Shown: positions 1 to 64,000 of the stretch, piece after piece
How the letters are laid out: each line of letters opens with the position of its first letter
How positions within the stretch are numbered: the first letter of the stretch is position 1
DNA from: an uncultured Verrucomicrobiota bacterium
GTDB taxonomy: Bacteria; Verrucomicrobiota; Verrucomicrobiia; Limisphaerales; UBA9464
Assembly: GCA_903916195.1 (NCBI GenBank)
Contig: CAIWVP010000111.1
Coordinates: 2,530-66,529, forward strand
Direction: 5' to 3'
Length of the DNA stretch: 64,000 bases
Made by a program: the position numbers and the translations under genes
Notes under the pieces: model-generated
Told to the model about the DNA's origin: nothing
Databases searched by the model: none
What the model saw: only the letters and a program-made list of their open reading frames with translations

Positions 1-195
1 GACGGCGTGATGCAGATCGTGGTCGAGGACGACTCGTTCAGCGACACGTCGGCGTTTGAACTGGAGACGAGCACCGACCTGCGGACGTGGAGATCCGGCG
101 GCTCGTTCGTGAACGGTCCGGGCGCGGCCTTCATCCGCGAGGAGGCATCGGCGACCGACGGCCCGCGGTTCTACCGGGCCAAGCGCGTCCGCTGA
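1..195 (+). CDS. 3' end of a CDS truncated by the window start, probably a secreted protein, carrying a recurring C-terminal module
   Basis: The frame is open from nt 1 to the TGA at 193-195. The tail FELETSTDLRTW...GPRFYRAKRVR resembles the C-termini of the CDSs at 202-1335, 44116-44973 and 51777-52040. Confidence 0.5.
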   Translation, partial: DGVMQIVVEDDSFSDTSAFELETSTDLRTWRSGGSFVNGPGAAFIREEASATDGPRFYRAKRVR

Positions 196-201
196 TCCGC
201 A

Positions 202-1335
202 TCAACGCGCGAGCAGACGGAAGTAGCGGGTCGCGGCCGGCGAAGCGGGGATGTCCAGATCGTGACCGGCCGCGACTTCGTGGCCGGAATCGGTCCACAG
301 CGCCAGATCCTCGGAGAACTGGAGCCGGTAGGTACGGCCGGGTTCGCTGGCGAGGACGCTGAGGGTCGATCCCCCGGCGCCGGGTCCGCTCCGCACGGAG
401 ATCCGCGGAGCGGGAGCGGGCTGGAAGAGATCCGCCAGATCGGTCGCTTCCGCCGCGTCGCCCAGGAACGGCCGTACGCCGAAGATCTCCTGGAACGTGC
501 GCAACGTGGAGCTGTGGGTGTAGCGGACGGAGTTGTGGTAGCCGCCGCCTTTGCCGAGCGGCGAGAGCGCGATCATGCCGATCGGCCCGTCGTGCGTGGG
601 TTCGTCCTTCGCGCCTTCGTCGCCTTCGTCCCACACGATGAAGACGGCCCCGCGGTCCTTGTAGGCGTCGGACGCGAGGATCCCCGGCAACATCGAGCGC
701 AGCCACCGGTCGCCCTGGAGGCGGGTGCTCTTGGACCCCGCCGCCAGGTTGTGCATGTCGTTGGTCAGGTTGGGGGTGATGAAGTTGAAACGCCCGACGC
801 GGCCGGAAGCGAGGTCGCCGGCGAGCTCGGTGAAGGGCCGGATGTGGTTGGTGCAATAGCGCAGGTCGGTGTTGATACCCTTGAAGAACATGAACGGATT
901 GTGCCGCACCGCGTAGTTCCCCTTGTCGACCTTCGGGATGTCCTTTCCGGAGATGCCCTCCTGGTAGGCACGCCACGGGATCCCGGCGCGGTCGAGCTGG
1001 AAGGCCAGGTGGTCGTTGGAGTCGACCTCGTTCACCGAAGGCGGTTTGTCGGTCTTGATCCCGAAGTTCGTCCCGGCCACGAGCCAGATGTAGTTCGGCT
1101 CGCTCGGATGGAGACCGGGAGGCGTGGAGTAGTTCTCCGCGAACGCGGCGCGCGGGAGCACCTCCTGGTTGATGTACGGACAATGGTTGCTGTCGCGGAT
1201 GTCGATCCAGTCGTGGTTCTCGAAGAGGATGAGGAACACCGTCTTGATCGCCGGCAGCTCGGCCCTCGCGGCCGGCAAAAGCAACTCCAGGAGGGCCGCG
1301 AAGACGACCGGCCAGCGGAGGGATGAGGTTCTCAT
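202..1335 (-). CDS. Phosphoesterase family protein (phospholipase C / acid phosphatase-like), secreted
   Basis: Signal peptide MRTSSLRWPVVFAALLELLLPAARA. Motifs FENHDW, HPSEPNY, TNDMHN and VWDEGDE are typical of the phosphoesterase family. The start was moved to the internal ATG at 1335. The C-terminal module is YRLQFSEDLALWTDSG...TRYFRLLAR. Confidence 0.75.
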   Translation of the reverse strand: MRTSSLRWPVVFAALLELLLPAARAELPAIKTVFLILFENHDWIDIRDSNHCPYINQEVLPRAAFAENYSTPPGLHPSEPNYIWLVAGTNFGIKTDKPPSVNEVDSNDHLAFQLDRAGIPWRAYQEGISGKDIPKVDKGNYAVRHNPFMFFKGINTDLRYCTNHIRPFTELAGDLASGRVGRFNFITPNLTNDMHNLAAGSKSTRLQGDRWLRSMLPGILASDAYKDRGAVFIVWDEGDEGAKDEPTHDGPIGMIALSPLGKGGGYHNSVRYTHSSTLRTFQEIFGVRPFLGDAAEATDLADLFQPAPAPRISVRSGPGAGGSTLSVLASEPGRTYRLQFSEDLALWTDSGHEVAAGHDLDIPASPAATRYFRLLAR

Positions 1336-1428
1336 GATGTCTGCGCGCCGGGTCCGCGGTCGACCGACCACGGACCGGAAGGCATTGCGGGTCCTGTGCC
1401 AAGTTCCCCGGAGGCCGGGGCCGGCCGG

Positions 1429-2460
1429 TCAACGGTCACCGGTCGCCGCCCGGCTCAGCCGCTCCAGGTCTTGGACGCGACGGAACAGGTCCGGAAGGCG
1501 TTCCACGGCGATGAATTGGCGCTTCATCACGCGGTCCGGCTGCGCCGGGGAGCCGAGCCACTTCTGGCCCTCGGGCACGTGGTTCATCACGCCGGATTGC
1601 GCAGCGATGGTGACCTTGTCGCCGATGCGCAGGTGGCCGGCGATGCCGACCTGGCCGGCGATGGTCACGTAGTTTCCGATCTTGGTGCTGCCGGCGATGC
1701 CGACCTGCGCGACCACGATGCAGTGCTCGCCGATGCTCACGTTGTGGGCGATCTGCACGAGGTTGTCGATCTTGGTGCCCTTGCCGATGACGGTCGCGCC
1801 CAGCGCCGCACGGTCGATGGTGACGTTCGCGCCCAGTTCCACGTCGTCGTGCAGGACCACCTGGCCGACCTGGGGGACCTTGCGGTGCGCCCCGGCGTCG
1901 AACACATAGCCGAAGCCGTCGGCGCCCACGACCGTGCCGGCGTGGATCCGGACGCGCTTCCCGAGCGTGGACCGCGTGTAGAGCGTGACCGACGGGAACA
2001 AGCGGCATCCCTCGCCGAGCACGCAGTCGTCGCCCACGAAATCGCGGGCCTGGAGCACGCAATCCGCGCCGATGCGCACGCGTTCGCCCACGACGCAGTG
2101 CGGGCCGATGTGGGCGGTCGGATCGATGTGGGCGGACGCGGCGACCACGGCGGTCGGATGGATGCCCGGCGCGAAGGCCGGCTCGGGGAAGAACAGCGGC
2201 AGCACCTGCGCGAAGCCGATCCGGGCGTTGGCCACGCGGAGCAGCGTCTTGCCGCTGGCCGATTTGAAATCGCCGGCGACCAGCACCGCGGAAGCGGCGC
2301 TCTGGTCGGCCCGGGCGAAGTACGTCTCGTTCTCGGCGAAGGTCAGCTCGCCGGGCTTGGCGGAATCGGCCGGGGCGAACCCGTGCAGCGCGAGCGCCGC
2401 GTCGCCGACGACCTGCGCGCCGAGCTTCTCGGCGATCTGGGCGGTGGTGAAGGTGGGCAT
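1429..2460 (-). CDS. lpxD: UDP-3-O-acylglucosamine N-acyltransferase
   Basis: The N-terminus MPTFTTAQIAEKLGAQVVGD is LpxD-like and is followed by long hexapeptide (left-handed beta-helix) repeats. It lies 4 nt downstream of panD on the same strand. Confidence 0.9.
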   Translation of the reverse strand: MPTFTTAQIAEKLGAQVVGDAALALHGFAPADSAKPGELTFAENETYFARADQSAASAVLVAGDFKSASGKTLLRVANARIGFAQVLPLFFPEPAFAPGIHPTAVVAASAHIDPTAHIGPHCVVGERVRIGADCVLQARDFVGDDCVLGEGCRLFPSVTLYTRSTLGKRVRIHAGTVVGADGFGYVFDAGAHRKVPQVGQVVLHDDVELGANVTIDRAALGATVIGKGTKIDNLVQIAHNVSIGEHCIVVAQVGIAGSTKIGNYVTIAGQVGIAGHLRIGDKVTIAAQSGVMNHVPEGQKWLGSPAQPDRVMKRQFIAVERLPDLFRRVQDLERLSRAATGDR

Positions 2461-2464
2461 GGTG

Positions 2465-2827
2465 TCAGATCCCCCGTTCGTTGAGGACCTCGTTCGCCGT
2501 CCCGAGCACGAGCACCTTGGGCTGCCATCCGGCGGCCTGATGATGCTCGATCTCGGTGAAAGCCATGATGGTGAGCCGGTCGCCCGGTTTGCCGAGGTGG
2601 GCGACGGCGCCGTTGAGCTCGATGGCGCCGGTGCCGCGGGGCCCCTTGATCACGTAGGTCTCCCAACGCGCGCCGTTGGCCATGTTGCTGCACAGGATGC
2701 GTTCGTAGGGCACGAACCCGGCGCGTTCGATCAGGTCCTCGGAGATGGTGAGGCTGCCTTCGTAATCCACGCTGGCCGCGGTGACGGCGGCCCGGTGGAG
2801 CTTCGACTTCAGGACATGGACAAGCAT
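2465..2827 (-). CDS. panD: Aspartate 1-decarboxylase (pyruvoyl-dependent)
   Basis: MLVHVLKSKLHRAAVTAASVDYEGSLTI contains the conserved self-cleavage G-S site. Length is about 120 aa from the internal ATG at 2827. Confidence 0.9.
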   Translation of the reverse strand: MLVHVLKSKLHRAAVTAASVDYEGSLTISEDLIERAGFVPYERILCSNMANGARWETYVIKGPRGTGAIELNGAVAHLGKPGDRLTIMAFTEIEHHQAAGWQPKVLVLGTANEVLNERGI

Positions 2828-2975
2828 GGCGATGGCGTGGAAAAAGCCGTCCTGCGGGCGGGCGCGGCGAAAAATCCGCGGACACGGCCAGCGCCGCGTT
2901 GACCCGAAAAACGTGGCCGGATAATAAGGCAGGCGTCTCCGCGCACAACACAACGTTTCCACGCAACCTGATCCT

Positions 2976-4139
2976 ATGAGCAGAAAAATCCGTTACGGCA
3001 TGGTCGGCGGCGGTCGCGGCGCCTTCATCGGCGCGGTCCACCGCATCGCCGCGAACATCGATGGCCAGATCGAGCTCGTCGCCGGCGCCTTCTCCGCCGA
3101 CCCGGAGAAATCCAAGGCCTCCGGTGCCGACCTCTTCCTCGCGCCCGGACGCGTGTACGGCAGCTATCAGGAGCTTGTCGCCCAGGAGGCCGCGCTGCCC
3201 GCGGACCAGCGGATCGATTTCGTCGCCATCGTCACGCCGAACCACGTCCATTTCCCCGCCGCCAAGGCCGCGCTGGAAGGCGGCTTCCACGTGCTCAGCG
3301 ACAAGCCCGCGACCTTCGACCTGGCCGAGGCCAAGGAGCTCGCCGCCATCGTCAAGAAGTCCGGCCTGCTCTACGGCCTCACCCACAACTACACCGGCTA
3401 CCCGCTCATCAAGGAGGCGCGCGAGCTGGTCCACAGCGGCAAGCTCGGCAAGATCCGCAAGGTCGTGGTCGAGTACCCCCAGGGCTGGTTGGCCACCCGC
3501 ATCGAGGCCAGCGGCCAGAAGCAGGCGGCCTGGCGCACCGACCCGAAACGCAGCGGTGCCGCCGGTTGCATCGGCGACATCGGCACCCATGCCGAGAACC
3601 TCGCCGAGTACGTCACCGGCCTGCAGATCAGCGAGCTGGCCGCGGACATCACCGCCTTCGTGAAGGGCCGCAAGCTCGACGACGACGGCAACGTGCTGCT
3701 CCGTTTCAAGGGCGGCGCCAAGGGTGTCCTCCATGCCTCGCAGATCTCCGTCGGCGAGGAGAACAACCTCAGCCTGCGCGTCTACGGCGAGCTTGGCGGC
3801 CTCGAATGGCACCAGCGCGAACCGAACACGATGCTGGTGAAATGGCCCGACCAGCCGATGCAGGTCTATCGCACCGCCAACGGCTACCTGAGCGCCGCCG
3901 CCAAAGCCGCCGGCCGCACACCGCCCGCCCATCCCGAGGGCTACCTCGAGGCCTTCGCCAATATCTACAAGAACTTCGCCGCCGCCATCCGCGCCCGGAA
4001 TGAAGGCCGTAAACTGGCCAAGGACGATCCCGCGCTCGACTTCCCGAAGATCACCGACGGCGTCCGCGGCATGGCCTTCATCGAGGCCGTGGTGAAGTCC
4101 TCCAAGGCCAATTCCGCTTGGACGAAACTGGAGGCCTGA
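2976..4139 (+). CDS. Gfo/Idh/MocA family NAD(P)-dependent oxidoreductase
   Basis: N-terminal Rossmann motif [13 protein letters not shown]. It also has EKP-like SDKP and the C-terminal alpha/beta domain typical of this family. Confidence 0.85.
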
Positions 4140-4314
4140 ACGGCGTCCCGTGGCCGCGGACGCAAGTCCGCGGCCGGCCCTCGGGGCAACGATCGAGCAG
4201 GGGTCCGTAGGCCGCAGGTCGTTGCTCGCATCTCAACTTCCTCCGTCCAACCCGCTCCTCCCGAGCGAAAATCTCGACGCGCCTGGTCCCGGCGCGTATC
4301 GCAACGCGGTGTCG

Positions 4315-5181
4315 ATGCTCCTGCTGTTGCTCGGCCGGGTGGTCCTGAGCGTCTCGGCCAGCGGGTTGCAGAAGCGGCTCACCCAGCTCCACGTCCCGGG
4401 CCCGGTGGTATGGGCCGGCACGCATGCCTGGATGCTGCCGCTCGCTCTCGTTGCGGTGGTCGCATCGCCCTCCCTCACCTGCGGTCCCGGCTTCTGGCGG
4501 GATGCCGCCCTGGCCGGCGTCATCGATGCCATGGGGAATCTTGCGACCGTCTCCGTGTTGCGGACGACCGATCTGTCGGTCTTCGGTCCGTTGAACGGAT
4601 TCCGGCCGGTCCTGGCGCTCGGGTTCGCGGCGCTCTTCCTCGGTGAACAGGTATCCCCGCTCGGCGGCGCCGGCGTGGCGGTCACCGTGGCCGGCGCGAT
4701 GTTCTTGTTGCGCGACAACCCCGACGGCGATGCCCGATGGACCCCCGCGGTCTGGCGGACGCTCGGGTGGCGGTTGACGGGTCTGTCGCTCTCCGTGCTC
4801 GCCTCGGTCTTCCTCAAGCGGGCGGCGCTCGCTGGACTGGTCTCGCTCACCTTGGCGATGTGGATCGGTTGCGGATTGCCGGTGCTCGCGCTCGCTGCCT
4901 GGCGGGCGCGGAGCGCGTCATCGGCCCGGACGCATGAGCCGCCCGCGGCGGTCGCCCGCGGATTCCTGCCGCTGCACGCGACCCTCTTCTTCGTGATGCT
5001 GTGGGCCTCGGTGGAGATCTTCCGCACCACTTTGCTCGCCTACTCGTTCGCGTTTTTCCAGCTCGGCATGGTCCTGCAGGTGCTGCTCGGCGCGCTGTGG
5101 TTCGGGGAACCGAGGCTCGGCCCGCGTCTGGCCTGTTGCGGTCTGATGGGGATCGGGACGCTCCTGATCACGCTCGGGTAG
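4315..5181 (+). CDS. EamA/DMT-superfamily-like polytopic membrane protein
   Basis: About 10 hydrophobic helices in two similar halves. The start is uncertain: the ORF opens at 4150, and I chose the ATG at 4315 just before the first helix. Confidence 0.55.
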   Translation: MLLLLLGRVVLSVSASGLQKRLTQLHVPGPVVWAGTHAWMLPLALVAVVASPSLTCGPGFWRDAALAGVIDAMGNLATVSVLRTTDLSVFGPLNGFRPVLALGFAALFLGEQVSPLGGAGVAVTVAGAMFLLRDNPDGDARWTPAVWRTLGWRLTGLSLSVLASVFLKRAALAGLVSLTLAMWIGCGLPVLALAAWRARSASSARTHEPPAAVARGFLPLHATLFFVMLWASVEIFRTTLLAYSFAFFQLGMVLQVLLGALWFGEPRLGPRLACCGLMGIGTLLITLG

Positions 5182-5195
5182 CGGGACCGGTGGCT

Positions 5196-5333
5196 GAGGT
5201 AGCGCGGAGTTGAACTCCGCTGTATCGCGGGTTTGCAACCCGCAGGCGCTGCGACGGGTAGGCGGTCGGGACTTGCCGACGCCCTGCCGAGTGCAACTCG
5301 GCGAAACGGCAGGTTTCGAACCTGCGCCACGAG
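5196..5333. repeat. 138-bp nested-palindrome repeat, copy A (four 17-nt hairpins plus terminal inverted GTAGCGC/GCGCCAC)
   Basis: Hairpins are gcggagt-tga-actccgc, gcgggtt-tgc-aacccgc, gccgagt-gca-actcggc and gcaggtt-tcg-aacctgc. It matches the reverse complement of 14641-14778 with 20 mismatches in 138 nt (manual alignment). Confidence 0.8.
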
Positions 5334-5714
5334 CGGCCGCCACATCCGGCCGCACCCTGTTGTGCATGGTTGGACCGTCCATGCGGCGCAACTCCACTTC
5401 TTGCAGCCTCTCCATCCGCCAAGAACATCGCGGAGCGATGTCAGCCATTAGCCGGGAGTCGAGGAGCGGAGCGACGACACCCCCGGATACCGTGGGCCGG
5501 TGCCTGCTGCTTCCAGGTTTGTTTACGGTTTTCGAGGGCGAAGTGTTACCGAATCTGCACAAATAAAGTGAAATTAAGCGGTTGAAAACCTGGAACTATG
5601 GTGTGCCAGTATTGGAATGGTAAAAGAAGAAATAGGATTCGATTAGGTTTTCTTGGGGAAGCACAGCGGATTCGATAAAATTAGACGACCAAAAAACGAG
5701 TATACAACTGTGTT

Positions 5715-8129
5715 ATGAATGAAAAACTGACATTACATATTGCAGAGCGCTACCTCAATGGTGAAAACATAAATCTCGAGTTGTTTGGGCGCGTCGAGTT
5801 ACGTGCGCTCGAGCTTTTGGCGAGTCGAGTCTCGGATTTTTCATTTTTGAAAGAGATTGACGGGCGCCATGCTGAAATTCTTTCAACGGTATGTAATGAA
5901 CTAATTCTGGATGGCTTATCTACTATAGACGATGAATCTGCTCGGATACTGGGAGAAAAGCATCTTGGGAGTCTATCCCTGCGATGTTTGACAGTTTTGT
6001 CAAAACCCGCAGCAAAGAGCCTCTGCCTTCATAAAGGGTTAATCAACGGCATGAAATCTGGGGCATTTGTAACCCAAATGCGGACGAAGCCTGAAATTCA
6101 AGGTAACAAATTCGGTAGTCAACAAAGCCAGCCTGAGGCTTCTCAAAGTGTTGGCAAAATTCGTGCGGAAAACGCTGAAGCCAACGCCGCAGACTCTGCA
6201 TCAGACCCTGTTCCGACTGTGTCTGCCACCAGCTTCCGTGAAGTGGCAAAAGAAAAAAAAGATTCACCAGCCAACACTATTAGATTAATCGTGACTCACC
6301 AGGACGTCATTTTTGAAATATACTCTGCGTACTTAAAACAAAAGACTCCTTGGTGGGATAAGGTCACCACCACAAGCACTTTGCATATCGACAAGGATTG
6401 GCTAGATCGAGGAGGATACGGGGTTTTACAATGCGTTAGGGTTCAAAAACTGATTGAGACACGAGTTTGTGAAACGTGTTGCATCCCGTACAGGAATGAA
6501 GAAGTCCCGGACTCATGCGTACGACTTGATCCGTGGGAAATCGAAGCCTTTCCGGCAGTGGACGCCAAGAAAGGCCCGACGAGCAATAAACTTTCACCCG
6601 TTGACAGCAGGCGAGTACATCCATGTTATGTGTGCGATGCTAGTGGAGAAATCACATGCCGAAGTTGCAATGGACGTTGCGAGGTTACTTGTGGTAATTG
6701 CTCAGGAACAGGCCAAGAACGAAAGACACGTGGAATTCCAGAAATTATTTTATGCGGATCATGCAACGGTTGTGGTTATAAAGATGGTCATGGTAAATGC
6801 TACTCTTGCAATGGCTCAGGGAGAAAGCAACAAACTAGATCCGAAGAATACTTCGTGCCATGTGTGTCATGCCGCAGCACGGGTCTTGTAACATGTTCTA
6901 CGTGTCGGGGAACCGGTAAAGAACAGTGCTACAAATGCGAGGGGCGAGAGAAACTTCTTGAATTTGTTCAATATACACAATCAGTTCAGTCCGTTATTTC
7001 AGAACCTTTGATTGTAGGTTCCGCAACCGCACTCAAACGCCTGCACTGGGGTGCCTTGGAATCTTTTGTTAATTTTGTTAATGTGGCAGATTCTTTTCAG
7101 CAAATCATCAATGATTTGACATCACGTTTTGATGAAGAAGTCTGCCTAAAGAGCGTTGTTTCAATAAACAGATTTTCTGATCCTAACTTTGAAGAATTAA
7201 CTAATGATGAGGAGACCACAACTACATTGGCTCATTTGCATCAGAAGACGACGGCACCCGAGCGGCATGCGACACACGAGTGTAAAGTATTGTCACAAGA
7301 AATGGGTTACTTGTTTCAAGTAACGCAGGGCAAAGAAAAATTGGCAGCTATAGGAACTAAGAACCCAGCGAGAATTCTCACGCTTGGAGGGACTGAGATA
7401 GAAGCAAAACTGGAAAAACAGTCTCGCTTTCTTAGGTTTTTGGTAATGGCTGGCTGTGATAAAATGATAGCAGCAACATCCGCGACTGCTGACGGGCCGA
7501 CACCATGTGGGCCTATAATGAAGTGGTTTAATCCCATTCTGCAGCTATTTAAGCCGCTTTTCGGTATTGTATTCGTGCTCGCGAGCATCGGTCGAAATGA
7601 GGTCGGCGATGCAGTGTTTATCCTAACACTATTAGGATTCTATAACTTCCAAAAATTAGCTGCTATCAAAAAGTGGGGGGTAATATTACCGAATGGATTA
7701 CACATACCTGGGAAGCAAAAGAACAGTAATCCAATCTCTTATTCTAACCGTCGAAGGCACTATGTTTACTTTAAATCTTTTCTTTCCTCTCAAGAAAAGA
7801 ACGCAGTAAACGCCCTTATAGAGATCCTGATTTCCAATCGCCCGGAAGGTCACTGGACCAAAGAGATTCCGAAGGAGAATCACTACTCGCGTTTAACAAA
7901 AATTCCTTTCAGGAACTTCTTTTTTGGAATTGGGGGGGCTCGAAGCATTTTGTATCGGGAATGGGCTCTTGCAGGTCCTTTTTCGAACGCTGAGAAGGCA
8001 AGGCAATGGAGGCCTTGGTCTGCTGTAATGACGGACGATAATCTCGAAAAAGGGTTTAGCAAACTCACCTTTGTGACTAAGAGGCCAGCAGGCGAGCATA
8101 CCTGCACTTATATTCTCACAAGTGTTTAA
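5715..8129 (+). CDS. Orphan 804-aa multidomain protein: leucine-rich-like repeats, eight DnaJ-type CxxC zinc-finger motifs, hydrophobic helical hairpin
   Basis: It is the only long ORF in an AT-rich stretch (35% and 50% GC in the two 60-nt lines I hand-counted). CxxC motifs CYVC, CRSC, CGNC, CGSC, CYSC, CVSC, CSTC and CYKC lie at nt 6624-6944. The N-terminus has about 24-aa repeats (LDGLSTIDDESARILGEKHLGSLSLRCLTVLSKPAAKSL). Hydrophobic segments are FKPLFGIVFVLASIG and AVFILTLLGFYNF. Confidence 0.8.
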   Translation: MNEKLTLHIAERYLNGENINLELFGRVELRALELLASRVSDFSFLKEIDGRHAEILSTVCNELILDGLSTIDDESARILGEKHLGSLSLRCLTVLSKPAAKSLCLHKGLINGMKSGAFVTQMRTKPEIQGNKFGSQQSQPEASQSVGKIRAENAEANAADSASDPVPTVSATSFREVAKEKKDSPANTIRLIVTHQDVIFEIYSAYLKQKTPWWDKVTTTSTLHIDKDWLDRGGYGVLQCVRVQKLIETRVCETCCIPYRNEEVPDSCVRLDPWEIEAFPAVDAKKGPTSNKLSPVDSRRVHPCYVCDASGEITCRSCNGRCEVTCGNCSGTGQERKTRGIPEIILCGSCNGCGYKDGHGKCYSCNGSGRKQQTRSEEYFVPCVSCRSTGLVTCSTCRGTGKEQCYKCEGREKLLEFVQYTQSVQSVISEPLIVGSATALKRLHWGALESFVNFVNVADSFQQIINDLTSRFDEEVCLKSVVSINRFSDPNFEELTNDEETTTTLAHLHQKTTAPERHATHECKVLSQEMGYLFQVTQGKEKLAAIGTKNPARILTLGGTEIEAKLEKQSRFLRFLVMAGCDKMIAATSATADGPTPCGPIMKWFNPILQLFKPLFGIVFVLASIGRNEVGDAVFILTLLGFYNFQKLAAIKKWGVILPNGLHIPGKQKNSNPISYSNRRRHYVYFKSFLSSQEKNAVNALIEILISNRPEGHWTKEIPKENHYSRLTKIPFRNFFFGIGGARSILYREWALAGPFSNAEKARQWRPWSAVMTDDNLEKGFSKLTFVTKRPAGEHTCTYILTSV

Positions 8130-8284
8130 CGAGGTTGTTCCGGGTGGTCCAAGTGAACTGATTGGCGATTTGCCACCGGGTGGTGGCGGTTGTTCGCGAT
8201 TCTGTTTGGCAGACACCCGGTAACACCGTCGTTCATAATTGGACGAGGGTGGTTCACTGCTTCAGCTTTCAAATCACCCGATTG

Positions 8285-8875
8285 ATGGACTGCGACACCA
8301 CAGACCCGGATCTTCTGAAATCGTTGAAGGGCATCGAGAACACGGACGCGTGGGTTCGATTCGAACGCCTTTATCGTCCACCGATTCTCACGCATTGTCG
8401 CGGAGTGGGGTTGACGCTCGATCAGGCGGAGGAGGTGGTCCAGGAGTGTTTCATCCAGTGTTTTCGCTATCTTCCCTCGTTTGAATACTCGGTGGCGGTG
8501 GGACGATTTCGAGCGTGGTTGAATCTCACGGTCAACCAACGGATTGCTGAACACTTCCGAGATTCGGTCCGCTCGGATCGACTAAAAACCGCCTACGCTG
8601 CATTGCTTCGTGATTTAAGCGGGACCTACCCTGGCTCCAATGCAAATCCTTCCATCTTCGAGTACGAGCTGGTTTCGATGGCGTTCCGCAAAACCCAGGC
8701 GGAAGTGGAGCCAAAGGGCTGGCAGGTCTTCGAGGCACACGTGATGCACGGACTCAAATCCAACGAGGTTGCACGGCAGTTTGGAGTGTCCGCTATCCTG
8801 GTTCGGGTGACCACCCATCGTATTCGGAAGATTTTACAACGAAACTGGAAGCTGCTCCAAGAAGGGCCGTTCTGA
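8285..8875 (+). CDS. ECF-type sigma-70 family RNA polymerase sigma factor
   Basis: Region 2-like sequence is FERLYRPPILTHCRGVGLTLDQAEEVVQECFIQCFRYLPSF...FRAWLNLTVNQRIAEHFR. Region 4 HTH is LKSNEVARQFGVSAILVRVTTHRIRKIL. The start was moved to the ATG at 8285, giving about 196 aa. Confidence 0.85.
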   Translation: MDCDTTDPDLLKSLKGIENTDAWVRFERLYRPPILTHCRGVGLTLDQAEEVVQECFIQCFRYLPSFEYSVAVGRFRAWLNLTVNQRIAEHFRDSVRSDRLKTAYAALLRDLSGTYPGSNANPSIFEYELVSMAFRKTQAEVEPKGWQVFEAHVMHGLKSNEVARQFGVSAILVRVTTHRIRKILQRNWKLLQEGPF

Positions 8876-8876
8876 A

Positions 8877-10415
8877 ATGAGCCTGCTCTCCGATTTTCCG
8901 GGCTCTTTGGTCGAGCACGCGGGACACATCGTCAGGGTCCGCAGTTTGTCGAGTCGGCAGAACCGGGAGGTGTATCTGGTTGAAGACTCGCAAGCCCGGA
9001 TGAGGGTCTTCAAGATCCGACGAAACTTGGAGCCTGGAACCATCGCGGCCTTTCTGGATGTTCGGACGCGTATCTCGAAAGGCCCGCCCAACCTGCACTT
9101 GTGCCCGATTTTGGGCTTTGGAAACGATGTTTCGACGGTGTGGGAAGAACTTCAACCCGCAGACGACGCTGAAAATGCGGCTGCCGCCTTCGATGAGTAT
9201 TCCCCGCTGCATCCTCAGCGATGCAATTCCTTGTCAAAGGACCTGTCGTTGGAGTTAGCCGTTGAAGTGGGGTCTGCGGTCTGCGGTGCACTCGTGGAAC
9301 TTGCTGGCTTGGGGCTGACTCACGGCGACGTCAAACGTACGAATGTCCTCCGAGTCAACGGTCGGTGGGTGCTTGGGGATTTCGACACCGTCAGTTCCAG
9401 CTCGGTTGAGAGTCCTCCAACCGCATCCACCGAGGGATACGTACCGCCCGGCGGCGATGACGGTCGCGGACGCGACTGCTACGCCCTCGGCAAGTTGATG
9501 TATGAACTATGGACCGGATGCGATCGGATGGAATATCCAACGATTCCATCCTGGCTGATGAAGTCTCGCTGGAGCCGGGCGGATCGCCTTTTGAACGACA
9601 AGATTTGTCGCCTTTGCTCTCCGTTGGCGACCCAGCGTCTTCGCAGTTTGGAGTCGATCGGCAGAGTCCTGGATGCACTCAAAAACCGAAACAAGGGTGT
9701 CCTGCATCAAGCGGAAAAATTGGTCGGAAGCAGGCGGCCGTGGTGGGTGGTCCCGCTGGCCGTTGCTGGCATGGTGGGGATTACATCCGTTGCTTGGTTG
9801 TATGCCACCGCCACGCGGAAAGAAATGTGGGACGGCCAGCCGGTTGTTTTCTCTCCTTATCGACCCATCAATAGGGTCAACCACGGGTACGGCCGCTGGG
9901 CCGGCAATGGTATCCGTAACGTGTGGATGTTGTTCAACACGCATGCGACGCTTTCCCAACCTCTTCAGCAGGATGAGGTGCTGGAATTCTCATTGAAAAA
10001 GGAGGTTTGGAGGGGGCACATTGGTCTATATCTCACCACAACCCCGTTTTATAAGATACGCGACAAGTGGTTTAGTCACCGTGAGAACTTCGGCGAGATC
10101 GATCACCTGCTGTTTTTCCATGTGGATGGCGATTCGTTGGTGGCACCGACGATCTTTAAGGATGGCAAGGCTGTTGAGTTTCCTTCTTCCAATTGGAGGG
10201 TCGCGTTGACCACCAACACCCTGGCAACCTACACGATCCGACTCAAGGTCATGCCGACTGCGTATGAATGGACCGTATCGGCGGGTGGTGATCCTCTCGC
10301 GGAGGGACACTATCTCAGAGATCCGAACAAACCCGAGTACCTGAACGTGTACGTGTTCGACAACACGGTTTGCTATCTCAGCGACTTGAAGGTGGTCAAG
10401 CAACCCTCTAACTAG
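8877..10415 (+). CDS. Membrane-spanning Hanks-type Ser/Thr protein kinase-like protein with extracytoplasmic beta-rich domain
   Basis: Catalytic loop HGDVKRTNV is at 9321-9344. It also has a DFD in place of DFG (LGDFD), an APE-like GYVPPG and subdomain IX DCYALGKLMYELWTG. I see no glycine-rich loop. One TM helix is WWVVPLAVAGMVGITSVAWLYA, followed by about 190 C-terminal aa. The ATG lies 1 nt after the sigma stop. Confidence 0.8.
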   Translation: MSLLSDFPGSLVEHAGHIVRVRSLSSRQNREVYLVEDSQARMRVFKIRRNLEPGTIAAFLDVRTRISKGPPNLHLCPILGFGNDVSTVWEELQPADDAENAAAAFDEYSPLHPQRCNSLSKDLSLELAVEVGSAVCGALVELAGLGLTHGDVKRTNVLRVNGRWVLGDFDTVSSSSVESPPTASTEGYVPPGGDDGRGRDCYALGKLMYELWTGCDRMEYPTIPSWLMKSRWSRADRLLNDKICRLCSPLATQRLRSLESIGRVLDALKNRNKGVLHQAEKLVGSRRPWWVVPLAVAGMVGITSVAWLYATATRKEMWDGQPVVFSPYRPINRVNHGYGRWAGNGIRNVWMLFNTHATLSQPLQQDEVLEFSLKKEVWRGHIGLYLTTTPFYKIRDKWFSHRENFGEIDHLLFFHVDGDSLVAPTIFKDGKAVEFPSSNWRVALTTNTLATYTIRLKVMPTAYEWTVSAGGDPLAEGHYLRDPNKPEYLNVYVFDNTVCYLSDLKVVKQPSN

Positions 10416-10420
10416 TCAGG

Positions 10421-10451
10421 GTGATGATGGCGGTTTTGAGTCCGTCATCAC
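10421..10451 (+). terminator. Possible stem-loop at the right edge of the low-GC island
   Basis: gtgatgatgg / ccgtcatcac forms a 10-bp stem with 1 mismatch and an 11-nt loop, 6 nt after the kinase stop. No U-tract follows, so it is weak as an intrinsic terminator. Confidence 0.25.
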
Positions 10452-10616
10452 GGCAACGGAATCGGTGGATGGCGGAGACGCGGGATAGGGCACCGGACGG
10501 ATGACAGCGACCTGAGGCCACCCTCGTGCCTGCCTACTGATCCCTACTCGCGAGCGCCGCAAAACGACTCCTGGTGTATCGTCTCCTGGGACGATGGCCG
10601 GACCCGCGGGCCGTGG

Positions 10617-11531
10617 TCACGGGTGGTCGCCGCGGTACTTCAACTCGCCGGCTTCGATCGGGAACGGGAGCCAGTTCTGCCTCGGCGGGACCGGGCAGGT
10701 CGCGAAACCAGTGAAGGCGCAGGGCGGATTGTAGGCGTGGTTGAAATCGATGACGACGCGGCTGTCCGCGCCCGGCAGGGCGACGTGGAGGAAGCGACCG
10801 GCGCCGTAGGTCGTCTCGCCCGCGGTCGCGTCGCGGAAGAGGATGAAGAGGTCGTGAGTCTCCTCGTCGGAGAGCGCTTCGAGGCGATGTTCCTGTCCGC
10901 CGAGCGTGAACACCACCGAACCGGGCGAACGCTCTTGGTTCACCGCGCCGGTGACGTCGTCGATGGCGAGGGTGCGCCCTGGGGCGGAGGCCTCGAAGCG
11001 GCCTTCGATGCGCCAGCGCGGGTCGTGGTCGTAGTAGTCCAATCCGCGGAAGTTCAGCCGGGTCGGCGCCTTCGGATCGCGCACGCGGAGCCCGAGACGT
11101 TCGCCGCGCTGGATCACGGTGATGCTCAGGTCGTCGATGCGGAGGACCGAGGGCTCCGCGTTGCCCGCATCGGACCGGAGCGCGGCCTCCGAGACCTCGG
11201 CGCCGTCGATGGTGGCGACGACGCCGCGGGCCGCCTTGAACCGGGCGAGCATGCCGGTCCGCGTGACGATGCCCGCGACGGGCGGAGCGCTGCCCGGCGG
11301 GAGCGCGATGGGGCTGGCGTCGGCGGTGCCGATGGTGTTCGGGCCTTCGCGCAGCCAATGTAGGCCTGCGAGCGTGGTCCAACCGTTCGTGCCCGCGACG
11401 GAGACGAGCCGGTTGCTCCGCCAAGCGATCCAAGGCGCCGGGCCGATGGGAGCGGGATCGGGCTTGTGCGCGCAGCCGACGACGGCAGCGACCACGGCCA
11501 GGATCAACAAGAGGAAGGGAGCGTTTCGCAT
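10617..11531 (-). CDS. DUF1684 domain-containing lipoprotein
   Basis: Lipobox LLILAVVAAVVGC. The C-terminus DFNHAYNPPCAFTGFATCPVPPRQNWLPFPIEAGELKY is characteristic of DUF1684. Only the 3' 915 nt of the 680-aa track ORF are used. Confidence 0.8.
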   Translation of the reverse strand: MRNAPFLLLILAVVAAVVGCAHKPDPAPIGPAPWIAWRSNRLVSVAGTNGWTTLAGLHWLREGPNTIGTADASPIALPPGSAPPVAGIVTRTGMLARFKAARGVVATIDGAEVSEAALRSDAGNAEPSVLRIDDLSITVIQRGERLGLRVRDPKAPTRLNFRGLDYYDHDPRWRIEGRFEASAPGRTLAIDDVTGAVNQERSPGSVVFTLGGQEHRLEALSDEETHDLFILFRDATAGETTYGAGRFLHVALPGADSRVVIDFNHAYNPPCAFTGFATCPVPPRQNWLPFPIEAGELKYRGDHP

Positions 11532-11671
11532 CGGAGACTTGGATCCACGCCGGGCGACGGAGGACAAGCCCGGCCCGGCGGACGAAACAAAGCCCGCCGA
11601 AGGCCGAGGAGCAAGCGGTCGGTTTGAAAACGGCGGAGTCACGAGCGCGAGCGGCGTGCGACGACCGACGT

Positions 11672-13090
11672 TCACAGCCGTCCCGGTCCACGCGCCCGGG
11701 TGGGCGGGGTGCCGGTGAGCGAATCGCCGAGATCGGCGCGCATCGACTCGGCGAACTTCATCAAACGGGCGACGATGTCCGGATGTGCGGCCGCCACGTC
11801 GGTCTGTTCGCCGATGTCCGAGGCGTGGTCGAAGAGCTGGGGGCGTTCCAGCTTCACCTGATGATACCGCACCGGGATTCCGCCCGTCGCCTTCGGCTGG
11901 TTGCCGAGCGTCCGGTAACCGTGCGAGAGCATCAGTTTCCATCGGCCGTCGGTCACTCCCTGCAGCTCGTTGTTGGCGTAGTACCAAGCGTAGTTCCGCG
12001 GTTTGGAGCGGGCCTTGGACGACTTGCCGGAGATGTCGCGCCAGACGTCGGTGCCGTCGATCTTGACGGCGGGAAGTTGGGCGCCGATGCGGGCGGCGAT
12101 GGTGGGGAAGAGATCGAGGGTCATCATCATCGAGGCGCAATCCGAGCCGGCGTGGATCTTGCCGGGCCAGCGCATGAGGCAGGGCACGCGGGTGCCGCCT
12201 TCCCAGCTGGTGCCTTTGCCCTCGCGCAGCGGACCCGCGCTGCCGGCGTGGTCGCCGTAGCTGAGCCACGGGCCGTTGTCGCTGGTGAAGACCACCCAGG
12301 TGTCCTGGTCGATGCCGGTGCGCCGGAGCGCGTCGAGCACCTGGCCGACCGACCAATCGATCTCCTGCACCACGTCGCCGTAGAGGCCGGCACCGGACCG
12401 GCCGGCGAACTTGGAGCTCACGTGGAGCGGGACGTGCGGCATGTTGTGCGCGAGATAGAAGAAGAACGGGCGGTCCTTGTTCCGCTCGATGAAGGAGACG
12501 GCCCGCTCGGTGTAGCGGGTGGTCAACTGCTCCTGGTCGGCGTGGGTCATCGCCGGTCCCACGATGCGGTCGCCGTCGAACATCGGCAGGTCGGGATACC
12601 CTTTCGGCGATTCCGGATGGAGCGGCCACATGTCGTTGGAGTAGGGCAGGCCGAGCCATTCGTCGAAGCCCTGGGCGGTGGGCAGCCAGCGCTTCGCGTC
12701 ACCGAGATGCCATTTGCCGGCCATGCCGGTGGCGTAGCCCTTCTGCTTCACCAGTTCCGCGAGCGTGGTCTCCGAGGGGTCGAGACCGGTCTTGGATCCG
12801 GGACCGAGCGCGCCGTGGATGCCGACGCGGCTGTGGTAGCAACCGGTGAGCAACGCCGCGCGCGAGGCGGAGCAGACGGCGGAGGAGACGTGGAAGTTGG
12901 TGAAGCGCCGGCCTTCGCGGGCCATGCGGTCGAGGTTCGGCGTGGCGACCTTCGCGCCGAAGGGTCCGATGTCCGCGTAGCCCATGTCGTCGACGAAGAT
13001 GATGATCACGTTCGGCGGTCGGGCCGCGGCGCTCCAAGGAGCGACGAGCGCGACGACCAACAGCGACAAGGCGAGCAGCAGGTTCTTCAT
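11672..13090 (-). CDS. Arylsulfatase A family sulfatase (formylglycine-dependent)
   Basis: Signal peptide MKNLLLALSLLVVALVA. Motifs are FVDDMGYADIG and the CSASRAALLTG formylglycine motif (C-x-A/P-x-R). Confidence 0.9.
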   Translation of the reverse strand: MKNLLLALSLLVVALVAPWSAAARPPNVIIIFVDDMGYADIGPFGAKVATPNLDRMAREGRRFTNFHVSSAVCSASRAALLTGCYHSRVGIHGALGPGSKTGLDPSETTLAELVKQKGYATGMAGKWHLGDAKRWLPTAQGFDEWLGLPYSNDMWPLHPESPKGYPDLPMFDGDRIVGPAMTHADQEQLTTRYTERAVSFIERNKDRPFFFYLAHNMPHVPLHVSSKFAGRSGAGLYGDVVQEIDWSVGQVLDALRRTGIDQDTWVVFTSDNGPWLSYGDHAGSAGPLREGKGTSWEGGTRVPCLMRWPGKIHAGSDCASMMMTLDLFPTIAARIGAQLPAVKIDGTDVWRDISGKSSKARSKPRNYAWYYANNELQGVTDGRWKLMLSHGYRTLGNQPKATGGIPVRYHQVKLERPQLFDHASDIGEQTDVAAAHPDIVARLMKFAESMRADLGDSLTGTPPTRARGPGRL

Positions 13091-13103
13091 CGGAAGGGGA
13101 TGG

Positions 13104-14567
13104 TCAGCGGGCGGGAGTCTGGCGGAAGGCGGGGAGATGGCCGGCGGTGCGGACGAGCAACGTGTCGCCGAGCGGCGCGGGGCTCGCTTGGGCGACCTCG
13201 CCGAGGTCGTTCCGGGCGAGCACCTCGAAGGTGTCGCCGGCCTTGACCACGGTGACCACGCCGCGCTGCGAGGTGACGTAGATGCGTCCGTCGGCGGCGA
13301 CGAGGCTCGCGTAGTGATCACCGACGGCGCCGAGACGTTCTTCCTGGTAGACGGGTTTGCCCGTCAGCGGATCGAGGCAGGTCAGCATGCCGCCGTTCTT
13401 CACCATGTAGAACCGGCCGCGATAATAGAGCGGCGAGCCGACGTACGGCAGGCCCTTCTTGAAGCGCCAGAGGACGCCGGCGTCGGAAAGCTCGCCCTTG
13501 GCATCCGGCTTCACCGCGAAGGCCTGGTTCTCCACGCGGGCGAAGATGTCCGCCATCGATTCCCATTCGGTCCGTTCGATGAAGCCGCTGCGGTTGCCGT
13601 CCATGTGCTTGAAGCGTTGCTTCATCGGACCGGGCGGGAGCTCGTCGTAGCTGAACTTGCCGTCCTTGTCCGCGTCGTGCGCGGCGAGGAATTCGTCGAA
13701 GGGCGGCATGGTGATGTGTTCGGCGGTGTGGTCCCCGCCGGTCGTCCAGCTGGCGGTGAAGAGCATGCCGTCGCCCACCACGGGCGAGGTGCAGGTGATG
13801 CGGGCCAACCCGCTCACGCGCCAACGCTCGGATCCGGTGCGCGGATCGAGCCCCTTGAGCCAGACCGTCCCGGGCACGACCAGGTCGGAGGCGCCGTCGT
13901 GGTCCCAGACGATCGGCGTGCCGAAACCGCGGCGCATCTCCGGCCGCTCGACCCGCCAGGCGACGGCGCCGGTGCGGCGGTCGAGCGCGACGAGGTGCGA
14001 GCCGCCGTCCTGGTCGATGAGCTGGATCACGTTGCCACCGGCCAGCACGGGCGAGGAGCTCGCGCCGTATTCGGTCTGCGTCAGCGCCATCGGCCGTCGC
14101 CAGAGTTCTTTTCCATCGATGTCGTAGGCCAGGACGCCGACCGACCCGAAGTGGACGTAGACCCGTTCTCCGTCGGTGACCGGGGTGGCGGAGGCGGGGT
14201 TGCCGAGGGATTGGTGGACCTCCTCGACCTTCTGCGGGACGACCTCGCGACGCCAGATCTCGCGGCCGGTACCGCGGTCGATCGCGAGCGTGAGCAGTTT
14301 TCCTTCGGCGAAGGCGGTGAGGAAGATGCGTGTGCCCCGGACGATGGGAGAGGAGTTGCCGGCGGGAACTTCGATGCGCCACGCGACATTCGTGGAGGGA
14401 CCGAAGACCACGGGCGGCCGGGCATCGGTCGCTCCGAGACCGAGGCCGCCCGGACCACGGAACTGCGGCCAATCGCCGTTGCCATCGCCGGCCACCGCGA
14501 GCGGGAGCGACGTGAGCGCCAAGCCGGCGAGGAAGATCGCGACGGCGCGGGGAAGGCGGGGGTTCAC
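13104..14567 (-). CDS. PQQ-like beta-propeller repeat protein with two inserted EF-hand calcium-binding loops
   Basis: The WPQFRGPGG start is typical of PQQ-like propeller proteins. EF-hand loops are DADKDGKFSYDEL and MDGNRSGFIERTEW. The start is uncertain: I chose the GTG at 14567 because the upstream ATG lies inside repeat copy B. Confidence 0.7.
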   Translation of the reverse strand: MNPRLPRAVAIFLAGLALTSLPLAVAGDGNGDWPQFRGPGGLGLGATDARPPVVFGPSTNVAWRIEVPAGNSSPIVRGTRIFLTAFAEGKLLTLAIDRGTGREIWRREVVPQKVEEVHQSLGNPASATPVTDGERVYVHFGSVGVLAYDIDGKELWRRPMALTQTEYGASSSPVLAGGNVIQLIDQDGGSHLVALDRRTGAVAWRVERPEMRRGFGTPIVWDHDGASDLVVPGTVWLKGLDPRTGSERWRVSGLARITCTSPVVGDGMLFTASWTTGGDHTAEHITMPPFDEFLAAHDADKDGKFSYDELPPGPMKQRFKHMDGNRSGFIERTEWESMADIFARVENQAFAVKPDAKGELSDAGVLWRFKKGLPYVGSPLYYRGRFYMVKNGGMLTCLDPLTGKPVYQEERLGAVGDHYASLVAADGRIYVTSQRGVVTVVKAGDTFEVLARNDLGEVAQASPAPLGDTLLVRTAGHLPAFRQTPAR

Positions 14568-14640
14568 TGCGTGATGAAGGCATCGCCCGCGGCCCGCGGC
14601 AAGCGGCCAGGCCGGCCCGTGCGATCGGGAGGGGCGGGCA

Positions 14641-14778
14641 CTCGTAGCGCAGGTTTGCAACCTGCTGTATCGCCGAGTTGAACTCGGCAGGGCGTCGGCA
14701 AGGCCCGACCGCTGACCTGCCGCGACGCCTGCGGATTCCAGATCCGCGATACGGCAGAGTTCAACTCTGCGCTACCTC
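14641..14778. repeat. 138-bp nested-palindrome repeat, copy B (inverted relative to copy A)
   Basis: Its reverse complement aligns colinearly with 5196-5333. Base changes in the stems of hairpins 1 and 2 are compensatory. Confidence 0.8.
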
Positions 14779-14906
14779 ATCTGCCGTGTCCGCCTCTTCC
14801 GATCACATCCGCGCCCAGGCCGGCCCGTGCGATGGGGAGCGGCGGCACGGGGGGCGGCGGACGCTCCGCGCTTCTCGGCGGGGCCCGGATCCGGCAGCTT
14901 CGGCGC

Positions 14907-16046
14907 ATGAAGCCGTTCCTCCTCGTTCCCCTTCTGCTCGTGTCGGTCGCGATGCCGTCGATCCACGCGGCGGAGGCTCCGGGCTACACCGTGCCTGTGG
15001 TCGATCTCGCGGCGGAGACCGGACGTCAGGGGGTCGTCGACCGTGAGCCGGGACGATACCTCGGGCATCCCACGACGGTGCTGCTCGAGGACGGCAAGAC
15101 CCTTCTCTGCGTCTATCCGCGCGGTCACGGCAAGGGCGCGATCCAGCTCAAGCGCAGCACGGACGCCGGCCTGACCTGGAGCCCGCGGTTGCCCGTGCCG
15201 GAGAACTGGGCCACCTCGCTTGAGACGCCGACGATCCATCGGGTGGTGGACGCCACCGGCAAGAAGCGGCTCATCGTGTGGTCCGGGATGTATCCGGCGA
15301 GGCTGGCGATCTCGGAGGACGACGGCGCGACCTGGTCGCCGCTGAAGCCCGCCGGGGATTGGGGCGGGATCGTTGTGATGGGCAGCGTCGAAGCGGTGCG
15401 CGGCAAGCCGGGGTCCTATCTCGCGTGGTTCCACGACGACGGCCGGTACATCGCTGCCGATGCGAAGCCGGAGAAGCCGGTCGTGTTCCGGCTCTATCAG
15501 GTCGGATCGACCGACGGTGGGCTGACCTGGGGCCGGCCGCGCGAGCTGTTCGCGTCGGCGGACGTCCATCTCTGCGAGCCCGGTGTCGTCCGTTCGCCCG
15601 ATGGCCGGCAGATCGCCCTGTTGTTGCGGGAGAATTCCCGGCGGAAGAATTCCCACGTCATCTTCTCCGACGACGAGGGCGCGACCTGGACCGCTCCGCG
15701 CGAACTGCCCGGCGCGCTCACCGGCGACCGCCACGTCGCGAAGTATTCGCCGGACGGCCGCCTGTTCATCTCGTTCCGCGACACCACGCGGGTCTCGAAG
15801 ACGCAGGGCGACTGGGTCGGCTGGGTCGGGCGGTACGAGGACATCGTCGCCGGCCGCGAAGGCGCCTATCGCGTGCGCCTGATGGACAACCATCACGCGT
15901 GGGATTGCGCGTATCCCGGAGTGGAGCTGCTGCGCGACGGCACCTTCGTGACGACGACCTACGGGCATTGGACGGAAGGCGAGCCGCCCTATGTGGTGAG
16001 CGTCCGGTTCCGGTTGTCCGAGCTGGATGCGAAGCTCGGCAAGTGA
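14907..16046 (+). CDS. BNR/Asp-box repeat glycosidase (exo-alpha-sialidase-like)
   Basis: Signal peptide MKPFLLVPLLLVSVAMPSIHA. Four Asp-boxes are present: STDAGLTW, SEDDGATW, STDGGLTW and SDDEGATW. Confidence 0.75.
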   Translation: MKPFLLVPLLLVSVAMPSIHAAEAPGYTVPVVDLAAETGRQGVVDREPGRYLGHPTTVLLEDGKTLLCVYPRGHGKGAIQLKRSTDAGLTWSPRLPVPENWATSLETPTIHRVVDATGKKRLIVWSGMYPARLAISEDDGATWSPLKPAGDWGGIVVMGSVEAVRGKPGSYLAWFHDDGRYIAADAKPEKPVVFRLYQVGSTDGGLTWGRPRELFASADVHLCEPGVVRSPDGRQIALLLRENSRRKNSHVIFSDDEGATWTAPRELPGALTGDRHVAKYSPDGRLFISFRDTTRVSKTQGDWVGWVGRYEDIVAGREGAYRVRLMDNHHAWDCAYPGVELLRDGTFVTTTYGHWTEGEPPYVVSVRFRLSELDAKLGK

Positions 16047-16088
16047 TCGAGGCTTCCCGTCCGCGGCCTCCGGCGACATCCTTCGGCG

Positions 16089-17858
16089 ATGAATCTCCCT
16101 AGCCTCGCCCGGTCGTCCGCCTTGCTATGCTTGGCGATCGCATCCGCTGTGGCGCCGGCCGCATTGGCGGAAGGCACCATCCGACCGTCCTCCGAAGGGC
16201 GGATCGGTTTCATCGCCGGATCGGCGACCAACGCGGAGACCTGGGGATTCAAGCCGTCGCGTTGGGGTCGGTACGACCTCGAGGCGGCGGTCTCCGGCGC
16301 GGCGAAAGGCGCGGAACTCGTCATCGAGATCGCGGGGCAGACCTTCGGCGTGGTGTTGCCGGAAGGGTCCGAAAAGCGCCACACCACGGTCGTCCCGGTC
16401 TCCCGGTTCTACCTGCCGAAATCCGACCCGTGCCAAGTGAAGGCCGGACCGAAGGCCGGTTCGGCCGGGGAGTTCACGTTGCACGGCATCAATCTCGTGC
16501 CCGCGCCGGAAGGCGATCCGGTCGTTCAGCAGGCGTCGGGTGAGATCCTGCTGCGCTCGGGTGAGGCGACGACCCACAGCGTGATGATGCGCTACGAGCC
16601 GGCGACCAACAAAAACTGCCTCGGCTACTGGGTGACGCCGTCCGATTGGGCGCATTGGGACTTCACGGTCACGAAACCGGGCACCTTCGACGTCGAGGTC
16701 TGGCAGGGTTGCGGCAACGGCAACGGCGGCAGCGACGTCGTCGTCGAGGTCGGCGGTGAGAAGCTGCCGTTCGTCGTCGAGGAGACCGGGCATTTCCAGA
16801 ACTTCGTCCCGCGCCGCATCGGCCGGGTGACGTTGGCGGCCGCCGGCAAGCAGACCTTGGCCATCAAGCCGCAGCGCAAGCAGGCCGCGGCGGTGATGGA
16901 TATCCGCAAGGTACGGCTCGTCCCCGCGACGACCGCGGCGGTGCCGGCTCCGGCGGCGCGCGCGTTCGTGGCGGCGAAACGCGTGGTGTTCCTCGGCGAC
17001 AGCATCACCTACGCGGGCGAATGGGTGGAGTTCGTCGAGACCTGGCTGCGGCTGAAGTTCCCCGAAGCCGATGTGGAGATCATCGACCTCGGCCTGCCGA
17101 GCGAGACCGTCTCGGGCTTGTCCGAGCCCGGCCATGCGGGCGGATCGTTCCCGCGGCCCGGCGTGCACGAGCGTCTCGGCCGCGTGCTGGAGAAGGCGAA
17201 GCCCGACCTCTTGGTGGTCTGCTACGGCATGAACGACGGCATCTACTATCCGTATGGCGACGACCGGGCGAAGGCGTTCCAGGACGGCATCCGCAAGCTC
17301 CGGGAGACCGCTGCCCATCAGGGCGTGCGCGTGGTCCATGTCACGCCGCCTTCGTTCGACCCGGTGCCGTTGGGCAAGAACACCCTGCCCGCGGGCCGCG
17401 ACGCGTATCCGCAGCCGTTCGAAGGCTACAACGGCGTGCTCGGCCGCTACGCCGAGTGGCTGCTCGCGCAGCGGAAGAGCGGCTGGGAAGTCGTGGACGC
17501 GCACGGGCCGATGGACCGCTTCCTGGAGGAGCGCCGCCGCACCGAGCCGAAGTTCCTGCTCGCCGGCGACGGCGTCCACGCCAACACCCAGGGCCATTGG
17601 CTCATCGCCCGTGAATTCTTGCGCCACCTCGGTGCGGACGAGGGGATCGTCGCCGCGGATTCGCCCGCCGGGCTGCTCCAGTCGGATTCGCGCGCCGCGC
17701 AGGTCCTGAAGCTCGTGCAGCAGCGTCAGCGCACCCAAAAGGACACGTGGCTCACGCACGTCGGGCACGTCCGCCCCGGCATGGGCAAGGGCAAGACGAT
17801 GGACGAGGCCGCCCGTGACGCTGCGGAGGTCGCGGCGAAGCTGCGCGCCTCGCGGTAG
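16089..17858 (+). CDS. SGNH/GDSL hydrolase with two N-terminal carbohydrate-binding-like beta-sandwich domains
   Basis: It has a signal peptide. SGNH blocks are VVFLGDSITYAG, CYGMNDG and GDGVHAN. The N-terminal half is beta-rich and ends in MDIRKVRLVP. Confidence 0.75.
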   Translation: MNLPSLARSSALLCLAIASAVAPAALAEGTIRPSSEGRIGFIAGSATNAETWGFKPSRWGRYDLEAAVSGAAKGAELVIEIAGQTFGVVLPEGSEKRHTTVVPVSRFYLPKSDPCQVKAGPKAGSAGEFTLHGINLVPAPEGDPVVQQASGEILLRSGEATTHSVMMRYEPATNKNCLGYWVTPSDWAHWDFTVTKPGTFDVEVWQGCGNGNGGSDVVVEVGGEKLPFVVEETGHFQNFVPRRIGRVTLAAAGKQTLAIKPQRKQAAAVMDIRKVRLVPATTAAVPAPAARAFVAAKRVVFLGDSITYAGEWVEFVETWLRLKFPEADVEIIDLGLPSETVSGLSEPGHAGGSFPRPGVHERLGRVLEKAKPDLLVVCYGMNDGIYYPYGDDRAKAFQDGIRKLRETAAHQGVRVVHVTPPSFDPVPLGKNTLPAGRDAYPQPFEGYNGVLGRYAEWLLAQRKSGWEVVDAHGPMDRFLEERRRTEPKFLLAGDGVHANTQGHWLIAREFLRHLGADEGIVAADSPAGLLQSDSRAAQVLKLVQQRQRTQKDTWLTHVGHVRPGMGKGKTMDEAARDAAEVAAKLRASR

Positions 17859-17863
17859 CTGTC

Positions 17864-18107
17864 GGAGCGCGGGCGGCCCGCCCGCAAGCCGCGTTCCCGC
17901 CATCTCGCGGTGACGATCGGTCGCTGGCAGCCCGGAGTGGTGGGCGGGTTGCCCTGCAACCCGCTCGGAGGACTGGAAAGTCCGCGTCTCCCGGCCTCGG
18001 TTTCCGGGGGGGGGGGACCGCCCGCACCGCATGACGGCGTCCGGGACCATAGGAAGGCTCCGGCACCCGCATCGATGCGGGCCGCGCGGGCGGGCCGCCC
18101 GCGCTCC
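17864..18107. repeat. MITE-like element bounded by perfect 22-bp inverted repeats, containing a G11 tract
   Basis: ggagcgcgggcggcccgcccgc (17864-17885) is the exact reverse complement of 18086-18107. Inside are the hairpin gcgggttgc-cct-gcaacccgc and 11 consecutive G at 18006-18016. Confidence 0.6.
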
Positions 18108-18187
18108 GTCCAGACCTGGGGACGCGCCGTGCCGAAATCTCCGCATGGCGCTTTGACTCGCGGTCCGGTTCCGGCGAGACCATCGGC

Positions 18188-19078
18188 ATGCTTCGCCCCT
18201 TTCCTCGTATCCGCGTGCTCCTCGCCGGGCTGTTCCTTGTGGCCTCGTCCGTCCTGGCCCAGCCGACGCCGGCATCCGACGCCGCGCCGTTCCCCGGCAC
18301 GAAGACGACCTGGTCCGGCTTCGATCGCTACGATTTCACCGTGGACGGCAAACCGGTGCTGGTCGTCGTGCCGAAGGTCGCGGCACCGGGCAAGCCGTGG
18401 GTCTGGCATGGCGAGTTTTTCGGCCACAAGCCGGCCCCGGACATCGCGCTGCTCGGCCGCGGCTTTCACATCGTCTACATGAGCTTGCCGGATATGCTCG
18501 GCGCGCCCGCCGCGGTGGCGCATTGGGAGGCGCTCCACCGCGAGCTGACGCGCCACCACGGCTTCGCCAAGAAGCCCGCGCTCGTCGGTCTGAGCCGCGG
18601 CGGACTCTACGTGTACAACTGGGCCAGCGCGCATCCGGACAAGGTCTCGTGCCTCTACGGCGACGCGCCGGTGTGCGACTTCAAGAGCTGGCCGGGCGGC
18701 AAGGGCAAGGGGCCCGGGAGCAAACGCGATTGGCAGCTGGTGATGGAACGCTACGGCTTCAAGACCGAGGCCGAGGCGCTTGCGTATCCCGGCAACCCGG
18801 TGGACCGCCTCGCGCCGCTCGCCAAGGCCAAGGTGCCGCTGCTGCACGTCTACGGCGATGCGGACGAGGTCGTGCCGTGGGATGAGAACACCGGCGTGAT
18901 CGCGGAGCGTTACCGCAAGCTCGGCGGGAGCATCACCCTCATCGCCAAACCCGGCGTGAAGCATCATCCGCACGGCCTCGAAGACTCGACGCCCATCGTG
19001 GAGTTCATCTGGGAGAACAGCGCGAACGCCAAGGCGAAGAAGGGGTACGCAAAGCAGAACACGGCGGCTCCTCGGTGA
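18188..19078 (+). CDS. Secreted alpha/beta hydrolase (esterase/peptidase-like)
   Basis: It has a signal peptide and the nucleophile elbow GLSRGG. The C-terminus YGDADEVVP...KHHPHG is typical of dienelactone hydrolase/prolyl oligopeptidase-type folds. Confidence 0.7.
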   Translation: MLRPFPRIRVLLAGLFLVASSVLAQPTPASDAAPFPGTKTTWSGFDRYDFTVDGKPVLVVVPKVAAPGKPWVWHGEFFGHKPAPDIALLGRGFHIVYMSLPDMLGAPAAVAHWEALHRELTRHHGFAKKPALVGLSRGGLYVYNWASAHPDKVSCLYGDAPVCDFKSWPGGKGKGPGSKRDWQLVMERYGFKTEAEALAYPGNPVDRLAPLAKAKVPLLHVYGDADEVVPWDENTGVIAERYRKLGGSITLIAKPGVKHHPHGLEDSTPIVEFIWENSANAKAKKGYAKQNTAAPR

Positions 19079-19166
19079 CCGGCGCCTGGAGTGGCGCTCG
19101 TGCGGCCTGCTCGCCGCGGCTTGTGCGGCCTTTGACGGACGTGTCGACGGATCCGGCCAAGACGCG

Positions 19167-20141
19167 GTGGCCGCGTCGTCGGACAGTTCGATGACACTCA
19201 TGAGCACGCTGCCACCGCGACGGGTCCAGGTCATCGATTCTCACACCGGCGGAGAGCCGACCCGAGTCGTCGTCGCCGGAGGTCCCGACCTCGGTGGCGG
19301 CACGGCGGCGGATCAGTTGAAGGTCTTCCGCGAGCAGCACGACCAGTTCCGCTCGGCGGTGGTGAACGAGCCGCGCGGTTCGGATGTGCTCGTGGGCGCG
19401 ATGCTCGTCGAGCCGGCGGACAGATCCTGCGTCGCGGGCGTGCTCTTCTTCAACAATGTCGGCGTGCTCGGCATGTGCGGGCACGGGACCATCGGGCTGG
19501 TCGTCACGCTGGCGCATCTCGGCCGCATCGGGCCCGGCGCGCACCGGATCGAGACGCCGGTGGGCGTGGTCACCGCGACGTTGCACGCCGACGGATCGGT
19601 CTCGGTCGCCAACGTGCCGAGCTTTCGCAAGGTGAAGGCCGCTCGTGTCCAGGTCCCGGGCATCGGCGATGTGGCGGGCGACGTGGCGTGGGCGGGGAAC
19701 TGGTTCTATCTCGTCGGCGAGCATCCGTGGACGCTCGACCTGAAGGACGCCGAGTTGCTCACCGATGCCGCATGGCGGATCCGGCAAGCGGTGAACGCAC
19801 AGGGCTTCCCGGAGGTGGACCACGTGGAGCTCTTCGGGCCGGCACAAGCGGGCGGCGATTCGCGCAACTTCGTCCTCTGCCCGGGGAAGGCCTACGACCG
19901 GTCGCCTTGCGGCACCGGCACGAGCGCGAAGCTGGCCTGCCTCGCGGCGGACGGGAAACTGGCCGAAGGCGCGACCTGGTCGCAGGAGAGCATCTTGGGC
20001 AGCCGGTTCACCGGATCGTTCCGCTGGCTCGACCGCGGCACCGGAACCATCGAGCCGACCATCACCGGCACGGCCTTCGTCAACAGCGAGGCCACGCTGT
20101 TGTTGGACGGGCAGGATCCGTTCTGCTGGGGGATCCGCTGA
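19167..20141 (+). CDS. Proline racemase family enzyme, Cys/Cys type (4-hydroxyproline 2-epimerase or proline racemase)
   Basis: VIDSHTGGEPTRVV is present, with the catalytic pair in GMCGHGTIG and DRSPCGTGTSAKLA. The start could instead be the ATG at 19191 or 19200. Confidence 0.85.
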   Translation: MAASSDSSMTLMSTLPPRRVQVIDSHTGGEPTRVVVAGGPDLGGGTAADQLKVFREQHDQFRSAVVNEPRGSDVLVGAMLVEPADRSCVAGVLFFNNVGVLGMCGHGTIGLVVTLAHLGRIGPGAHRIETPVGVVTATLHADGSVSVANVPSFRKVKAARVQVPGIGDVAGDVAWAGNWFYLVGEHPWTLDLKDAELLTDAAWRIRQAVNAQGFPEVDHVELFGPAQAGGDSRNFVLCPGKAYDRSPCGTGTSAKLACLAADGKLAEGATWSQESILGSRFTGSFRWLDRGTGTIEPTITGTAFVNSEATLLLDGQDPFCWGIR

Positions 20142-20320
20142 GGCGGCGAGGGCCGCGTCCGGCCAACATCCGGTAAGCCTCGGGCAAACCGCGGAGCGAC
20201 GGCTTCCGATCCGCGAAGAATCTTTGACGCCGAAGGCCGTCCGCTCCGTCGAAGCACGAGACCCGCATCGCGTGCTTGTGGGAGCGCGCGGACCGGGCTG
20301 GACTCGTGACGACATCTCGT

Positions 20321-23300
20321 ATGAAAGAACTGGCTACGTACCCCGGCACCGCGACGCGCCTGCTGTCCTCCGCCGTGATCGCGCTCGCCTTGGCCGGGCT
20401 CGCCTCGACCGTGGCCACGGCCGCGGCGACCTCCGGACCGTCGAAGATCGTCTTCAACCGCGACATCCGGCCGATCCTCTCCGAGAACTGCATGGCCTGC
20501 CACGGGCCCGACCCGGTGGCGCGCAAGGCCGGGCTCCGGCTCGACACCAAGGAGGGCCTCTACGAGGCGACCCCGAAGCGCGGTCCGGCCGTCGTGCCGG
20601 GCGACATCGCGAAGAGCGAGCTCTGGCGCCGGTTGGTGACGACCGACAAGGACGACGTCATGCCGCCGCCTGATTCGCACAAAGATCTCAAGCCGGGCGA
20701 GCGGGAGCTGGTGAAGCAATGGATCACCGAGGGCGGGGCTTGGCAGCCGCACTGGTCCTTCGTCGCGCCGGAACGGGCGGAGGTCCCGAAGGGCAAAGGG
20801 CCGAAGGTGAAAGGCAAGGGTTCCCCGGTCCGGAACCCGATCGACGGGTTCGTCGCGGCGAAGCTCGCCGAGAAGGGGCTCGCCATGAACCCCGAGGCGG
20901 ACCGCCGCACGCTCGCGCGCCGGCTGTCGCTGGATCTGACGGGCCTGCCCCCGACCCCGGCCGAGGTCGAGGCGTTCGTGTCGGACAAGTCGAAGGGCTA
21001 TTACGAGGAGTATGTGCGCCGGCTGATGGATTCCCCGCGTTGGGGCGAACATCGCGGCCGTTACTGGCTCGATGCGGCGCGCTACGCCGACACGCACGGC
21101 CTGCACTTCGACAACTACCGGGAGATGTGGCCGTACCGCGACTGGGTGATCGGCGCCTTCAACCGGAACGAGCGCTTCGACCAGTTCGTCATCGATCAGA
21201 TCGCCGGCGACCTGTTGCCCGACCCGACGACCGACCAGTTGGTGGCCACCGGATTCCACCGGTGCAACATGACCACCAACGAGGGCGGCACCATCGAGGA
21301 GGAGAACCTCTCGATCTATGCCAACGACCGGGTGACCACCACCGGATGGGTCTTCCTCGGCCTCACGGCCAATTGCGCCGCCTGCCACGACCACAAGTTC
21401 GATCCGATCACTCAGAGAGATTTCTACTCGCTCGCCGCGTTCTTCCGGAACACGAAGCAGAGCGGCTTCGACGGCAACGTGAAGGACGGCGTGAACGCCT
21501 ACATCACGGTCGTGACCGACGAGAAGGAAGCCGCGCGGTGGAAGGTGCTGCCCGGCGAGATCGAGGCCGCCAAGAAGGCCGTGGCCAAGAGCCGGGCCGA
21601 CGCGGAGCCGGCGTTCGCGGACTGGATCGCCGGCATGAAGGCCCCGGACCTCGAGCGCCAGCTGGACATCCCGGGACTCGCCTTCCGCGCTCCGCTCGCC
21701 GACGGGAAGACCAACGCTTTCGCGGCGATGGCCGGGAGCACTGTCACGACGGCGAGCCCGAAGGGTCCGGTCGGCTTGAACGGCGGCGGTCTCTTCGGAG
21801 CGGCGCCGGTGTTCGGCAAGGGCGCGACCGCGGAGTTCCCGGAGGTCGGCGTGGTCGGTGCCGGCGAGGCCTTCTCCTACGGCGCGTGGGTCTTCGTCCC
21901 GCCGGATTACAACGAGACCGCCGCCATCTTCGCGCGGATGGATCCGTCGAAGGACGGTTATCGCGGATGGGACCTGTGGATCCAGCAGGGCCAGTTCGCG
22001 ACGCATCTCGTCAGCCAGTGGCCGGACAACGCGGTCAAGGTCCGCACCCGCGAACGCGTCGCCAAGAAGGGCAAGTGGCAGCACGTCCTCGCCACCTATG
22101 ACGGGTCCGGAAAACCCGAGGGCGTGAAGATCTTCGTCGACGGCGTCGGCGTCCAGACCGAGGCCGAGAACTCGAAGGGCATCACCGGCAGCATCGCCGC
22201 GAAGGCGCCGTTCACGCTGGCACAGCGGAGCGAAGGCAGCCACTTCGACGGCGTCGCGCTCCAAGACGTCCGCATCTACTCCCGCGCGCTCGCGCCGGCC
22301 GAGGTGACCGCGCTCGCGCACGATGCGCTGCTCCGGACCTTGGTCGGCACGCCGGTCGCCGATTGGAAGCCCGAGCCGAAGCGCGAGGTCTTCGAGTACT
22401 TCCTGGCCACCCGCCATCAAACCTTCCGGGACGCGCAAACGGGCGTCGCGTCGCTCGAGAAAGAGAAGGAAGGCATCCGCCTCAAGTACCCGGTCACGCA
22501 CATCCAGATGGAGAAGCCGGATTCGAAGCCGATGGCGGCGGTCTTGGCGCGCGGCCAGTACGACAAGCCCAAGGACAAGGTCGAGGCCGATGTCCCCGCG
22601 GCGTTGAACCCGTTGCCGCCCGGCGCGCCGAGGAACCGTCTTGGTCTCGCCCGATGGCTGGTCGCGCCGGAGAACCCGCTCACCGCGCGGGTCACGGTGA
22701 ACCGCTTCTGGCAGGAGCTCTTCGGCACGGGCCTCGTGAAGACCACCGAGGACCTCGGCATCATGGGCGAGACGCCGTTGAACGCGGCGCTGCTCGATTG
22801 GCTCGCGGTGGAGTTCCGCGAGAGCGGCTGGGACGTGAAGCACCTCTTCCACCTCATGGTCACGTCCTCGGCCTACCGGCAGAGCGCCGTCGCGACCCGG
22901 GAGAAGCTGGACAAGGACCTGGCCAACCGCCTGCTCAGCCGCGGGCCGAGGTTCCGCATGGACGGCGAGATGGTCCGCGACTACGCGCTCTCGGCCAGCG
23001 GCCTGCTCGTGCCGAAGGTCGGCGGGCCGAGCGTGAAGCCCTACCAGCCGCAGGGCGTCTGGGAAGCGGTGGCGATGCCGGAGAGCAACACCAAGCGCTA
23101 CGCGCAGGACACCGGCGACGGCCTGTACCGCCGCTCCATGTACACCTTCTGGAAACGCGCCGCGCCGCCCGCCTCGATGGAGGTCTTCAACGCGCCCAGC
23201 CGGGAGGTCTCCTGCACGCGCCGCGAACGGACGAACACGCCGTTGCAGGCGCTGGCGACGATGAACGACCCGCAGTTCATCGAGGCCGCCCGCCGGCTCG

Positions 23301-23581
23301 CCGAAGCGGCCCTCGCGCAGGACGGCGGCGACACCGGCCGCGCCATCGGCACCATCGCCCAGCGGTTGCTCGCGCGGCCCCTCCGGTCGGACGAGCGCAA
23401 GGTCGTGGACGAGACGTGGGCGAAGCTCTCGGGCTTCTACGGCGCCAATCCCGACGAAGCCGCGAAGCTGGTCGGTGTCGGCGAATCCAAGGCCGGTGTC
23501 TCGGTGCCCGCCCCGCGGCTCGCCGCGATGACGATGCTGGCCAACCAGCTCATGAACCTCGACGAAGTGCTGAACAAGTGA
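20321..23581 (+). CDS. PSCyt1/PSCyt2(DUF1549)/LamG/PSD1(DUF1553) multidomain protein
   Basis: The heme-like motif CMACHGPD lies near the N-terminus. DUF1549-like RRLSLDLTGLPPT, a central LamG-like insert and DUF1553-like C-terminal blocks are present. The start is at the ATG at 20321, before a signal-like helix. Confidence 0.9.
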   Translation: MKELATYPGTATRLLSSAVIALALAGLASTVATAAATSGPSKIVFNRDIRPILSENCMACHGPDPVARKAGLRLDTKEGLYEATPKRGPAVVPGDIAKSELWRRLVTTDKDDVMPPPDSHKDLKPGERELVKQWITEGGAWQPHWSFVAPERAEVPKGKGPKVKGKGSPVRNPIDGFVAAKLAEKGLAMNPEADRRTLARRLSLDLTGLPPTPAEVEAFVSDKSKGYYEEYVRRLMDSPRWGEHRGRYWLDAARYADTHGLHFDNYREMWPYRDWVIGAFNRNERFDQFVIDQIAGDLLPDPTTDQLVATGFHRCNMTTNEGGTIEEENLSIYANDRVTTTGWVFLGLTANCAACHDHKFDPITQRDFYSLAAFFRNTKQSGFDGNVKDGVNAYITVVTDEKEAARWKVLPGEIEAAKKAVAKSRADAEPAFADWIAGMKAPDLERQLDIPGLAFRAPLADGKTNAFAAMAGSTVTTASPKGPVGLNGGGLFGAAPVFGKGATAEFPEVGVVGAGEAFSYGAWVFVPPDYNETAAIFARMDPSKDGYRGWDLWIQQGQFATHLVSQWPDNAVKVRTRERVAKKGKWQHVLATYDGSGKPEGVKIFVDGVGVQTEAENSKGITGSIAAKAPFTLAQRSEGSHFDGVALQDVRIYSRALAPAEVTALAHDALLRTLVGTPVADWKPEPKREVFEYFLATRHQTFRDAQTGVASLEKEKEGIRLKYPVTHIQMEKPDSKPMAAVLARGQYDKPKDKVEADVPAALNPLPPGAPRNRLGLARWLVAPENPLTARVTVNRFWQELFGTGLVKTTEDLGIMGETPLNAALLDWLAVEFRESGWDVKHLFHLMVTSSAYRQSAVATREKLDKDLANRLLSRGPRFRMDGEMVRDYALSASGLLVPKVGGPSVKPYQPQGVWEAVAMPESNTKRYAQDTGDGLYRRSMYTFWKRAAPPASMEVFNAPSREVSCTRRERTNTPLQALATMNDPQFIEAARRLAEAALAQDGGDTGRAIGTIAQRLLARPLRSDERKVVDETWAKLSGFYGANPDEAAKLVGVGESKAGVSVPAPRLAAMTMLANQLMNLDEVLNK

Positions 23582-24102
23582 GACCGACCGTCAGTGAACC
23601 GGTGATCGGTGAGCCGGTGGATCAGTCGGGGCAGCCGTTCGGATATGCGCGGCGGTTCCAAGAACTCGTGGCTTACCGGAAAGCCCGCGCCTTGGCACGC
23701 GAGGTCTTTGACGCATCGAAGCTGTTCCCCGCTGCTGAAGCGTTTTCGCTGACCGACCAACTGCGGCGGTCGTCCCGTTCCATCGGCGCGCAGATCGCGG
23801 AGGCGTGGGCGAAGCGGCGTTATCCCCGCCACTTCATGAGCAAGCTGACGGACGCGGACGGCGAGCAACAAGAGACACAGCACTGGCTGACCACCGCCTT
23901 CGACTGCGGTTATCTCTCGTCCGAGGAGACCCGTCGTCTTGGCGGACTATGCCTTGAGGTCGGCCGGCTGCTCGGCTCGATGATCGCCAAGGCCGGTTCA
24001 TTTTGCCAACCCGACCCCGATCAGCTTCACGAGGAAGCCCCAGCCTATCGGATAAGCGAGGAAACTGAGGCCGATAGTCCAACCTTCCTCACCGACCACT
24101 GA
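23578..24102 (+). CDS. Four-helix-bundle protein (23S rRNA intervening-sequence protein family)
   Basis: FQELVAYRKARALAREVFDASKLFP...SLTDQLRRSSRSIGAQIAEAWAKR...FMSKLTDADGEQQETQHWL is present. There is no in-frame ATG. A GTG at 23578 overlaps the upstream stop (GTGA); GTGs at 23602 and 23617 are alternatives. Confidence 0.7.
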   Translation: MRPTVSEPVIGEPVDQSGQPFGYARRFQELVAYRKARALAREVFDASKLFPAAEAFSLTDQLRRSSRSIGAQIAEAWAKRRYPRHFMSKLTDADGEQQETQHWLTTAFDCGYLSSEETRRLGGLCLEVGRLLGSMIAKAGSFCQPDPDQLHEEAPAYRISEETEADSPTFLTDH

Positions 24103-24150
24103 TCCACTGTCCACTGTCCACTGTTTCACTGTTTCACTGATCACTTCCAC
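24096..24150. repeat. Six tandem 7-8-nt CACTG-core repeats in the intergenic spacer
   Basis: ccactga tccactgt ccactgt ccactgt ttcactgt ttcactga tcacttcc lies directly upstream of the DUF1501 start codon at 24154. Confidence 0.5.
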
Positions 24151-24153
24151 CTT

Positions 24154-25641
24154 ATGAGCCCGCTCACCGACCGCCGCATCCTGGAGACGCGCCGCCAGTT
24201 CTTCACCCGCGGCAAGAACGTGCTGGGCTATGCCGCGCTGACGTCGCTGCTCGGCAGCCGGTCCGGCTCGCTCGCCGCGGCCGTCGCCGAAGGATCCGCC
24301 GCCAGGCCCGTCCTGCCGAATCCGCTCGGCCTGCCCCACTTCGCGCCCAAGGCGAAGCGCGTGATCTATCTGCACATGGTCGGCGGACCCTCCCAGATGG
24401 ACCTCTGGGACCCGAAGCCGCAGATGGACGCCTGGTACGACAAGGACCTCCCGGAATCCATCCGCCAAGGCCAGCGTCTCACGACGATGACGTCCGGGCA
24501 GTCGCGGTTCCCCATCGCGCCGTCGAAGTTCAGGTTCACCCGCGCCGGCAAGAGCGGCGTGCTCATGAACGCCGAGCTCATGCCCCACACCGCCAAGGTC
24601 GTGGACGACCTCTGCCTCATCCGCTCGATGCATACCGAGGCGATCAACCATGAACCGGCCATCTGCGCGATGCAGACCGGCAACATGAACGCCGGCCGTC
24701 CGTGCATCGGCTCGTGGGTCAGCTACGGCCTCGGCACGATGAACGAGAACCTGCCGACCTTCGTGGTTCTTGTCGCCGAGCCGACCAACAAGGAGCAGAT
24801 CCAGGCCATCAGCGGTCGCCTTTGGTCGAGCGGGTTCCTCTCCGGCGAGCACGCCGGCGTCTCGTTCCGGAGCGGCGGCGACCCGATCCTCTACATCAGC
24901 AACCCGCCCGGCGTGCCGTCCGATCTCCGGCGCGCCCAGCTCGACGGCCTCCAACGGCTGAACGAGATGACCTACAAAGCCATCGGTGATCCGGAGACGC
25001 ACACCCGGATCCAGCAGTTCGAGATGGCCTTCCGCATGCAGTCCAGCGTGCCCGAGCTCACCGACATCAAGGGCGAACCGGCATCCACCTACGAGCTCTA
25101 CGGCGAAGAGGCGAAGAAGCCCGGCAGCTTCGCCTACACGGCCTTGATGGCGCGGCGCCTCGTCGAGCGCGGCGTGCGCTTCGTGCAGGTGTACCTCAAC
25201 AACTGGGACCACCACGGCAACGTCGCCGGCCGCCTGCCCGCGCAGTGCAAGGACGTCGACCAGCCCATCGCCGGCCTGATCAAGGACCTCAAGTCGCGCG
25301 GCATGTTCGACGACACCCTCATCGTCTGGGGCGGCGAGTTCGGCCGCACCATCTACAGCCAGGGCGGGCTCTCCCACGAGAACTACGGCCGCGACCACCA
25401 TCCGCGTTGCTTCTCGATGTGGATGGCCGGCGGCGGCACCAAGGGCGGCGTGGTCCACGGCGAGACCGACGACTTCTCCTACAACATCGTGAAGGACCCG
25501 GTCCACGTCCGCGACTTCCACGCCACCTTGCTGCACCTGCTCGGCATCAACCACGAGCGGTTCGCCTACAAATACCAAGGCCTCGACATGCGGCTCACCG
25601 GCGTCGAGAAGACCGAGGTGGTGAAAGCGCTGCTGGCGTAG
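24154..25641 (+). CDS. DUF1501 domain-containing protein (sulfatase-fold, Tat-type signal)
   Basis: Twin-arginine motif TRRQFFTRG. It has conserved DUF1501 blocks (DHH..., GGEFGRT, GRDHHP) and is the usual partner of DUF1553 proteins. Confidence 0.9.
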   Translation: MSPLTDRRILETRRQFFTRGKNVLGYAALTSLLGSRSGSLAAAVAEGSAARPVLPNPLGLPHFAPKAKRVIYLHMVGGPSQMDLWDPKPQMDAWYDKDLPESIRQGQRLTTMTSGQSRFPIAPSKFRFTRAGKSGVLMNAELMPHTAKVVDDLCLIRSMHTEAINHEPAICAMQTGNMNAGRPCIGSWVSYGLGTMNENLPTFVVLVAEPTNKEQIQAISGRLWSSGFLSGEHAGVSFRSGGDPILYISNPPGVPSDLRRAQLDGLQRLNEMTYKAIGDPETHTRIQQFEMAFRMQSSVPELTDIKGEPASTYELYGEEAKKPGSFAYTALMARRLVERGVRFVQVYLNNWDHHGNVAGRLPAQCKDVDQPIAGLIKDLKSRGMFDDTLIVWGGEFGRTIYSQGGLSHENYGRDHHPRCFSMWMAGGGTKGGVVHGETDDFSYNIVKDPVHVRDFHATLLHLLGINHERFAYKYQGLDMRLTGVEKTEVVKALLA

Positions 25642-25694
25642 CAGCTCCCGAAGAAGTCCAAGGTCTGGAGGCGACGGGGCGACGCCGGATGCGG

Positions 25695-27908
25695 TCAACC
25701 GGTGCGGCCGAACTTCTTCTCCAGCTCGCGCCAGTTCATCTCGATGAGCGTGGGACGACCGTGCGGACAGGTGTAGGGCATGGTGCAACGGCGGAGGTCG
25801 TTCACCAGGTTCTCGAGCTCCGGTCCGCGCAACGGGTCGTTGGCCTTCACCGCGTGGCGGCAGACCGTCTTCGCGACGACGTCCTCGCCGAGCCGAGCGT
25901 TGTTGACGCCTTCGCCGGCCGACTTCAGCGCGTCGATCAGCTCGAAGACGAACTGCTTGGGGTTGCCCGCCTTCACGAAGGGCGGCAGCGCGTCGAGCAG
26001 GAAGGTGCGTTCTCCGAACTCGCTCAGGCCGACGCCGAGGCGCGTCAGCGTCGCGAGGTTCCGCCGCACGAAATCGGCGTCGCGCGGCGTGAGTTCGACG
26101 GTCTCGGGCAGCAACAGGCGTTGCGACGGCGCCTGCTGCGCGGTCTCGATGCGCGCGAGCATCTGCTCGAAGAGGATCCGCTCGTGCGCCGCATGTTGGT
26201 CGAGCAGGACCAGTCCGCGGTCGGATTCCAGCACCACGTAGAGCCGTCCCACCACCCCGACGAGGCGCAGAGGAACGTGGAGCAGCGGGACGGGGGCACC
26301 GCCTGAAGGCGGGTGAGCCAGCGGGCCAGCAGACCAATGGGCCAGGGGGGCGGTGGCCGTGCTTGGAGCAGGCTGGGTGCTGGATGGCGGGGAGAAGGCG
26401 GAGGAACCCGGAACAGTCGGGAACGCGGACAGGGCGGCGGCGGTGGGCGGAACATCGTCTGCCGCCGTGGGATGAAGGGGGCTCAGCGATCTGGGTTTGA
26501 GGGAGAGAGGAAGCGCGGTCTGCGCCGGTGGCGCTTCCGATGGCGGAGCGAAGTGGAAGCCCGGTGCATGTCCGCTCCCTCCCAGGCCCTCTCCTCCAGG
26601 AGAGCGGGAACCAGAAGTGAGCGCCGCGAGATCCGGCGACGCCGAGGCCGGGCCTCCCTCCGAAAGGCTGGATGCATCGGACGTGGCGTGTCGCGCGGGT
26701 GCATTCTCCTCCGCCCCTGTTCCCACCTGCCCACCGAATCCCCGGCCACCGCCCGCGGTGCCGTGGAAGGCCAGCAGCGTGTCGCGCACGGCCTTCGCGA
26801 CGAGGCGGCGGACGGCCTGCTCCTCACGGAACTTCACCTCGCGCTTCTGCGGATGGACGTTGACGTCCACGGCGGCGGGATCGATCTCGAGGAAGAGGCA
26901 GCAGACCGGATAACGGCCGCGCATCAGGGCGGTGTGGTAGCCTTCTAGGAGCGCGAAATTGAGGCCGCGGTTGTCCACCGGCCGTTGGTTGACGAAGAGA
27001 TGCTGTTCGTCGCGGGTGCCGCGCGAGACGCCCGGCGCACCGATGAACCCCCACAGGCGGAAACGCGAGGTGGGCGGCGCGTCGCCGGGCGGGATCCCTG
27101 GGTCCGGGTTCCCGAGCCGGAAGCTGGATCCACCGGCGCCCGGACCATGGACCTCGGACAGCGGACCATGGATCTCCTCCCGCGCTTCTTCGACCTCGGC
27201 CGCGAGATCCACCGGCAACAAAGGGACGTCCGCGCCGTGGAGCTGGCGGAGCCGTTCGCGGAGCGCGGCGAAGCGGCCGGCGGGATCCGTCCAGGCCACG
27301 GGCGGCAGCTGCCAGGACGTCCGGCCGTCGTTCACAAATGCGAACCCGACCTGGGGGAACGCGAGCGCGACGAGCGTGAGATAGTGGGCGATGTGGGCGC
27401 GCTCGGTGTCCTCGCCGCGGAGGAACTTGCGGCGGGCGGGCAGGTTGAAGAAGAGCTGGCGGACCTCCACCGAGGTGCCGGACGGCGACGCGGCGGCCTT
27501 CACCTCGATGATCTTGCCGCCGTTGATGACCACTTGCGTGGCCTCGCCCGAGGTGTCGTCGCGTTCCCTCGTGGTGAGGGTGAAGCGGCTCACGCTGGCG
27601 ATGCTCGGGATGGCCTCGCCGCGGAAACCCATCGTCGCGATGGAGGCGAGGTCCTCGGCGCGCCGGATCTTCGAGGTGGCGTGGCGTTCGAGGCAGAGCA
27701 GCGCGTCGTCGCGGCTCATTCCGGTCCCGTCGTCGGTGACGCGGATGAGGCTGCGTCCGCCGGCGCCGATCTCGACGGAGATGCGCGTCGGTCCGGCGTC
27801 GAGCGAGTTCTCGACCAGCTCCTTCACCACGCTGGCCGGACGCTCCACGACCTCGCCCGCCGCGATCTGGTTCGCGACGTGTTCCGGGAGGAGGCGGATG
27901 CGGTTCAC
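25695..27908 (-). CDS. mutL: DNA mismatch repair protein MutL
   Basis: VANQIAAGEVVERPASVVKELVENSLDAG is the GHKL ATPase motif. It has a long Pro/Ala/Ser/Gly-rich linker and a C-terminal dimerisation domain. The start was placed at the GTG at 27908 (VNRIRLLPEH); the upstream ATG at 28103 is possible. Confidence 0.85.
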   Translation of the reverse strand: MNRIRLLPEHVANQIAAGEVVERPASVVKELVENSLDAGPTRISVEIGAGGRSLIRVTDDGTGMSRDDALLCLERHATSKIRRAEDLASIATMGFRGEAIPSIASVSRFTLTTRERDDTSGEATQVVINGGKIIEVKAAASPSGTSVEVRQLFFNLPARRKFLRGEDTERAHIAHYLTLVALAFPQVGFAFVNDGRTSWQLPPVAWTDPAGRFAALRERLRQLHGADVPLLPVDLAAEVEEAREEIHGPLSEVHGPGAGGSSFRLGNPDPGIPPGDAPPTSRFRLWGFIGAPGVSRGTRDEQHLFVNQRPVDNRGLNFALLEGYHTALMRGRYPVCCLFLEIDPAAVDVNVHPQKREVKFREEQAVRRLVAKAVRDTLLAFHGTAGGGRGFGGQVGTGAEENAPARHATSDASSLSEGGPASASPDLAALTSGSRSPGGEGLGGSGHAPGFHFAPPSEAPPAQTALPLSLKPRSLSPLHPTAADDVPPTAAALSAFPTVPGSSAFSPPSSTQPAPSTATAPLAHWSAGPLAHPPSGGAPVPLLHVPLRLVGVVGRLYVVLESDRGLVLLDQHAAHERILFEQMLARIETAQQAPSQRLLLPETVELTPRDADFVRRNLATLTRLGVGLSEFGERTFLLDALPPFVKAGNPKQFVFELIDALKSAGEGVNNARLGEDVVAKTVCRHAVKANDPLRGPELENLVNDLRRCTMPYTCPHGRPTLIEMNWRELEKKFGRTG

Positions 27909-28159
27909 GGGGGCATCGTAGTCCGCCGCCCGAGGCGCGTGGAAGCGCGGTTTGGCGGGCGCCGTGCGGTCCGAAGCGGTGACGTCGCTCTGCGAGCTGC
28001 CGTATCGCCGGGTCGAGGTCGGCAGGTTGCGGGGGAGGCCGACGGGTCCGGACACGGGTGGCATCCGGCGGACCGGGAAATCCGCGCTCCCGACGAAGCG
28101 CAACTTGGCGCGGTGTTCCGGTTTGTGCGGGACCCATCCATCCGCTACCCACAGCCGCC

Positions 28160-29962
28160 ATGTCGCGCCACATCCATGCCCTGCCTGCCGATCCCTCGAT
28201 GAAGGTGCGGAAGCGCTCGACGTGGGAGGTCGTCCGGCGGGTCGCGACGTACCTTCGTCCGTATCCGTGGATGGCCGTCGGCACCATCGCGTGCGCGGTG
28301 GTCTCGCAAGCGGCGGCGATGGCGTATCCGAAGCTCACGCGGCTGGTGATCGACGAGGTGATCGGCGCGAAGCGGGCGGAGCTGTTGACGCCGGTGATGC
28401 TCGGGCTGCTCGGGGCCTTCGTGGTGCGCGATGTCTTCAACGCCGTCCGCATCCGGCTCAACAACACGTTCGAGCAGGACGTCATCTACGACATCCGCCG
28501 CGAGGTGTACGGACGGCTCCAGCGGTTGCCGCAGCGGTGGTTCGACCAGCGGGCATCGGGCGACCTGATGACGCGCGTGCTGGAGGACGTGAACGCGATG
28601 GAACGGTTGCTCATCGACGGCACCGAGCAGGGCGTCGTGGCGTTGCTGGCGATCGTCGGCGTGGCGACGTTGCTGTTCTTGAACAACCCGCTGCTGGCCG
28701 GGGTTGCGTTGTTGCCGCTGCCGGTCCTCGCGGGCGGCGCGCTATGGTACACGCTCACCGCGCACACCCGCTACCGCGCCCAACGCGAGGCGAGCTCGGC
28801 GATGAACGCCCTGCTGATGGACAACCTCCAGGGCGTCCGGCAGATCAAGTCCTTCGGTCGCGAGCCTCACGAGGACGAGCGGTTCGCGGCGCGCGCGGAC
28901 GCTTTGCGGCGCGGTTCGTTGACGGTGATGAAGGTGTGGGCGGTCTACAACCCGGTGATGACCTGGGCGGCCGCGGCCGGTGTCGTGGCGGTGTTGTGGG
29001 TCGGCGGACGGCTCGTCCTCCAAGGCGCTCTTCAGGTGGGTCAGCTCGTGGAGTTCGTCCTCTATCTCGGTCTCTTCTACGACCCGATCGGCCGCCTGCA
29101 CACGCTCAACCAGATGCTCCAGAGCGCCCGGGCCGCGGGTGAACGCGTCTTCGACATCCTCGACGCGCCGGAGGAGCCGGGGGTCGTCCCGCCCGCGGGC
29201 GGATGGAAGCGTTGCCGCGGCGAGGTCGTCTTCGACGGCGTCTGCGCGGATTACGGCGACGAGCGGCTCGCGCTGATGGACATCTCGTTCCGCGCCGCGC
29301 CGGGCGAGATGATCGCGTTGGTCGGGCCGACCGGTGCCGGCAAATCGACCTTGGTGAACCTGCTCCCGCGGTTCTACGAGCGGTCGGCCGGCCGGATCCT
29401 GGTCGACGGGCGCGATGTCCGGGATCTTCCGTTGGCCGAGCTGCGGACCCAGGTCGCGGTGGTCAGCCAAGAGCCGTTCCTGTTCAACGGAACCATCCGC
29501 GAGAACATCCAGTACGGGCGGCTCGACGCGTCGGATGCCGATCTGGTGCAGGCGGCGCGCGCGGCGAACTGCCACGACTTCATCGCCGCTTTGCCGCAGG
29601 GCTACGATACCCGCGTCGGCGAACGCGGCGTGCGTCTGAGCGTCGGCGAGAAACAACGGATCAGCATCGCCCGCGCGCTGCTGAAGGACGCGCCCATCCT
29701 CGTGCTCGACGAGGCCACCGCGAGCGTGGACACCGCGACGGAACGGCTGATCCAAGAGGCGCTGGACCGGTTGATGGCCGGCCGGACCAGCTTCGTGGTG
29801 GCCCACCGTCTGAGCACCATCCAACACGCGGACCAGATCCTGGTGCTCCGGCACGGACAGGTGGTGGAGCGCGGCACGGATCCGGAACTCGTGGCCGCGG
29901 GCGGTCTGTACGCCCGGTTGCTGCAAGCGCAGAGCGCGGCGACGGCGGTGGAGGTCGGCTGA
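28160..29962 (+). CDS. ABC exporter, fused permease/ATPase (MsbA-like)
   Basis: Six-helix TMD followed by Walker A GPTGAGKST, signature LSVGEKQR and Walker B ILVLDEATS. An alternative start is at 28199. Confidence 0.85.
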   Translation: MSRHIHALPADPSMKVRKRSTWEVVRRVATYLRPYPWMAVGTIACAVVSQAAAMAYPKLTRLVIDEVIGAKRAELLTPVMLGLLGAFVVRDVFNAVRIRLNNTFEQDVIYDIRREVYGRLQRLPQRWFDQRASGDLMTRVLEDVNAMERLLIDGTEQGVVALLAIVGVATLLFLNNPLLAGVALLPLPVLAGGALWYTLTAHTRYRAQREASSAMNALLMDNLQGVRQIKSFGREPHEDERFAARADALRRGSLTVMKVWAVYNPVMTWAAAAGVVAVLWVGGRLVLQGALQVGQLVEFVLYLGLFYDPIGRLHTLNQMLQSARAAGERVFDILDAPEEPGVVPPAGGWKRCRGEVVFDGVCADYGDERLALMDISFRAAPGEMIALVGPTGAGKSTLVNLLPRFYERSAGRILVDGRDVRDLPLAELRTQVAVVSQEPFLFNGTIRENIQYGRLDASDADLVQAARAANCHDFIAALPQGYDTRVGERGVRLSVGEKQRISIARALLKDAPILVLDEATASVDTATERLIQEALDRLMAGRTSFVVAHRLSTIQHADQILVLRHGQVVERGTDPELVAAGGLYARLLQAQSAATAVEVG

Positions 29963-30031
29963 ACGCGGAGCAGGGGTGCAGGTCGACCGGATCCTCCTCC
30001 GTCGCCGACAACTGGGAAGCCGGACGACGGT

Positions 30032-30889
30032 TCAGGCGAACAGGCCGGCCGGATCCGCGGACACGGACAGCGCGCGCCCGCCGGTCTGGACCTCCTCGAC
30101 CTTGCCGTCGCGCCAGGCGCGGAGGCGATAGAGCGTCGCGAAGCCGAAATCCGGCGCGGCGCCGCCTTGGCCACCGACGAGCTCGCTGCCGCGGCGGACG
30201 TTGTCCTGCATCCAAGCCGGCAGGAGCAGGTGGAAGGGGTTCCGCCGGACTTCACCGATGTGGAACGACACGCCGGCCACCTGGTCGGCGACGTCCTGCT
30301 CGCTCGCCTCGACCATCAGGTTGGGCTTCGTCATCTGGCCCCAGTACTCGGTCTCGACGAGGAAGGTGGCGAAGCCGGCCGGTAGGGTCGCGAGCGCGTC
30401 CATCACGAGATGGTGGGTGCCGATGTGAGTGCCGTTCCAGTCGTGCTCGTGGGGGAAGAAGATCGCGCGCGGCCGGTGCGACGCGAGGATCCCGGCGATG
30501 GTCCGGACCATGCCCTGCCAATGGGCCGGGTCTTCGGCGCGGCACTTGGGCGTGACCTTCTCCAATCCTTCGGGCGCGGTCTGGACGAGCCCGAAGCCGA
30601 GATAGCGGCAGGCTTCCTGGAGCTCCGCGAGACGGCCGGCTTGGCGGGCGCGGTTGCTCCCTTGGGTGACGGCGACGTTGACCACGTCCCATGCGGCCTC
30701 GCGGCGCAACCGGAGCGGCAGGTTGCCGATGAGGCCCTCGTCGTCGGGGTGCGGGGAGAAGATGAGCGCGGTCGGCGCGCCGGCGCCGACGGGCGGGTTG
30801 GCGGCGGGCGGGAAACCGCCGAGCGGAAGGGCTTTGCCGTCGCGGAACTGGCGGGCGTAGGTGGCGACAAGGCTCGCGTAAGGATTCAT
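30032..30889 (-). CDS. PIG-L/LmbE family N-acetylglucosaminyl deacetylase
   Basis: ALIFSPHPDDEGL is the PIG-L metal-binding motif. A downstream HxxH-type region HEHDWNGTH is also present. Confidence 0.8.
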   Translation of the reverse strand: MNPYASLVATYARQFRDGKALPLGGFPPAANPPVGAGAPTALIFSPHPDDEGLIGNLPLRLRREAAWDVVNVAVTQGSNRARQAGRLAELQEACRYLGFGLVQTAPEGLEKVTPKCRAEDPAHWQGMVRTIAGILASHRPRAIFFPHEHDWNGTHIGTHHLVMDALATLPAGFATFLVETEYWGQMTKPNLMVEASEQDVADQVAGVSFHIGEVRRNPFHLLLPAWMQDNVRRGSELVGGQGGAAPDFGFATLYRLRAWRDGKVEEVQTGGRALSVSADPAGLFA

Positions 30890-31083
30890 CGTTGCGTGGT
30901 CGGTTGTGCCAACCCGGGCACGGGGTGGGCAAGCTCCTTCCCCCGACCTTCCCCCGATGCGGCCCCCTGCGAGGGAGGGGGGCGGGTCATCGTCGGGGTC
31001 CGGCGACCTGCCTGCCGGTGATCCGATGAAACGGGGTCGAACGGCCGCTTGAAATCCGGTGCGGGAGCCCCCAGTTTTTCTCG

Positions 31084-31410
31084 ATGCCTGTCCCCGCTGA
31101 TTTCAAGAACGTCACCGCTGTCGCCAAGGCCAACGTCTATTTCGACGGCCGCGTCGTCTCCCACACCCTCTTGTTCCCCGACGGATCGAAGAAGACGCTC
31201 GGGCTGATCTATCCGGGCAAGTTCCATTTCGGCACCGACCAGGCCGAGCGCATGGAGATCGTCGCCGGCGACTGTTCAGTGAAGCTCGACGGGGCCTCCG
31301 AGGTCACCGTCCACGGTGCAGGCCAGCATTTCGATGTCGCCGCGAGATCCGGCTTCGATATCGAGGTCACCTCCGGCATCTGCGAATACATCTGCTCCTT
31401 CATCGTTTGA
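31084..31410 (+). CDS. ppnP: Pyrimidine/purine nucleoside phosphorylase PpnP (DUF1255/UPF0345)
   Basis: 108 aa. ANVYFDGRVVSHTL...YPGKFHFGT...ERMEIVAG...YICSF matches the PpnP cupin family end to end. Confidence 0.85.
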   Translation: MPVPADFKNVTAVAKANVYFDGRVVSHTLLFPDGSKKTLGLIYPGKFHFGTDQAERMEIVAGDCSVKLDGASEVTVHGAGQHFDVAARSGFDIEVTSGICEYICSFIV

Positions 31411-31469
31411 TCCGCCGGCCTGCGCCGGTCTTGTCCCGCACCGTCCCCCCCTTTGATCCCCCGCCCCGC

Positions 31470-32423
31470 ATGAACCGCCGCTCGTTCCTCCTCGCCGCGT
31501 CCACGTTGCCTGTCATCGTGCAGGCCGCGGGATCCAAGAGCTACACCTTCGGCCTCGTCGCCAAGTCGCAGGGCAACGCCGTCTTCCAGGTCGCGCGCGT
31601 CGGGGCCGAGGACGCCGCACGCGAGCTCGGCGCGAAGCACGGGCTGCGCATCAAGGTCGATTGGCGCACGCCGAACGAAGAGGACGCCCAGAAGCAGGCG
31701 GAGGCCATCGAACAGCTGGTGCTCGCGGGCGCCGATGGCATCGCCATCAGCTGCAGCGACGCGAACAAGGTGACCGATGCCATCGACAAGGCCGTGAAGG
31801 GCGGCGTGCCGGTGTGCACCTTCGACAGCGATGCGCCGGCCTCGAAACGCTTCATCAACTACGGCGTGGACGACCTCGAATGCGGCCGGCAGGTCATCGC
31901 CGAGCTGGCCAAGGTCATGGGCGGCAAGGGCGTCGTCGCCATCCTCGCCGGCAACCAGAACGCCCCGAATCTGCAGAAGCGGTCGCAGGGCGTCCGCGAA
32001 GGCGCGAAGGCGTTCCCCGGGATCCGCATCCGCGACACCTACTACCACAAGGAGACGCCGCAGGACGCCGCGGCCCGCGTCGAGCAGGTGATGCAGGCGG
32101 CCCCCGAGGTCACTGGATGGGCGATGATCGGCGGATGGCCGTTGTTCACCGAGCACGCGCTCAAGTGGGCGCCCGGCTCCGTGAAATGCGTCAGCGTCGA
32201 CGCCTTGCCGGCCCAGCTTGCCTATCTCCGCAGCGGGCACGTGCAGAAGCTGCTCGCCCAGCAATGCCACGCCTGGGGCCACCGCTCCATCGAGCTGCTG
32301 CTCGACAAGGTCCACTTCAAGAAGAGCCCGCCCTCGGTCAAGGAGGTCAGCCCGTTGGTGCCTGTCGATCGGGACAACGTGGATGCCTACGCGAAGAATT
32401 GGGAGAAGTGGCTCCCGAAGTGA
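31470..32423 (+). CDS. Periplasmic sugar-binding protein (type I PBP, RbsB/LsrB-like), orphan
   Basis: Signal MNRRSFLLAASTLPVIVQA. KSQGNAVFQ, AIEQLVLAGADGIAIS and the VVAILAG blocks are present. No ABC permease or ATPase gene is adjacent. Confidence 0.8.
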   Translation: MNRRSFLLAASTLPVIVQAAGSKSYTFGLVAKSQGNAVFQVARVGAEDAARELGAKHGLRIKVDWRTPNEEDAQKQAEAIEQLVLAGADGIAISCSDANKVTDAIDKAVKGGVPVCTFDSDAPASKRFINYGVDDLECGRQVIAELAKVMGGKGVVAILAGNQNAPNLQKRSQGVREGAKAFPGIRIRDTYYHKETPQDAAARVEQVMQAAPEVTGWAMIGGWPLFTEHALKWAPGSVKCVSVDALPAQLAYLRSGHVQKLLAQQCHAWGHRSIELLLDKVHFKKSPPSVKEVSPLVPVDRDNVDAYAKNWEKWLPK

Positions 32424-32438
32424 CCCGCGGGATCCGGC

Positions 32439-33980
32439 TCACCAGCCGAGTCCCATCGCGGTCAGCCGCTCCTGCAGGCGCGGCAGGTTCCACTCCTGCA
32501 CTCCGCCGTCCTCGAGATGGATGTGCACCCACGCGCCGTTCGGCGAGCGGGCGAAGCCCTTGGTCCCGCCGGCGGACGGCAAGCGGAACGTCACGTTGGT
32601 CGACGCCGACAACCAGATCCCGGCCGCGTCGCGCCGCAGTCCAGGGGCGTTGTCGGCTGCGGGAAGCGCTTTGAGGGTGGTCGGCAAGAAGCGGACGACG
32701 TCGCGCGGGCTGGCGAATTCCCAGAGCGTCGCGCGGGTCTGGCCCGGCGCGTAGACCGCGAGCTGGCGACCGGTCGGCGACAGGTCGACCCGCCCGGCCG
32801 GCGTCTTGACCGCGGCCAGCGGTCGGCGTGACGGCACGTCCCAGAGCTGGACCCGGCCGTCCAACCGGGCCACGGCGAGCACCCGGTCGGATTCGTCGAG
32901 CGAGAGGCTGGTCGCGCCGGACAGACCGTCCGCGAACCGCTGCACCTGTTCGGTGACGGTGTCCGCGACCCAGACACCGGTCCGCGTCGCGCAGACCACC
33001 CGTCGCGCATCGCCGAACCATGCCATCGCTGTGGGCGTCCCTTCCAAAGGCAGGTGGACCGAGACCTTGCCGAGGCCGAGGTCGACGATGGCGAGCCCCG
33101 GCGGTTCCTCGATGAGCACGGCGAGGCGCGTCTCGCTCGGCGACCACGCGAACGGCCCGGTCCTGCCAGGAAGCTCGATGAAGCGCTTCTGTCCCATGTC
33201 CACCGTGGGCGACAGCGCGATGAAGCGTTCCGCGTCGGCGTGGCCGCCGTAGGTGTAACCGGCCAGGGTTCCTGCGCCGTTGAAGGCCGCGTGGCTCATG
33301 CTGTGCGCGCGACCGGGCCAGGACCAGGCGCCGGGGTCCGGGTCGCAGCGACGGAATCGCAGCGCACCGGTCTGGTCGACCATCGACAGCCAGCGTCCGC
33401 GGGCGCTGAAGCCGAGGAACTGGGCGAGCGGTCCTACCTCCATCTCGTGCCGGAAGAGCTCCGCGTGGTCCTTCAACGAACGGAAGACGACGACGCCCTC
33501 CGGCGTGGCCGCGACGTAGCGTTCGCGAGGCAGGTCGATCAGCAGCGGTGCCGGCGGGCCGGGGGGATTGAACGGCAGCGGTCGCAGGTCGGCGGTGCCG
33601 AGCGCGAGGACCGCTTCTTGGCGGAGCTCGGCGACGGGCCCGCCGGCCGCGGCCTTCGCCAAGAGACCGAGGGCGGTCGTCCGCCATCCGGGCATGGCGC
33701 CTTCGCGGAGAAGTCGTGCTTGGGCGAGCAGATCGGCCGCTGTCGGCGTCCGGTCCGGCACCACGACCGTGGTCTGTTGCGGCGACGCGGTCGGTCGGCG
33801 CAAGAAGAAGCCCGTCGCGGCGAGGACCAGCACCACGGCTACAGCCGGGATCAGCCTTCGCAGGCCGAAGGCTTGGTTCAATTCGAGGAGGGTCCGCAAA
33901 AGTCTTCGCTGGGAGCACAACACATCCGTCCCACCGATTTGAACGCTGAAATCGCGGGGTCCTGCTCCTCCGACCGGCAA
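32439..33980 (-). CDS. Single-pass membrane protein with beta-propeller (WD40-like) ectodomain; presumed partner of the upstream decayed sigma gene
   Basis: TM helix LIPAVAVVLVLAATGFFL is followed by repetitive beta-strand blocks ending ...VQLWDV, ...ATLWEF, ...VQEWNL. It starts 19 nt after the sigma pseudogene stop. Confidence 0.65.
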   Translation of the reverse strand: MPVGGAGPRDFSVQIGGTDVLCSQRRLLRTLLELNQAFGLRRLIPAVAVVLVLAATGFFLRRPTASPQQTTVVVPDRTPTAADLLAQARLLREGAMPGWRTTALGLLAKAAAGGPVAELRQEAVLALGTADLRPLPFNPPGPPAPLLIDLPRERYVAATPEGVVVFRSLKDHAELFRHEMEVGPLAQFLGFSARGRWLSMVDQTGALRFRRCDPDPGAWSWPGRAHSMSHAAFNGAGTLAGYTYGGHADAERFIALSPTVDMGQKRFIELPGRTGPFAWSPSETRLAVLIEEPPGLAIVDLGLGKVSVHLPLEGTPTAMAWFGDARRVVCATRTGVWVADTVTEQVQRFADGLSGATSLSLDESDRVLAVARLDGRVQLWDVPSRRPLAAVKTPAGRVDLSPTGRQLAVYAPGQTRATLWEFASPRDVVRFLPTTLKALPAADNAPGLRRDAAGIWLSASTNVTFRLPSAGGTKGFARSPNGAWVHIHLEDGGVQEWNLPRLQERLTAMGLGW

Positions 33981-33999
33981 GGGGACCGCCTTGCGATGC

Positions 34000-34660
34000 T
34001 CAGGGCAGCTGCGCCGAGAGCCGTCCCAGATCTTTTCGGAGCCCGCTCCCGAGGCGATGCCGCGCGAGGTCGACCTGCATCCGGCCTACCCCGAGGGCCT
34101 CGGCGACCTTGGCGACCTTGGCGACCGGCCAATCTTGCAGGACGTGGAGAACGAACATCTGGAACTGCTTGGGCTTCACGCGGTGCTTCAGCCGCTCGAT
34201 CGCGCTGGCCCGGAGGTGGCTTTGTCATTCCTTTTCCCAGAGGCCGGCCAGCTCGCGGTCCTGGGCATCGGACAGGCCGGCGGTCTTTGCCTCGACCGCC
34301 GGGTCGTCGGGGTCGGCCCGGTGGCCTTCGCCGTCGCGGTACCGCTTCCGCAGCGCATCGGCGATCCGTCGCTTGGTGATCTGGAGCAGCCAGCCCTTAG
34401 ACGTGCCCTGCGTCCGGTCGTGGCGGAAACCGGGCATCCGCTTGGTCACGGTGATGATCGGTCTCCTCCACGACGTGCAGGGCCGACGCTTCGTCGAGGC
34501 CCGCCTTCGACGCCGTGTCGCAGATGAGCCGTCAGCAGGTCTCGAAGAACTCGCACCCGCTGTCCTGAGCATCCCACGACCGGAGCCGGGAGAGCAGGCT
34601 CTGGCGGGTCGGGAGGAGATCTTCGTCGCCGCGGGATCCGGTGTGCATCTCTCCTTTCAT
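34000..34660 (-). pseudogene. ECF sigma-70 family factor, disrupted by two in-frame TGA codons and one +1 frameshift
   Basis: The conceptual product is MKGEMHTGSRGDEDLLPTRQSLLSRLRSWDAQDSGCEFFETC*RLICDTASKAGLDEASALHVVEET/IITVTKRMPGFRHDRTQGTSKGWLLQITKRRIADALRKR...LAGLWEKE*QSHLRASAIERLKHRVKPKQFQMFVLHVLQDWPVAKVAKVAEALGV... The stops are at 34532-34534 and 34225-34227, and there is an extra G near 34459. Confidence 0.7.
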
Positions 34661-34784
34661 CCGCGCGCGAGGTGCCGGGATCTTCACCGGATCTGGCGTC
34701 GGCGGTCCCGGCCGCGGCAAACTTCCACTTGCGGTCGTTGGCCTCGGCGATTCTCTTCCCCCGACTTTCGCCGCTCGGCACGAT

Positions 34785-35741
34785 ATGGACGAACTCCGCA
34801 AACTGGTGGATAGCCTGCCGCACAAGCCGCTCTTCGGCGTGGCGCTGCTGGCTTGGCTCGCGCTGTTCCATCTTCTGGGCAACGCGAACTTCGGGTACGT
34901 CGATTCACCGTCGCTCTTCGGGTGGCTCTATCCGCTCTACCAGAACAACCCCGACGACGGCCTCGGGATGATGGTGCCGTTCGTGAGCCTGATGCTGTTG
35001 TGGATCCGGCGCGACCAGCTGGTGCCGCTGCCGAAGGACACCTGGTCGCCGGCCTTGGGCCTGGTCGCCGCGGGGCTTGTGCTGCACCTGCTCGGCTACC
35101 AGGTGCAGCAGGCGCGCCTGTCGTTGGTCGGTTTCTTGACCGGGCTCTACGGCTTGACCGGGCTCTTCTGGGGGCGCGCATGGATGCGGGCCTCGGTGTT
35201 CCCCTTCGCGCTGCTGCTGTTCTGCATCCCGGTCACCGCCTACCTCAACGGGGTCACGTTCTATCTCCGGTTGCTTGTGGCGCAATTGGCGACGGGCTTC
35301 TGCACCGAGGTGCTCCACATGCGGCTGCTCCGGGAAGGCACCGCGGTGTACAGCGTGCTGCCCGACGGCACGCGCGGGTTCCAGTTCGAGGTCGAGGCGG
35401 CCTGCAGCGGCATCCGCAGCCTGACGGCGGTGTTGCTGCTCACGTTGGTCCACGGCTGGTTGACGCTGCGGTCCGGATGGCGCCGGGCGCTGTTGGTCGT
35501 GTCGGCGCCGGTCTTCGCCGTGCTGGGCAACCTGTTCCGGTTGGTCGTGGTCTTCGTCGTCGGCGAATCGTTCGGCGAGAAGGCCGGCGCGGCCATCGAG
35601 AACAAATTCGGTTTCATCACCTTCATCGTGGCGCTCGGCGGCGTGGTCCTGTTCGGCCGTTGGCTCCAGGAGAAGTCCGCCGTTCCCGCGCCGGTCGCGG
35701 CCGGCGCCCTCCCGCCGTCCACGCCCGCAGAAACCGCATGA
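34785..35741 (+). CDS. Exosortase (EpsH/Xrt family) transpeptidase, copy 1
   Basis: Polytopic membrane protein with the catalytic-Cys motif EAACSGIRS and the conserved Arg in GNLFRLV. The start is at the ATG at 34785 (MDELRKL). Confidence 0.85.
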   Translation: MDELRKLVDSLPHKPLFGVALLAWLALFHLLGNANFGYVDSPSLFGWLYPLYQNNPDDGLGMMVPFVSLMLLWIRRDQLVPLPKDTWSPALGLVAAGLVLHLLGYQVQQARLSLVGFLTGLYGLTGLFWGRAWMRASVFPFALLLFCIPVTAYLNGVTFYLRLLVAQLATGFCTEVLHMRLLREGTAVYSVLPDGTRGFQFEVEAACSGIRSLTAVLLLTLVHGWLTLRSGWRRALLVVSAPVFAVLGNLFRLVVVFVVGESFGEKAGAAIENKFGFITFIVALGGVVLFGRWLQEKSAVPAPVAAGALPPSTPAETA

Positions 35742-36490
35742 ACCGCCGCGCCCTCCATCTCGCCCTCGCCGCGCTGGCCATGGTCGCCGGCACCGGTCTG
35801 CTGCTCTTGCAGCTCAAGACCCGCCAGCGGCTCGGCATGCCGGGCGTCCGGGTCACCGACGTGCCGCTGCTGGGCGAGAAAGGGCTCTCGGGCCGGACCC
35901 ATTCCGCCGCGTTGCCCTCCGATCTCCCGGGCTATTCGTTCCAGACCACACCGGTGACCGACCTGGAACTGAAGACCCTCCCTTCGGACACGACCTTCGG
36001 CCGCGGTCTCTACACGGCGGCGGACAACAGCCTCGAGGCCCAGGTGAGCGTGGTGCTCATGGGCTCGGACCGCACGAGCATCCACCGGCCGGAATACTGC
36101 CTCGAAGGCCAAGGCTGGCGGATCCTCCGGCGGACGCAGGCGGAGATCCCGATGAGCGGGGCGATGCGCGCGCCGATGCCGGTCCAGCGTTTCGATTCCA
36201 CCGCGACATGGAACCGCAACGGCGTGCGGCAGCAGATCGGCGGTGTCTACGTGTTCTACTTCGTCGCGGACGGACAGCGCACCGCGAGCCATTGGGAGCG
36301 CCAGTGGCGCATGATCCGCAGCTTGGTCCTGGAGAACGAGCTCCAGCGCTGGGCCTATGTCTCCTTCTTCACCGTCTGCGAGCCCGGCGACGAGGATGCG
36401 GCGTTCGACAAGTTGAGCCGTCTCATCGCGGCCTGCGCGCCACGGTTGGAGACGGCTTCGGCCGCGCCCGGCGTCGCCTCGAACCCGTGA
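35738..36490 (+). CDS. Exosortase-associated EpsI family protein, copy 1
   Basis: Its ATG overlaps the exosortase stop (ATGA). It has an N-terminal TM helix and EpsI-like blocks MGSDRTSIHRPEYCLEGQGW and YVFYFVADGQRT. Confidence 0.8.
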   Translation: MNRRALHLALAALAMVAGTGLLLLQLKTRQRLGMPGVRVTDVPLLGEKGLSGRTHSAALPSDLPGYSFQTTPVTDLELKTLPSDTTFGRGLYTAADNSLEAQVSVVLMGSDRTSIHRPEYCLEGQGWRILRRTQAEIPMSGAMRAPMPVQRFDSTATWNRNGVRQQIGGVYVFYFVADGQRTASHWERQWRMIRSLVLENELQRWAYVSFFTVCEPGDEDAAFDKLSRLIAACAPRLETASAAPGVASNP

Positions 36491-38205
36491 CCGTCCTCCG
36501 CCAACGCTGGAGGGATCTGCCGCACAAGTCGGTGCTGGCGGTGCTTTTGGCGGCGTGGTGCGCGCTGTTCCACTTCGTCGGCAACTCCAGCTTCGGGTAC
36601 GTGGACAGCCCCTCGATGTTCGGCTGGCTGGCCGGATGGTACCGGCTGACGGCGAACGGCGAGACCGGTGACGAGCTGTGCCCGCTGGTGCTCGGCCTGG
36701 TGGCCGTCCTTGCCTTCAACAAACGCGCCGAGCTGCTCCGGTCCGCGGCGGGGATCTGGGCGCCGGCCGTCCTCGGCGTCCTGCTCGGGCTCGCGTTCCA
36801 CGTGGTGGGCTACACGGTGCAACAGGTCCGGCTCTCGGTGCTCGGGTTCATCCTCGGCGCGTGGGCGTCGACCGGGGTCGTCTGGGGCCGGGCCTGGCTG
36901 CGCGCGACGGCGTTCCCGTGGTTCCTGACGGTCTTCGCCATCCCGGTCGCGGCGTACACCGACCCGTTGACGTTCCAGCTGCGGCTGCTGTCGACCGCGA
37001 TCTCGGTGGGGTTCAGCAAGCTGGTCCTGGGGATCTCGTTGTCTCGGGCCGGCACGATGGTGTCGCATCCGCCGGACGCACGGGACCCGCAGGGATTCGT
37101 GTTCGACGTCGTGGCGGCGTGCAGCGGCATCCGCAGCGCGACGCTCGTGCTCCTGATCACGGTCGTCTTCGCCTTCCTCGTCTTCCGGCCCGGATGGCGG
37201 CGCGCGGTGGTCATCCTTTCGGCGGTCCCGCTCGCGCTCTTGGGCAACGTGCTCCGCCTGGTCGTGGTGTTCTGGGTGGGCGACCGCTACGGGCAAGCGG
37301 CCGGCAAGCTGGTCGAGACCAAGTTCGGGTTCATCACCTACGTCGGCGCGGTGCTCGGCGTGCTCGTGCTCGGAAGGCTGCTGAAGGAACCCGCCGGGAA
37401 GGCCGCTGCGGTCGCTGGTCCCGGTGATGCCGCGCCGGTGCCGGGCAAAGCGGCTCGGTTCCCGACGTCGCTTGCCGCGGTCCTCGCTGTGTCGATGGCG
37501 GTCAGCGGGCTGCTGCTCGTCCGCCTGCGGGACCACCAGACGATCGGTGTGCCCGGCGTGAAGATCGTGCGGATGCCTTTGATCAGCAGCTCCGGTCGGC
37601 TGGCCCGGACCAACCAAGCGTTCTTGCCCACGATCGTCCCCGGCCACATCGGCCGATCGGAACCGGTGCCGGACACGGATCTCGATAATCTCCCGCCGGA
37701 CACGAGCTTCGGTTACGGCGCCTATCAAGCGACGGACGGCACCTTTTCCGCGCTTGCCCGGGTCGTGCTCATGGGCCGCGACCGCACGAGCATCCACCAG
37801 CCCGAGTTCTGCCTGAAAGGAGTGGGCTGGGACATCCGGTCGCGCCGGACCGAACGGATCCAGGTTCTCCGTCCGCATCCGTACGCGCTGGAGGTGCAGC
37901 GGTTCGACGCGAGCCAGAGCATCACGGCGCCCGATGGCCGGCTCCTGCAAAGGTCGGGCGTCTATGTGTTCTGGTTCGTGGCCGACGGCCAGCTGACGTC
38001 GAGCCATTGGACCCGGACCCGCTGGATGATCCGCGACCTGCTCACCCGGAACGTGCTCCAGCGCTGGGCCTACGTGTCCTACTTCGCGCTCTGCGCCCCG
38101 GGCGACGAGGATGCCACGTTCCAGCGGCTCAGCCGGCTGGTCGCGGCCAGCGTCCCCGAGTTCCAACTCGCGGCCGGGGAACCCGGACGGCCGTCCAGCC
38201 CGTGA
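36487..38205 (+). CDS. Exosortase-EpsI fusion protein, copy 2
   Basis: A GTG overlaps the preceding stop (GTGA). The N-terminal half has VAACSGIRS and GNVLRLV. With no stop in between, it continues through a TM helix into an EpsI domain (MGRDRTSIHQPEFCLKGVGW, YVFWFVADGQLT). Confidence 0.8.
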   Translation: MTVLRQRWRDLPHKSVLAVLLAAWCALFHFVGNSSFGYVDSPSMFGWLAGWYRLTANGETGDELCPLVLGLVAVLAFNKRAELLRSAAGIWAPAVLGVLLGLAFHVVGYTVQQVRLSVLGFILGAWASTGVVWGRAWLRATAFPWFLTVFAIPVAAYTDPLTFQLRLLSTAISVGFSKLVLGISLSRAGTMVSHPPDARDPQGFVFDVVAACSGIRSATLVLLITVVFAFLVFRPGWRRAVVILSAVPLALLGNVLRLVVVFWVGDRYGQAAGKLVETKFGFITYVGAVLGVLVLGRLLKEPAGKAAAVAGPGDAAPVPGKAARFPTSLAAVLAVSMAVSGLLLVRLRDHQTIGVPGVKIVRMPLISSSGRLARTNQAFLPTIVPGHIGRSEPVPDTDLDNLPPDTSFGYGAYQATDGTFSALARVVLMGRDRTSIHQPEFCLKGVGWDIRSRRTERIQVLRPHPYALEVQRFDASQSITAPDGRLLQRSGVYVFWFVADGQLTSSHWTRTRWMIRDLLTRNVLQRWAYVSYFALCAPGDEDATFQRLSRLVAASVPEFQLAAGEPGRPSSP

Positions 38206-38253
38206 TTCAGGCTTAACACCGGGCCTTCCGCCTGTCACAACCCCCCGCGAACC

Positions 38254-39648
38254 ATGCTCCGCCGACACCGGCAACTTCAGAACATGCTGCACAAGCCGCT
38301 CGACGCGGCGCTGTTCGGCGCGTCGTTCTGGCTGGCGCATTGGATCCGTTCCCTGCCGGTCTTCGACCACGAGAACCTGATCCAAGACTTCAGCGTCTAC
38401 GCTTGGCTGCTGGTGGTGATCGTCCCGCTGATCCCGCCGTTGCTCGGTTTCCAAGGGTACTACCAACGCCCGCTCTTCTTCTCCCGCCGCCTGACCTTGT
38501 GGCAGCTGGTGAAGGCCGCCGTCTGGATCACCATCGTGGTCAACACGGTCTTGTTCTTCCGGAAGGCCGAGGTCTCGCGCGGCGTGGTCCTGCTCTTCCT
38601 GCCCATCGCGGTCGGCATCGTGTTCATCAAGGAGGAGGCGGTGCGCCGGTGGAACCTCGCCCGACGCGGCAACCAAGCGGCCCACAAGCGCGTCATCCTG
38701 GTCGGCAGCTCCGGCCGCAGCGGTGAGGACACCGTGCGCTTGGAGCGGTCGATCGCCTCCGGCACGCTCGGCGATGTCGAGGTGGTGGCCCGGGTCGACC
38801 TCGCCGACACCGCGCCCAGCCGGCTCGCGGAGCTCCTCCACGAGACCTCGGCCAACGCCGTCATCATCTCGCCGCGCCAGGCACTGTTCAGCCAGATCGA
38901 AGTGGCCATCCAGGTGTGCGAACTGGAGGGCGTCGAGGTGTGGCTGCTCGCGGATTTCTTCCAGACGCGGCTTTCGCAGGCCACGGTCGATGAACTCAAC
39001 GGCCAGCCGGTGCTCGTCTTCCGCACAGGGCCCGAGGCTTCGTGGCAGGCGTTGATCAAGAGCGGCATCGATTTCACCGGCTCGGTCGCGCTGCTGCTCG
39101 CCACCGCGCCCGTGATGGCGTTGGCGGCGATCGCGGTGCGGCTGACCTCGCCCGGACCGGTGCTTTTCCGGCAACAGCGCGCCGGGTTGAACGGTCATCC
39201 GTTCACCATGCTGAAGTTCCGCACCATGGTGACCAACGCCGAGCAGATGCAGCAGGAGCTCGCCCAGCTCAACGAGATGTCCGGGCCTGTCTTCAAGGTC
39301 ACCAACGACCCGCGCATCACGCCGGTCGGCCGCTTCCTCCGCCGCTACAGCATCGACGAGCTGCCGCAGCTCTGGAACGTCGCCACCGGCGAGATGAGCC
39401 TCGTCGGTCCGCGTCCGTTGCCGGTCCACGAGGTGAAGCGCTTCGACGATCCCGCCCATCGCCGCCGCCTCAGCGTGAAGCCCGGTCTCACCTGCCTCTG
39501 GCAGGTCAGCGGCCGCAACAACGTCAGCGATTTCAAGGAATGGGTCCGGCTCGACCTCGAGTACATCGACAACTGGTCGCTCTGGCTCGATATCAAGATC
39601 CTCCTGCGCACGGTCCCGGCCGTCTTCGTCGGCGCCGGCGCGAAGTGA
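38254..39648 (+). CDS. Polyprenyl-phosphate glycosyl-1-phosphate transferase (WbaP/EpsB-type bacterial sugar transferase)
   Basis: N-terminal TM helices and a central Rossmann-like segment. The C-terminal catalytic domain has [20 protein letters not shown] and [21 protein letters not shown]. Confidence 0.9.
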
Positions 39649-39751
39649 TCCCGGCCCTCGACGGAGGCCGGCCCCCGTGCCACGTTACAGTCATCGGGTG
39701 GATCCCACCGGACTGCCATCGTCCTGCGGATCCTCCCCCCACCGGATCCGC

Positions 39752-40735
<984 letters not shown>

Positions 40736-40893
40736 GCACCGGAGCGCGGTCGGCCCGCCCGCCCGCCGGGCCGGATACCGTGGTCATGGACGAAGGCGTC
40801 CAGCGACTTCCGGTGGCCGAAAGGGTGTCGCTGCCACACTCCGCCACCGCGAGACGTAGGCGCGTTCCACGCACCGTGCGAGATCCGCGAGGT

Positions 40894-41047
40894 CTTGGAG
40901 TGCGGCAGTCCTCTGCCGCTTTTTCGCTGAGGACGGTCTTGCCGCAGAGAGGCGCAAGTGGCGCAGAACCGACGGACGTCGTGCTTTCCTTTGAACCTTG
41001 AGCGTCGGCTGCCGGGCCGAGAGCGGCAGAGGACTGCCGCACTCCAA
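40894..41047. repeat. Perfect 26-bp inverted repeat pair separated by 102 bp (REP/MITE-like)
   Basis: ttggagtgcggcagtcctctgccgct (40894-40919) is the exact reverse complement of 41022-41047. It lies in a 430-bp noncoding gap. Confidence 0.7.
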
Positions 41048-41166
41048 GACGCTGGTGCGACTGCGCCGCCACCTCTGCCCTAGGAGCGGCGGTCGCCTCA
41101 TGCGCGAGTTGGTTTTTCCAGGCCGCCACGCGAACGAAGGCGTCGGCATTCTCGGACGTCGTCCGC

Positions 41167-42606
41167 CTACCGCTTCTTCGGCGCGTTCGCCGCCGTGCCG
41201 GTGCCTTGCCGGTCGATTTGGCTGAAGTCTCCGTCGGCGCTGTGCTTGGTCAGCACCAAGCCGTCGGCGTAGGCGTAGATGCGCTCCCATTTCCCGTTCG
41301 GCATCTGCCGTGCCTGCTTCTCGCGGAACAGGATCAGGTCTGGCTCTGCCTCACTGATGACACGCTCGTGGGGAAAGAACTCGAACAGGTCGGGTGAGAT
41401 GCCTCCCTCTAAGGTTCCGTCCGCCTGGAGATCCATCTCGCTGCGCATCTCATCGAAGCTCGCAGGGTAGCGAGAATTGTTTCGGGCGGAGAATGTTTGC
41501 GCCGCGAGGCCGAGGTTCCTCATCGCTTTGAGGACTAGAAACGAATGCTGCCTCGCGTCTGCCATGGCCAAGGCTTTCGCCCTCTCGGCTGTGATTTCTG
41601 AAAAGGCTGCGCGCACTTCGGCGCCCTGCAGACGATTCTGCAGATTTGAGCCTCTCGATGCAGTCGCGGCCTGCCGCAGTTGCGTGATCTCGCTGCGAAG
41701 GCGAAGCAGTTCCGTGTGCTCGTCACGGACCTGTCCTTCTGATTCTTGTGCCGCTGGAGGGGAAGTCGGCGGCACCGTCGTGAGCGCAACCACCTGCCGC
41801 CGCAGCCCGGCGTTCTCATCGGCGAGCCGGGTGATGCTGCGTTGTTGCCAGGAAAGCGTGGTCGCCACGATCGCGGTGCCCACGATCCCGAGTGCGAGTT
41901 TGGATTTCATAAGCGTGACCACGGAAAATGTCCCCCACGCCGCCGCGCCCGCGCCGGCCAGCGATGCCGTGGCGATGACGCCGGCCAACCCGACCGGGGC
42001 CGCCTGCGTGCCCGCCACGCCGAGCGCCGCGGCGACGATGCCGCCGTTGACCGTCACGCCACGTTTCCGGAACGCCTCGCGGAGCTTTTCCAGCGCGCGG
42101 CTCACGCGTTTCTGTGCGGCGTCCTCGTTGGTGCCCAAGTTCGCGCCGACCTCGGCGAGGCTCCGGCCGGCGAGGAAGCGCAACACGACGGCGTCGCGGT
42201 CTGTCTCGGTGAGATCGGCGAGCGCGGCATCGAGCACCGGCTGGAGCTCGGCGGCGGCGCGGGCCTCGGCGTCGCCGGATCGGAGTTCGTTCTGCTGCAT
42301 CGCTTGTCGCTCTCGTTGCGCGCGGCGCGCTTCGCCGCGGATGTGCTTCGCCGCCGCGTGGCAGGCGGCTCGGTACAACCAACCGGCGAGCACCGTGCCC
42401 GGAGGCAGCTTGTCGGCCTTGCGGGCGAGGTCGGTGAAGACCGTCTGCGCCACGTCCCGCGCGAGGTCCGCATCGCCGCTGACCCGCCGTGCCGCCGCCC
42501 AGACGAGGTCGCAGTGGCGCCGCACCAGTTCGGTGAACGCCGCGTCGGCGCCCGCGTCCTGTTCGGCGTAGCGGCGCAGCAGCTCATGGTCGGCGGTGTC
42601 GTTCAT
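41167..42606 (-). CDS. ECF sigma factor fused to a transmembrane/coiled-coil/C-terminal globular extension
   Basis: Sigma region 2 (FTELVRRHCDLVWAAARRVSGDADLARDVAQTVF...LAGWLYRAACHAA) and region 4 (DRDAVVLRFLAGRSLAEVGANLGTNEDAAQKRVSRALEKLR) are present. Ala/Gly-rich hydrophobic helices follow, then a heptad-like LRRQV...LLRLRSEITQLRQ and about 130 further aa. Confidence 0.75.
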   Translation of the reverse strand: MNDTADHELLRRYAEQDAGADAAFTELVRRHCDLVWAAARRVSGDADLARDVAQTVFTDLARKADKLPPGTVLAGWLYRAACHAAAKHIRGEARRAQRERQAMQQNELRSGDAEARAAAELQPVLDAALADLTETDRDAVVLRFLAGRSLAEVGANLGTNEDAAQKRVSRALEKLREAFRKRGVTVNGGIVAAALGVAGTQAAPVGLAGVIATASLAGAGAAAWGTFSVVTLMKSKLALGIVGTAIVATTLSWQQRSITRLADENAGLRRQVVALTTVPPTSPPAAQESEGQVRDEHTELLRLRSEITQLRQAATASRGSNLQNRLQGAEVRAAFSEITAERAKALAMADARQHSFLVLKAMRNLGLAAQTFSARNNSRYPASFDEMRSEMDLQADGTLEGGISPDLFEFFPHERVISEAEPDLILFREKQARQMPNGKWERIYAYADGLVLTKHSADGDFSQIDRQGTGTAANAPKKR

Positions 42607-42884
42607 CGCGTCTTCACCCAGTAACACCCGCGGGAGGAAGAATTCCGACACGGCATATCCGGGAAAGGACGGCCCGTCCAAGACGTGTCCGCGAAACGCG
42701 CGAAAGAACGCGAAGCAGAAAAGAGGGGGCGGGCAAGCCTCGGGACAGGATCCTCGGTCCTGCCGCCGCGACGCTCCCGCCTCCTTTTCACGTCCGTCCG
42801 CGGGTTTCGCGGACCTCTTCTTCGCCTCCTTGGATGCCCGGCTTCCTGCTTTTCCCCGGGACCGGTCCTCGCTAAGGTACGGAC

Positions 42885-43976
42885 ATGCGTTCGGTTCAGG
42901 TCCCCCTCGGGGAGCGGTCGTACACCATCACGGTGGGCAACGGGCTCATCGCAAAACTGGGCGACCATTGCCGCCGGCTGAAGCTCGGCGAGCGCTGCGT
43001 GGTGATCACCGACACCAACGTCGGGCCGAGGTTCGCCAACGACGCGGTGAAGGCCCTGAAGATGGCCGGCTTCGTGCCCAGCGTCGTCACCGTGCCGGCG
43101 GGCGAGACCGCGAAATCCTTCAAAGTGGTGGCCGATTGCTACGACCAGCTGGCGATGAAGCGGCTGGAGCGGAAGTCGTTCGTCGTCGCGCTCGGCGGCG
43201 GCGTGGTCGGCGACCTGGCGGGCTTCGTCGCCGCGACCTATCTGCGCGGCATCCCGTTCGTCCAGGTGCCCACGACGCTGCTCGCGCAGGTCGATTCCTC
43301 CGTCGGCGGCAAGGTCGGCGTGAACCTCAAGGCCGGGAAGAACCTGGTCGGCGCCTTCCACCAACCGCGCGCGGTGCTCTGCGACCTCGATACCCTCGCC
43401 TCGCTGCCGGAGCGGGAGTTCCGCGCGGGCTTCGGCGAGATCATCAAGTACGGGGTCATCCGCGACAACGAGCTGTTCAAGCGCCTGGAGAAGGAGATCG
43501 ACAAGCTGCTCGCCCGCGACGCCGCGGCGCTCACCAACGTCATCGCCCGCTGCTGCACGATCAAGGCCGAGGTGGTCGCGGCCGACGAGACGGAATCCGG
43601 CTTGCGTGCATCGCTGAACTTCGGCCACACGCTCGGCCACGCGATCGAGGTGGTCTCCGGCTACGGTGAATATCTCCACGGCGAGGCGATCAGCATCGGA
43701 CAGGTGGCGGCGGCCCGGTTGTCCGCGCGGCTGCTCGGGTTCCCGGAGAAGGACGCCGACCGCGTCCGCGACCTGTTCGCCAAGGCCGGTCTGCCGGTGA
43801 CGATGAAGATCGTGCCCAAGAAGCGCGAAGCCTTGTTCGACGCCATGCGCCTGGACAAGAAGGTGGCGGGCGGCGAGCTGAAGTTCGTGCTCGTGAAGGC
43901 GCTCGGCGACGTCGTCTGGGGCCAGCGCGTGCCCGATGCCGACATCAACGCCGTGCTGGCCGGCATCACGGCCTGA
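42885..43976 (+). CDS. aroB: 3-dehydroquinate synthase
   Basis: GGGVVGDLAGFVAATYLRGIPFVQVPTTLLAQVDSSVGGK and NFGHTLGHAIE motifs. Confidence 0.9.
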   Translation: MRSVQVPLGERSYTITVGNGLIAKLGDHCRRLKLGERCVVITDTNVGPRFANDAVKALKMAGFVPSVVTVPAGETAKSFKVVADCYDQLAMKRLERKSFVVALGGGVVGDLAGFVAATYLRGIPFVQVPTTLLAQVDSSVGGKVGVNLKAGKNLVGAFHQPRAVLCDLDTLASLPEREFRAGFGEIIKYGVIRDNELFKRLEKEIDKLLARDAAALTNVIARCCTIKAEVVAADETESGLRASLNFGHTLGHAIEVVSGYGEYLHGEAISIGQVAAARLSARLLGFPEKDADRVRDLFAKAGLPVTMKIVPKKREALFDAMRLDKKVAGGELKFVLVKALGDVVWGQRVPDADINAVLAGITA

Positions 43977-44115
43977 CCGGGAGGACGGCTCGGCGGTGCG
44001 GATCCGGTCCGACCCGGCCTTCCGGGGGGGCGGCGGCTCTCTCCGCGGGTCTCGTCTCCGTCAGCGGTGAGGAGCGCCGACGAGCGGTTCTTTCCTCGCC
44101 TGCGTCCCTGGCCCC

Positions 44116-44973
44116 TCAGAACTGCACTTCGAACAGCCGGAAGAAGAAGACCCGGTTGTTGGTGTTGTTGTAGAGGTTGGACCCGGGGATCTTGTCGTCC
44201 CGGAACAGGCCGGTGTCGGTCCACGTCTTCAGGTTCGGGCTGTAGAGGACCCGGTACGAGGCGTCGGCGTTGGTCTTCCAGCTGAAATCCAAGGAATTGG
44301 TGCCCACGAGCATGGTCAACTCCTTCGTCTTGGGCTGCGGCAGGGGAGGCGCCACTTTGGCCGGATCGAAGGCCAGCGCGGACGCCCCGATCCGCAGGAT
44401 GTCCACCTTCTGGATCACGACCGCCGTCACCGGCTTGTCGCCGGCGCCGGTGAGGACGTTGCCGATGGCCAGGACCACGTCCAATCCTTCGACCGTCTCG
44501 CCCCACACGGTGTAGGCGCCGTCGAGCGCCGGGGTGTTCGTGAGCGTGAAGTAGAGCTGGGCCCCGTAGGTATCCTGCGCCGAGGTCCGCGCGGCTCCGA
44601 GCATCCCGGCCTTGCTGTGCCTGAGATCGGGCTTGATCTCGTTGGCCAGGGTGTAGCCGGGGCCGTCGGTCCCGTTGCCGTTCGGTGAACCGGTCTGGAT
44701 CACGAAGCCTTTGACCACGCGATGGAAGGTCAGGCCGTCGTAGAAGCGCCGGTTGACCACCCCGGGAAGCGTGAAATCGATGACCGGTTGGGTGCCTTCG
44801 GCGAGCCCGACGAAGTGGGCCACGGTCCGCGGGGTCTGCTCGTGGTAGAGCTTCGCGGTGAACGCACCCATCGAGGTGGTGAAGCGCGCGTACAGGCCGT
44901 CCGGCAGCTCCGCGGCCGCCATGTGGGCGGCTGCGGCCAAGGACAGGACCCAACCGAGCCAAGACGATCGCAT
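44116..44973 (-). CDS. Cyclophilin-type peptidyl-prolyl isomerase with extra C-terminal module
   Basis: It has a signal peptide. FHRVVKGFVIQTGSPNGNGTDGPGY and LYFTLTNTPALDG are cyclophilin motifs. The C-terminal tail of about 75 aa is ASYRVLYSPNLKTWTDTG...RVFFFRLFEVQF. Confidence 0.85.
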   Translation of the reverse strand: MRSSWLGWVLSLAAAAHMAAAELPDGLYARFTTSMGAFTAKLYHEQTPRTVAHFVGLAEGTQPVIDFTLPGVVNRRFYDGLTFHRVVKGFVIQTGSPNGNGTDGPGYTLANEIKPDLRHSKAGMLGAARTSAQDTYGAQLYFTLTNTPALDGAYTVWGETVEGLDVVLAIGNVLTGAGDKPVTAVVIQKVDILRIGASALAFDPAKVAPPLPQPKTKELTMLVGTNSLDFSWKTNADASYRVLYSPNLKTWTDTGLFRDDKIPGSNLYNNTNNRVFFFRLFEVQF

Positions 44974-44992
44974 GCCCCGGAGCCTGCCCGTT

Positions 44993-45784
44993 TCAACGGA
45001 ACGCTTCAAGCTGCGCGCCGAGCAGGCCGTTGTGGCAGGCCACGGCCACGCGATGATCGCCACCGGGCAGCGGCGTGCAGCCGGGTTCGCCGCCCGCGCA
45101 CTCGACGATCAACGCGCCGGCCGCGACGTCCCAGAGCCGCACACCGGCCTCCAGATAGGCGTCGAACCGTCCGTCGGCCACGTACACGAGAGCGAGCGCC
45201 GCCGAGCCCATGATGCGGAGCTTGCGCACCCGCGGGGTCAGCGCGCGGAACTGCGCGACGGTGGCGTCCAAGCTCTCGTCGTTCTTCGCGAAACCGAGCG
45301 ACACGATCGTCTCCGCGAGCTCCTTCCGGCGGCTGACGTGGATCTTGCGTCCGTCGAGCCTCGCGGCCTGTCCGCGGATGGCCGTCCACCGTTCGCCGAC
45401 GAACGGGTCCAGCACCACGCCGACCTCCGAGCGGAACGCCCCGGCGTCGTCGCGCGTCTGCAGCGCGATGCTCACGCAGCAGTGCGGGATGCCATGGGCG
45501 AAGTTCACCGTGCCGTCGATCGGGTCCACGACCCAGCGGGCCGCGGCGCGTTCCGAGGCGTCGTCGATGCCTTCCTCGCCGAGCACCGGGACCTCCGGGA
45601 AACGCTGCGCGAGCAACCGGGTGATCACGCGCTGGCAGCGGACGTCGAGCTCGAGCTTGATGTCGTGCGCGTGCGTCGCGTCCACCTTCTTGGTGCGGCG
45701 CATGTTGAGCCGCATGAGCGCGCCGGCGGCATCGGCGGCATCGGCGGCGGCGGAAAGGGCTTCGCGGAGTCGGGAGAGTTTCAT
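44993..45784 (-). CDS. Inositol monophosphatase family protein (SuhB-like)
   Basis: GEEG, WVVDPIDGTVNFAHG and the WDVAAG motif are present. The start is at the ATG at 45784 (MKLSRL). Confidence 0.85.
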   Translation of the reverse strand: MKLSRLREALSAAADAADAAGALMRLNMRRTKKVDATHAHDIKLELDVRCQRVITRLLAQRFPEVPVLGEEGIDDASERAAARWVVDPIDGTVNFAHGIPHCCVSIALQTRDDAGAFRSEVGVVLDPFVGERWTAIRGQAARLDGRKIHVSRRKELAETIVSLGFAKNDESLDATVAQFRALTPRVRKLRIMGSAALALVYVADGRFDAYLEAGVRLWDVAAGALIVECAGGEPGCTPLPGGDHRVAVACHNGLLGAQLEAFR

Positions 45785-45890
45785 CCGGCGGCCGGTAGCG
45801 AAGCGGAACGCGGTCCCGCGCGCAAAGCGGGAAACGCCGACGGGTGAGGTCCGAGGTGGCGACGCTGATCCGGTCACCACCACCGCGGCC

Positions 45891-47624
45891 TCACGGCAGC
45901 ACTTCGGCGCGCTTCTCGAGGAGCAGCTCCAGGACGGCCTGTTTCTCGTCGAGCAGGCCTTCTTCGGCGGCGCGGACGGCTTCGCAGAGATCGATCGCCT
46001 CACCGAGCCGGGCGACACTCACGTAATCGGCGCCGGCGGCGCGCAGCCGCGGCACGTCGGCGAGGATGTCCGCCGGCGCGATGATGCGGGCCTTCGGGTT
46101 CAGCTCGCGGAGCTGGCGGACCAGCTTCTCGTTGGTGATGCCTTTGAGCAGGGAATCCGGCACCGTGCAGATGAGCACCTCCGCCGAGGCGACGCCGGTG
46201 TGGATGAGCGTGTCGCGTTGGCTGATGTCGCCGTAGACGACCTTCACGCCGCGGCGCTTGAGCTCGGCGTGGACCAGAGGGTTGAAATCCACCACGGCCA
46301 CCTGGGGCAGAAGATCCGGGGCGTGGCGGGTCAGTTCCTCGAGCAACGAGCTCGCCGTTCGGAAGAAGCCGAGGATCAGGATGCGTCCGCTGTGGCCATG
46401 CCCGACGTGGGCCTCCGGGCCGTGAGGTCCCGGCGTGTCGTCGAGATCGGTAAGGCCCGCGCGCTTCAGCCACGGGATCAACCGTCGCACCAGCGGGTCC
46501 GACCGCGTCATGCCGAACGTGGACAGCACGGCCAGCCCGACGAAGGCGAGCGAGGCCGCGCCGGAGACGGCCGGGCCGACGTGCCTGGATTTCACGCCCA
46601 GCTCGATCACCACGAGCGAGAACTCGCTGATCTGGCACAGGTAGACTGCCGGCAGCAGGCTCAGGCGCAATCCCGACGCCATGCGGTACAACGGCGTGAA
46701 GGTCGTCACCGACCGGCTCGCGACCGTGAACACCGCCAGCCCGGCTGCGAGCACCACCATCGCTCCGGTCGGGACCGGGATCTTCAGGCCGAGCCCGACG
46801 AAGAAGAGCGTGACGAAGAAATCGCGCAGGCTGGTGACCTTCGCGGTGACGTCGAGCGCGTAGGGGAACGTGGACAGCGCCACGCCCGCGATGAGCGCGC
46901 CCATCTCGCGCGAGAGCGACAGCCGTGCCGCCAGCTCGCCGACGAGGAAGCACCAGGCGATGGCGCCGACGAGCACGAGTTCCGGCAGGCGGGCCACCTT
47001 ATGGAAGAGCGGCGGGAGGACGTAGCGGCTCGCCGCCATCGCCGCCGCGATGAGCAACACCACGCGGAGGAACGAGAGGCCGAGCACCGAGAGCGCGAAC
47101 TGATCCAGGCTCGGCTGCACCGCCAGGAAAAGAATCGCGAAGAGATCCTGCAACACCAGCACGCCCAGGGTGATCCGGCCGGCGAGCGTGTCCAGCTCGC
47201 GCCGGTCGTAGAGCACCTTGACGATGATCACCGTGCTGCTCAGCGCCGCCGCGACCGCGAGATACAGGGCGTCCCAACCCTTGCCGCCGCCGAGCGGGAA
47301 CCCGCACAGGCCGAACACCGCCACGCCCAGCAGGCATCCGCCCACGATCTGGACGAGCGCGGTGACGGTGATGGACCTGCCGGCGGCGACGATCTTCTTC
47401 AGGTCGATCTCCAGCCCGATCATGAAGAGCAGGAAGATCAGGCCCAGTTCCGCGATGGTGTCGATCGCCTCGGCGTCGTGGACCCATCGGAGACAGGCCG
47501 GCCCGAGCAGGAAACCGCCGACCAGATAGGCCAGCAACGCGGGTTGGCGCAGCCATTGGGCGACGACCCCGAGCAGCCAGGCGGCGCCGATGCAGAGGGC
47601 GATGTCGCGGATGAGTTCGTGCAT
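45891..47624 (-). CDS. Kef-type cation:proton antiporter (CPA2) with C-terminal RCK/TrkA-N domain
   Basis: About 12 TM helices from MHELIRDIALCIGAAWLLG, followed by a GRILILGFFRTASSL Rossmann-like RCK domain. Only the 3' part of the 1121-aa track ORF is used. Confidence 0.85.
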   Translation of the reverse strand: MHELIRDIALCIGAAWLLGVVAQWLRQPALLAYLVGGFLLGPACLRWVHDAEAIDTIAELGLIFLLFMIGLEIDLKKIVAAGRSITVTALVQIVGGCLLGVAVFGLCGFPLGGGKGWDALYLAVAAALSSTVIIVKVLYDRRELDTLAGRITLGVLVLQDLFAILFLAVQPSLDQFALSVLGLSFLRVVLLIAAAMAASRYVLPPLFHKVARLPELVLVGAIAWCFLVGELAARLSLSREMGALIAGVALSTFPYALDVTAKVTSLRDFFVTLFFVGLGLKIPVPTGAMVVLAAGLAVFTVASRSVTTFTPLYRMASGLRLSLLPAVYLCQISEFSLVVIELGVKSRHVGPAVSGAASLAFVGLAVLSTFGMTRSDPLVRRLIPWLKRAGLTDLDDTPGPHGPEAHVGHGHSGRILILGFFRTASSLLEELTRHAPDLLPQVAVVDFNPLVHAELKRRGVKVVYGDISQRDTLIHTGVASAEVLICTVPDSLLKGITNEKLVRQLRELNPKARIIAPADILADVPRLRAAGADYVSVARLGEAIDLCEAVRAAEEGLLDEKQAVLELLLEKRAEVLP

Positions 47625-47864
47625 GGTGCGTGTCGGACCCGGGGATCTTGCCGCAACCGCCGCCGGACGTCCAACCCCGCCGCGGCCGGGGGCTTCCCGG
47701 GCCGCTCGTCGCATTCGTGGCCCGAGTGCTCCCGCGTCCCGTCGCGCGGGTCGGCGGTAGCGGCCTGCGTCGAGGTGTCCCGTCGACGTGCGTCCCTCCG
47801 GGGCCGAAACTTTTCCTTTGTCTGCCCGGCGACCGTCCGGCACAACAGCCGTCTTTAAGAGATC

Positions 47865-49082
47865 ATGGCGCTCATCGTCCAAAAGTACGGCGGCACGTCC
47901 GTCGGCAACCCGGAACGGATCAAGAACGTCGCCCGTCGCGTCGCGAAGCAACGGGCGCAGGGCGACCAGGTCGTCGTCGTCGTCTCCGCGATGAGCGGCG
48001 TCACCGACGGCTTGATCAAGCTCTCCAAGGAGATCACCGCGCTGCCCAGCGAGCGCGAGATGGACATGCTGCTCGCCACGGGCGAGCAGCAGACCATCGC
48101 CCTCACCGCCATCGCGCTGCACGCGCTGGACGTGCCGGCCGTCTCGCTCACCGGCGCCCAGGCGGGCATCGTGACGGACGGCGTCCACACCAAGGCGAAG
48201 ATCCGCAACATCACGCCGCAGCAGGTCCACCAACTGCTCGACGCCGGCAACGTCGTGATCGTCGCCGGCTTCCAGGGCGAGACCTCCGAGGGCCAGATCA
48301 CCACGCTCGGCCGGGGCGGCAGCGACCTCACCGCCATCGCCCTCGCCGCCGCGCTCAAGGCCGACCTCTGCCAGATCTTCACCGACGTCGACGGCGTGTA
48401 CACCGCCGATCCGCGGCTCGTGCCCGGCGCCCGCAAGCTCCCGGAGATCGCCTACGACGAGATGCTCGAGCTCGCCGGCAGCGGCGCGAAGGTCATGCAG
48501 CTCCGATCGGTCGAGTTCGCCAAGAAATTCGACGTCGTCTTCGAAGTCCGCTCCAGTCTCAACGACAATCCCGGCACTCTCGTGAAAGAAGAAACCAGCA
48601 GCATGGAGGACGTCGTCGTCCGCGGCGTGTCCCTCGACAAGAACCAGGCGAAGGTCACCCTCTTCGGTGTCCCCGACCAACCCGGCCGGGCCGCGCGGAT
48701 CTTCCGTGCCCTCAGCGACGCCACCATCAACGTCGACATGATCGTCCAGAACGTCAGCCACGACGGCGGCGGGCGGGCGACCGACCTCAGCTTCACGGTG
48801 GACAAACCCGACCTGCTCAAGGCCACCCACGTCATCGATGGGTTGAAGCCCGGGGTCGGTTTCAAGGAGGCCGTCGCCGACGAGCAGATCGCCAAGCTCT
48901 CCATCGTCGGCGTCGGCATGCGCAGCCACAGCGGCGTCGCGGCGAAGATGTTCGACGTGCTCGCGCACGAGCAGGTGAACATCGCCATGATCTCCACCAG
49001 CGAGATCAAGATCTCGGTGGTCATCCAGCTCTCCCAGGGCGAACAGGCCCTGCGGGCCCTGCACACGGCCTTCATCGGTTGA
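47865..49082 (+). CDS. lysC: Aspartate kinase
   Basis: MALIVQKYGGTSVG, VVVVSAMSGVTD and two C-terminal ACT domains. Confidence 0.92.
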   Translation: MALIVQKYGGTSVGNPERIKNVARRVAKQRAQGDQVVVVVSAMSGVTDGLIKLSKEITALPSEREMDMLLATGEQQTIALTAIALHALDVPAVSLTGAQAGIVTDGVHTKAKIRNITPQQVHQLLDAGNVVIVAGFQGETSEGQITTLGRGGSDLTAIALAAALKADLCQIFTDVDGVYTADPRLVPGARKLPEIAYDEMLELAGSGAKVMQLRSVEFAKKFDVVFEVRSSLNDNPGTLVKEETSSMEDVVVRGVSLDKNQAKVTLFGVPDQPGRAARIFRALSDATINVDMIVQNVSHDGGGRATDLSFTVDKPDLLKATHVIDGLKPGVGFKEAVADEQIAKLSIVGVGMRSHSGVAAKMFDVLAHEQVNIAMISTSEIKISVVIQLSQGEQALRALHTAFIG

Positions 49083-49092
49083 GCCCCCGGCC

Positions 49093-49506
49093 ATGAGGAC
49101 ACCGGAGCGCGCGCTGGCCTGGCTGCTCCGGGCCGTCGGCACGCTCGACCTCTGCGCCCTCGTCGCGGTGCTCATGCCGCGGGATTGGCACGCCCGGGCC
49201 CACTCGCTCGCCGGGCTCGGGGCCATCCCGGACGCGCCGATCGTGTCGTACCTCACGCGGTCCGCCTCATCGCTCTACGCGCTCTACGGCGCGCTGCTCC
49301 TCTACCTCGCGTCCGACGTGGTCCGGTACCTGGGAGTGGTCCGCTTCCTCGCGCTGGTAGCGCAGGCGCACGCGCTGGTGCTCGTCGCCATCGATCTCGA
49401 CGCCGGTCTGCCGCCGTGGTGGATCGCCGCGGAGGGCTCGGTCTATCTCGGTTGGTCCGGCACGGTGCTCTGGCTGGTCCGACGGACCGCCCGCGCAAAC
49501 GGCTGA
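49093..49506 (+). CDS. Hypothetical small membrane protein
   Basis: Four hydrophobic segments and high GC3. It starts 10 nt after lysC. I recognise no family. Confidence 0.45.
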   Translation: MRTPERALAWLLRAVGTLDLCALVAVLMPRDWHARAHSLAGLGAIPDAPIVSYLTRSASSLYALYGALLLYLASDVVRYLGVVRFLALVAQAHALVLVAIDLDAGLPPWWIAAEGSVYLGWSGTVLWLVRRTARANG

Positions 49507-49546
49507 GGCCGGGGCGCCCGATCTTGGCCGGAAACGCCTGGTCGTC

Positions 49547-49855
49547 TTACTTCCCTGCTTTGTTGCTGCGGTGTTGGCCGCCTCGTTCCGCCGGCTTGGC
49601 GGAGGCGCGGGGCGCCGAGACGCGAGGGGCTTCCTTCCGGATTTCGGTGCGGCCCGCCTTGCCGCTGGCGGCGCGCGCATCGGGATGTTCCTTGGCTGCG
49701 AGCGGGTGCTTCTTCCCGACGACCGGAGGCAACGCAGTGCTCGCGGCGGCGGCGGTGTCGGGCCGGACCGGGATGACGACGAGGCCGGGTTTCGGGGCGG
49801 GGGAGGTTTTTGCTTTCACGACCGCACCGTCCCTCTTCGCGATGGGCTTAGCCAT
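49547..49855 (-). CDS. Possible small basic Lys/Ala/Pro-rich protein (histone H1-like composition)
   Basis: A 102-aa ORF (MAKPIAKRDGAVVKAKTSPAPKPG...) fills an otherwise empty gap between convergent/divergent genes. Its third-position GC is high. Only the terminal segment of the 725-aa antisense track ORF is used. Confidence 0.35.
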   Translation of the reverse strand: MAKPIAKRDGAVVKAKTSPAPKPGLVVIPVRPDTAAAASTALPPVVGKKHPLAAKEHPDARAASGKAGRTEIRKEAPRVSAPRASAKPAERGGQHRSNKAGK

Positions 49856-49972
49856 CCGTAGTTTGCCGGATGCCGACCGGACCTTGGCGGTGCGTGGCGA
49901 ACGTCGGACGTCGGCCCCGGCAGGCCATACTCGGAGCTCGGAACCACGGATCCCGCCTGATAGACCCGCCGC

Positions 49973-51679
<1,707 letters not shown>

Positions 51680-51776
51680 GGTGCCATCGGCACGGCAATA
51701 GACGGAGGATGTCCAGCAAACCACGCGGTGCCCGGCTGCTTATGGCGTGTTCCAGTGGCATCGCTGGAGCAAAGCC

Positions 51777-52040
51777 ATGAAAATATCTCGTCTCCTCGGA
51801 TCCCCTTCCTGCCGTTTGATCGGCACGATCCTGCCCGCCCTCCGGGTCGCCGCGGACCTGCATTTCGAGGCGGACGTGACCGCTTCATCGGGCCGCACGC
51901 TCACGCTCGAGGCCACCTCCGACCATGGGGTCTGGGCTCCGGTGGGGAAGGCCACCGTGCCGGCCTCCGGCAAGGCGACCCTCCGCGACCCGCGCGCGGC
52001 CACGGCGATGTTCCAGGCCTACCGGGTGAGATCGGAGTAG
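51777..52040 (+). CDS. Small hypothetical secreted protein consisting mainly of the recurring C-terminal module
   Basis: The 87-aa sequence is MKISRLLGSPSCRLIGTILPALRVAA...LTLEATSDHGVWAPVG...MFQAYRVRSE. Its pattern resembles the tails of three other CDSs in the window. Confidence 0.4.
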   Translation: MKISRLLGSPSCRLIGTILPALRVAADLHFEADVTASSGRTLTLEATSDHGVWAPVGKATVPASGKATLRDPRAATAMFQAYRVRSE

Positions 52041-52042
52041 CC

Positions 52043-52114
52043 GGCGGTGGCTACCCGGCCGCGCTGCGGGACCGGACGGCCCACGTGTGGATCGGCGCGA
52101 GCGGATCGCGAAAA
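52043..52114 (+). pseudogene. Relic duplicate of the ggt 3' end
   Basis: The translation GGGYPAALRDRTAHVWIGASGSRK compares with the ggt C-terminus FGGYQAVMWDRTNRVWIGASESRK (51584-51655). Manual codon alignment gives 57 of 72 nt identical. Confidence 0.5.
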
Positions 52115-52295
52115 TCCGTTCGACGCCGTGCCGATCGCGACCGGGATCCACCGGTGTCCCGACGTCCCGACACGGACCGTGTGACGTCGGCGCAGTTTCA
52201 CTGAAGTAGGTTTTGCCAACGCACCGCGGTCCGGCACTGTCCGCCGATCTGCGGTCCGTCCGGATGACCTGGACGCCCGTGATGCTCCCCCGCTT

Positions 52296-52724
52296 ATGGA
52301 AACCACGATCGAACTCGGCACCACCCGCACCGGCAGCTCGTTCCTGCCGAAGCTCCATGAACTCTGCGCCGCGCTGGTCGCGCAGCCCGAGTTCATCTCC
52401 ATCCGCGACCGCATCGAGACCTTCGGCCGCGACGAGGCGGCCCGCACGCAGCTCGCCGCGCTGAACGAGCAGGCCGGTCTGCTCCAGCAGAAGCAGCAGA
52501 TGGGCATGGCGCTCGACGACGCGGAGATCGCGGGCTTCGAGAAGCTCCGCGAAGGCTTCGTCGCCAACCCGATCGCCCAGGCGTTCCTCGCCGCGCAGGA
52601 AGAGATGCAGGGGTTGCGCGACACCATCAACGACCACGTCGGCAAGACCTTCGAGCTCGGCCGCGTGCCGAAGGCGTCCGATTTCGCCGGTTCGTGCGGC
52701 ACGGGTTGCGGCTGCGAGAACTGA
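52296..52724 (+). CDS. YlbF/YmcA-like helical protein with C-terminal Cys cluster
   Basis: It is an all-helical 142-aa protein (FISIRDRIETF...AQAFLAAQEEMQGLRDTINDHV) ending in GSCGTGCGCEN. The family assignment is from memory of the pattern only. Confidence 0.5.
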   Translation: METTIELGTTRTGSSFLPKLHELCAALVAQPEFISIRDRIETFGRDEAARTQLAALNEQAGLLQQKQQMGMALDDAEIAGFEKLREGFVANPIAQAFLAAQEEMQGLRDTINDHVGKTFELGRVPKASDFAGSCGTGCGCEN

Positions 52725-52888
52725 GCGCCGGTCCGGAGCGGCGGGATGCTCGGGCAACCCCTTCCGCGTTCCGGATCCCCCCGCTCGGCGTCCTCGGGGG
52801 CGCGCGATCAAGCCAGCCCGGCTCCTTACCTATCGGACGTCCGTGGAACGGATGCCGACGGCCCGCGCCGCCCCTTTGCCCACACTCC

Positions 52889-53848
52889 TCAGGAGGCGGC
52901 TCGGGCAGGGAACCCGGGCTGGGTTGGATCAACCTGACGGTCCTCCGGCCGTTCGGCCGAGGGTTCGCGGAACCAATCCACGAACAGTTCTTCGAGCGTC
53001 AGGGGGAAGACGTTCACCCGGACCCCGGGGAGGGCGCGCACGCCGGCGAGCTGCGCGTCGTCCGCGATCCGGGCGAGCGCGGTCACCACGGGGCCGAGGG
53101 TCTGCGACTTGAGCGCTCCGGGGATGGTGAAGTCCCGTGGCGCCTCCTCCTCCGCGAAGACCACCTGCACGCGGCGCATCGTGCGCTGCCAATCCTCGAC
53201 CGCGCCTTCGGCGACGATCCGGCCGTGGTCCATGATGCCCACCTGCGTCGCGAGGCGTTCCAGGTCGCCGAGCAGGTGGGTCGAGAGAAGGATCGTGCAG
53301 CCGTCGCCGCGGAGCAGGACGTCGATGAGGCAGGAGTTGAGCTCGCGGCGGGCGATGGGGTCGAGACCGGCCGCGGGTTCGTCGAGCAGCAGGACCTCCG
53401 GGCGCGACGCCATCGCCAAGGCGAGCGCCGCGAGACGTTGGTTGCCTCCGGAGAGCCGTGCGATGGGGACGTCCATCGGGAGTTCCCATCGCGCGGCGTG
53501 CTCCTTGAGCAGGGCGGAGTCCCAGGTCTCGTAGAAATCGCCGGTGTAGCGGCCGAGGTCGGAGAGGCTCATCCAATCGGGCACCTGCTGCCCCTGCGAG
53601 ACATAGGCGACGCGTTGGCGATGCCCGCGGGGAGCGTCCCAGAGCGACCGGCCGAGCACGCGGACCTCGCCGGAATCGGCCCGGAGCAGGCCCATGAGCA
53701 GTTTGAGCGCGGTGGTCTTGCCGGCGCCGTTGCGGCCGATGAGCCCGTAGACCTCGCCGGGCAGGACCTGCAGGTCGAAGCCGTTCACCGCCACCGCGCC
53801 GGTCCGGAAGGTCTTCCGGAGCCGACGGGCATGGATGGCCGGTCCCAT
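52889..53848 (-). CDS. ABC transporter ATP-binding protein (ABC-2/YtrB-like) with C-terminal extension
   Basis: Walker A GRNGAGKTT, signature LSGGNQRL and Walker B LLLLDEPAAGLD are present. About 90 extra C-terminal aa follow. Confidence 0.85.
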   Translation of the reverse strand: MGPAIHARRLRKTFRTGAVAVNGFDLQVLPGEVYGLIGRNGAGKTTALKLLMGLLRADSGEVRVLGRSLWDAPRGHRQRVAYVSQGQQVPDWMSLSDLGRYTGDFYETWDSALLKEHAARWELPMDVPIARLSGGNQRLAALALAMASRPEVLLLDEPAAGLDPIARRELNSCLIDVLLRGDGCTILLSTHLLGDLERLATQVGIMDHGRIVAEGAVEDWQRTMRRVQVVFAEEEAPRDFTIPGALKSQTLGPVVTALARIADDAQLAGVRALPGVRVNVFPLTLEELFVDWFREPSAERPEDRQVDPTQPGFPARAAS

Positions 53849-53864
53849 AAGATCTTTCGGGGCG

Positions 53865-54311
53865 TCAGCGCCCGCCGTTCATGACCGCGAACTTCACCGG
53901 GGCCTCGTCGGTCGCGCGGTCGTTGGAGAGCGCGCCGAGCTCCTCGCGCACGACGTCGATGACCTTGGGCGTGGACATGTGCAGCTGGGTGGCCTCGACG
54001 GCGAGCTGCTTGGCGGCCCGGCGCAACGCGTCCTCCTGCTCGGCGGTCGTGAGCGCCTGGGCGTTGGCCGCGATGAAGGCGCCTTTGCCGTGGCGCTTCT
54101 CGACGAAGCCGGCGCGCTCCAGCTCGGTGTAGGCCTTCACCACCGTGGTCGGGTTCACGCCCAAGGCCGCTGCCAGCTCGCGGATGGACGGGATCTGGTC
54201 GCCCGGACGCAAGGTGCCGCCGGCGACGTAGTAGATGAACTGGTCCATCATCTGCCGGTAGACCGGCACACCGGAACGGTCGTCGATCTGGAGATGCAGT
54301 TTGGGAGCCAT
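53865..54311 (-). CDS. GntR family transcriptional regulator (YtrA-like short subfamily)
   Basis: The winged HTH is PGDQIPSIRELAAALGVNPTTVVKAYTELERAGFVEKRHGKGAFI. It has a short C-terminal helical tail and lies 16 nt upstream of the ABC ATPase. Confidence 0.85.
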   Translation of the reverse strand: MAPKLHLQIDDRSGVPVYRQMMDQFIYYVAGGTLRPGDQIPSIRELAAALGVNPTTVVKAYTELERAGFVEKRHGKGAFIAANAQALTTAEQEDALRRAAKQLAVEATQLHMSTPKVIDVVREELGALSNDRATDEAPVKFAVMNGGR

Positions 54312-54534
54312 GAGGAATCAGTTTACGACTGTTTGATGACAGCCACACACACGGTGGTCAACGGTGATTTCTTCGGATCGGCTGACCGGATCGCGGAGAA
54401 ACGTACTCGAGTCTTGCTGCTGACGGGGCTAGCGAGAGATCGAACCCCATCGGACGGCGTGCGCGGCAGGCGATCGGGTGGGGCGCGCCTCGGCCGCCGT
54501 CATCGCCGTCCCGGATCACGCCGGCGGGTCACGG

Positions 54535-56226
54535 TCACATCCGGCCGTGGCGCAGGATGGAGATGAGCAGCCCGAAGCCCATCAGGCCCGCGAAGAGATA
54601 GCCCACCAGACCGAGCGCCGAGATCCCGTGCCAGACCGGTGGCACGCGCGCGTGGATCACCACCGACGACGCGATGATCAGCGCCGCCAGCACCAGCGCG
54701 AACGAGAGCCGGTTGCTCGCGCGGTCCAGGGTGGCGTCGAGCGGTTCGAGGCCTTCGTGGCGGAAGGTGACCTTGGACTTGCCGCCCTTCACCTGCGCCA
54801 GCAGCCGGCGGAACTCCAGCGGCACCTCCCGCAGGAACGTCGCCGCGTCCCCGCCGAAGCTCAGCATCTCGCGCAACATCCGACGCGGCGCCACGCGGTC
54901 CATCCGCACCTGCTTCATGAACGGCTTCGCCTGCGCGATGAGGTCGTGCTCCGGATCGAGCCGGCCCACGAGGTCCTCCATCAGCCCCAGCGCCTTCAAC
55001 ATCGTGGACATGTCCGGCGGCATGGTCAGCGAATGCCGGGTCGTCAGGTGGAAGAGGTGGTTCACCAGCTTGCCGAAGACCATCTCGCCCATCGTGAGGT
55101 AAAAGTGCTGGTGCATGAACTCCGCGACGTCCGCCTCCAGCCCGGGTCGCGGCGGATCCAGTTCGGCGCCGGCGAGCTTCAGCAGCGCCGCGGTCACGTC
55201 CCCTTCGCGACGCTGGGCGATGCCGATCACCAGGTCCGCGAACGTCTCCCGCGAACGCCGGTCCAGATAACCCATCATCCCGAAATCGAGGAAGCACACC
55301 ACGTTGCCCGGCAGGATGTGGATGTTCCCCGGATGCGGATCCGCGTGGAAGAACCCGTGCAGGAACACCTGCCGCATCACCAGGTCGGCGATGCGCTTGG
55401 CGATCACCCGGCGGTCGAGGTCCGCGGCGTCCAGCGCGTCGAGGCGCGACGCCTTGATGGCCTGGATGTGCTCCATGGTGAGCAGGCGCAACGTGCTGGT
55501 CTCGCGGTACAGCACCGGGACGTGGACCGTCGGTTCGCCGGCGAACTGGTGGGCGAACCGCTCCAGGTGGGCCGCCTCCGCTCCGAAATCGAGCTCCTGC
55601 TCCATCCGCCGGGCGAACTCCGCGACGATCGCCGTCGGCCGATGGACCGACCAGCCTTCCGCGTGCCGCTCGAGCAGCGCCGCGAGCTGTGCCATCAGCT
55701 GGAGGTCCGTGCGGACGATCTCCGCGATGCCCGGTCGCTGCACCTTCAGCACCACCGCCTCGCCGGTCAGCAGCCTCGCGGCGTGGACCTGCGCGATGGA
55801 CGCAGCGCCGAGAGGGATGGTGTCGATGTCCGCGAAGCACGTTGCGAGCGGACGCCCCAGCTCGGATTCGATGACCTTGCGGATCGCCTCGAAGGGCAGC
55901 GGAGGCACGGAATCCTGGAGCTTCTTCAGCTCGTCGGTGAACTCGCGCGGCAGCAGATGCGTCCGCGACGAGAGCAGTTGGCCCAGCTTCACGAACGTCG
56001 GCCCGAGCTCCTCGAAGGCGCGCCGCAGCTTCTCCGGCTGCGAGAGGGCGGCGATGGCCTCTTGGTCCTCGCGCGTCTTGCGGAAGCCCCAGCGCAGCGC
56101 GCTCGGCAACGGCAGCCGGCGCGCGAGGTCCTCGTACCCGTAGCGCAGGAACACGCCGACGATGGTGCGATACCGCTGCGCTTGGCCGACGGCGCGCCCG
56201 AGGTCTCTGAAGCGGTCGATGATCAT
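54535..56226 (-). CDS. ABC1/UbiB (AarF) atypical kinase family protein with C-terminal TM helices
   Basis: LGPTFVKLGQLLSSR, AASIAQVHAA and the FHADPHPGN motif are present, with two C-terminal hydrophobic helices. The start is at the ATG at 56226 (MIIDRF). Confidence 0.85.
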   Translation of the reverse strand: MIIDRFRDLGRAVGQAQRYRTIVGVFLRYGYEDLARRLPLPSALRWGFRKTREDQEAIAALSQPEKLRRAFEELGPTFVKLGQLLSSRTHLLPREFTDELKKLQDSVPPLPFEAIRKVIESELGRPLATCFADIDTIPLGAASIAQVHAARLLTGEAVVLKVQRPGIAEIVRTDLQLMAQLAALLERHAEGWSVHRPTAIVAEFARRMEQELDFGAEAAHLERFAHQFAGEPTVHVPVLYRETSTLRLLTMEHIQAIKASRLDALDAADLDRRVIAKRIADLVMRQVFLHGFFHADPHPGNIHILPGNVVCFLDFGMMGYLDRRSRETFADLVIGIAQRREGDVTAALLKLAGAELDPPRPGLEADVAEFMHQHFYLTMGEMVFGKLVNHLFHLTTRHSLTMPPDMSTMLKALGLMEDLVGRLDPEHDLIAQAKPFMKQVRMDRVAPRRMLREMLSFGGDAATFLREVPLEFRRLLAQVKGGKSKVTFRHEGLEPLDATLDRASNRLSFALVLAALIIASSVVIHARVPPVWHGISALGLVGYLFAGLMGFGLLISILRHGRM

Positions 56227-56666
56227 GAGGTCAGGTCGCCGAAGCGCGAGCCGCCGCCGGGGTCCGGACCCGAGATAGCCGGGCTCCGATCGGTCGTCCC
56301 TGCTGTGGCATACCTCCCCAGCGTCGTCGTCGCGGAGTGGATCGGCAATGCCACGCATCGGAGCGAGGGCGGGGGGCGGTCGGCCCCGACTGCAGCGACC
56401 CGGATCGCCCTGACGGGCCCGGAGCCAGCAGCCTTGCCGGGGGGGTGCAACCCCGGCGGGGTTGGAGGGAACGATGAGACGCGCGCCCCGGGGCGGCTCG
56501 TGCCGCGCGCCCCCGGTCCGGAGGATGCGATTCCGTCCGGATCGGACGAGCCGGAGTCATCGGGCGGCCTCCGGTCCGGTTTCTGGCGTCGCCGACATTT
56601 CACCGACTGGCGCTTGTCCAAAGGCGCGGTTCGTTGGAACGTCCGGACCGGAAGCGGTTCTCAGCC

Positions 56667-57425
56667 ATGTTCCAAAATTTCGGAGAGATGCTGCTGTTGT
56701 TCGTCGCCGTCGGGCGGGCGCTCCCCCGCGTTTGGCGGGAACGGCGCAAGGTCGCGGAGCAGCTCTTCGACATCGGCAACGCCAGCCTCTTCATGGCCTG
56801 CACGCTCTCGCTGTTCATCGGCGGCGTGCTCGCGCTCCAGACCGGTCCGGTGCTGGTCGAGCGCGGTCTCGGCTCCGCTCTCGGCGGGTTGGTGGCGCTC
56901 GGTCTCTGCAAGGAGCTCGCGCCGGTGATGATGGCCGTGCTCATCGCCGGTCGTATCGGCTCGGCGATGGCCGCGGAGCTGGGCTCGATGCGCGTGTACC
57001 AGGAGATCGATGCGCTGCGCACGCTGAACATCAACCCGGTCCATTACCTTGTCCTCCCGCGCGTCGTGGCCATCAGCCTCGCGCTGCCGTGCCTGGTGGT
57101 ATTCGCCAATCTCGTGGGCTGGCTGGGCGGCGCGATCGTGTCGTTGCTCAACGACCGTATCGCCGTGTCGTGGTCGGGGTATTTCGGGAACATCCGCGAG
57201 ACGGTCGATTTCTCGGACGTCGCGAACGGCTTGGTGAAGTCGTTCGTGTTCGCGGTGGTGATCGGGGTGGTCTCCTGCCACCAAGGTCTCACGACGTTGG
57301 GTGGCCCGCGCGGTGTCGGACGCAGCGTCACCAAGGCGGTGGTGAACTCGCTCGTGCTCATCTTGCTGCTCGACTACGTGCTCACCCGCATGCTGCTGCC
57401 GTTCGACAAGGGCTGGCGTTTCTGA
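56667..57425 (+). CDS. mlaE: MlaE-family ABC permease (lipid asymmetry/retrograde lipid transport)
   Basis: The polytopic sequence has the conserved blocks [34 protein letters not shown] and [15 protein letters not shown]. Confidence 0.85.
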   Translation: [252 protein letters not shown]

Positions 57426-57441
57426 AGGACCGACCCTGCGT

Positions 57442-58215
57442 ATGGCTTCCCCTGTTCCTCCTCCGACCTCCCCGACGGCGACCGGCATCCCGGTGGCCGT
57501 GCGCGGCCTGCGGAAATCGTTCGGCGACCAGGCGGTGCTCAAGGGCGTCGACCTCGACATCCGCGCGGGCGAGGTGTTCGTGCTGATGGGGCCGAGCGGT
57601 TCCGGCAAATCGGTCTTCTTGCGGCATCTCATCGGGCTGGAGGCTCCGGATACCGGCGAGATCCTGCTGGGCGGCGAACTGGCGACGAGCGAGGGCCTGG
57701 GCGAGCGGTACCGGCTGGCGATGGTGTTCCAGAGCGGCGGCCTGTTGAACTCGCTGACGGTCGGCGAGAACGTGGGCCTCTATCTTTCCGAGCACCAGCT
57801 CAAGCCGACCGCCGAGATCGCGCGCATCGTCGCGGAGAAGCTGGCGGCGGTGCGGCTCGAACCGTCGGTGGCGGTGAAGTATCCGACCGAGCTCTCGGGC
57901 GGCATGCGCAAGCGCGTCGCCATCGCCCGGGCGCTGGTGACCGATCCGCAGCTGGTGCTCTTCGACGAGCCGACCAGCGAGCTGGACCCTCTGGTGGCGC
58001 TGGCCATCGGGCGGGAGATCGTGGGGCTCAACCACCGCACCGGCGCGACCATCGTGGTGGTCACGCACGACCGCGACCTCGCCTTCGGCATCGCGGACCG
58101 CATCGCCTTCCTCGACGGCGGGGAGATCGCGGCCATCGGCACGCCCGCCGAGATGCGCGCGTCGAGGCACCCGTTGCTCCAGCAGTTCCTTGCCGCGGAC
58201 TTCAAGCCCGAGTGA
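57442..58215 (+). CDS. mlaF: MlaF-family ABC ATPase
   Basis: Walker A GPSGSGKS, signature LSGGMRKRVAIARAL and Walker B LVLFDEPTSELD. Confidence 0.85.
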   Translation: MASPVPPPTSPTATGIPVAVRGLRKSFGDQAVLKGVDLDIRAGEVFVLMGPSGSGKSVFLRHLIGLEAPDTGEILLGGELATSEGLGERYRLAMVFQSGGLLNSLTVGENVGLYLSEHQLKPTAEIARIVAEKLAAVRLEPSVAVKYPTELSGGMRKRVAIARALVTDPQLVLFDEPTSELDPLVALAIGREIVGLNHRTGATIVVVTHDRDLAFGIADRIAFLDGGEIAAIGTPAEMRASRHPLLQQFLAADFKPE

Positions 58216-58261
58216 CCGTTCCTTTTTGCCGGATCCCGCCTATCCTGATCCCGATCGCGCC

Positions 58262-59257
58262 ATGAAAAACACCCTTGAGACCCGTCTCGGAATCTTCTTC
58301 GCCCTCGTGGTCATCGCCGCGTTCATGCTGTTCGAGCTGATCGGCAGCGGGGCGGTCTTCGCCCGGGGCCGCGAGGTGAGGGCGCAGTTCTCCAGCGTGC
58401 GCGACCTCAAGAACGGCGACCCGGTGAAGCTCGCCGGCGTCACCATCGGCCGCGTGAGGTCCATCAAGCTCGCCGGCACCAAGGTCGAGGTCGTGATGGC
58501 CGTCGATCCGGCGGCCGAGGTCCGCACCGACAGCCTGGCGACGGTGCAGTTCGCCGGCCTGATGGGGCAGAACTTCGTCGCGCTCACCTTCGGCACGGGC
58601 ACGGCGCCGCTGGTGGTCGACAAGAGCACGGTGCTCGCATCGAAGGACCAGCCGGACCTGGCGGCGATCATGGGCAAGCTGGACGGCGTGGCGGACGGGA
58701 TCCAGAACATGACGAAGAGCTTCAGCGGCGAGGAGTTCAGCAAGCTGCTCGGGCCGTTCACCGACTTCATCAAGCAGAACCAGCCCAAGCTCGCGATCAT
58801 CCTCGGCAATCTGCAGAACATCTCGACGGAAGTCGCCGAGGGCCGCGGCACGGTCGGCAAGCTCATCCGCGACGACACGCTCTACCAGACCGCGCTCTCC
58901 ACGGTCACCCACCTCGACGCGGCCGTCGTCGATGTGAAGCCGCTCGCCGAGGACGCCCGTGCCGCCGTGGCCGAGGCCCGCCAGATGGTCGCCGGCATGA
59001 ACAAGGGCGAGGGCACCGTCGGCAAGCTCCTCAAGGACGACAAGCTCTACACCGAGACCACCACCGGCATGGTGAACCTCAAGGAGATCCTCCAGAAGAT
59101 CAATGGCGGCACCGGGACGGTCGGCCAGCTCGTGAACGATGGTGCCTTCCTGAAGAACGTGAAGCTCACCTTGCAGAAGGTGGACAAGGCGACCGAAGGC
59201 CTCGAGGACACCGGCCCGCTCAGCGTGCTCAGCTCCGTCATCGGCAACCTGTTCTGA
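58262..59257 (+). CDS. mlaD: MCE/MlaD-family substrate-binding protein with extended helical C-terminus
   Basis: It has an N-terminal TM helix and the MCE domain (LKNGDPVKLAGVTIGRVRSI). Repeated GTVGKL helical segments follow. Confidence 0.8.
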   Translation: MKNTLETRLGIFFALVVIAAFMLFELIGSGAVFARGREVRAQFSSVRDLKNGDPVKLAGVTIGRVRSIKLAGTKVEVVMAVDPAAEVRTDSLATVQFAGLMGQNFVALTFGTGTAPLVVDKSTVLASKDQPDLAAIMGKLDGVADGIQNMTKSFSGEEFSKLLGPFTDFIKQNQPKLAIILGNLQNISTEVAEGRGTVGKLIRDDTLYQTALSTVTHLDAAVVDVKPLAEDARAAVAEARQMVAGMNKGEGTVGKLLKDDKLYTETTTGMVNLKEILQKINGGTGTVGQLVNDGAFLKNVKLTLQKVDKATEGLEDTGPLSVLSSVIGNLF

Positions 59258-59337
59258 CGCGCTGCCGCGATGTCTGCCGGCTGGACACGCGGGGTCGGGG
59301 ATGGATATTGCCCCCGTCCGAACCCACTGATCCACCC

Positions 59338-59973
59338 ATGGTCCGCTATATCCTCAGGGGGCTGACCCATCCGCTCCAGCATGAGCTGCACAGCGGCCTG
59401 AACACCATGGGCCGGAACCCGACGAACGAGTTCCGGATCCCCGATGCGAGCGTCTCCAGCTTCCATGCCGAGGTGACGGTCCTGGACGACGGCAGCGCGG
59501 TGATCGTCCGCGATCTCCAGTCGACGAACGGGACCTTCATCGACAGCAATCCAGTGGAAGAAGCTCCGATCCTCGCCGGACAGACGCTCCAGCTCGGCGC
59601 GGTCGAGCTCCGCCTAGAGGCCGAGACCTTCGAGATCCGCATCCCGGGGTCCACGGGACCGCAGGCCGCGGTGCCGGCCGGCGAGCTCGCGGCGCTGCCC
59701 GACGGCACGCTCGCCTGTTCCCGGAACCGGTCGTTGCCGGCGACCCATCACGCGGTCCACGGCTGCGGCGCGGTGGTGAAATGCCCGGGCGTCTTCAACA
59801 TCGCGAGCCTCCGGGCGATGAAGCTCTCGGGCGGCGCGGCCGGGCTGCTGTTGTTCTGCCCCGATTGCAACGCCAAGTGCGGACCGTTGCCGGGCGTGGG
59901 CGAATCGGGCTCCAAGGGCAAAGGGATCTTCTCCCGGCTCACCCAGACCATCCAGCTCGGCTGGAAGAAGTGA
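59338..59973 (+). CDS. FHA domain protein with C-terminal Cys-rich (zinc-ribbon-like) region
   Basis: The FHA core is GRNPTNEFRIPDASVSSFHAEV...RDLQSTNGTFID. The C-terminus carries C...C...CPG...FCPDCNAKC. Confidence 0.75.
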   Translation: MVRYILRGLTHPLQHELHSGLNTMGRNPTNEFRIPDASVSSFHAEVTVLDDGSAVIVRDLQSTNGTFIDSNPVEEAPILAGQTLQLGAVELRLEAETFEIRIPGSTGPQAAVPAGELAALPDGTLACSRNRSLPATHHAVHGCGAVVKCPGVFNIASLRAMKLSGGAAGLLLFCPDCNAKCGPLPGVGESGSKGKGIFSRLTQTIQLGWKK

Positions 59974-60018
59974 GCAGCGCGCGGATGCCGAAGGGAACGT
60001 TCCCGCGCCGCGCCCCGG

Positions 60019-61314
60019 TCACTCCGCCGGGACGATCTTCCAGACCTTGCCCTTGCCCGCGACGAGGCTGTTGGCGCCGTTGGTCAGCACGTACAGTTCG
60101 CCGCGCTCGTCCTGTCCGAACGCCGTGATGTAGGCGCCGAGGGGCGACGGCGCGGTCACGGTCAACGGCTCGAAGGTCCATCGGCCTTTGCCGTCCGCCG
60201 GACGTGTCGCCGCGAGCAACGTGCCCTGCGGCAGCGCCCAGTTGCGCGACCAGTCGCCGAAGACGTAACGCCCTTCCAGCTGCGGCAGCGCCTTGCCGCG
60301 GTACACGAAGCCGCCGGTGATGCTGATGCCCACCGCCTCCGGGTCCTTCTTGCCACCGGTGTGCTTGTATTCGAAGACCGGGTCGACCAAGGGCTCGCCG
60401 CGGGCCCCGGTGCGCGGGGCATCGGTCGGCGGCGTGTTCGGCGCCTTGGCGTCGAAGCCTTGGAAGCCTTCGCGCAAGGACCAGCCGTAGTTCGCGCCCT
60501 TGGTGATGATGTCCACTTCCTCGAAGAGGTTCTGCCCGACATCCGCGGCGAAGAGCTCGCGCTGGCCGCGCTTGTCGAAGGTCAACGCCCAGACGTTGCG
60601 CAGACCGTAGGCCCAGATCTCCGGGCGGGCGGCCTTGCCGTCGGCGAAGGGGTTGTCGCGCGGGATCCGGTACTTGCCGGGCGCGCTCACGTCGAGCCGG
60701 AGCACCTTGCCCAGGTGGGTCGAGAGATCCTGGCCGTTGCCGGTCTCGGGACGTTTGCCGCGGTCGTTGGCGTTACCGCCGTCGCCGACGCTCATGTAGA
60801 GCAGACCGTCCGGACCGAAGGCGAGCCGGCCGCCGTTGTGGTTGGAGAAGGGCTTGTCCACCTCCAGCAGCACGCGTTCGGACGCGAGGTCGACCTGCAT
60901 CGGTCCGCCCACGGGCACGACGAACTCGACGAGCCGCAGCGTGCAGTCGAAATCGGCCGGCGCGGAGGCGCGGCGCGGCGCGGTGTAGGTGGCGAAGAGG
61001 CGGCGGTTGCTGGCGAACCCGGGATGCGGCGCGACGCACAGCAGGCCGCGTTCGTCGAAGGCGCCGAGATTGAGCGCCGAGAGGCGGTTGGTGAGCACGG
61101 CCACCGGCAAGTCGGCCAGCTTGCCGTGCTCATCGATGAGGCGGATCTGGCCGGTCTGCTCGACGACCAACGCGAGGCCGTCCGGCAGCGGTGCGTAGCT
61201 GACGGGCTGGGTGAGGCCTTCGGCGACGAGCTTGAGCGCGACGCGCGGCGCTTCGGCGAGGACCGGGATGGAGAGGGCTGCGGCGGCAGCGACGGCGAGA
61301 GCGAGATTCATCAT
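60019..61314 (-). CDS. PQQ-dependent sugar (glucose/sorbosone) dehydrogenase, soluble beta-propeller type
   Basis: It has a signal peptide. NHNGGRLAFGPDGLLYMSVGDGG, NPFADG and YGLRNVW are GSDH-family blocks. Confidence 0.85.
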   Translation of the reverse strand: MMNLALAVAAAAALSIPVLAEAPRVALKLVAEGLTQPVSYAPLPDGLALVVEQTGQIRLIDEHGKLADLPVAVLTNRLSALNLGAFDERGLLCVAPHPGFASNRRLFATYTAPRRASAPADFDCTLRLVEFVVPVGGPMQVDLASERVLLEVDKPFSNHNGGRLAFGPDGLLYMSVGDGGNANDRGKRPETGNGQDLSTHLGKVLRLDVSAPGKYRIPRDNPFADGKAARPEIWAYGLRNVWALTFDKRGQRELFAADVGQNLFEEVDIITKGANYGWSLREGFQGFDAKAPNTPPTDAPRTGARGEPLVDPVFEYKHTGGKKDPEAVGISITGGFVYRGKALPQLEGRYVFGDWSRNWALPQGTLLAATRPADGKGRWTFEPLTVTAPSPLGAYITAFGQDERGELYVLTNGANSLVAGKGKVWKIVPAE

Positions 61315-61415
61315 CGGATGGGCGAGAAACTAGGCGCGCGGTCCGCGGAGGAAAGCCCGGATCGAGGGTCGCTTCATGTCGGCAAGAAGCCGGCGGTCGT
61401 GGATCCCGTCGCGCC

Positions 61416-61868
61416 TCAGCGGGCGCCCCAACCGAACAGCACGGCCGAGGCCTCGTGGTGGCGGTCGTCCCGGAAGCCACGGGGCAACGGCGCTTGCCCG
61501 GGCCCGAGCGAGGGGTTCCACGACCATGATGCCGGGGATCCGCCGACACCGCCGTATTCGCGGGACGCGAACGGGTTGATGAGCTGCAACGCCTTCACCT
61601 TTTCCGGCCGGGCGAAGACCGCGCCCACCGAGCCGTGGCGCTCGATCAACGTGTCGGGCGTGCTCGCCTGGAGGCGTTCCTGGACGTTGGTCTGGGACTG
61701 CCGGTGCAGCTTCAACACGGGGTTCGCGGCCGCCGCGGTCTGGACGGCGACCGGCGTGGCCGCCGTCGTCTGGGTCTCCTCGGCGAGGCCTCGTGCCGTC
61801 AGCAGCATCAGGAACGATGCGATGACGATGCTCCGGGACGTCGGACCTGGGACCGGGGGATTCTTCAT
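61416..61868 (-). CDS. Hypothetical secreted protein
   Basis: It has a signal-like helix IVIASFLMLLTARGLA. Its ATG overlaps the stop of the upstream MBL gene by 4 nt (ATGA). I recognise no family. Confidence 0.45.
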   Translation of the reverse strand: MKNPPVPGPTSRSIVIASFLMLLTARGLAEETQTTAATPVAVQTAAAANPVLKLHRQSQTNVQERLQASTPDTLIERHGSVGAVFARPEKVKALQLINPFASREYGGVGGSPASWSWNPSLGPGQAPLPRGFRDDRHHEASAVLFGWGAR

Positions 61869-62701
61869 GGGAACCAAGGGTTGTCGGACTTCTCCTGCGC
61901 GACGGTCGTGAGCGGGCCGTGGCCCGGGCAGATCAAGGTGTCACCGGGCAGGGTGAAGATCTGTTCGCGCACCTTCGACCGGGCAAGAGCGAGCAGCTCG
62001 CGCGCACCGCCGATCGAGCCCGCGTAGATCGCGTCGCCCACGATGGCGACGAACGGCGCATCCGAAGGCCAGTTGCCGACGACGAAGGTGACGCCGTCCT
62101 CGGCATGTCCGGGGGTGTCACGATTGGTCACCCGCAGGCTGCCGAGCGTGATGCAGTCGTTGCCGCGGAGGCGTTGGTCGACCGGGGCGGCCTTGGAGCC
62201 GGAATGGATCCGGGTCTTCGGGAACTTCGCGCGGATGTCGCCCAGGGCCGCGATGTGGTCCGCGTGCGAATGGGTGAGGAAGATGTGTTTGAGGACGAGC
62301 TGGTTCTCCTCGATGAGCGCGAGGATCGGCGCCGCGGCGAAGCCGGTGTCGAACAGGGCGGCCTCGCGGGTGACCTCGTCCCAGACCAGATAGGCGTTCA
62401 CCGTCATGCCGTCGCCCTCGCTGGTGACCATGCGGAACTCGCACCAGACCGACGTGTCCACCGGTGCCGGTCTCCAGCCCTTGGCCTGCCGTTCGAGGCG
62501 GGCGCCGTCGATGGTGAGCAGTTTGCCGAGCGCGGCGACATCGGTTCCCGCCGGCAGGGTGGCCGTCTCTTCGAGCGAGGTGTAGGCGGCGAGGCCCAGG
62601 CCGGCCGCTTTGGCGGCGGCCTCCGGAGTCACTTGGGTCGAGGCGCGGGCCTTGCGGAGGATGTCACCGATCGTGTCTTCAAGCGTCACGCAGCACAACA
62701 T
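61865..62701 (-). CDS. MBL-fold metallo-hydrolase with N-terminal HTH-like segment
   Basis: The THSHADH motif, a later TPGHAEDG and ICPGHG are present. The first 60 aa or so (IGDILRKARASTQVTPEAAAKAAGLGLAAYTSLE) look XRE-HTH-like. Only the 3' part of the 691-aa track ORF is used. Confidence 0.8.
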   Translation of the reverse strand: MLCCVTLEDTIGDILRKARASTQVTPEAAAKAAGLGLAAYTSLEETATLPAGTDVAALGKLLTIDGARLERQAKGWRPAPVDTSVWCEFRMVTSEGDGMTVNAYLVWDEVTREAALFDTGFAAAPILALIEENQLVLKHIFLTHSHADHIAALGDIRAKFPKTRIHSGSKAAPVDQRLRGNDCITLGSLRVTNRDTPGHAEDGVTFVVGNWPSDAPFVAIVGDAIYAGSIGGARELLALARSKVREQIFTLPGDTLICPGHGPLTTVAQEKSDNPWFP

Positions 62702-62935
62702 AAGGGCCCGTCCCTCCGCAAAGCAACAGGCCCGGTGACGCGCCCCGGGGCTCCTTCCCGCCGCGCGTCCAACGGGCCGAGGCGCCTCCCGGCAGGATAG
62801 GGAGGGGCGGAAGAACGTGGACGCCACGATATCGGGCAACGCCCGTGGAAAGCGGCGCCGCGTGGAAAGCGTTTGGCATCCTCCTTGAATGAAGCTCTTA
62901 TCTTTGGCGTTCACCTGTGTAAACTCCCGCCCCGC

Positions 62936-64000
62936 ATGAGCTCCAAGACCGTCCAGTTCCTCCAGTCGTGCACCTCGGATGAAGACATCGATATCGTGAA
63001 GCTGGTCGACTGCGTGGTCGTGGACGCGGTGCGGGCCGGTGCATCGGATATCCATATCGAGCCCTGGGAGAGCTCGATCGCCGTGCGGGTCCGCCTCAGC
63101 GGCGTGCTCAATGAGCTGGTCCACCTGCCGAGCGACCTGCACCCCAAGGTCGTCGGGCGCCTCAAGATCATGGCCAATCTCATCGGACATGAGACGAGCC
63201 TGCCGCAGGAAGGCCGGGCGAACACCTTCGAGGAGGCGGGCAACGTCGTGTTGCGCATCTCCACCTTCCCGACCATCCGCGGCGAGAAGGTCGTCGTCCG
63301 CATCTTCGACCCGAAGGGACGCAGCTTCGACCTCGACGCGCTCGGCATGGAGGAGGACTCGCTCGCGACGTTCAAGACCATGCTCTTGCGGCCCACCGGG
63401 CTGATCCTGCTCACGGGCCCGACCGGTTCCGGCAAGACCACGGCCATCTACGCCGCGCTCCACCATCTCATCGACCGGGCCGGCCCGAGCATCAGCGTGG
63501 CGACCGTCGAGGACCCCGTGGAGTTCAACCTGCCGCTCATCGCCCAGTCCCAGTGCAACCCGGCGCGGGATTATACCTATCCGGTCGCCCTGCGGTCGCT
63601 CATGCGGCAGGACCCGCAGGTGATCATGATCGGTGAGATCCGCGATTCGGAGACGGCGAACATCGCGGTGCAGGCCGGTCTGACCGGGCATCTCGTGATG
63701 AGCACCATCCATGCGTCGAGCACGGCCGGTGTCTTCGCGCGGTTGATCAACATGGGCATCGAGCCGTTCCTGCTCGCATCGTCGATCGTGGGTGTGCTCG
63801 GCGTCCGCCTTGTCCGCCGCAACTGCCCGGTCTGCACCGAGCCTTATCCGCCGGACGAGGCCCTGATGCGCCTGTTGCCGCCGGACGTCCTGGAGACCGC
63901 CCAGTTCCGCAAAGGCGCCGGCTGCGCGGCCTGCAACCACACCGGCTTCTCCGGGCGCGTCGCCGTCACGGAGATGCTCACCGTCGGTGAGACCCTGCGC
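62936..64000 (+). CDS. GspE/PilB-family secretion ATPase (short form), 3' truncated by the window end
   Basis: This is not in the ORF track because no stop is reached. My translation from the ATG at 62936 gives Walker A GPTGSGKTT, the Asp box VEDPVE, Walker B MRQDPQVIMIGEIRD, the His box TGHLVMSTIHA and the tetracysteine CPVC...CAAC. Confidence 0.85.
   Translation, partial: MSSKTVQFLQSCTSDEDIDIVKLVDCVVVDAVRAGASDIHIEPWESSIAVRVRLSGVLNELVHLPSDLHPKVVGRLKIMANLIGHETSLPQEGRANTFEEAGNVVLRISTFPTIRGEKVVVRIFDPKGRSFDLDALGMEEDSLATFKTMLLRPTGLILLTGPTGSGKTTAIYAALHHLIDRAGPSISVATVEDPVEFNLPLIAQSQCNPARDYTYPVALRSLMRQDPQVIMIGEIRDSETANIAVQAGLTGHLVMSTIHASSTAGVFARLINMGIEPFLLASSIVGVLGVRLVRRNCPVCTEPYPPDEALMRLLPPDVLETAQFRKGAGCAACNHTGFSGRVAVTEMLTVGETLR

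Follow-up and report, generated by a model that had tools for sequence, protein, structure and literature searches.

An ECF sigma factor whose gene adjoins that of a Ser/Thr kinase becomes active when it is directly phosphorylated, as for EcfP/PknT and EcfK/PknS (PMC13147305, PMC8999054, PMC7826278). These two pairs, from Vibrio parahaemolyticus and Xanthomonas citri respectively, belong to ECF43, in which the region 2.2 motif is an uncharged QTTA or STTA (PMC13147305, PMC8999054), whereas the sigma factors of non-ECF43 groups carry acidic residues in region 2.2 and a conserved Ser/Thr nearby (PMC8999054). The other kinase-associated groups compared here are ECF59, ECF61, ECF62 and ECF217 of the Planctomycetes, and further ECF267 and ECF283.

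The locus described here lies in a 64,000-nt stretch of DNA (the window) from an uncultured Verrucomicrobiota bacterium, a host within the PVC superphylum. As in the described pairs, a small ECF sigma factor gene adjoins that of a single-pass transmembrane Hanks-fold kinase, here with translational coupling, and no anti-sigma factor is recognisable. We consider the locus to be, more likely than not, a composite, horizontally spread sigma/kinase island of lake-water Verrucomicrobiota, in which a conserved frame holds exchangeable cargo that would be expressed through a leader under the control of the sigma factor.

Composition and borders of the island

Positions 5496-10440 form the sole low-GC stretch in the 64 kb. 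The flanking GC content of 0.65-0.72 declines between 5401 and 5800, lies at 0.42-0.49 up to about 8100 and at 0.52-0.59 across 8100-10400, and is already 0.66-0.69 again in 10401-11000. Relative to 1-kb windows of the remainder (mean 0.685, sd 0.016, minimum 0.645), the first step (5505-8189) has a GC content of 0.447 (z = -15) and the second (8190-10415) of 0.553 (z = -8); none of the 1-kb windows elsewhere in the 64 kb falls below 0.62. Third-position GC is 0.41 in the zinc-finger gene, 0.64-0.67 in the sigma and kinase genes and 0.89-0.90 in the flanking genes. The island holds three co-oriented open reading frames, at 5715-8129 (804 aa), 8285-8875 (196 aa) and 8877-10415 (512 aa). Searches of the window found no tRNA and no resolvase homologue, and no convincing terminal repeats were found for the island.

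A preliminary description of this DNA had reported a GC drop near 5560, a return to flank level after the kinase stop at 10415, a two-step profile, exactly three co-oriented genes, and borders without an integrase or tRNA, all of which are borne out, and the composition also supports its view of the segment as acquired (foreign) DNA. A single mosaic, partly ameliorated acquisition does not fit the comparison with relatives, which have the sigma and kinase genes in common at this locus, the zinc-finger part (about 5608-8131) being a strain-specific replacement; each GC step corresponds to a unit with its own history.

An unstranded, hairpin-rich repeat of 139 nt (5195-5333), recognised by folding and blastn-short, is situated in intergenic DNA of the host, beyond the island and about 165 bp to the left of its border. 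Its RNA fold has an energy of -87.5 kcal/mol (z = -3.5), and the closely related strain L004 has no copy at the corresponding place. Because blastn-short finds the repeat again in inverted orientation at 14641-14779 (85.6% over 139 nt), we regard it as a dispersed REP/MITE-like element and not as an island end; the earlier report of a 138-bp palindromic repeat abutting the left border is thus correct as to the hairpin-rich element but not as to its role as a boundary.

The sigma factor and the kinase-like protein

The 196-aa ECF-type sigma factor (8285-8875, forward strand) was assigned from Pfam and NCBIfam profiles and an alignment of 10 orthologues. Its start is taken as the ATG kept in all homologues (8285), the mechanical open reading frame beginning at 8162, and the sigma2 and sigma4 domains lie at about 8372-8566 and 8723-8833. 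Its ECF identity is supported by TIGR02937, at 50.5 bits (cut-off 42.9), and by Sigma70_r2, also above cut-off; the PVC-specific sigma subfamilies of NCBIfam score far below theirs (TIGR02989, 37 against 124.55 bits; TIGR02984, 19.8 against 183.75). The region 2.2 motif is QAEE, and the features conserved across the 10 orthologues are T/S44, an N-terminal MxCDTTD motif and four cysteines. The sigma factor therefore resembles the non-ECF43 kinase-associated groups, with acidic residues kept in region 2.2 and a Ser/Thr nearby (T/S44), and differs from EcfP and EcfK; the suggested ECF43-like type is not supported, and since two acidic residues are retained, the ECF43 charge-restoration mechanism is not simply transferable.

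The downstream gene (8877-10415, forward strand) encodes a 512-aa transmembrane Hanks-type Ser/Thr kinase-like protein, as judged from an alignment of 20 homologues, an AF2 model and Foldseek. A kinase domain (8925-9725) is followed by a transmembrane segment (9744-9800) and an extracytoplasmic beta-sandwich sensor domain (9813-10400), for which there is no Pfam or PDB sequence match. K46, H149-G-D151, K153, N156 and D168-x-D170 are invariant in the 20 homologues, and the fold prediction (pLDDT 80; Ser/Thr kinases matched by Foldseek with probability 1.0) agrees with the initial reading of a transmembrane kinase-like protein. The glycine-rich loop and the conserved alpha-C glutamate are both missing and the Pfam Pkinase score of 15.9 bits is under the 31.7 threshold, so that kinase activity is assumed; from sequence and model, the third gene encodes a Hanks-fold transmembrane kinase of putative activity.

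The sigma stop codon (TGA, 8873-8875) is separated from the kinase ATG at 8877 by 1 nt, which supports the translational coupling proposed previously, and the pairing itself is substantiated by its conservation in about 12 Verrucomicrobiota loci (L004-L006, L008, L009, L011, L013-L016 and L087-L089). Members of the close clade (kinase identity of 77% or more) are found in three or more chromosomal contexts, and the pair has a GC content of 0.50-0.55 in hosts whose flanks are at 0.60-0.69. In copies at different chromosomal loci (six loci), similarity stops about 25 bp past the kinase stop, and the right end of the module is placed at 10416-10440 (forward strand) from this six-locus alignment and the return of GC to host level.

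The leader, the cargo slot and the zinc-finger gene

The left edge of the island is formed by a conserved leader (5496-5611, forward strand), non-coding and about 115 nt long, defined by nhmmer and alignments, with the host/island junction relative to L004 at about 5496-5505. The window copy is matched with E = 3e-33, and among 89 loci and the window the only other matches are in L004, L005, L009 (twice) and L088 (E = 1e-29 to 1e-36). These are 80-87% identical to the window copy, and the leader is still 84-87% identical where the kinases share only 61% (L088). It is found in all five loci that reach far enough upstream, the window included, and these carry four distinct cargo sets. In L009 one leader copy precedes each of two cargo units; the L088 leader stops about 11-35 nt ahead of the cargo ATG, varying with the method, which is a promoter-like spacing; and in L004 and L009a similarity runs from the leader through a common 5' untranslated region into the signal peptide. 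In the window, similarity to the other leaders stops where the cargo-specific 5' untranslated region of the zinc-finger gene begins (5612-5714, forward strand, from the alignments), and there is no terminator-like site between leader and ATG. The leader holds three conserved heptamers spaced 16 nt apart. An RNA structure test of the leader gave no support, a scan of it revealed no recognisable ECF -35/-10 pair, and no motif is common to it and the sigma-upstream region. We regard the leader as a candidate promoter/operator ahead of every cargo unit, or possibly a recombination site, which it could be instead of, or besides, a promoter.

The right-hand frame of the slot is a conserved sigma-upstream region (8131-8284, forward strand), recognised from alignments and the blastn junction. 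L004 is colinear with the window across 1440-5190 and 8190-17950, with a nucleotide identity of 94.6-98%, and has other low-GC genes in place of 5505-8189. Comparison of the locus with relatives, as the preliminary description had advised, thus shows that L004, with flanks 96-98% identical, has the pair at the same position, but a lipoprotein gene and a TM2-domain gene in place of the zinc-finger gene. At every informative close locus (the window, L004, L005, L009 and L088) the leader is followed by variable low-GC cargo, then sigma and then the kinase, the cargo being the zinc-finger membrane protein in the window (about 5608-8131, forward strand), a lipoprotein and a TM2-domain protein in L004 and L005, a LamG-repeat secreted protein in L088, and a LamG-repeat protein with four small membrane proteins or lipoproteins in L009. 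In all four sets the low-GC slot cargo encodes envelope or membrane proteins. Directly past the zinc-finger stop lies a remnant (8133-8190) that corresponds to the end of the L088 cargo region, and the right-hand junctions differ, with similarity resuming at 8131 relative to L088 and at 8190 relative to L004. The contigs of L006, L008 and L087 break off 164-343 bp ahead of the sigma gene, which fits a slot whose content varies by strain. We conclude that the zinc-finger gene (about 5608-8131) replaced an earlier cargo in the source genome.

The zinc-finger gene (5715-8129, forward strand), delimited by translation and family alignment, has the lowest GC content in the island (0.446). The family core starts at 6273 and is preceded by an N-terminal extension of 186 aa (5715-6272), for which the probability of no stop in 186 codons is 2e-5. 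Eight CxxC motifs, mostly of the form CxxCxGxG, occupy 6624-6944 (residues 304-410) and align to the DnaJ/Hsp40 CR domain (PF00684) of DnaJ (1exk, E = 5e-5) and Ydj1 (1nlt, E = 4.5e-4), in accord with the DnaJ-type array initially noted. Unlike DnaJ/Hsp40, the protein has neither a J domain nor the DnaJ C-terminal domains, and its array, twice the length of that of DnaJ, forms part of a membrane protein that has a conserved N-terminal module (IETR..PY..W..FP) of its own. No Pfam family covers this module, which recurs, alongside FGE-sulfatase, PEGA, TPR or AAA domains, in 275 or more protein clusters. A transmembrane hairpin is predicted at about 7536-7670, followed by a C-terminal domain up to 8126; the first segment (aa 608-626) passed the hydrophobicity threshold, and the second arm, which is under it, is read from the sequence and from a helix (629-654) of a low-confidence model. 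The description of the protein as an orphan is nearly right for the full-length family, with five homologues in 5.8e9 proteins and four clusters in 1.8e9 representatives.

Linkage of the zinc-finger gene to sigma is seen elsewhere only in a 97%-identical copy (P0001), where a resolvase gene lies 283 bp upstream and sigma starts 156 bp past the zinc-finger gene; the three-gene cassette is therefore not a conserved architecture as had been supposed, and sigma/kinase pairs 56-96% identical have other, unrelated genes upstream. Homologues P0002 and P0003 lie in low-GC islets adjoining a resolvase within higher-GC DNA. In L001 and L002 the homologues are 58-61% identical with the resolvase downstream, neither sigma nor kinase occurs within 0.6-1.5 kb downstream of the zinc-finger gene, and the L002 islet is downstream of tRNA-Leu and tRNA-Ile. 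The short contigs of P0004 (39%) and P0005 (27%) show no sigma/kinase upstream and no recombinase neighbour; the former has no called gene after the zinc-finger gene and the latter ends inside it. The zinc-finger gene belongs to a tiny family whose companions elsewhere are small serine recombinases.

Interpretation and comparison with known systems

The frame of the composite island consists of the leader (5496-5611) and the coupled sigma (8285-8875) and single-pass kinase (8877-10415) genes, with a slot between leader and sigma whose very low-GC genes differ among strains. In a plausible working, the outer domain of the kinase would sense an envelope or periplasmic cue, the kinase would then phosphorylate sigma, and phosphorylated sigma would steer RNA polymerase to the leader promoter, such that any cargo in the slot would be expressed on that cue. 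The leader probably drives transcription of the cargo under the control of sigma, and if so the zinc-finger protein would be an output of the pair and not a third signalling partner. A fixed, self-contained three-component module for envelope sensing or defence, with the zinc-finger protein as obligate third partner, is improbable and already largely refuted by synteny: its more distant homologues (L001, L002, P0004, P0005) are not found with the pair, the pair has other upstream genes elsewhere, and a near-identical strain lacks the zinc-finger gene at the locus. It would account for the co-oriented, tightly packed genes, with terminator-like sites not above the chance number, for the matching linkage in the 97% copy, and for the presence of the N-terminal module in numerous membrane proteins whose outer domains resemble sensors. 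Highly improbable, too, is an anti-phage or anti-predator module in which the kinase detects envelope attack, sigma induces membrane-active cargo, and turnover reflects an arms race. Low-GC, strain-variable cargo beside a conserved sensor is reminiscent of defence hot spots, TM2 proteins are present in phage families of unknown function, and a predation-resistance T6SS of Xanthomonas is controlled by an ECF43/kinase pair (PMC13147305). The PADLOC matches of the kinase domain (PD-T4-6, mad6, MkoA; E = 1e-5 to 4e-3) are weak, however, and confined to the generic catalytic core, the cargo proteins and sigma have none, searches of phage and plasmid collections gave no homologues apart from the zinc-finger array, and LamG-repeat secreted proteins and lipoproteins are atypical as abortive-infection effectors.

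The alternative that we take most seriously, unlikely as it is, is that the leader is a site-specific recombination site at which a small serine recombinase encoded elsewhere swaps cargo, sigma regulation being incidental. The leader is exactly at the boundary of content change, is duplicated between the two L009 cargo units and has regularly spaced heptamers; resolvases flank zinc-finger genes in three independent contigs, and in that of P0001 the resolvase start is about 80 bp from the would-be beginning of the leader. Yet the right-hand junction has no matching site and varies in position (8131 or 8190), the leader is absent from L001 and L002, no recombinase is present in the window, L004, L009 or L088, and the L004/L009a similarity from leader to signal peptide resembles a transcription unit. 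It is distinctly unlikely that the zinc-finger gene is just a selfish or neutral passenger which came to lie ahead of sigma fortuitously, has no functional relation to the pair and, if expressed, uses its own signals. Its low GC, its orphan family with mobile-element neighbours elsewhere and its own 100-nt upstream sequence, unlike other cargos, would suit a passenger; but the leader and sigma-upstream region are left intact to within a few nt of its stop, and four independent cargo sets in exactly the same slot and orientation are unexpected under random insertion. An assembly artefact, a chimeric contig in which a Verrucomicrobiota genome of high GC is fused to DNA from an organism of low GC, has a next to negligible probability: the source is evidently a metagenome assembly and relatives frequently have contigs that end ahead of sigma, but both host junctions of the sigma/kinase part recur in independent assemblies (L004, L005, L087), the zinc-finger-sigma junction recurs with identical 156-bp spacing in a second sample, and the leader, the 8133-8190 remnant and the sigma-upstream region make up an unbroken frame that is coherent in evolutionary terms.

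Serine-recombinase islands (resolvase family, PF00239) beside tRNA genes are the nearest parallel for the relatives of the zinc-finger gene, as seen in the P0002 and P0003 islets, the tRNAs upstream in L002 and the P0001 resolvase; the window gene differs in having neither recombinase nor tRNA and in being seated in the sigma/kinase frame. Defence or hot-spot islands and integron arrays share with the locus a conserved frame in which unrelated low-GC genes are swapped between near-identical strains, cargo in one orientation, and a repeated boundary element ahead of each unit (twice in L009). Unlike them, the locus has no integrase or recombinase, known defence genes or attC-like structured sites, and the frame is a dedicated sensor/regulator pair and not housekeeping genes. 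We know of no described ECF/kinase pairs with a conserved leader and variable cargo slot. The ECF/kinase literature cited here does not mention such a feature (PMC13147305, PMC8999054, PMC7826278). Compared with known ECF/Hanks-kinase pairs, the window kinase is without a glycine-rich loop and has a C-terminal sensor domain matching nothing described, and the pair is accompanied by a conserved leader and by a cargo slot whose content varies by strain.

Composition and genomic context of the island

A sliding GC profile of the window places the flanking DNA at 0.65-0.72, with a sharp fall between 5401 and 5800 to 0.42-0.49 that is kept until about 8100, a second plateau of 0.52-0.59 as far as about 10400, and 0.66-0.69 regained by 10401-11000. 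Relative to the DNA outside the island, cut into 1-kb pieces (mean 0.685, sd 0.016, minimum 0.645), GC is 0.447 for 5505-8189 (z = -15) and 0.553 for 8190-10415 (z = -8), and there is no other low-GC stretch within the 64 kb. The preliminary description had proposed a low-GC island with three ORFs, and both are borne out: the profile falls sharply at the left and returns after the kinase, and the ORFs encode an 804-aa zinc-finger (ZnF) protein (5715-8129), a 196-aa sigma factor (8285-8875, with a conserved ATG start at 8285) and a 512-aa kinase (8877-10415), whose start is 1 nt past the sigma stop codon. GC3 is 0.41 in the ZnF gene, 0.64-0.67 in the sigma and kinase genes and 0.89-0.90 in the adjoining host genes. 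The foreign island is real and clearly delimited. It has deviant composition and presence/absence polymorphism among relatives, the ZnF segment being missing from two related loci (L004 and L005), and it was correctly described as unmarked by integrase or tRNA: the window contains no integrase or recombinase belonging to the island, no resolvase homologue, no tRNA and no flanking direct repeats, and searches for terminal direct or inverted repeats gave only short pairs at chance level, none of them credible.

A palindromic repeat reported at the left border is present as a hairpin-rich 139-nt element at 5195-5333, but it lies about 165 bp from the edge and is not the island terminus. An inverted second copy is found at 14641-14779 (85.6% identity), and the element looks like a mobile, dispersed REP/MITE-like repeat. 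It lies in host DNA, and at neither site does the matching intergenic region of the close relative L004 agree with the window. An Rfam scan of 4000-12000 gives a sole, sub-threshold match to Acido-Lenti-1 RNA at 5426-5486 on the minus strand (22.3 bits against a gathering score of 37, E = 0.11), in conserved host DNA immediately beside the left edge of the island, and in L004 an inverted partial copy is apparent by eye about 100 bp further on (around L004 4760-4815).

The L004 contig is an independent 17.5-kb sequence over the same chromosomal locus, with the gene order Asp decarboxylase, GFO/IDH/MocA oxidoreductase, EamA, island, DUF1684, sulfatase, PQQ protein, BNR protein and GDSL lipase, and it aligns with window positions 1440-5190 and 8190-17950 at 94.6-98% identity. 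In place of the ZnF gene, L004 and L005 carry genes for a 292-aa lipoprotein and a 216-aa TM2-domain protein, likewise of low GC (0.43-0.49). The two GC steps of the island reflect this organization, since the sigma/kinase half is shared at the locus and the ZnF half is strain-specific. L004 also has a HicA toxin/HicB (UPF0150) antitoxin pair inserted at 1049-1593, which is absent at window 2470-2530. The related loci derive from lake MAGs and one lake-water metagenome and, judging by these relatives, the host belongs to a freshwater Verrucomicrobiota lineage.

A conserved leader and an exchangeable cargo slot

A non-coding element of about 115 nt at 5496-5611, here called the leader, is 80-87% identical to elements in L004, L005, L088 and L009, the last with two copies that are 96% identical to each other; nhmmer and motif searches find it nowhere else in the 89 related loci or the window, and its pattern has no matches in viral contigs or JGI metagenome contigs. 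It is present in all five loci that reach far enough upstream of the sigma-kinase pair, and the contigs of L006, L008 and L087 break off 164-343 bp before sigma, the behaviour expected of a region in which strains differ. Leader conservation equals that of the sigma gene, even in L088, where the kinases are only 61% identical. The genes between leader and sigma, the cargo, have the same orientation in every case and consist of the ZnF gene in the window, the lipoprotein and TM2 genes in L004 and L005, a gene for a 639-aa secreted LamG-repeat protein in L088, and, in L009, one leader followed by a gene for a 686-aa LamG protein and a second leader followed by four genes for small membrane proteins or lipoproteins. 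Similarity between L004 and L009a runs on from the leader via a shared 5' UTR into the signal peptide; the L088 leader ends about 11-35 nt upstream of the ATG, depending on the method. At the other side, 8133-8190, directly past the ZnF stop codon, matches the tail of the L088 cargo region, and from 8190 onward the window matches L004. These matches on both sides delimit a ZnF segment of about 5608-8131 that, as the alignments place it, is inserted precisely between two conserved pieces of the frame. Further upstream the L004 and L009 leaders have about 170 nt more in common, a stretch that the window lacks. Between its host flank and the extended leader, L004 has about 1 kb of additional high-GC DNA (4693-5690) containing a minus-strand ORF of 158 aa; L005 has this segment too, and the window does not.

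The sigma and kinase genes are adjacent in L004, L005, L006, L008, L009, L011, L013-L016, L087, L088 and L089; kinase identity in these loci ranges between 38% and 92%. Distant pairs have a host-like GC, and those of the close clade are at 0.50-0.55 regardless of host composition, occur in at least three different chromosomal contexts, and lose similarity to one another about 25 bp past the kinase stop. The constant GC, the several contexts and the sharp right end therefore indicate that the pair has spread horizontally as a module. No conserved partner is recognisable by Pfam among the far-clade neighbours (L013, L014 and L016).

ZnF genes also occur outside this frame. The two homologues P0002 and P0003 (58-61% identical) lie in low-GC islets of 0.39-0.50 within DNA of 0.57-0.66, with a small serine recombinase gene converging from downstream and neither sigma nor kinase present at their loci. 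At one such locus, L002, a tRNA-Leu(CAA) and an adjoining tRNA-Ile (anticodon TAT; 562-638) lie just upstream of the ZnF-homologue/resolvase islet. For the 97% identical copy P0001, encoded on a 4.1-kb contig of ERZ1426845 and derived from a sister sample, a resolvase lies 283 bp before the ZnF gene and a sigma start follows after 156 bp, exactly as in the window. Loci L088 and L002 share one JGI sample of origin, so that the frame and the ZnF family coexist in one community. We regard as firmly supported a conserved frame, made up of leader, sigma-upstream region, sigma and kinase, around a slot whose cargo is replaceable and foreign in composition. Equally firm is that the slot here holds a rare gene for a ZnF membrane protein, drawn from a mobile pool associated with recombinases.

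Proteins encoded by the island

The DnaJ-type zinc-finger array noted previously in the 804-aa protein is evident at residues 304-408 as eight CxxC motifs, most of them CxxCxGxG, which align with the cysteine-rich domain of DnaJ/Ydj1 (profile matches to 1nlt and 1exk); the match to Pfam PF00684 is faint or sub-threshold. DnaJ/Hsp40 chaperones are expected to have a J domain with an HPD motif, but the ZnF protein has no J-domain match in Pfam or NCBIfam. It has one clear hydrophobic segment (residues 608-626) and a probable second at about 636-652 that would give a hairpin, predicted from a helix in a low-confidence model and not passing the hydrophobicity threshold; the AF2 model from a six-sequence alignment is unusable (pLDDT 33). 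Pfam, NCBIfam, PHROGs and PADLOC offer no family for the rest of the protein. Its designation as an orphan is close to the mark: a search of 5.8 billion clustered proteins gave five full-length relatives, and 1.84 billion representatives yielded four clusters. In the family alignment the N-terminal 186 residues are missing from all relatives except the 97% copy, and a 190-aa query covering this extension finds no homologues, although it is a genuine ORF (probability of no stop, 2e-5). In phage and plasmid collections the core gives nothing beyond zinc-finger-array matches. An N-terminal module of IETR..PY..W..FP followed by the eight CxxC motifs (residues 245-430, window 6447-7004; also in proteins P0027-P0172) is common to at least 275 clusters at E <= 1e-10, comprising membrane proteins with FGE-sulfatase, PEGA, TPR or AAA domains. 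No Pfam family describes it, and a widespread, previously undescribed module is thus defined in hundreds of bacterial membrane proteins.

The sigma factor scores 50.5 bits against TIGR02937 (sigma70-ECF; NCBIfam cut-off 42.9), 29.6 bits against Sigma70_r2 (Pfam cut-off 24) and 21 bits against Sigma70_r4_2, below the 25.7 cut-off; it is far below cut-off for the PVC-specific subfamilies of NCBIfam. At about 200 aa with sigma2 and sigma4 only, lacking sigma3 and sigma1, its sequence fits an ECF (group 4) sigma-70 factor. The pair had been called ECF43-like, and as a type of sigma-kinase pair it is indeed known: like ECF43, the sigma is co-encoded with a Ser/Thr kinase, an adjacency kept in about 12 loci, and no anti-sigma domain is found in the neighbours of the pair. 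However, ECF43 factors have lost the acidic DAED/DxxD of region 2.2 and carry an uncharged QTTA/STTA with a phospho-threonine instead (PMC13147305, PMC8999054). The corresponding motif here is Q47-A-E-E50, with QSEE, QADE or QVDE in orthologues, Q47 and E50 invariant in the alignment and no threonine within the motif, and by this sequence comparison the sigma is not ECF43-like. The acidic region 2.2 and a conserved T/S44 just upstream of it match the reviews' account of non-ECF43 kinase-associated groups (PMC8999054). Kinase-associated ECF groups besides ECF43 include ECF59, ECF61, ECF62, ECF217, ECF267 and ECF283. We note that an N-terminal M-x-C-(D/E)-T-T-D motif (MxCDTTD) is also invariant in the family, together with four conserved cysteines (Cys3, Cys38 and Cys55 invariant, Cys59 nearly so), which may form a metal or redox site or include phospho-acceptor threonines. 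Sigma peptide patterns recover no relatives in metagenome contigs. A second, distant ECF-like sigma gene is present at 34030-34458 on the minus strand and is 25% identical to the sigma of the island across 145 aa.

The kinase scores 15.9 bits against Pfam Pkinase, below the threshold of 31.7, but an alignment of 20 full-length homologues shows the Hanks-type catalytic residues to be invariant: K46 (beta3 Lys), H149-G-D151 (HRD Asp), K153 and N156 (catalytic-loop Lys/Asn) and D168-F-D170 (DFG Asp). An AF2 model from this alignment (pLDDT 80) matches Pim1, Aurora-A, PknI and Stk1 in Foldseek with probability 1.0 and E of about 3e-10, and the protein is accordingly predicted to have the bilobal Hanks-type fold. 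Neither a GxGxxG Gly-rich loop nor an invariant helix-C Glu is found among the 20 homologues, and because these are not conserved its catalytic activity is putative, though plausible. Beyond the kinase domain lie a single TM helix (residues 290-308) and then an all-beta C-terminal sensor domain of 200 aa, which has no match in Pfam or PDB sequences and shows no relation to the LamG cargo in profile comparison. For window 8877-9824 the public gene call gives only a 196-aa product, equivalent to the final 196 codons of the kinase ORF. Because the 512-aa ORF is conserved full-length in the 20 homologues, the source under-annotates the kinase.

Between the window and L004, 135 of the 512 kinase codons differ (60 non-synonymously), compared with 22 of 196 in sigma and 17-35 per roughly 300-390 in the flanking genes. 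At this locus, then, the kinase alleles have diverged 2-3 times as far as the chromosome around them, which fits either allele exchange of the island or faster evolution. Over the kinase (8877-10412; L004 8215-9750) identity is 90% in nucleotides and 88% in amino acids, falling to 59% amino-acid identity in the TM/linker segment, and sigma and the flanking host genes are 96-98% identical in nucleotides. The kinase family is organised differently in a distant Verrucomicrobiota MAG (GCA_964409245.1; L007/L012), with four tandem paralogues of 514-533 aa at 5285-11545; tblastn detects no sigma gene over the preceding 5.3 kb, and the contig ends about 130 bp past the fourth kinase.

A candidate regulatory dock and its alternatives

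A fixed three-component system, with the ZnF protein as a third partner in ECF signalling, is contradicted by synteny, as comparison from EamA to DUF1684 shows the pair kept and the ZnF gene replaced in L004; the first reading is corrected in that the ZnF protein is not a new third ECF-signalling component. The ZnF gene is unlikely to be a chance passenger, because four cargo sets fill exactly one slot in one orientation. Chimeric assembly is excluded for the sigma/kinase and ZnF-sigma junctions, both of which are found again in independent assemblies. The suggestion that the island is a defence module has no direct support; its components match no PADLOC 2.0 system model, with only generic kinase-core matches (PD-T4-6, 23 bits) and no matches for ZnF, sigma or the other cargo proteins.

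Two roles may be weighed for the leader. It is possibly a recombination site, since it sits at the boundary and resolvases accompany ZnF genes, but no partner site or structured attC-like element was found and no leader-bearing locus contains a recombinase. RNAalifold with four leaders yields no convincing conserved fold (consensus -16.6 kcal/mol over 220 columns, covariation -1.06). A scan for sigma-70 promoters and terminators gives counts no higher than in shuffled sequence, no -35/-10 elements are assignable in the leader, and no motif common to it and the sigma-upstream region is found by eye. From its position, its recurrence ahead of every cargo unit, the way it continues into the 5' UTR, the lack of a conserved RNA fold and the envelope nature of all the cargo, we infer that the leader is a candidate sigma-dependent promoter/operator, which fits better than the other options tested. 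By analogy with EcfP/PknT and EcfK/PknS (PMC13147305, PMC8999054, PMC7826278), the beta-sandwich domain of the kinase would detect a cue from the periplasm or envelope, the kinase would phosphorylate the sigma factor, and sigma would then transcribe the cargo from the leader.

A scenario that we hold only tentatively is that the leader and the sigma/kinase pair form a portable, 'plug-and-play' regulatory dock with interchangeable output. Lake Verrucomicrobiota would swap foreign envelope-protein genes into one slot, each new gene coming at once under a ready-made circuit of kinase sensor, sigma and promoter, and horizontal transfer and selection would have the signal-to-output circuit as their unit, with ZnF as one output captured from a recombinase-borne gene pool. 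The dock is worth testing because the leader is a concrete, short target. Being highly conserved, it is a ready candidate for the target promoter of sigma; if it is, the regulon, the promoter motif and the dependence on sigma phosphorylation are directly testable, and the locus would show how new genes can be wired into an existing circuit as they are acquired. The loci also constitute a natural experiment, in which one sensor/regulator, set in near-identical genetic backgrounds, is combined with four distinct outputs.

The arrangement differs from an integron cassette array, for which IntI and structured attC sites are expected, in that the locus has no integrase and the leader no conserved hairpin. 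[quoted passage not shown] The sigma/kinase core described here is a known kind of signalling pair; what is new is the conserved leader, the slot whose cargo is exchangeable, and its occupant here, a near-orphan ZnF membrane protein.

Follow-up and report, generated by a model that had tools for sequence, protein, structure and literature searches.

The 64-kb window (the whole stretch of DNA analysed) contains a complete open reading frame at 5715..8129 on the + strand that encodes a protein of 804 aa (plus stop codon), here termed the zinc-ladder gene. It lies in an island of low GC against the host background (5400..10500) together with two further genes on the same strand. An ECF-type sigma-70 factor gene (8285..8875, +; TIGR02937, E 1.7e-13) is found 156 nt downstream, with the same start offset in public contigs, and is followed directly by a gene for a 512-aa Ser/Thr-kinase-like protein with one hydrophobic helix (8877..10415, +), which gives weak kinase-domain matches and in which HGDVK..N and DFD motifs can be read. 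GC content is 0.40-0.48 in the zinc-ladder gene, 0.50-0.60 in the sigma and kinase genes and 0.67-0.70 in the host background, and the homologous genes in loci L001, L002 and L003 also fall below their flanks. A resolvase sits beside the homologues P0001 and P0003, and tRNA genes lie upstream in L002. The zinc-ladder gene is horizontally acquired, foreign cargo; the sigma factor gene is a neighbour, not a conserved partner, and no sigma gene adjoins P0002, P0003 or P0005. Public assemblies contain an identical 804-aa protein, and the 2.4-kb reading frame is unbroken in several independent assemblies.

The protein comprises, in order, LRR-like repeats, a linker, a pre-domain, the zinc ladder, a middle domain, a hydrophobic hairpin and a C-terminal domain. 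Approximately four repeats of ~24 aa, of the F-box/CC type, occupy aa 1-113 (5715..6053, +). Their LRR-like character, proposed in an earlier sequence-only reading, is borne out by matches to multi-repeat proteins such as P0011 (E 6.5e-24), whose repeat family in turn matches the LRRs of FBXL2 (6o60_C, E 7e-4) and Leptospira LIC10831; searched alone, the segment gives no PDB or Pfam match. The N-termini of P0006 and P0007 are 75% and 64% identical to aa 1-113 and precede unrelated C-termini, and the repeats have no counterpart in P0002-P0005. They are a lineage-specific N-terminal add-on. The expected Q/S/A/E-rich low-complexity linker is indeed present at aa 114-186 (6054..6272, +), as judged from composition; it has a pLDDT of ~25 in the whole-protein model and is missing from P0002-P0005. 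Four of the five close homologues lack both the LRR-like part and the linker, so the earlier description of the array as embedded in an LRR protein has to be given up.

The pre-domain (aa 187-303; 6273..6623, +), conserved in the family and always found ahead of the ladder, carries the motifs WWDK, LIETR, PY and DPW. In a 29-sequence alignment (A3) its R250 never varies and its P258 and W274 hardly do (at least 90%), and the model has a long strand at aa 244-258 (pLDDT >90); fold searches of PDB and BFVD gave no match. The array of eight CxxC motifs, the predicted zinc ladder, follows (aa 304-412; 6624..6950, +), and then the middle domain (aa 413-600; 6951..7514, +). Two hydrophobic helices form a putative membrane hairpin at aa 601-655 (7515..7679, +). 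The hydrophobic pair noted previously thus recurs in hydropathy analysis at aa 604-626 and 633-651 (Kyte-Doolittle 1.9 and 1.5, the second helix being borderline), with a polar loop of 6-7 residues in between and a K/R-rich stretch beyond helix 2, and a low-confidence whole-protein model places the helices at 602-625 and 629-654. The hairpin probably anchors the protein in the membrane, with both termini cytoplasmic. The C-terminal domain (aa 656-804; 7680..8126, +), with motifs LPNG, SYSNRRR and WALAGPFSN..QWRPW, is restricted to P0001-P0004 and has no library match. The whole protein has no match in Pfam, NCBIfam, PADLOC or PHROGs, and no enzyme signature was detected, in keeping with the proposal that it is not an enzyme. 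AF2 modelling of the entire protein on a 6-sequence alignment gave a pLDDT of 33 and was unusable; only the module containing the array was modelled usefully.

The eight CxxC motifs, none overlapping another, begin at aa 304, 315, 326, 347, 362, 383, 394 and 405, and their sequences are exactly those quoted in the sequence-only reading. All 16 of their cysteines are invariant across six sequences at identities down to 24%, as are most knuckle glycines, and the array cysteines are invariant or nearly so in the 29-sequence alignment of remote relatives. There is also a ninth, overlapping CNGC at aa 350-353 and an extra Cys at 322, with 18 Cys within the 107 aa of the array segment, and a CETCC lies upstream at aa 252-256. 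None of 20,000 shuffles of the protein attained eight CxxC motifs, which excludes a chance origin. The CxxCxGxG zinc pattern that had been assigned to the array holds insofar as profile and fold are of the DnaJ-CRD type, but the strict pattern fits only four of the eight motifs (3, 4, 5 and 7), the others being CxxCxxxG, CxxCxGxC or CxxCxGxx. Specifically, the isolated array matches PF00684 (DnaJ_CXXCXGXG) at E 3.3e-5, although its 24.5 bits fall short of the gathering score of 32.7, and its profile matches Ydj1 (1nlt, 5.3e-5) and the E. coli DnaJ CRD (1exk, 4.5e-4) in the PDB. The closest fold matches of the module model are DnaJA2 (7zhs, prob 0.98), BSD2 (6ekb, 8ilm_N) and Ydj1. The absence of a J domain was correctly noted; PF00226 gave no match to the whole protein or to aa 1-133 at E up to 10.

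The motif spacing in the 804-aa protein is palindromic (11,11,21,15,21,11,11). The AF2 model of the module has a pLDDT of 85, exceeding 90 over residues 60-240, and contains the strand pairs 148-160/184-196 and 58-72/227-242. On the basis of the palindromic spacing, the mostly even motif numbers in the family and these long strand pairs, the array is predicted to form an antiparallel ladder of four Cys4 zinc sites, with pairing 1-8, 2-7, 3-6 and 4-5. We infer four zinc sites per ladder in the 804-aa protein and five in most relatives; the four centres suggested at the outset would thus be a reasonable expectation, given the palindromic spacing.

The protein had been regarded as an orphan, a view overturned by five close relatives (97%, 61%, 58%, 39% and 27% identity) and a large family with a common core. 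This core, a ~115-aa pre-domain followed by the CxxC array, occurs in ~90 of the best 150 matches in a library of 1.84 billion proteins, and the counts given here refer to 90 representatives matched by the module HMM. The number of CxxC motifs is even in 79 of the 90 and the spacing palindromic in 77, while hydropathy places hydrophobic helices downstream of the module in 75, mostly 150-250 aa away; the first helix of the 804-aa protein, at aa 604, lies ~190 aa past the ladder. A family signature, T..E.R ... PY.G ... D.W, stands directly before the first CxxC and is present in the 804-aa protein, in which LIETR (R250), P258-Y259 and W274 fall on A3 columns that are invariant or nearly so. Other members carry Pkinase, J-domain, AAA or TPR modules at the N-terminus and TPR/FGE-sulfatase/Sel1 modules at the C-terminus; a Ser/Thr kinase domain is fused ahead of the module in P0031 and P0119, and a J domain (PF00226, E 1.6e-10) in P0051. 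The post-module region is homologous among 57 main-clade representatives and is lacking in the 804-aa protein. Homology between the two post-module regions was rejected, as the middle domain shows no similarity to that of the main clade (hhalign probability 0.3%) and its profile matches only P0001-P0005.

The family spans bacteria and archaea in hundreds of 50%-identity clusters, and is named by no library searched and found in no paper. No Pfam, NCBIfam, PADLOC or PHROGs model covers more of it than the DnaJ-type cysteine-rich segment, and we found no literature description of a bacterial family of such make-up. PADLOC applied to 67 relatives gave matches through fused kinase domains only, and none for the 804-aa protein. 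None of the searches assigned the protein to a family whose function is defined, and homologues conserve the Cys pairs, so neither of the findings that the sequence-only reading named as refuting it was obtained. The close clade is very rare, with 5 relatives in 5.8 billion clusters and none in scans of 185,579 species genomes or of viral contigs; a first metagenome scan found none, and a second found four short loci at ~40% only. The homologue search with the module alignment returned mostly weak matches confined to the zinc array. Similarly, 50,697 phage and 72,556 plasmid records held no homologue beyond weak zinc-array matches, and a phage or plasmid origin is unsupported by those matches, which lie in three ~640-kb uncultured phages and one Halobiforma plasmid.

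Gene neighbourhoods across the family are heterogeneous in a small sample. The remote member in L007 has a type I REase (1.7e-48) and a trypsin-like protease as neighbours, and that in L004 a CRISPR-type CorA (1.4e-50) 24 nt downstream and then a STAND NTPase; nothing defence-like was seen in the neighbourhood of L010. Conserved upstream partner genes in L001 and L002 were considered and rejected, as their translations look non-coding and the L002 region overlaps tRNA-Ile. An invertase-driven shufflon, prompted by the adjacent resolvases, is likewise unsupported, with no convincing inverted repeats in L002 or the window.

To judge how the ladder evolves, we compared L001 and L002, an allele pair whose flanks are 99-100% identical. 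In this one pair, on which the elevated values rest, the Zn array has a pN/pS of 4.84 (nd 37.8, sd 2.2, P 0.003), compared with 0.62 for the pre-domain and 1.83 overall. The changes are multi-nucleotide; they affect the two middle residues (xx) of CxxC and the tip loop and spare every Cys. Because the substitutions fall almost only on exposed knuckle residues, the ladder is suggested to be a recognition surface. Between the 804-aa protein and its 97% homologue P0001, 7 of 107 ladder residues differ, all within the tip (aa 351-376), against 0 of 113 in the N-terminal repeats and 1 of 117 in the pre-domain. In another clade, L011 and L012 show clear purifying selection (pN/pS 0.17 overall and 0.05 in the Zn array), and diversifying selection across the whole family is contradicted by L011, L012 and L013. 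No second copy of any gene part was found in the window, L001 or L002, and, with no template repeat found, the idea that the ladder varies through DGR-type targeted mutagenesis is unsupported. P0186 shows frameshift-like clusters of differences.

Comparison with known systems indicates how far the likeness to DnaJ extends. The ladder resembles the CRD of DnaJ, Ydj1 and DNAJA2 (PF00684) in its CxxCxGxG-type knuckles and in the predicted hairpin that pairs outer and inner motifs. However, the type I Hsp40 CRD has four motifs, whereas there are eight here and ten in most relatives, mostly with an 11-residue period, and the ladder is flanked by a family-specific pre-domain, with hydrophobic helices after it. 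The 804-aa protein also lacks the J domain, G/F region and C-terminal substrate-binding domains of type I Hsp40s; outside aa 304-420 there is no Pfam or PDB-sequence match to the DnaJ_C beta-sandwich. The plant DnaJE proteins (ORANGE, BSD2, LQY1, PSA2 and FIP) likewise have a DnaJ-type CRD without a J domain, and ORANGE, LQY1 and FIP join it with membrane helices, as the 804-aa protein does according to hydropathy. Their CRD serves as a protein-binding or holdase surface, and by analogy the ladder may be one as well. The isolated array matches the BSD2 CRD model PF25436 weakly (E 1.6e-3), and the plant proteins show no sequence similarity to the 804-aa protein outside the knuckles. They are small proteins of the plastid that have two zinc sites and a C-terminal CRD after the helices, whereas the ladder has double that length, precedes the helices, is accompanied by a pre-domain of its own and is encoded on a bacterial mobile island. 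ORANGE, for example, has an N-terminal client-binding region, two TM helices and a C-terminal four-motif CRD, in contrast to the CRD at aa 304-410, which precedes the helices. The Bacillus protein anti-TRAP (RtpA), a DnaJ-CRD-like zinc module, binds and inhibits one specific protein, but it is soluble, has 53 aa and one zinc site, and lacks a membrane part and repeats; the matches are weak (PF15777, E 0.05 with the array; NF058604 in 5 relatives). The combination of foreign island, variable surface and membrane segment also recalls single-chain or two-gene anti-phage systems that join a variable sensor to a transmembrane effector (for example the TM effectors of CBASS, Pycsar and retrons, and CRISPR-associated CorA), although the 804-aa protein has no PADLOC homology and no nucleotide-signalling or NTPase partner in the window.

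Our best explanation, held tentatively and with confidence just short of even, is a cytoplasmic, probably membrane-anchored protein-recognition scaffold whose partner is most likely a component of a genetic conflict, not a housekeeping client. The array would fold back on itself to give a long two-stranded rod, in which motif i and motif n+1-i together make up a Cys4 zinc site, like motifs 1/4 and 2/3 of DnaJ. Exposed knuckle and tip residues may then bind another protein, by analogy with all DnaJ-type CRDs characterised so far (DnaJ/Ydj1, BSD2, ORANGE and anti-TRAP). Judging from family architectures, the hairpin at aa 601-655 would anchor the complex on the inner side of the membrane, and the LRR-like repeats could provide a second binding surface in the slot occupied in relatives by a kinase, J domain, AAA ATPase or TPR. 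The partner, for example a phage or mobile-element protein, would be the weakest step of this proposal; a genetic-conflict partner is suggested by the foreign origin of the gene and by the very rapid evolution of the ladder surface in one allele pair.

The same features bear on a possible, though rather doubtful, alternative: that the protein is a J-domain-independent, membrane-anchored holdase or assembly chaperone, the bacterial counterpart of plant DnaJE (ORANGE, BSD2, LQY1, PSA2). Non-native polypeptides or assembly intermediates at the membrane would be the ligands of its ladder, which might also have thiol-disulfide activity, while the LRR-like repeats select the client. The sole recognisable homology, to the DnaJ and BSD2 CRDs, is consistent with such a role, as are the genuine J domain of P0051, the ordinary purifying selection in other clades and the plant precedents that join TM helices with a CRD. 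However, a J domain occurs in only one of ~90 members, no chaperone genes lie nearby, and the close clade is extremely rare and found on foreign DNA near resolvases, which would be unexpected for a proteostasis factor. A pN/pS of ~4.8 at exposed ladder residues, in one pair, also differs from the conserved surfaces of generalist chaperones. The redox or unfolded-protein sensing suggested in the sequence-only reading would be a further possibility, but the foreign island, the resolvases, the defence genes near relatives and the fast evolution of exposed ladder residues in one allele pair speak at least as much for recognition of a specific partner in genetic conflict.

It is improbable, in our view, that the protein regulates the neighbouring ECF sigma factor and Ser/Thr kinase from the membrane, whether anti-sigma-like, as a kinase substrate or as a scaffold, its zinc ladder keeping a signalling protein bound there. 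Zinc-binding membrane proteins are common among anti-sigma factors, and the zinc-binding type (ZAS) has an N-terminal anti-sigma domain with an HxxxCxxC motif, yet no zf-HC2 or anti-sigma Pfam match was found here, and the gene lies upstream of the sigma gene, whereas anti-sigma genes usually come after theirs. The close linkage (156 nt, same strand, with the kinase gene next), a gene with an identical start offset in the contig of the 97% homologue, the shared low-GC island and the kinase domains fused before the module in P0031 and P0119 have to be set against P0002, P0003 and P0005, which have no sigma or kinase neighbour. In addition, the GC of the ladder gene is unlike that of the sigma and kinase genes, suggesting separate histories, and for ECF sigma factors paired with kinases phosphorylation, not an anti-sigma factor, is the likely means of control. 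Finally, a decaying or functionless passenger, in which the array is a repetitive low-complexity relic and the raised pN/pS reflects relaxed constraint, is very unlikely. The 2.4-kb frame is intact in several independent assemblies, and homologues as distant as 24% identity keep all 16 Cys and most of the knuckle Gly, although the overall pN/pS of 1.83 between L001 and L002, the frameshift-like clusters in P0186 and the lack of library annotation (Pfam, NCBIfam, PADLOC, PHROGs) are what a passenger would lead one to expect. Uniform relaxation is discounted because the pattern is position-specific (0.62 in the pre-domain against 4.84 in the ladder, with all Cys kept).

As known from chaperones and from a few small proteins of plants and Bacillus, DnaJ-type zinc fingers are modules of two sites. 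In the undescribed family considered here, this knuckle is repeated to give a predicted four- to six-site rod, which is the constant core. If the ladder is indeed a recognition surface, prokaryotes would have a structural means of specific protein binding that is new, and the recognition reading would offer a handle on 'hypothetical' membrane proteins in defence islands. A more far-reaching version, which we consider unlikely, is that the family is an unrecognised bacterial and archaeal class of intracellular recognition proteins and the 804-aa protein a mobile, single-gene, membrane-anchored anti-invader sensor-effector in which an LRR-like domain is joined to a zinc rod. In that case, four to six zinc knuckles, forming a rigid rod, would display hypervariable residues as its binding surface and would take the part played by LRR or TPR sensor domains in other immune proteins. 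A membrane holdase, if that is what the protein is, would instead be the bacterial counterpart of the plant ORANGE/LQY1 class. The J domain of P0051 suits the chaperone reading rather than that of conflict-related recognition.

Translation of the 804-codon ORF at 5715–8129 (+ strand) gives a product, the window protein, with eight non-overlapping CxxC motifs that start at aa 304, 315, 326, 347, 362, 383, 394, and 405 (nt 6624–6950, + strand), all identical to the sequences listed in the sequence-only reading of this DNA. The array contains 18 Cys within 107 residues, an overlapping CNGC occurs at aa 350, an additional Cys at 322, and CETCC at aa 252; eight CxxC motifs were not reached in any of 20,000 shuffled versions of the protein. 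The CxxCxGxG pattern attributed to the motifs is strictly present in four of the eight, and the other four deviate. The whole protein matched no model in Pfam, NCBIfam, PADLOC, or PHROGs, and Pfam detected no J domain, consistent with its reported absence. Searched alone, the array segment (aa 304–412) matched PF00684 (DnaJ_CXXCXGXG) at E = 3.3e-5 and 24.5 bits, below the gathering score of 32.7, with weaker Pfam matches to the BSD2 CRD, GRXCR1/2, and anti-TRAP, and a profile search of PDB sequences recovered Ydj1 (5.3e-5) and the DnaJ CRD (4.5e-4). We conclude with high confidence that the array is conserved and of the DnaJ-CRD type.

Only five relatives were found among 5.8 billion clusters: P0001 (804 aa, 97% identity), P0002, P0003, and P0004 (~620 aa each; 61%, 58%, and 39%), and P0005 (27%). 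Loss of the Cys pairs in homologues had been named as grounds for rejecting the initial interpretation; this ground falls away, because the alignment of these proteins with the window protein keeps all 16 motif cysteines invariant. Most knuckle glycines are likewise invariant, and WWDK, LIETR, PY, DPW, and LPNG motifs are also conserved. The protein had further been called an orphan, which it is not, since an exhaustive phmmer run against 1.84 billion representatives yielded 615 matches at E ≤ 1e-3, in two unrelated sets: ~90 of the best 150 cover aa ~240–430, comprising the array and the pre-domain directly before it (together, the module), and the remainder of the best 150 cover the N-terminal repeats. 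It can be assigned with high confidence to a large unnamed family. The zinc knuckle itself is an already known element; the ladder of 8–12 motifs, accompanied by a pre-domain and a membrane segment of its own and present in hundreds of clusters, goes under no library name, and we found no description of it in the literature.

The motif spacing of the window protein is 11, 11, 21, 15, 21, 11, 11, and palindromic spacing recurs in 77 of 90 relatives. Motif number is even in 79 of these 90, with ten motifs in 48 proteins, eight in 20, twelve in seven, and six in four, and additional 11-residue motifs appear in both arms at once (rows 26 and 29 of A3, an alignment of 29 remote relatives). An AF2 model of aa 187–432, built on a 29-sequence alignment, reached a pLDDT of 85 (>90 at model residues 60–240), with long strands around the tip (148–160/184–196) and at the base (58–72/227–242) and short knuckle strands between. 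Fold searches with the module model returned only DnaJA2, BSD2, DNAJA3, Ydj1, and viral DnaJ-like zinc fingers, and no matches to the pre-domain. We infer with moderate confidence that the array would form an antiparallel rod, motif i pairing with motif n+1–i, as in DnaJ; this pairing would give four predicted Cys4 zinc sites in the window protein, also at moderate confidence.

Most relatives carry the module at or close to their N-terminus, and hydrophobic helices follow it in 75 of 90, mostly 150–250 aa downstream. The post-module region is homologous among 57 representatives; the window clade is without it and carries middle and C-terminal domains of its own. Pfam domains in the core of the relatives are limited to DnaJ-CRD and BSD2-CRD, plus occasional accessory domains either before the module (Pkinase in P0031 and P0119, AAA in P0106, a J domain in P0051, TPR/MORN in P0024, and zinc ribbons) or after the helices (TPR, FGE-sulfatase, Sel1, PEGA, and Lcl_C). 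The kinase, J, and AAA fusions ahead of the module place it in the cytoplasm, at moderate confidence. The C-terminal pair of hydrophobic helices proposed earlier was recovered by hydropathy at aa 604–626 (KD 1.9) and, as a borderline case, at aa 633–651 (KD 1.5); a short polar loop separates the two stretches, both of which are helices in a low-confidence whole-protein model, and a K/R-rich stretch (KKWG...GKQK...NRRR) follows them in the sequence. Given a cytoplasmic N-terminus, the positive-inside rule would place both termini in the cytoplasm, and we have moderate confidence that the protein is membrane-anchored by this predicted hairpin.

The N-terminal accessory slot of the window protein holds about four ~24-aa repeats. 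P0002–P0005 begin at window residue ~187, so the LRR-like region and linker are an add-on specific to the window/P0001 lineage. P0006 and P0007 begin with counterparts of the N-terminal ~130 aa (75% and 64% identity, respectively) and are otherwise unrelated membrane proteins; the LRR-like head is thus a portable module in the window lineage. One of these two proteins carries GYF_2, TM helices, and a C-terminal CxxC pair, the other TM helices only. The LRR-like description stands transitively, in that members of the repeat family such as P0011 match LRRs of FBXL2 (E = 7e-4) and Leptospira LIC10831, but the window repeat segment alone matched nothing in PDB or Pfam. The overall domain map is held with high confidence.

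The window gene has a GC content of 0.40–0.47 vs 0.68 for the genome and lies in a low-GC island (~5400–10500); its foreign origin is assigned high confidence. The island also contains an ECF sigma factor gene (8285–8875) and, directly after it, a gene (8877–10415) whose 512-aa product is Ser/Thr-kinase-like and has one hydrophobic helix, both at an intermediate GC of 0.50–0.60 that suggests older or separate acquisition. The window gene–sigma–kinase order is repeated in two public contigs; next to the 97% homologue P0001 there is instead a resolvase, 283 nt upstream. P0003 neighbors a resolvase too, on its downstream side, and two tRNA genes precede it. At loci L001, L002, and L003, the family gene is again below its flanks in GC. 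Exactly at the junction of host DNA and island sits a 166-nt GC-rich multi-hairpin element (5185–5350; MFE –87.5 and –83 kcal/mol on the + and – strands, respectively, z ~ –3.5 on both), with no ARAGORN tRNA call and no Rfam family at threshold; candidate identities are an sRNA, a remnant of an integration site, and a REP-like element. Two sub-threshold Rfam matches on the – strand, to Acido-Lenti-1 RNA (5426–5486; 22.3 bits vs a gathering score of 37, E = 0.0088) and YrlA (5260–5352; 20.3 bits vs 69), fall in the 530-nt gap upstream of the window gene, at the island edge, and are probably chance. A 14-nt inverted repeat (8748–8761 and 10432–10445, 93% complementary) brackets the kinase-like gene, and, being short, may well be chance.

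Evolutionary rate was evaluated by Nei–Gojobori counts between L001 and L002, the loci of P0002 and P0003, whose flanking DNA is 99–100% identical (non-coding flanks L001 210–509 and L002 ~800–1100, plus regions downstream of both genes) and whose proteins are 87% identical. Three patches of the coding region, covering the Zn array, the TM hairpin, and the C-terminal end, fall to 80–87% identity. The fast-evolution signal, which rests mainly on this one pair, consists of a pN/pS of 1.83 overall (P = 0.012) and 4.84 in the Zn array (nd 37.8, sd 2.2, P = 0.003), with 0.62 in the pre-domain. The codon alignment contains 2- and 3-nucleotide changes confined to the xx of CxxC (motifs 2, 3, 5, and 6) and the tip loop, every Cys is kept, and the unchanged codons between are nearly without synonymous change (sd 2.2 for the whole array). 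Since pS and pN are both high in the TM patch (0.136 and 0.128), that patch looks like a recombined segment more than selection. Between the window protein and P0001, 7 of 107 ladder positions differ, all at the tip (aa 351–376); the N-terminal repeats are without differences (0 of 113 positions), and the pre-domain has one (1 of 117). A control clade (L011/L012/L013) is under purifying selection (Zn-array pN/pS 0.05 and 0.51), and the fast evolution is therefore clade-specific. As sources of the ladder variation, a DGR and an invertible segment were considered; no template repeat turned up in the window, L001, or L002, and no invertible segment in the window or L002. Separately, P0186 (541 aa, from the window protein's cluster) differs from the window protein in runs at aa 516–528, 586–592, and 602–605, a pattern expected of frameshifts or errors in assembly and not of point substitution.

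We favor, with low to moderate confidence, a reading in which the rod is a specific protein-recognition surface with a conflict-related biological role. The protein might instead be an ORANGE/LQY1-type membrane holdase that works independently of a J domain, a possible but doubtful alternative to which P0051, with its fused J domain, and the purifying selection in the other clade both point. Regulation of the adjoining sigma/kinase pair is less probable still: adjacency and the kinase fusions in relatives argue for it, but the neighborhood is not conserved. That the gene is a decaying passenger is very improbable, being contradicted by position-specific conservation.

The neighborhoods of remote members form a small and heterogeneous sample. 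In L004 (5240–10221), from a Candidatus Fervidibacteria MAG, the gene for a CRISPR-type CorA-like membrane protein (PADLOC 1.4e-50) starts 24 nt after that of P0156, and a NACHT/STAND NTPase comes next, possibly making a three-gene unit. A trypsin-like protease domain forms the C-terminal part of an ~800-aa protein encoded ~50 nt upstream of P0061 in three contigs that may come from one strain (L007, L008, and L009; 4448–9679 in L007), and a type I restriction enzyme (1.7e-48) adjoins this neighborhood in L007. L006 has a ParE toxin neighbor, the P0051 contig has AAA, PDDEXK_4, and DUF2779 genes, and the L010 neighborhood held nothing suggestive. Phage and plasmid collections contained no relatives beyond weak matches to the zinc array only (27–32%), in unannotated stretches of three ~640-kb uncultured phage genomes (LR745206.1, LR756502.1, and LR756504.1) and of a Halobiforma lacisalsi plasmid (NZ_CP019286.1).

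Follow-up and report, generated by a model that had tools for sequence, protein, structure and literature searches.

A Verrucomicrobial ECF sigma factor gene tightly coupled to an atypical, non-RD membrane kinase gene with a predicted concanavalin-like sensor domain

Introduction

What controls an ECF sigma factor that keeps the usual acidic patch in region 2.2, has no anti-sigma gene beside it, and is followed after a single nucleotide by the gene for a membrane protein with a much altered kinase domain? To our knowledge, control of sigma factors by Ser/Thr kinases is understood in the ECF43 group only, where phosphorylation gives region 2.2 its missing negative charge. The question arose from a 64,000-nucleotide stretch of DNA (the window) from an uncultured Verrucomicrobiota bacterium, in which an earlier note made from the letters alone had singled out one gene pair. 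The pair follows a known signalling design, ECF sigma factor plus Hanks-type kinase, in variant form, and its family forms a compact, clean test case, in which a partner of 512 aa accompanies a 196-aa sigma factor that carries the canonical acidic patch. If the partner were found to sequester the sigma factor rather than phosphorylate it, a kinase fold would be shown to serve as an anti-sigma factor. Kinase-linked ECF groups with an acidic patch are likely to work differently from ECF43; the module also supplies a new lectin-like sensor domain.

A conserved, tightly coupled gene pair

The pair consists of two genes:

8285..8875, + strand: ECF sigma factor gene, 196 aa (family assignment by profile scores; alignment A2, 22 sequences)
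8877..10415, + strand: membrane kinase-like sensor gene, 512 aa (ORF; 19 full-length homologues; AF2 model with pLDDT 80)

The sigma gene runs from an ATG at 8285 to a TGA at 8873-8875 and the kinase gene from an ATG at 8877 to a TAG at 10413-10415, leaving a single A (8876) as the spacer, just as the earlier note had read it. The ORF list opens the sigma gene at an upstream TTG (8162); we take the ATG at 8285 as the real start because all sigma homologues are 196 aa long and begin MxCDTTDP. At least 20 independent loci have the two genes adjacent or overlapping; in the close clade 0–1 nt separate them, and in the distant clade they overlap by 14 nt. The tight junction is present at every full-length locus recovered, and the sigma-then-kinase order is kept across all complete family loci, down to 37–50% identity; given this recurrence, the coupling is more than chance. 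There is no anti-sigma gene, and no neighbour other than the kinase is conserved across loci, so that two further claims of the earlier note held up: the absence of an anti-sigma gene, and the coupling of an ECF sigma factor to a kinase-fold protein that crosses the membrane once. Both genes are under purifying selection (kinase domain dN/dS 0.21, window versus the near-identical strain L003). As judged from sequence comparison, the family is small and restricted to Verrucomicrobiota, and forms a divergent branch of a broad Verrucomicrobial module of sigma factor plus canonical kinase.

This conservation bears on an explanation in which the kinase is active on other envelope or cytoplasmic targets and the sigma factor is merely co-expressed, its activity set by its own abundance, controlled for example by autoregulation or by another regulator. 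We consider it improbable. The order and the overlapping junction hardly vary over large evolutionary distances and the broader Verrucomicrobial group shares the order, which points to a direct functional partnership; ECF sigma factors seldom lack post-translational control altogether (PMC8999054). Co-expression is favoured by the region upstream of the sigma gene in the distant clade, where a promoter of housekeeping type (CTTGCCGATCGG...TTAACC) is seen and an ECF-type motif for autoregulation is not evident, and by the tandem kinase arrays at two loci (L002 and L006), which adjoin a 1344–1361-aa HZS_alpha/HEAT protein and have no sigma gene nearby.

The sigma factor

The product of the first gene passes TIGR02937 (51.4 bits, cut-off 42.9) and Pfam Sigma70_r2 (30.3, cut-off 24), lies slightly below the cut-off for Sigma70_r4_2 (21.5 against 25.7), and aligns as a profile to SigW, sigma-E and CnrH. 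With sigma2 and sigma4 only, a length of ~200 aa and a score above the family threshold, it belongs to the ECF sigma factors (group 4), as first proposed. It falls far below the cut-offs of the NCBIfam PVC subfamilies TIGR02989 and TIGR02984, which we therefore rejected; the nearest, TIGR02989 (Rhodopirellula/Verrucomicrobium), gives 37.9 against a cut-off of 124.55 and is failed by the broad-group sigma factors too.

Region 2.2 reads LTLDQAEEVVQE in the window (D46-Q-A-E-E-V-V-Q-E54), with the family consensus D-Q-[AS]-E-E-V-x-Q-[ED]. When aligned to EAEDIAQE of SigW and DVPDVVQE of sigma-E its motif is Q-A-E-E, which confirms the acidic character noted earlier, and in the profile alignment a Glu stands where ECF43 sigma factors have their phospho-threonine. 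The EcfP/PknT switch therefore cannot apply as described. The earlier note had gone further and taken the acidic patch as a possible sign of a changed mechanism; this part does not stand, as the broader relatives paired with canonical kinases also keep an acidic region 2.2, which is, to judge by the alignments, the norm in this Verrucomicrobia-specific sigma lineage.

A sigma factor with a canonical acidic region 2.2 should be capable of binding core RNA polymerase, and one that looks intrinsically active calls for a negative regulator rather than an activator. This favours an explanation that we rate as unlikely and yet as the chief rival of our preferred one, namely that the Hanks-fold protein is itself an anti-sigma factor, its cytoplasmic domain holding an intrinsically active sigma factor at the membrane. 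Release would follow binding of a ligand to the lectin-like domain, possibly by way of nucleotide binding, autophosphorylation or proteolysis, and no phosphotransfer would be needed. Retention of the core-binding patch fits the need for restraint; the topology is that of classical single-pass anti-sigma factors (N-terminal cytoplasmic domain, one transmembrane helix, outer C-terminal sensor); and genes that lie 1 nt apart or overlap by 14 nt are expected to yield their products together in stoichiometric amounts, as sigma/anti-sigma operons do.

The alignments offer no clear phospho-acceptor among T5/T6, T44, S65, S123 and S169, a result that counts in favour of mere co-expression and against activation by phosphorylation. 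A phosphosite peculiar to the family at T5/T6 was rejected, because the N-terminus of E. coli sigma-E has L-T-D opposite T6-D7 and the broad-group sigma factors have the T of T-R-x-S-L there, which marks a general ECF feature. T44 lies at the position of helix-capping residues in relatives, and S65, S123 and S169 are just 82–86% Ser/Thr. The conserved residues include four cysteines (C3, C38, C55 and C59), for which we considered a metal or redox site. C38 is a Cys in SigW also, and where C55 and C59 lie on helix 2.2, SigW and sigma-E have Ala/Ala; the cysteines may do no more than pack the core.

The kinase domain

Two features lie within the first 309 residues of the partner:

8919..9725, + strand: cytoplasmic Hanks-type kinase domain, residues about 15-283 (invariant columns, PknB/PknE profile match, Foldseek)
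9741..9803, + strand: single transmembrane helix, residues 289-309 (helix in the AF2 model; hydrophobic stretch PWWVVPLAVAGMVGITSVAWLYA)

The AF2 model shows the bilobal kinase fold, with beta1–beta5, alpha-C, a normal N-lobe and a helical C-lobe, and Foldseek matches it to kinases, among them PknI and Stk1, with probability 1.0, E ~1e-10 and TM (target) 0.6–0.68 over ~270–290 columns. By sequence profile, PknB and PknE are the nearest solved relatives. The window protein lies below the Pfam Pkinase gathering cut-off (15.9 bits against 31.7); at a relaxed threshold all 20 members match (best E 3.9e-9).

The domain carries S25-x-R27-x-x-R30, K46, H149-G-D151-x-K153-x-x-N156, D168-F-D170, S184-T185-E-G-Y...P-P-G and D200, in agreement with the HGDVKRTN and DFD reported from the first reading. 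Alignment to Hanks kinases, a check that the earlier note had proposed, gave a divided result: the catalytic K/D/K/N/D residues are present (K46, D151, K153, N156 and D168 align to HRDVKPAN and DFG of PknB), and the glycine loop, the HRD Arg and the DFG Gly are missing. None of K46, D151, K153, N156, D168, the P+1 residue Thr185 and D200 varies among 20 sequences, which reach down to 37% identity. Family-wide, GxGxxG has become SxRxxR, HRD has become HGD, DFG has become DFD and APE has become PPG, and the alpha-C Glu is not conserved. That no glycine-rich loop is present had also been seen correctly: LSSRQNREVYLV occupies the GxGxxG position in the window, and across the family the beta1–beta2 turn is S25-x-R27-x-x-R30. 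Each of these three named residues is at least 90% conserved, a pattern that points to re-wiring of the loop and speaks against decay.

A pseudokinase is defined in sequence by the lack of at least one of the beta3 Lys, the HRD Asp and the DFG Asp. All three are invariant in the 20 sequences and the replaced loop is itself conserved, so the pseudokinase suggested at first reading gives way to what is, by the K/D/D criterion, an atypical, non-RD kinase and not a formal pseudokinase. For sequestration this cuts both ways. The glycine loop, RD Arg, DFG Gly and APE Glu are lost here and kept in relatives, which would fit a lesser role for catalysis, and a partner might dock on the alpha-G to alpha-I region, which is strongly conserved (W232...LCSP...R254). 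Against it, invariance at 37% identity of the residues that define a pseudokinase by their loss, and of N156 and K153, is unexpected for a pure scaffold, and no anti-sigma domain (zf-HC2, RskA or similar) was detected in the 20 members by Pfam even at E<=10, where kinase-type families matched and the rest was scattered noise.

AMPylation, or the phosphorylation of small molecules or glycans, is carried out by some enzymes that have a kinase fold and an altered nucleotide-binding loop. The Hanks-fold domain might likewise perform such other chemistry, with control of the sigma factor being indirect, an explanation to which we give very little credence. The conserved Ser/Arg/Arg loop in place of glycines and the second acidic residue of DFD speak for it, as do weak matches to the APH phosphotransferase family in 9 of the 20 members (best E 6.4e-5) and the LanKC and LanL lanthionine synthetase kinase domains as the best NCBIfam matches. 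Yet the APH and LanKC matches are weak and confined to the shared catalytic core, protein kinases are closest by both sequence and fold, and two hallmarks of protein Ser/Thr kinases are present, Lys153 in the catalytic loop and S-T-E-G-Y in the P+1 loop. We also rejected an anti-phage defence system, for which the PADLOC kinase-core matches were weak (PD-T4-6 1e-5, mad6 5e-4) and PADLOC returned nothing for the sigma factor or the cargo protein encoded upstream.

The outer sensor domain and its paralogues

Beyond the membrane helix lies a third domain:

9813..10400, + strand: extracytoplasmic sensor domain, residues 313-508, concanavalin-like beta-sandwich (AF2, Foldseek, profile search)

The AF2 model of this domain (pLDDT 93.4, pTM 0.90) confidently predicts a concanavalin-like beta-sandwich. 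Its top fold matches in the PDB are legume lectins, pro-concanavalin A, galectin-like YesU, GH16, CBM66 and VIP36 (Foldseek E 1e-5 to 1e-4, TM (query) 0.43–0.57), a likeness at fold level only, with 7–14% identity. Structure prediction thus agrees with the earlier guess of a concanavalin-like fold. The accompanying guess of DUF1080 fails: no Pfam family matches the domain in any of 20 members at E<=10, DUF1080/3-keto-disaccharide hydrolase (PF06439) included, and hhalign gives 0.2% probability for the ectodomain profile against a neighbouring DUF1080-like protein. Comparisons of that profile with the neighbouring LamG, DUF1080-like and 465-aa proteins were all negative, and a LamG identity was rejected along with DUF1080. 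A profile search of 1.84 billion representatives retrieved relatives only within the same family. The invariant residues of the domain are N335, N354, K375, W378-R-G-H381, R402, H415-x-D417, W440 and D495-x-T497.

The sensor has diversified. In one MAG, four tandem kinase paralogues have kinase domains 83–97% identical and ectodomains only 52–72% identical; among the loci recovered from that MAG, the family sigma gene occurs only at L027, just downstream of a fifth kinase gene. Several sensor paralogues appear to feed one sigma factor there, and such convergence on a single output is easier to reconcile with activation by phosphorylation than with sequestration, since with four or five kinase paralogues and one family sigma factor recovered, the other holders would buffer release.

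Proposed mechanism

Our preferred explanation, held tentatively and with slightly less than even confidence, is a ligand-gated kinase that activates the sigma factor through phosphorylation outside region 2.2. It starts from what the sequences and models show: how the two genes are laid out, that their coupling and the catalytic residues are conserved, that a kinase fold, a single-pass topology and a lectin-like fold are predicted, that the sensor has diversified and that both genes are under purifying selection. We infer the ligand binding, the catalytic activity, the sigma factor as substrate, the direction of regulation and the regulon. The extracytoplasmic concanavalin-like domain would bind an envelope or environmental ligand, plausibly a glycan, and binding would alter the state of the cytoplasmic Hanks-type domain, which would be a catalytically competent, non-canonical kinase (non-RD, with S-x-R-x-x-R for the glycine loop). 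The kinase would phosphorylate the co-translated sigma factor at a site outside region 2.2, switching on sigma-dependent transcription; the module would work like known ECF–STK pairs, but without the ECF43 region-2.2 charge switch.

Apart from the active-looking sigma factor, what counts against activation by phosphorylation is the kinase itself: the missing glycine loop, the non-conserved alpha-C Glu and the HGD/DFD/PPG changes remove features normally needed for efficient phosphotransfer, and the loop Arg side chains could equally well obstruct ATP binding or assist it. No phosphatase gene or target promoter was identified.

The low-GC island and the cargo slot

Bases 5500-10430, which include the pair, form a low-GC island (42–59% GC, genome 68–70% GC) that the first reading had overlooked. 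Upstream of the pair lie four further features:

5489..5625, + strand: conserved leader element, ~100–125 bp, directly upstream of the cargo gene (alignment A5)
5715..8129, + strand: variable cargo gene, 804-aa product (differs in near-identical strain L003; 5 homologues)
8172..8187, + strand: hairpin GCCACC-GGGT-GGTGGC after the cargo gene (sequence reading; conserved in L009)
8207..8249, + strand: conserved block upstream of the sigma gene, TGGCAGACACCCGGTAACACCGTCGTTCATAATTGGACGAGGG (conserved in the close clade)

An assembly chimera was rejected as the source of the GC drop, as the independent assembly L003 shows the same junctions. We likewise rejected a phage, plasmid or tRNA-integrated element: the island has no match in phage and plasmid collections, the window contains no tRNA, and no direct repeats flank the island.

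The cargo gene (GC 42–47%) encodes a protein with DnaJ-type CxxCxGxG cysteine repeats and hydrophobic C-terminal segments. L003 has unrelated genes in place of this ORF. The database has only 5 homologues, and relatives elsewhere are solitary low-GC genes, one adjoining a resolvase gene. The leader, with the core GGTTTGTTTACGGTTTTCGAGGGCGAAGTGTTAC.GAA.C..C.CAAATAAAGTGAAAT, is 78–82% identical to copies before unrelated cargo genes in L003, L009 and L010/L011/L100, and two copies in L019 fall within the same range (alignment A5). The window contains no extra copies, and a metagenome scan returned one true copy and four chance matches. Rfam gave no significant match, which led us to reject a known RNA; the sigma factor's own promoter motif was also rejected, as the leader copies and the sigma-upstream block share no common bipartite motif.

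The hairpin resembles a weak terminator in its sequence and was not called by a terminator scan. The block at 8207..8249, present once in the window, has kept its sequence within the close clade amid diverged surroundings, and is a candidate promoter or 5' stem-loop; the sigma-70-like match found there, CAGACA-N18-CATAAT, is specific to the window.

The pair probably came in by horizontal transfer; it lies beside a slot that exchanges surface or membrane cargo genes, and the exchanged genes may be targets of the sigma factor. The module hints at regulators moving between Verrucomicrobial genomes along with exchangeable surface-protein genes. A wider reading would combine a kinase fold serving as ligand-gated anti-sigma factor with a portable pair at a slot that swaps leader-preceded, low-GC surface-protein genes; we regard this combination as rather doubtful. 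It would make the Hanks-fold protein a re-purposed one, no longer an ordinary kinase, given its S-x-R-x-x-R loop, and the swapped cargo would be unrelated genes, each preceded by the same ~120 bp leader and exchanged between strains.

Comparison with known systems

Close parallels in design are the ECF43 pairs EcfP–PknT of Vibrio parahaemolyticus and EcfK–PknS of Xanthomonas citri, in which an ECF sigma gene adjoins that of a Hanks-type kinase that crosses the membrane once and varies in its outer sensor domain, an anti-sigma gene is absent and the kinase is presumed to be the direct regulator. STK-linked ECF groups typically lack anti-sigma factors (PMC7826278), and in its neighbourhood (Hanks-type kinase, no anti-sigma gene) the window pair resembles ECF43. 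ECF43 sigma factors lack the acidic DxxD in region 2.2 and have a phospho-acceptor Thr there, with the consensus QTTA (PMC13147305, PMC8999054), whereas the window sigma factor has Q-A-E-E with Glu at the phospho-Thr position; membership of ECF43 was rejected, as region 2.2 keeps the acidic motif and has no phospho-acceptor Thr. Its kinase, unlike those paired with ECF43, lacks GxGxxG and is non-RD, and the family differs further in being confined to Verrucomicrobiota and in an ectodomain without sequence relatives outside the family. ECF43, the earlier note's reference point, is the wrong one: the sigma factor sits in a Verrucomicrobia-specific lineage, with relatives whose kinases are canonical and whose region 2.2 is acidic. 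EcfK keeps one acidic motif residue and also needs a phosphosite in the sigma2–sigma4 linker (PMC13147305), and non-ECF43 groups with a DAED-like motif are expected to use other sites (PMC8999054).

Compared by description, the pair is also like ECF59, ECF61, ECF62, ECF217 and ECF283, which have an STK partner, no anti-sigma factor and an acidic region 2.2. These groups come mostly from the PVC-related phylum Planctomycetes (Casas-Pastor et al. 2021), and their mechanism has been flagged as likely different from that of ECF43 (PMC8999054). In the literature they are described from Planctomycetes and Actinobacteria; we found no description from Verrucomicrobia, nor any mention of the G-loop being lost across a whole family of their kinases.

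RseA/RsiW-type anti-sigma factors share the single-pass topology, the gene position immediately downstream of the sigma gene and the overlapping junction. Unlike them, the window protein has no anti-sigma domain, and its cytoplasmic part is a complete predicted protein-kinase fold with intact catalytic residues.

Also close are the broad Verrucomicrobial modules (L029-L096; e.g. Roseibacillus, Opitutaceae, Limisphaerales), ~40 further loci with the same sigma-then-kinase order, usually within 0–130 nt. Their sigma factors are 24–31% identical to those of the window family and likewise acidic in region 2.2, and their kinase domains are 28–40% identical, with the YALGK.(L/M)YE motif in common. 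The broad-group kinases are canonical, with GxGxxG (G[RGQ]G[SA]YG at the loop position), RA(V/I)K and HRDxKPSN, whereas the motifs of the window family are re-wired; they are mostly 650–1,900 aa long with other large outer regions, whereas the window family is compact (500–530 aa) with a sensor of its own. The C-D-T-T-D-P N-terminus and the four conserved cysteines set the window-family sigma factors apart from those of the broad group.

Anatomy and conservation of the gene pair

The window encodes an ECF sigma factor translationally coupled to a membrane kinase-fold sensor, a conserved arrangement in which the kinase catalytic core is intact and the nucleotide loop has been re-wired. Both genes are under purifying selection, and the sensor, which has a predicted lectin-like outer domain, has diversified. 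Sequence reading and the ORF list place the genes as follows:

8285-8875, + strand: ECF sigma factor gene, 196 aa, ATG 8285 to TGA 8873-8875
8877-10415, + strand: kinase-like sensor gene, 512 aa, ATG 8877 to TAG 10413-10415, separated from the sigma stop by the single base 8876

The one-nucleotide spacing described in an earlier note on this DNA is thus correct, and the motifs it quoted are all present (DQAEEVVQE, HGDVKRTN, DFD, and LSSRQNREVYLV at the glycine-loop position). The mechanical ORF list begins the sigma gene further upstream, at a TTG; we take 8285 as the real start because all 30 relatives retrieved by database search are ∼196 aa and begin M-x-C-D-T-T-D-P. These sigma relatives, each at least 51% identical, came from searching 5.8 billion protein clusters, among which the kinase-like protein has just 19 relatives that match over its full length (92-37% identity). 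A 196-aa sigma gene lies directly 5' of the kinase gene in every database locus with both ends visible (L001, L003/4, L005, L007/8, L009, L010/11, L012, L014-17, L018, L019, L021, and L023-26). At the junction, loci of the close clade have 0-1 nt between the two genes and those of the distant clade overlap by 14 nt; this makes translational coupling a trait of the family, not chance in the window. Comparison with L003, a near-identical strain, gives dN/dS of ∼0.2 throughout (sigma 0.14, kinase domain 0.21, TM plus ectodomain 0.22), and therefore all three parts are under purifying selection.

An atypical kinase domain

Pfam Pkinase matches the window protein weakly and below threshold, over the C-lobe (15.9 bits), and a profile search of PDB sequences retrieves Mycobacterium tuberculosis PknB and PknE (E 3e-8 to 1e-7). 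The full AF2 model (pLDDT 80) has a normal N-lobe (beta1-beta5, alpha-C), a helical C-lobe, one TM helix (289-309), and an all-beta C-terminal domain; Foldseek matches many kinases over ∼270-290 columns (probability 1.0, TM (target) 0.6-0.68).

Kinase motifs scored on an alignment of 20 sequences

Beta3 Lys: K46, invariant, context R-V-F-K
Catalytic loop: H149-G-D151-x-K153-x-x-N156, invariant
Mg-binding Asp: D168, invariant, within D-[F/Y/L]-D170
P+1 loop: S184-T185-E-G-Y, invariant
Alpha-F Asp: D200, invariant
Subdomain XI Arg: R254, invariant
Glycine-rich loop (GxGxxG): now S25-x-R27-x-x-R30, every named residue at least 90% conserved
HRD: HGD, non-RD
DFG: DFD
APE: PPG
Alpha-C Glu: unconserved

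The earlier note had seen the catalytic D, K, and N retained and the glycine-rich loop missing. Both observations extend to all 20 sequences, in which D151, K153, and N156 are invariant and S25-x-R27-x-x-R30 replaces the loop, followed by a preserved E-V (compare GRGSYGEVWLA of relatives). Its pseudokinase idea is not supported: the usual sequence criterion is loss of the beta3 Lys, HRD Asp, or DFG Asp, and K46, D151, and D168 are all invariant. The protein is clearly atypical, though by this criterion it would not be classed as a pseudokinase. That the fold does a different chemistry strikes us as very improbable.

Ectodomain and sensor diversification

The end of the ectodomain had been likened to concanavalin-like/DUF1080 folds. 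The concanavalin-like part holds at fold level: the ectodomain-only AF2 model is confident (pLDDT 93.4, pTM 0.90), and in the PDB it is best matched by legume lectins, pro-concanavalin A, the galectin-like YesU, GH16 glucanases, CBM66, and VIP36 (E ∼1e-5, TM 0.43-0.57). DUF1080 membership is not supported: even at E<=10, none of the 20 members has a Pfam match in its ectodomain. Of 13 proteins returned when 1.84 billion representatives were searched exhaustively with a HMMER profile, 11 belong to the same sigma-kinase family or are fragments of it, and two are weak repeat-protein matches.

Exceptions to the paired arrangement are two tandem kinase arrays:

L002 5285-11545 (= L022): four kinase paralogues
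L006 4540-7595: two or three kinase paralogues

Neither has an adjacent sigma gene, and both adjoin a 1344-1361-aa HZS_alpha/HEAT protein (the L002 array is divergent in orientation to its 1361-aa HZS_alpha/HEAT/PD40 protein). L027, on another contig of the Verrucomicrobial MAG that carries L002, is also an exception: there the family sigma gene follows immediately 3' of a fifth kinase paralogue. The four L002 paralogues are 83-97% identical in their kinase domains versus 52-72% in their ectodomains, a pattern that would be expected of a ligand-binding sensor diversifying before a shared cytoplasmic output. Between window 8877-10415 and L003 8215-9753, kinase-domain dS is 0.24 and ectodomain dS 0.33, as compared to 0.08-0.10 in flanking genes and 0.12 in the sigma gene; this rise at a dN/dS of ∼0.2 suggests that alleles of the sensor gene have been exchanged, besides the cargo swap described below.

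The sigma factor and its possible control

The window sigma is an ECF factor by TIGR02937 (51.4 bits, cut-off 42.9) and Pfam Sigma70_r2 (30.3, cut-off 24). Region 2.2, previously noted as acidic, is acidic across 22 aligned family members (D46-Q47-[A/S]-E49-E50-V-x-Q53-[E/D]54), and a profile alignment with solved ECF sigmas sets its Q-A-E-E opposite E-A-E-D of Bacillus subtilis SigW and D-V-P-D of Escherichia coli sigma-E. ECF43 sigmas (EcfP-PknT of Vibrio parahaemolyticus, EcfK-PknS of Xanthomonas citri) instead have the uncharged consensus Q-T-T-A, with the second Thr as phosphosite (PMC13147305, PMC8999054), the position at which the window sigma has Glu. With Glu there, the EcfP/PknT charge switch cannot, on sequence grounds, apply, and assignment to ECF43 fails on a defining feature. 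EcfK additionally depends on a linker phosphosite, between sigma2 and sigma4 (PMC13147305), and STK-linked ECF groups besides ECF43 keep DAED, other sites being expected (PMC8999054, PMC7826278).

Six sigma Ser/Thr columns are at least 80% conserved (T5, T6, T44, S65, S123, and S169). T6-D7 aligns with the N-terminal L-T-D of sigma-E and with T-R-x-S-L of the broader Verrucomicrobial kinase-linked group, and T44 is at a helix-capping position occupied by S/T/D/N in relatives; none of the six is a compelling family-specific acceptor. That the sigma is no substrate of the kinase seems improbable to us. Four sigma cysteines (C3, C38, C55, and C59) are 95-100% conserved in the 22-member family and missing from the broad-group sigmas; SigW also has Cys at C38, and C55 and C59 replace Ala/Ala on helix 2.2 of SigW and sigma-E. 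A redox or metal site, adding a further layer of regulation as in SigK, is one possible role for them; plain core packing is another. H37 was noted alongside these cysteines.

We tentatively favour, at a little under even confidence, a model in which an outside ligand would activate a non-canonical but competent kinase, which would phosphorylate the sigma outside region 2.2 and thereby turn it on. We lean this way because the catalytic residues are invariant, because the replaced loop is conserved without decay, and because 4-5 sensor paralogues but only a single sigma of the family were recovered from one MAG, in keeping with convergent activation. The linker phosphosite of EcfK and the other STK-linked ECF groups cited above offer precedent. 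The main rival, that the kinase fold is an anti-sigma factor holding an intrinsically active sigma, draws on the anti-sigma-like membrane topology, stoichiometric sigma-kinase coupling, the sigma acidic patch, and family-specific loss of four canonical kinase motifs; we consider it rather unlikely.

A low-GC island with exchangeable cargo

The pair occupies a sharply bounded low-GC island (∼5500-10430) that contains only an 804-aa ORF (42-47% GC) and the pair itself (53-59%), in a genome of 68-70%. It lacks tRNA and integrase genes as well as direct repeats at its flanks, and has no match in phage and plasmid collections. All close-clade loci have the pair at 53-56% GC regardless of host background, with even lower-GC genes before it; in the distant clade the pair (58-65%) is near its flanks (60-70%). 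Elements upstream of the pair are:

5489-5625: leader, ∼100-125 bp, directly 5' of the cargo gene
5715-8129: 804-aa cargo ORF
8207-8249: conserved block ∼40-80 nt 5' of the sigma start, with the imperfect hairpin TCGTTCA-TAAT-TGGACGA
L003 5698-5806, L009 335-432, L010 6231-6326: leader copies
L019 481-606 and 2838-2933: two leader copies

Window and L003 share 95-98% identity in the host flanks (1-5200 and 10500-18000, placed by this identity) and 94.6% over the stretch that starts at the sigma gene and enters the right flank. The sole difference lies between window 5504 and 8190, where L003 has unrelated lipoprotein and TM2-domain protein genes in place of the 804-aa ORF. The island is no assembly chimera, because L003, independently assembled, has the same junctions. 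The left flank carries a HicA/HicB toxin-antitoxin pair, aspartate decarboxylase, GFO/IDH/MocA oxidoreductase, and EamA transporter, and the right flank DUF1684, a sulfatase, a PQQ_2/EF-hand beta-propeller protein, a BNR_2 sialidase-like protein, and a GDSL lipase; this predicted gene content is that of a polysaccharide-degrading PVC-type bacterium.

The leader is 78-82% identical before unrelated low-GC cargo genes in L003, L009, and L010/11/L100. It has no Rfam match and no motif in common with the block upstream of sigma, and a metagenome scan gave no additional genuine copies save one duplicate locus. Its candidate roles are a promoter or 5'UTR common to these genes, or a recombination flank at which cassettes are exchanged. 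The cargo products are secreted or membrane proteins (LamG-repeat adhesin-like, TM2-domain, lipoproteins, and the Cys-rich 804-aa protein), and resolvase genes adjoin the L010/L011 copy and a relative of the 804-aa gene. The 804-aa protein combines several zinc-finger-like repeats of the DnaJ type (CxxCxGxG) with hydrophobic segments at its C-terminus; it matches nothing in Pfam, NCBIfam, or PADLOC and has just five homologues in 5.8 billion clusters; its ∼620-aa relatives are solitary low-GC genes on contigs of ∼60% GC (L102, L103), one of them beside the resolvase gene. Block 8207-8249 is common to close-clade loci, their remaining upstream sequence having diverged, and is a candidate ECF-type autoregulated promoter or RNA structure; the distant clade has a housekeeping-like CTTGCCGATCGG...TTAACC promoter instead.

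Wider relatives and comparison with known systems

Full-length kinase relatives occur solely in Verrucomicrobiota MAGs (L018-L028) in a scan of one genome per species. A further 68 loci (L029-L096, the broad group) match the kinase domain alone at 28-40% identity, almost all of them of Verrucomicrobial origin (Roseibacillus, Opitutaceae, Limisphaerales, and others); 49 have a sigma 24-31% identical to that of the window, lying on the same strand and directly 5' of the kinase in ∼40. These kinases differ in having canonical motifs (G[RGQ]G[SA]YG, RA(V/I)K, HRDxKPSN) and are mostly 650-1,900 aa, whereas their sigmas too are acidic in region 2.2 (e.g. EAEDVVQE, DAEDVAQD). The window pair is therefore a compact branch that has diverged from a sigma-kinase design widespread in Verrucomicrobia, a lineage of modules in which an acidic region 2.2 is the norm.

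The module would work like known ECF-STK modules, but its sigma is no ECF43 member. New relative to the literature found are the family-wide S-x-R-x-x-R loop in a kinase otherwise keeping its catalytic residues, the predicted concanavalin-like sensor domain without sequence relatives beyond the family, the sigma with four conserved cysteines, and the linkage of the pair to a slot, headed by a conserved leader, whose cargo is exchanged horizontally.
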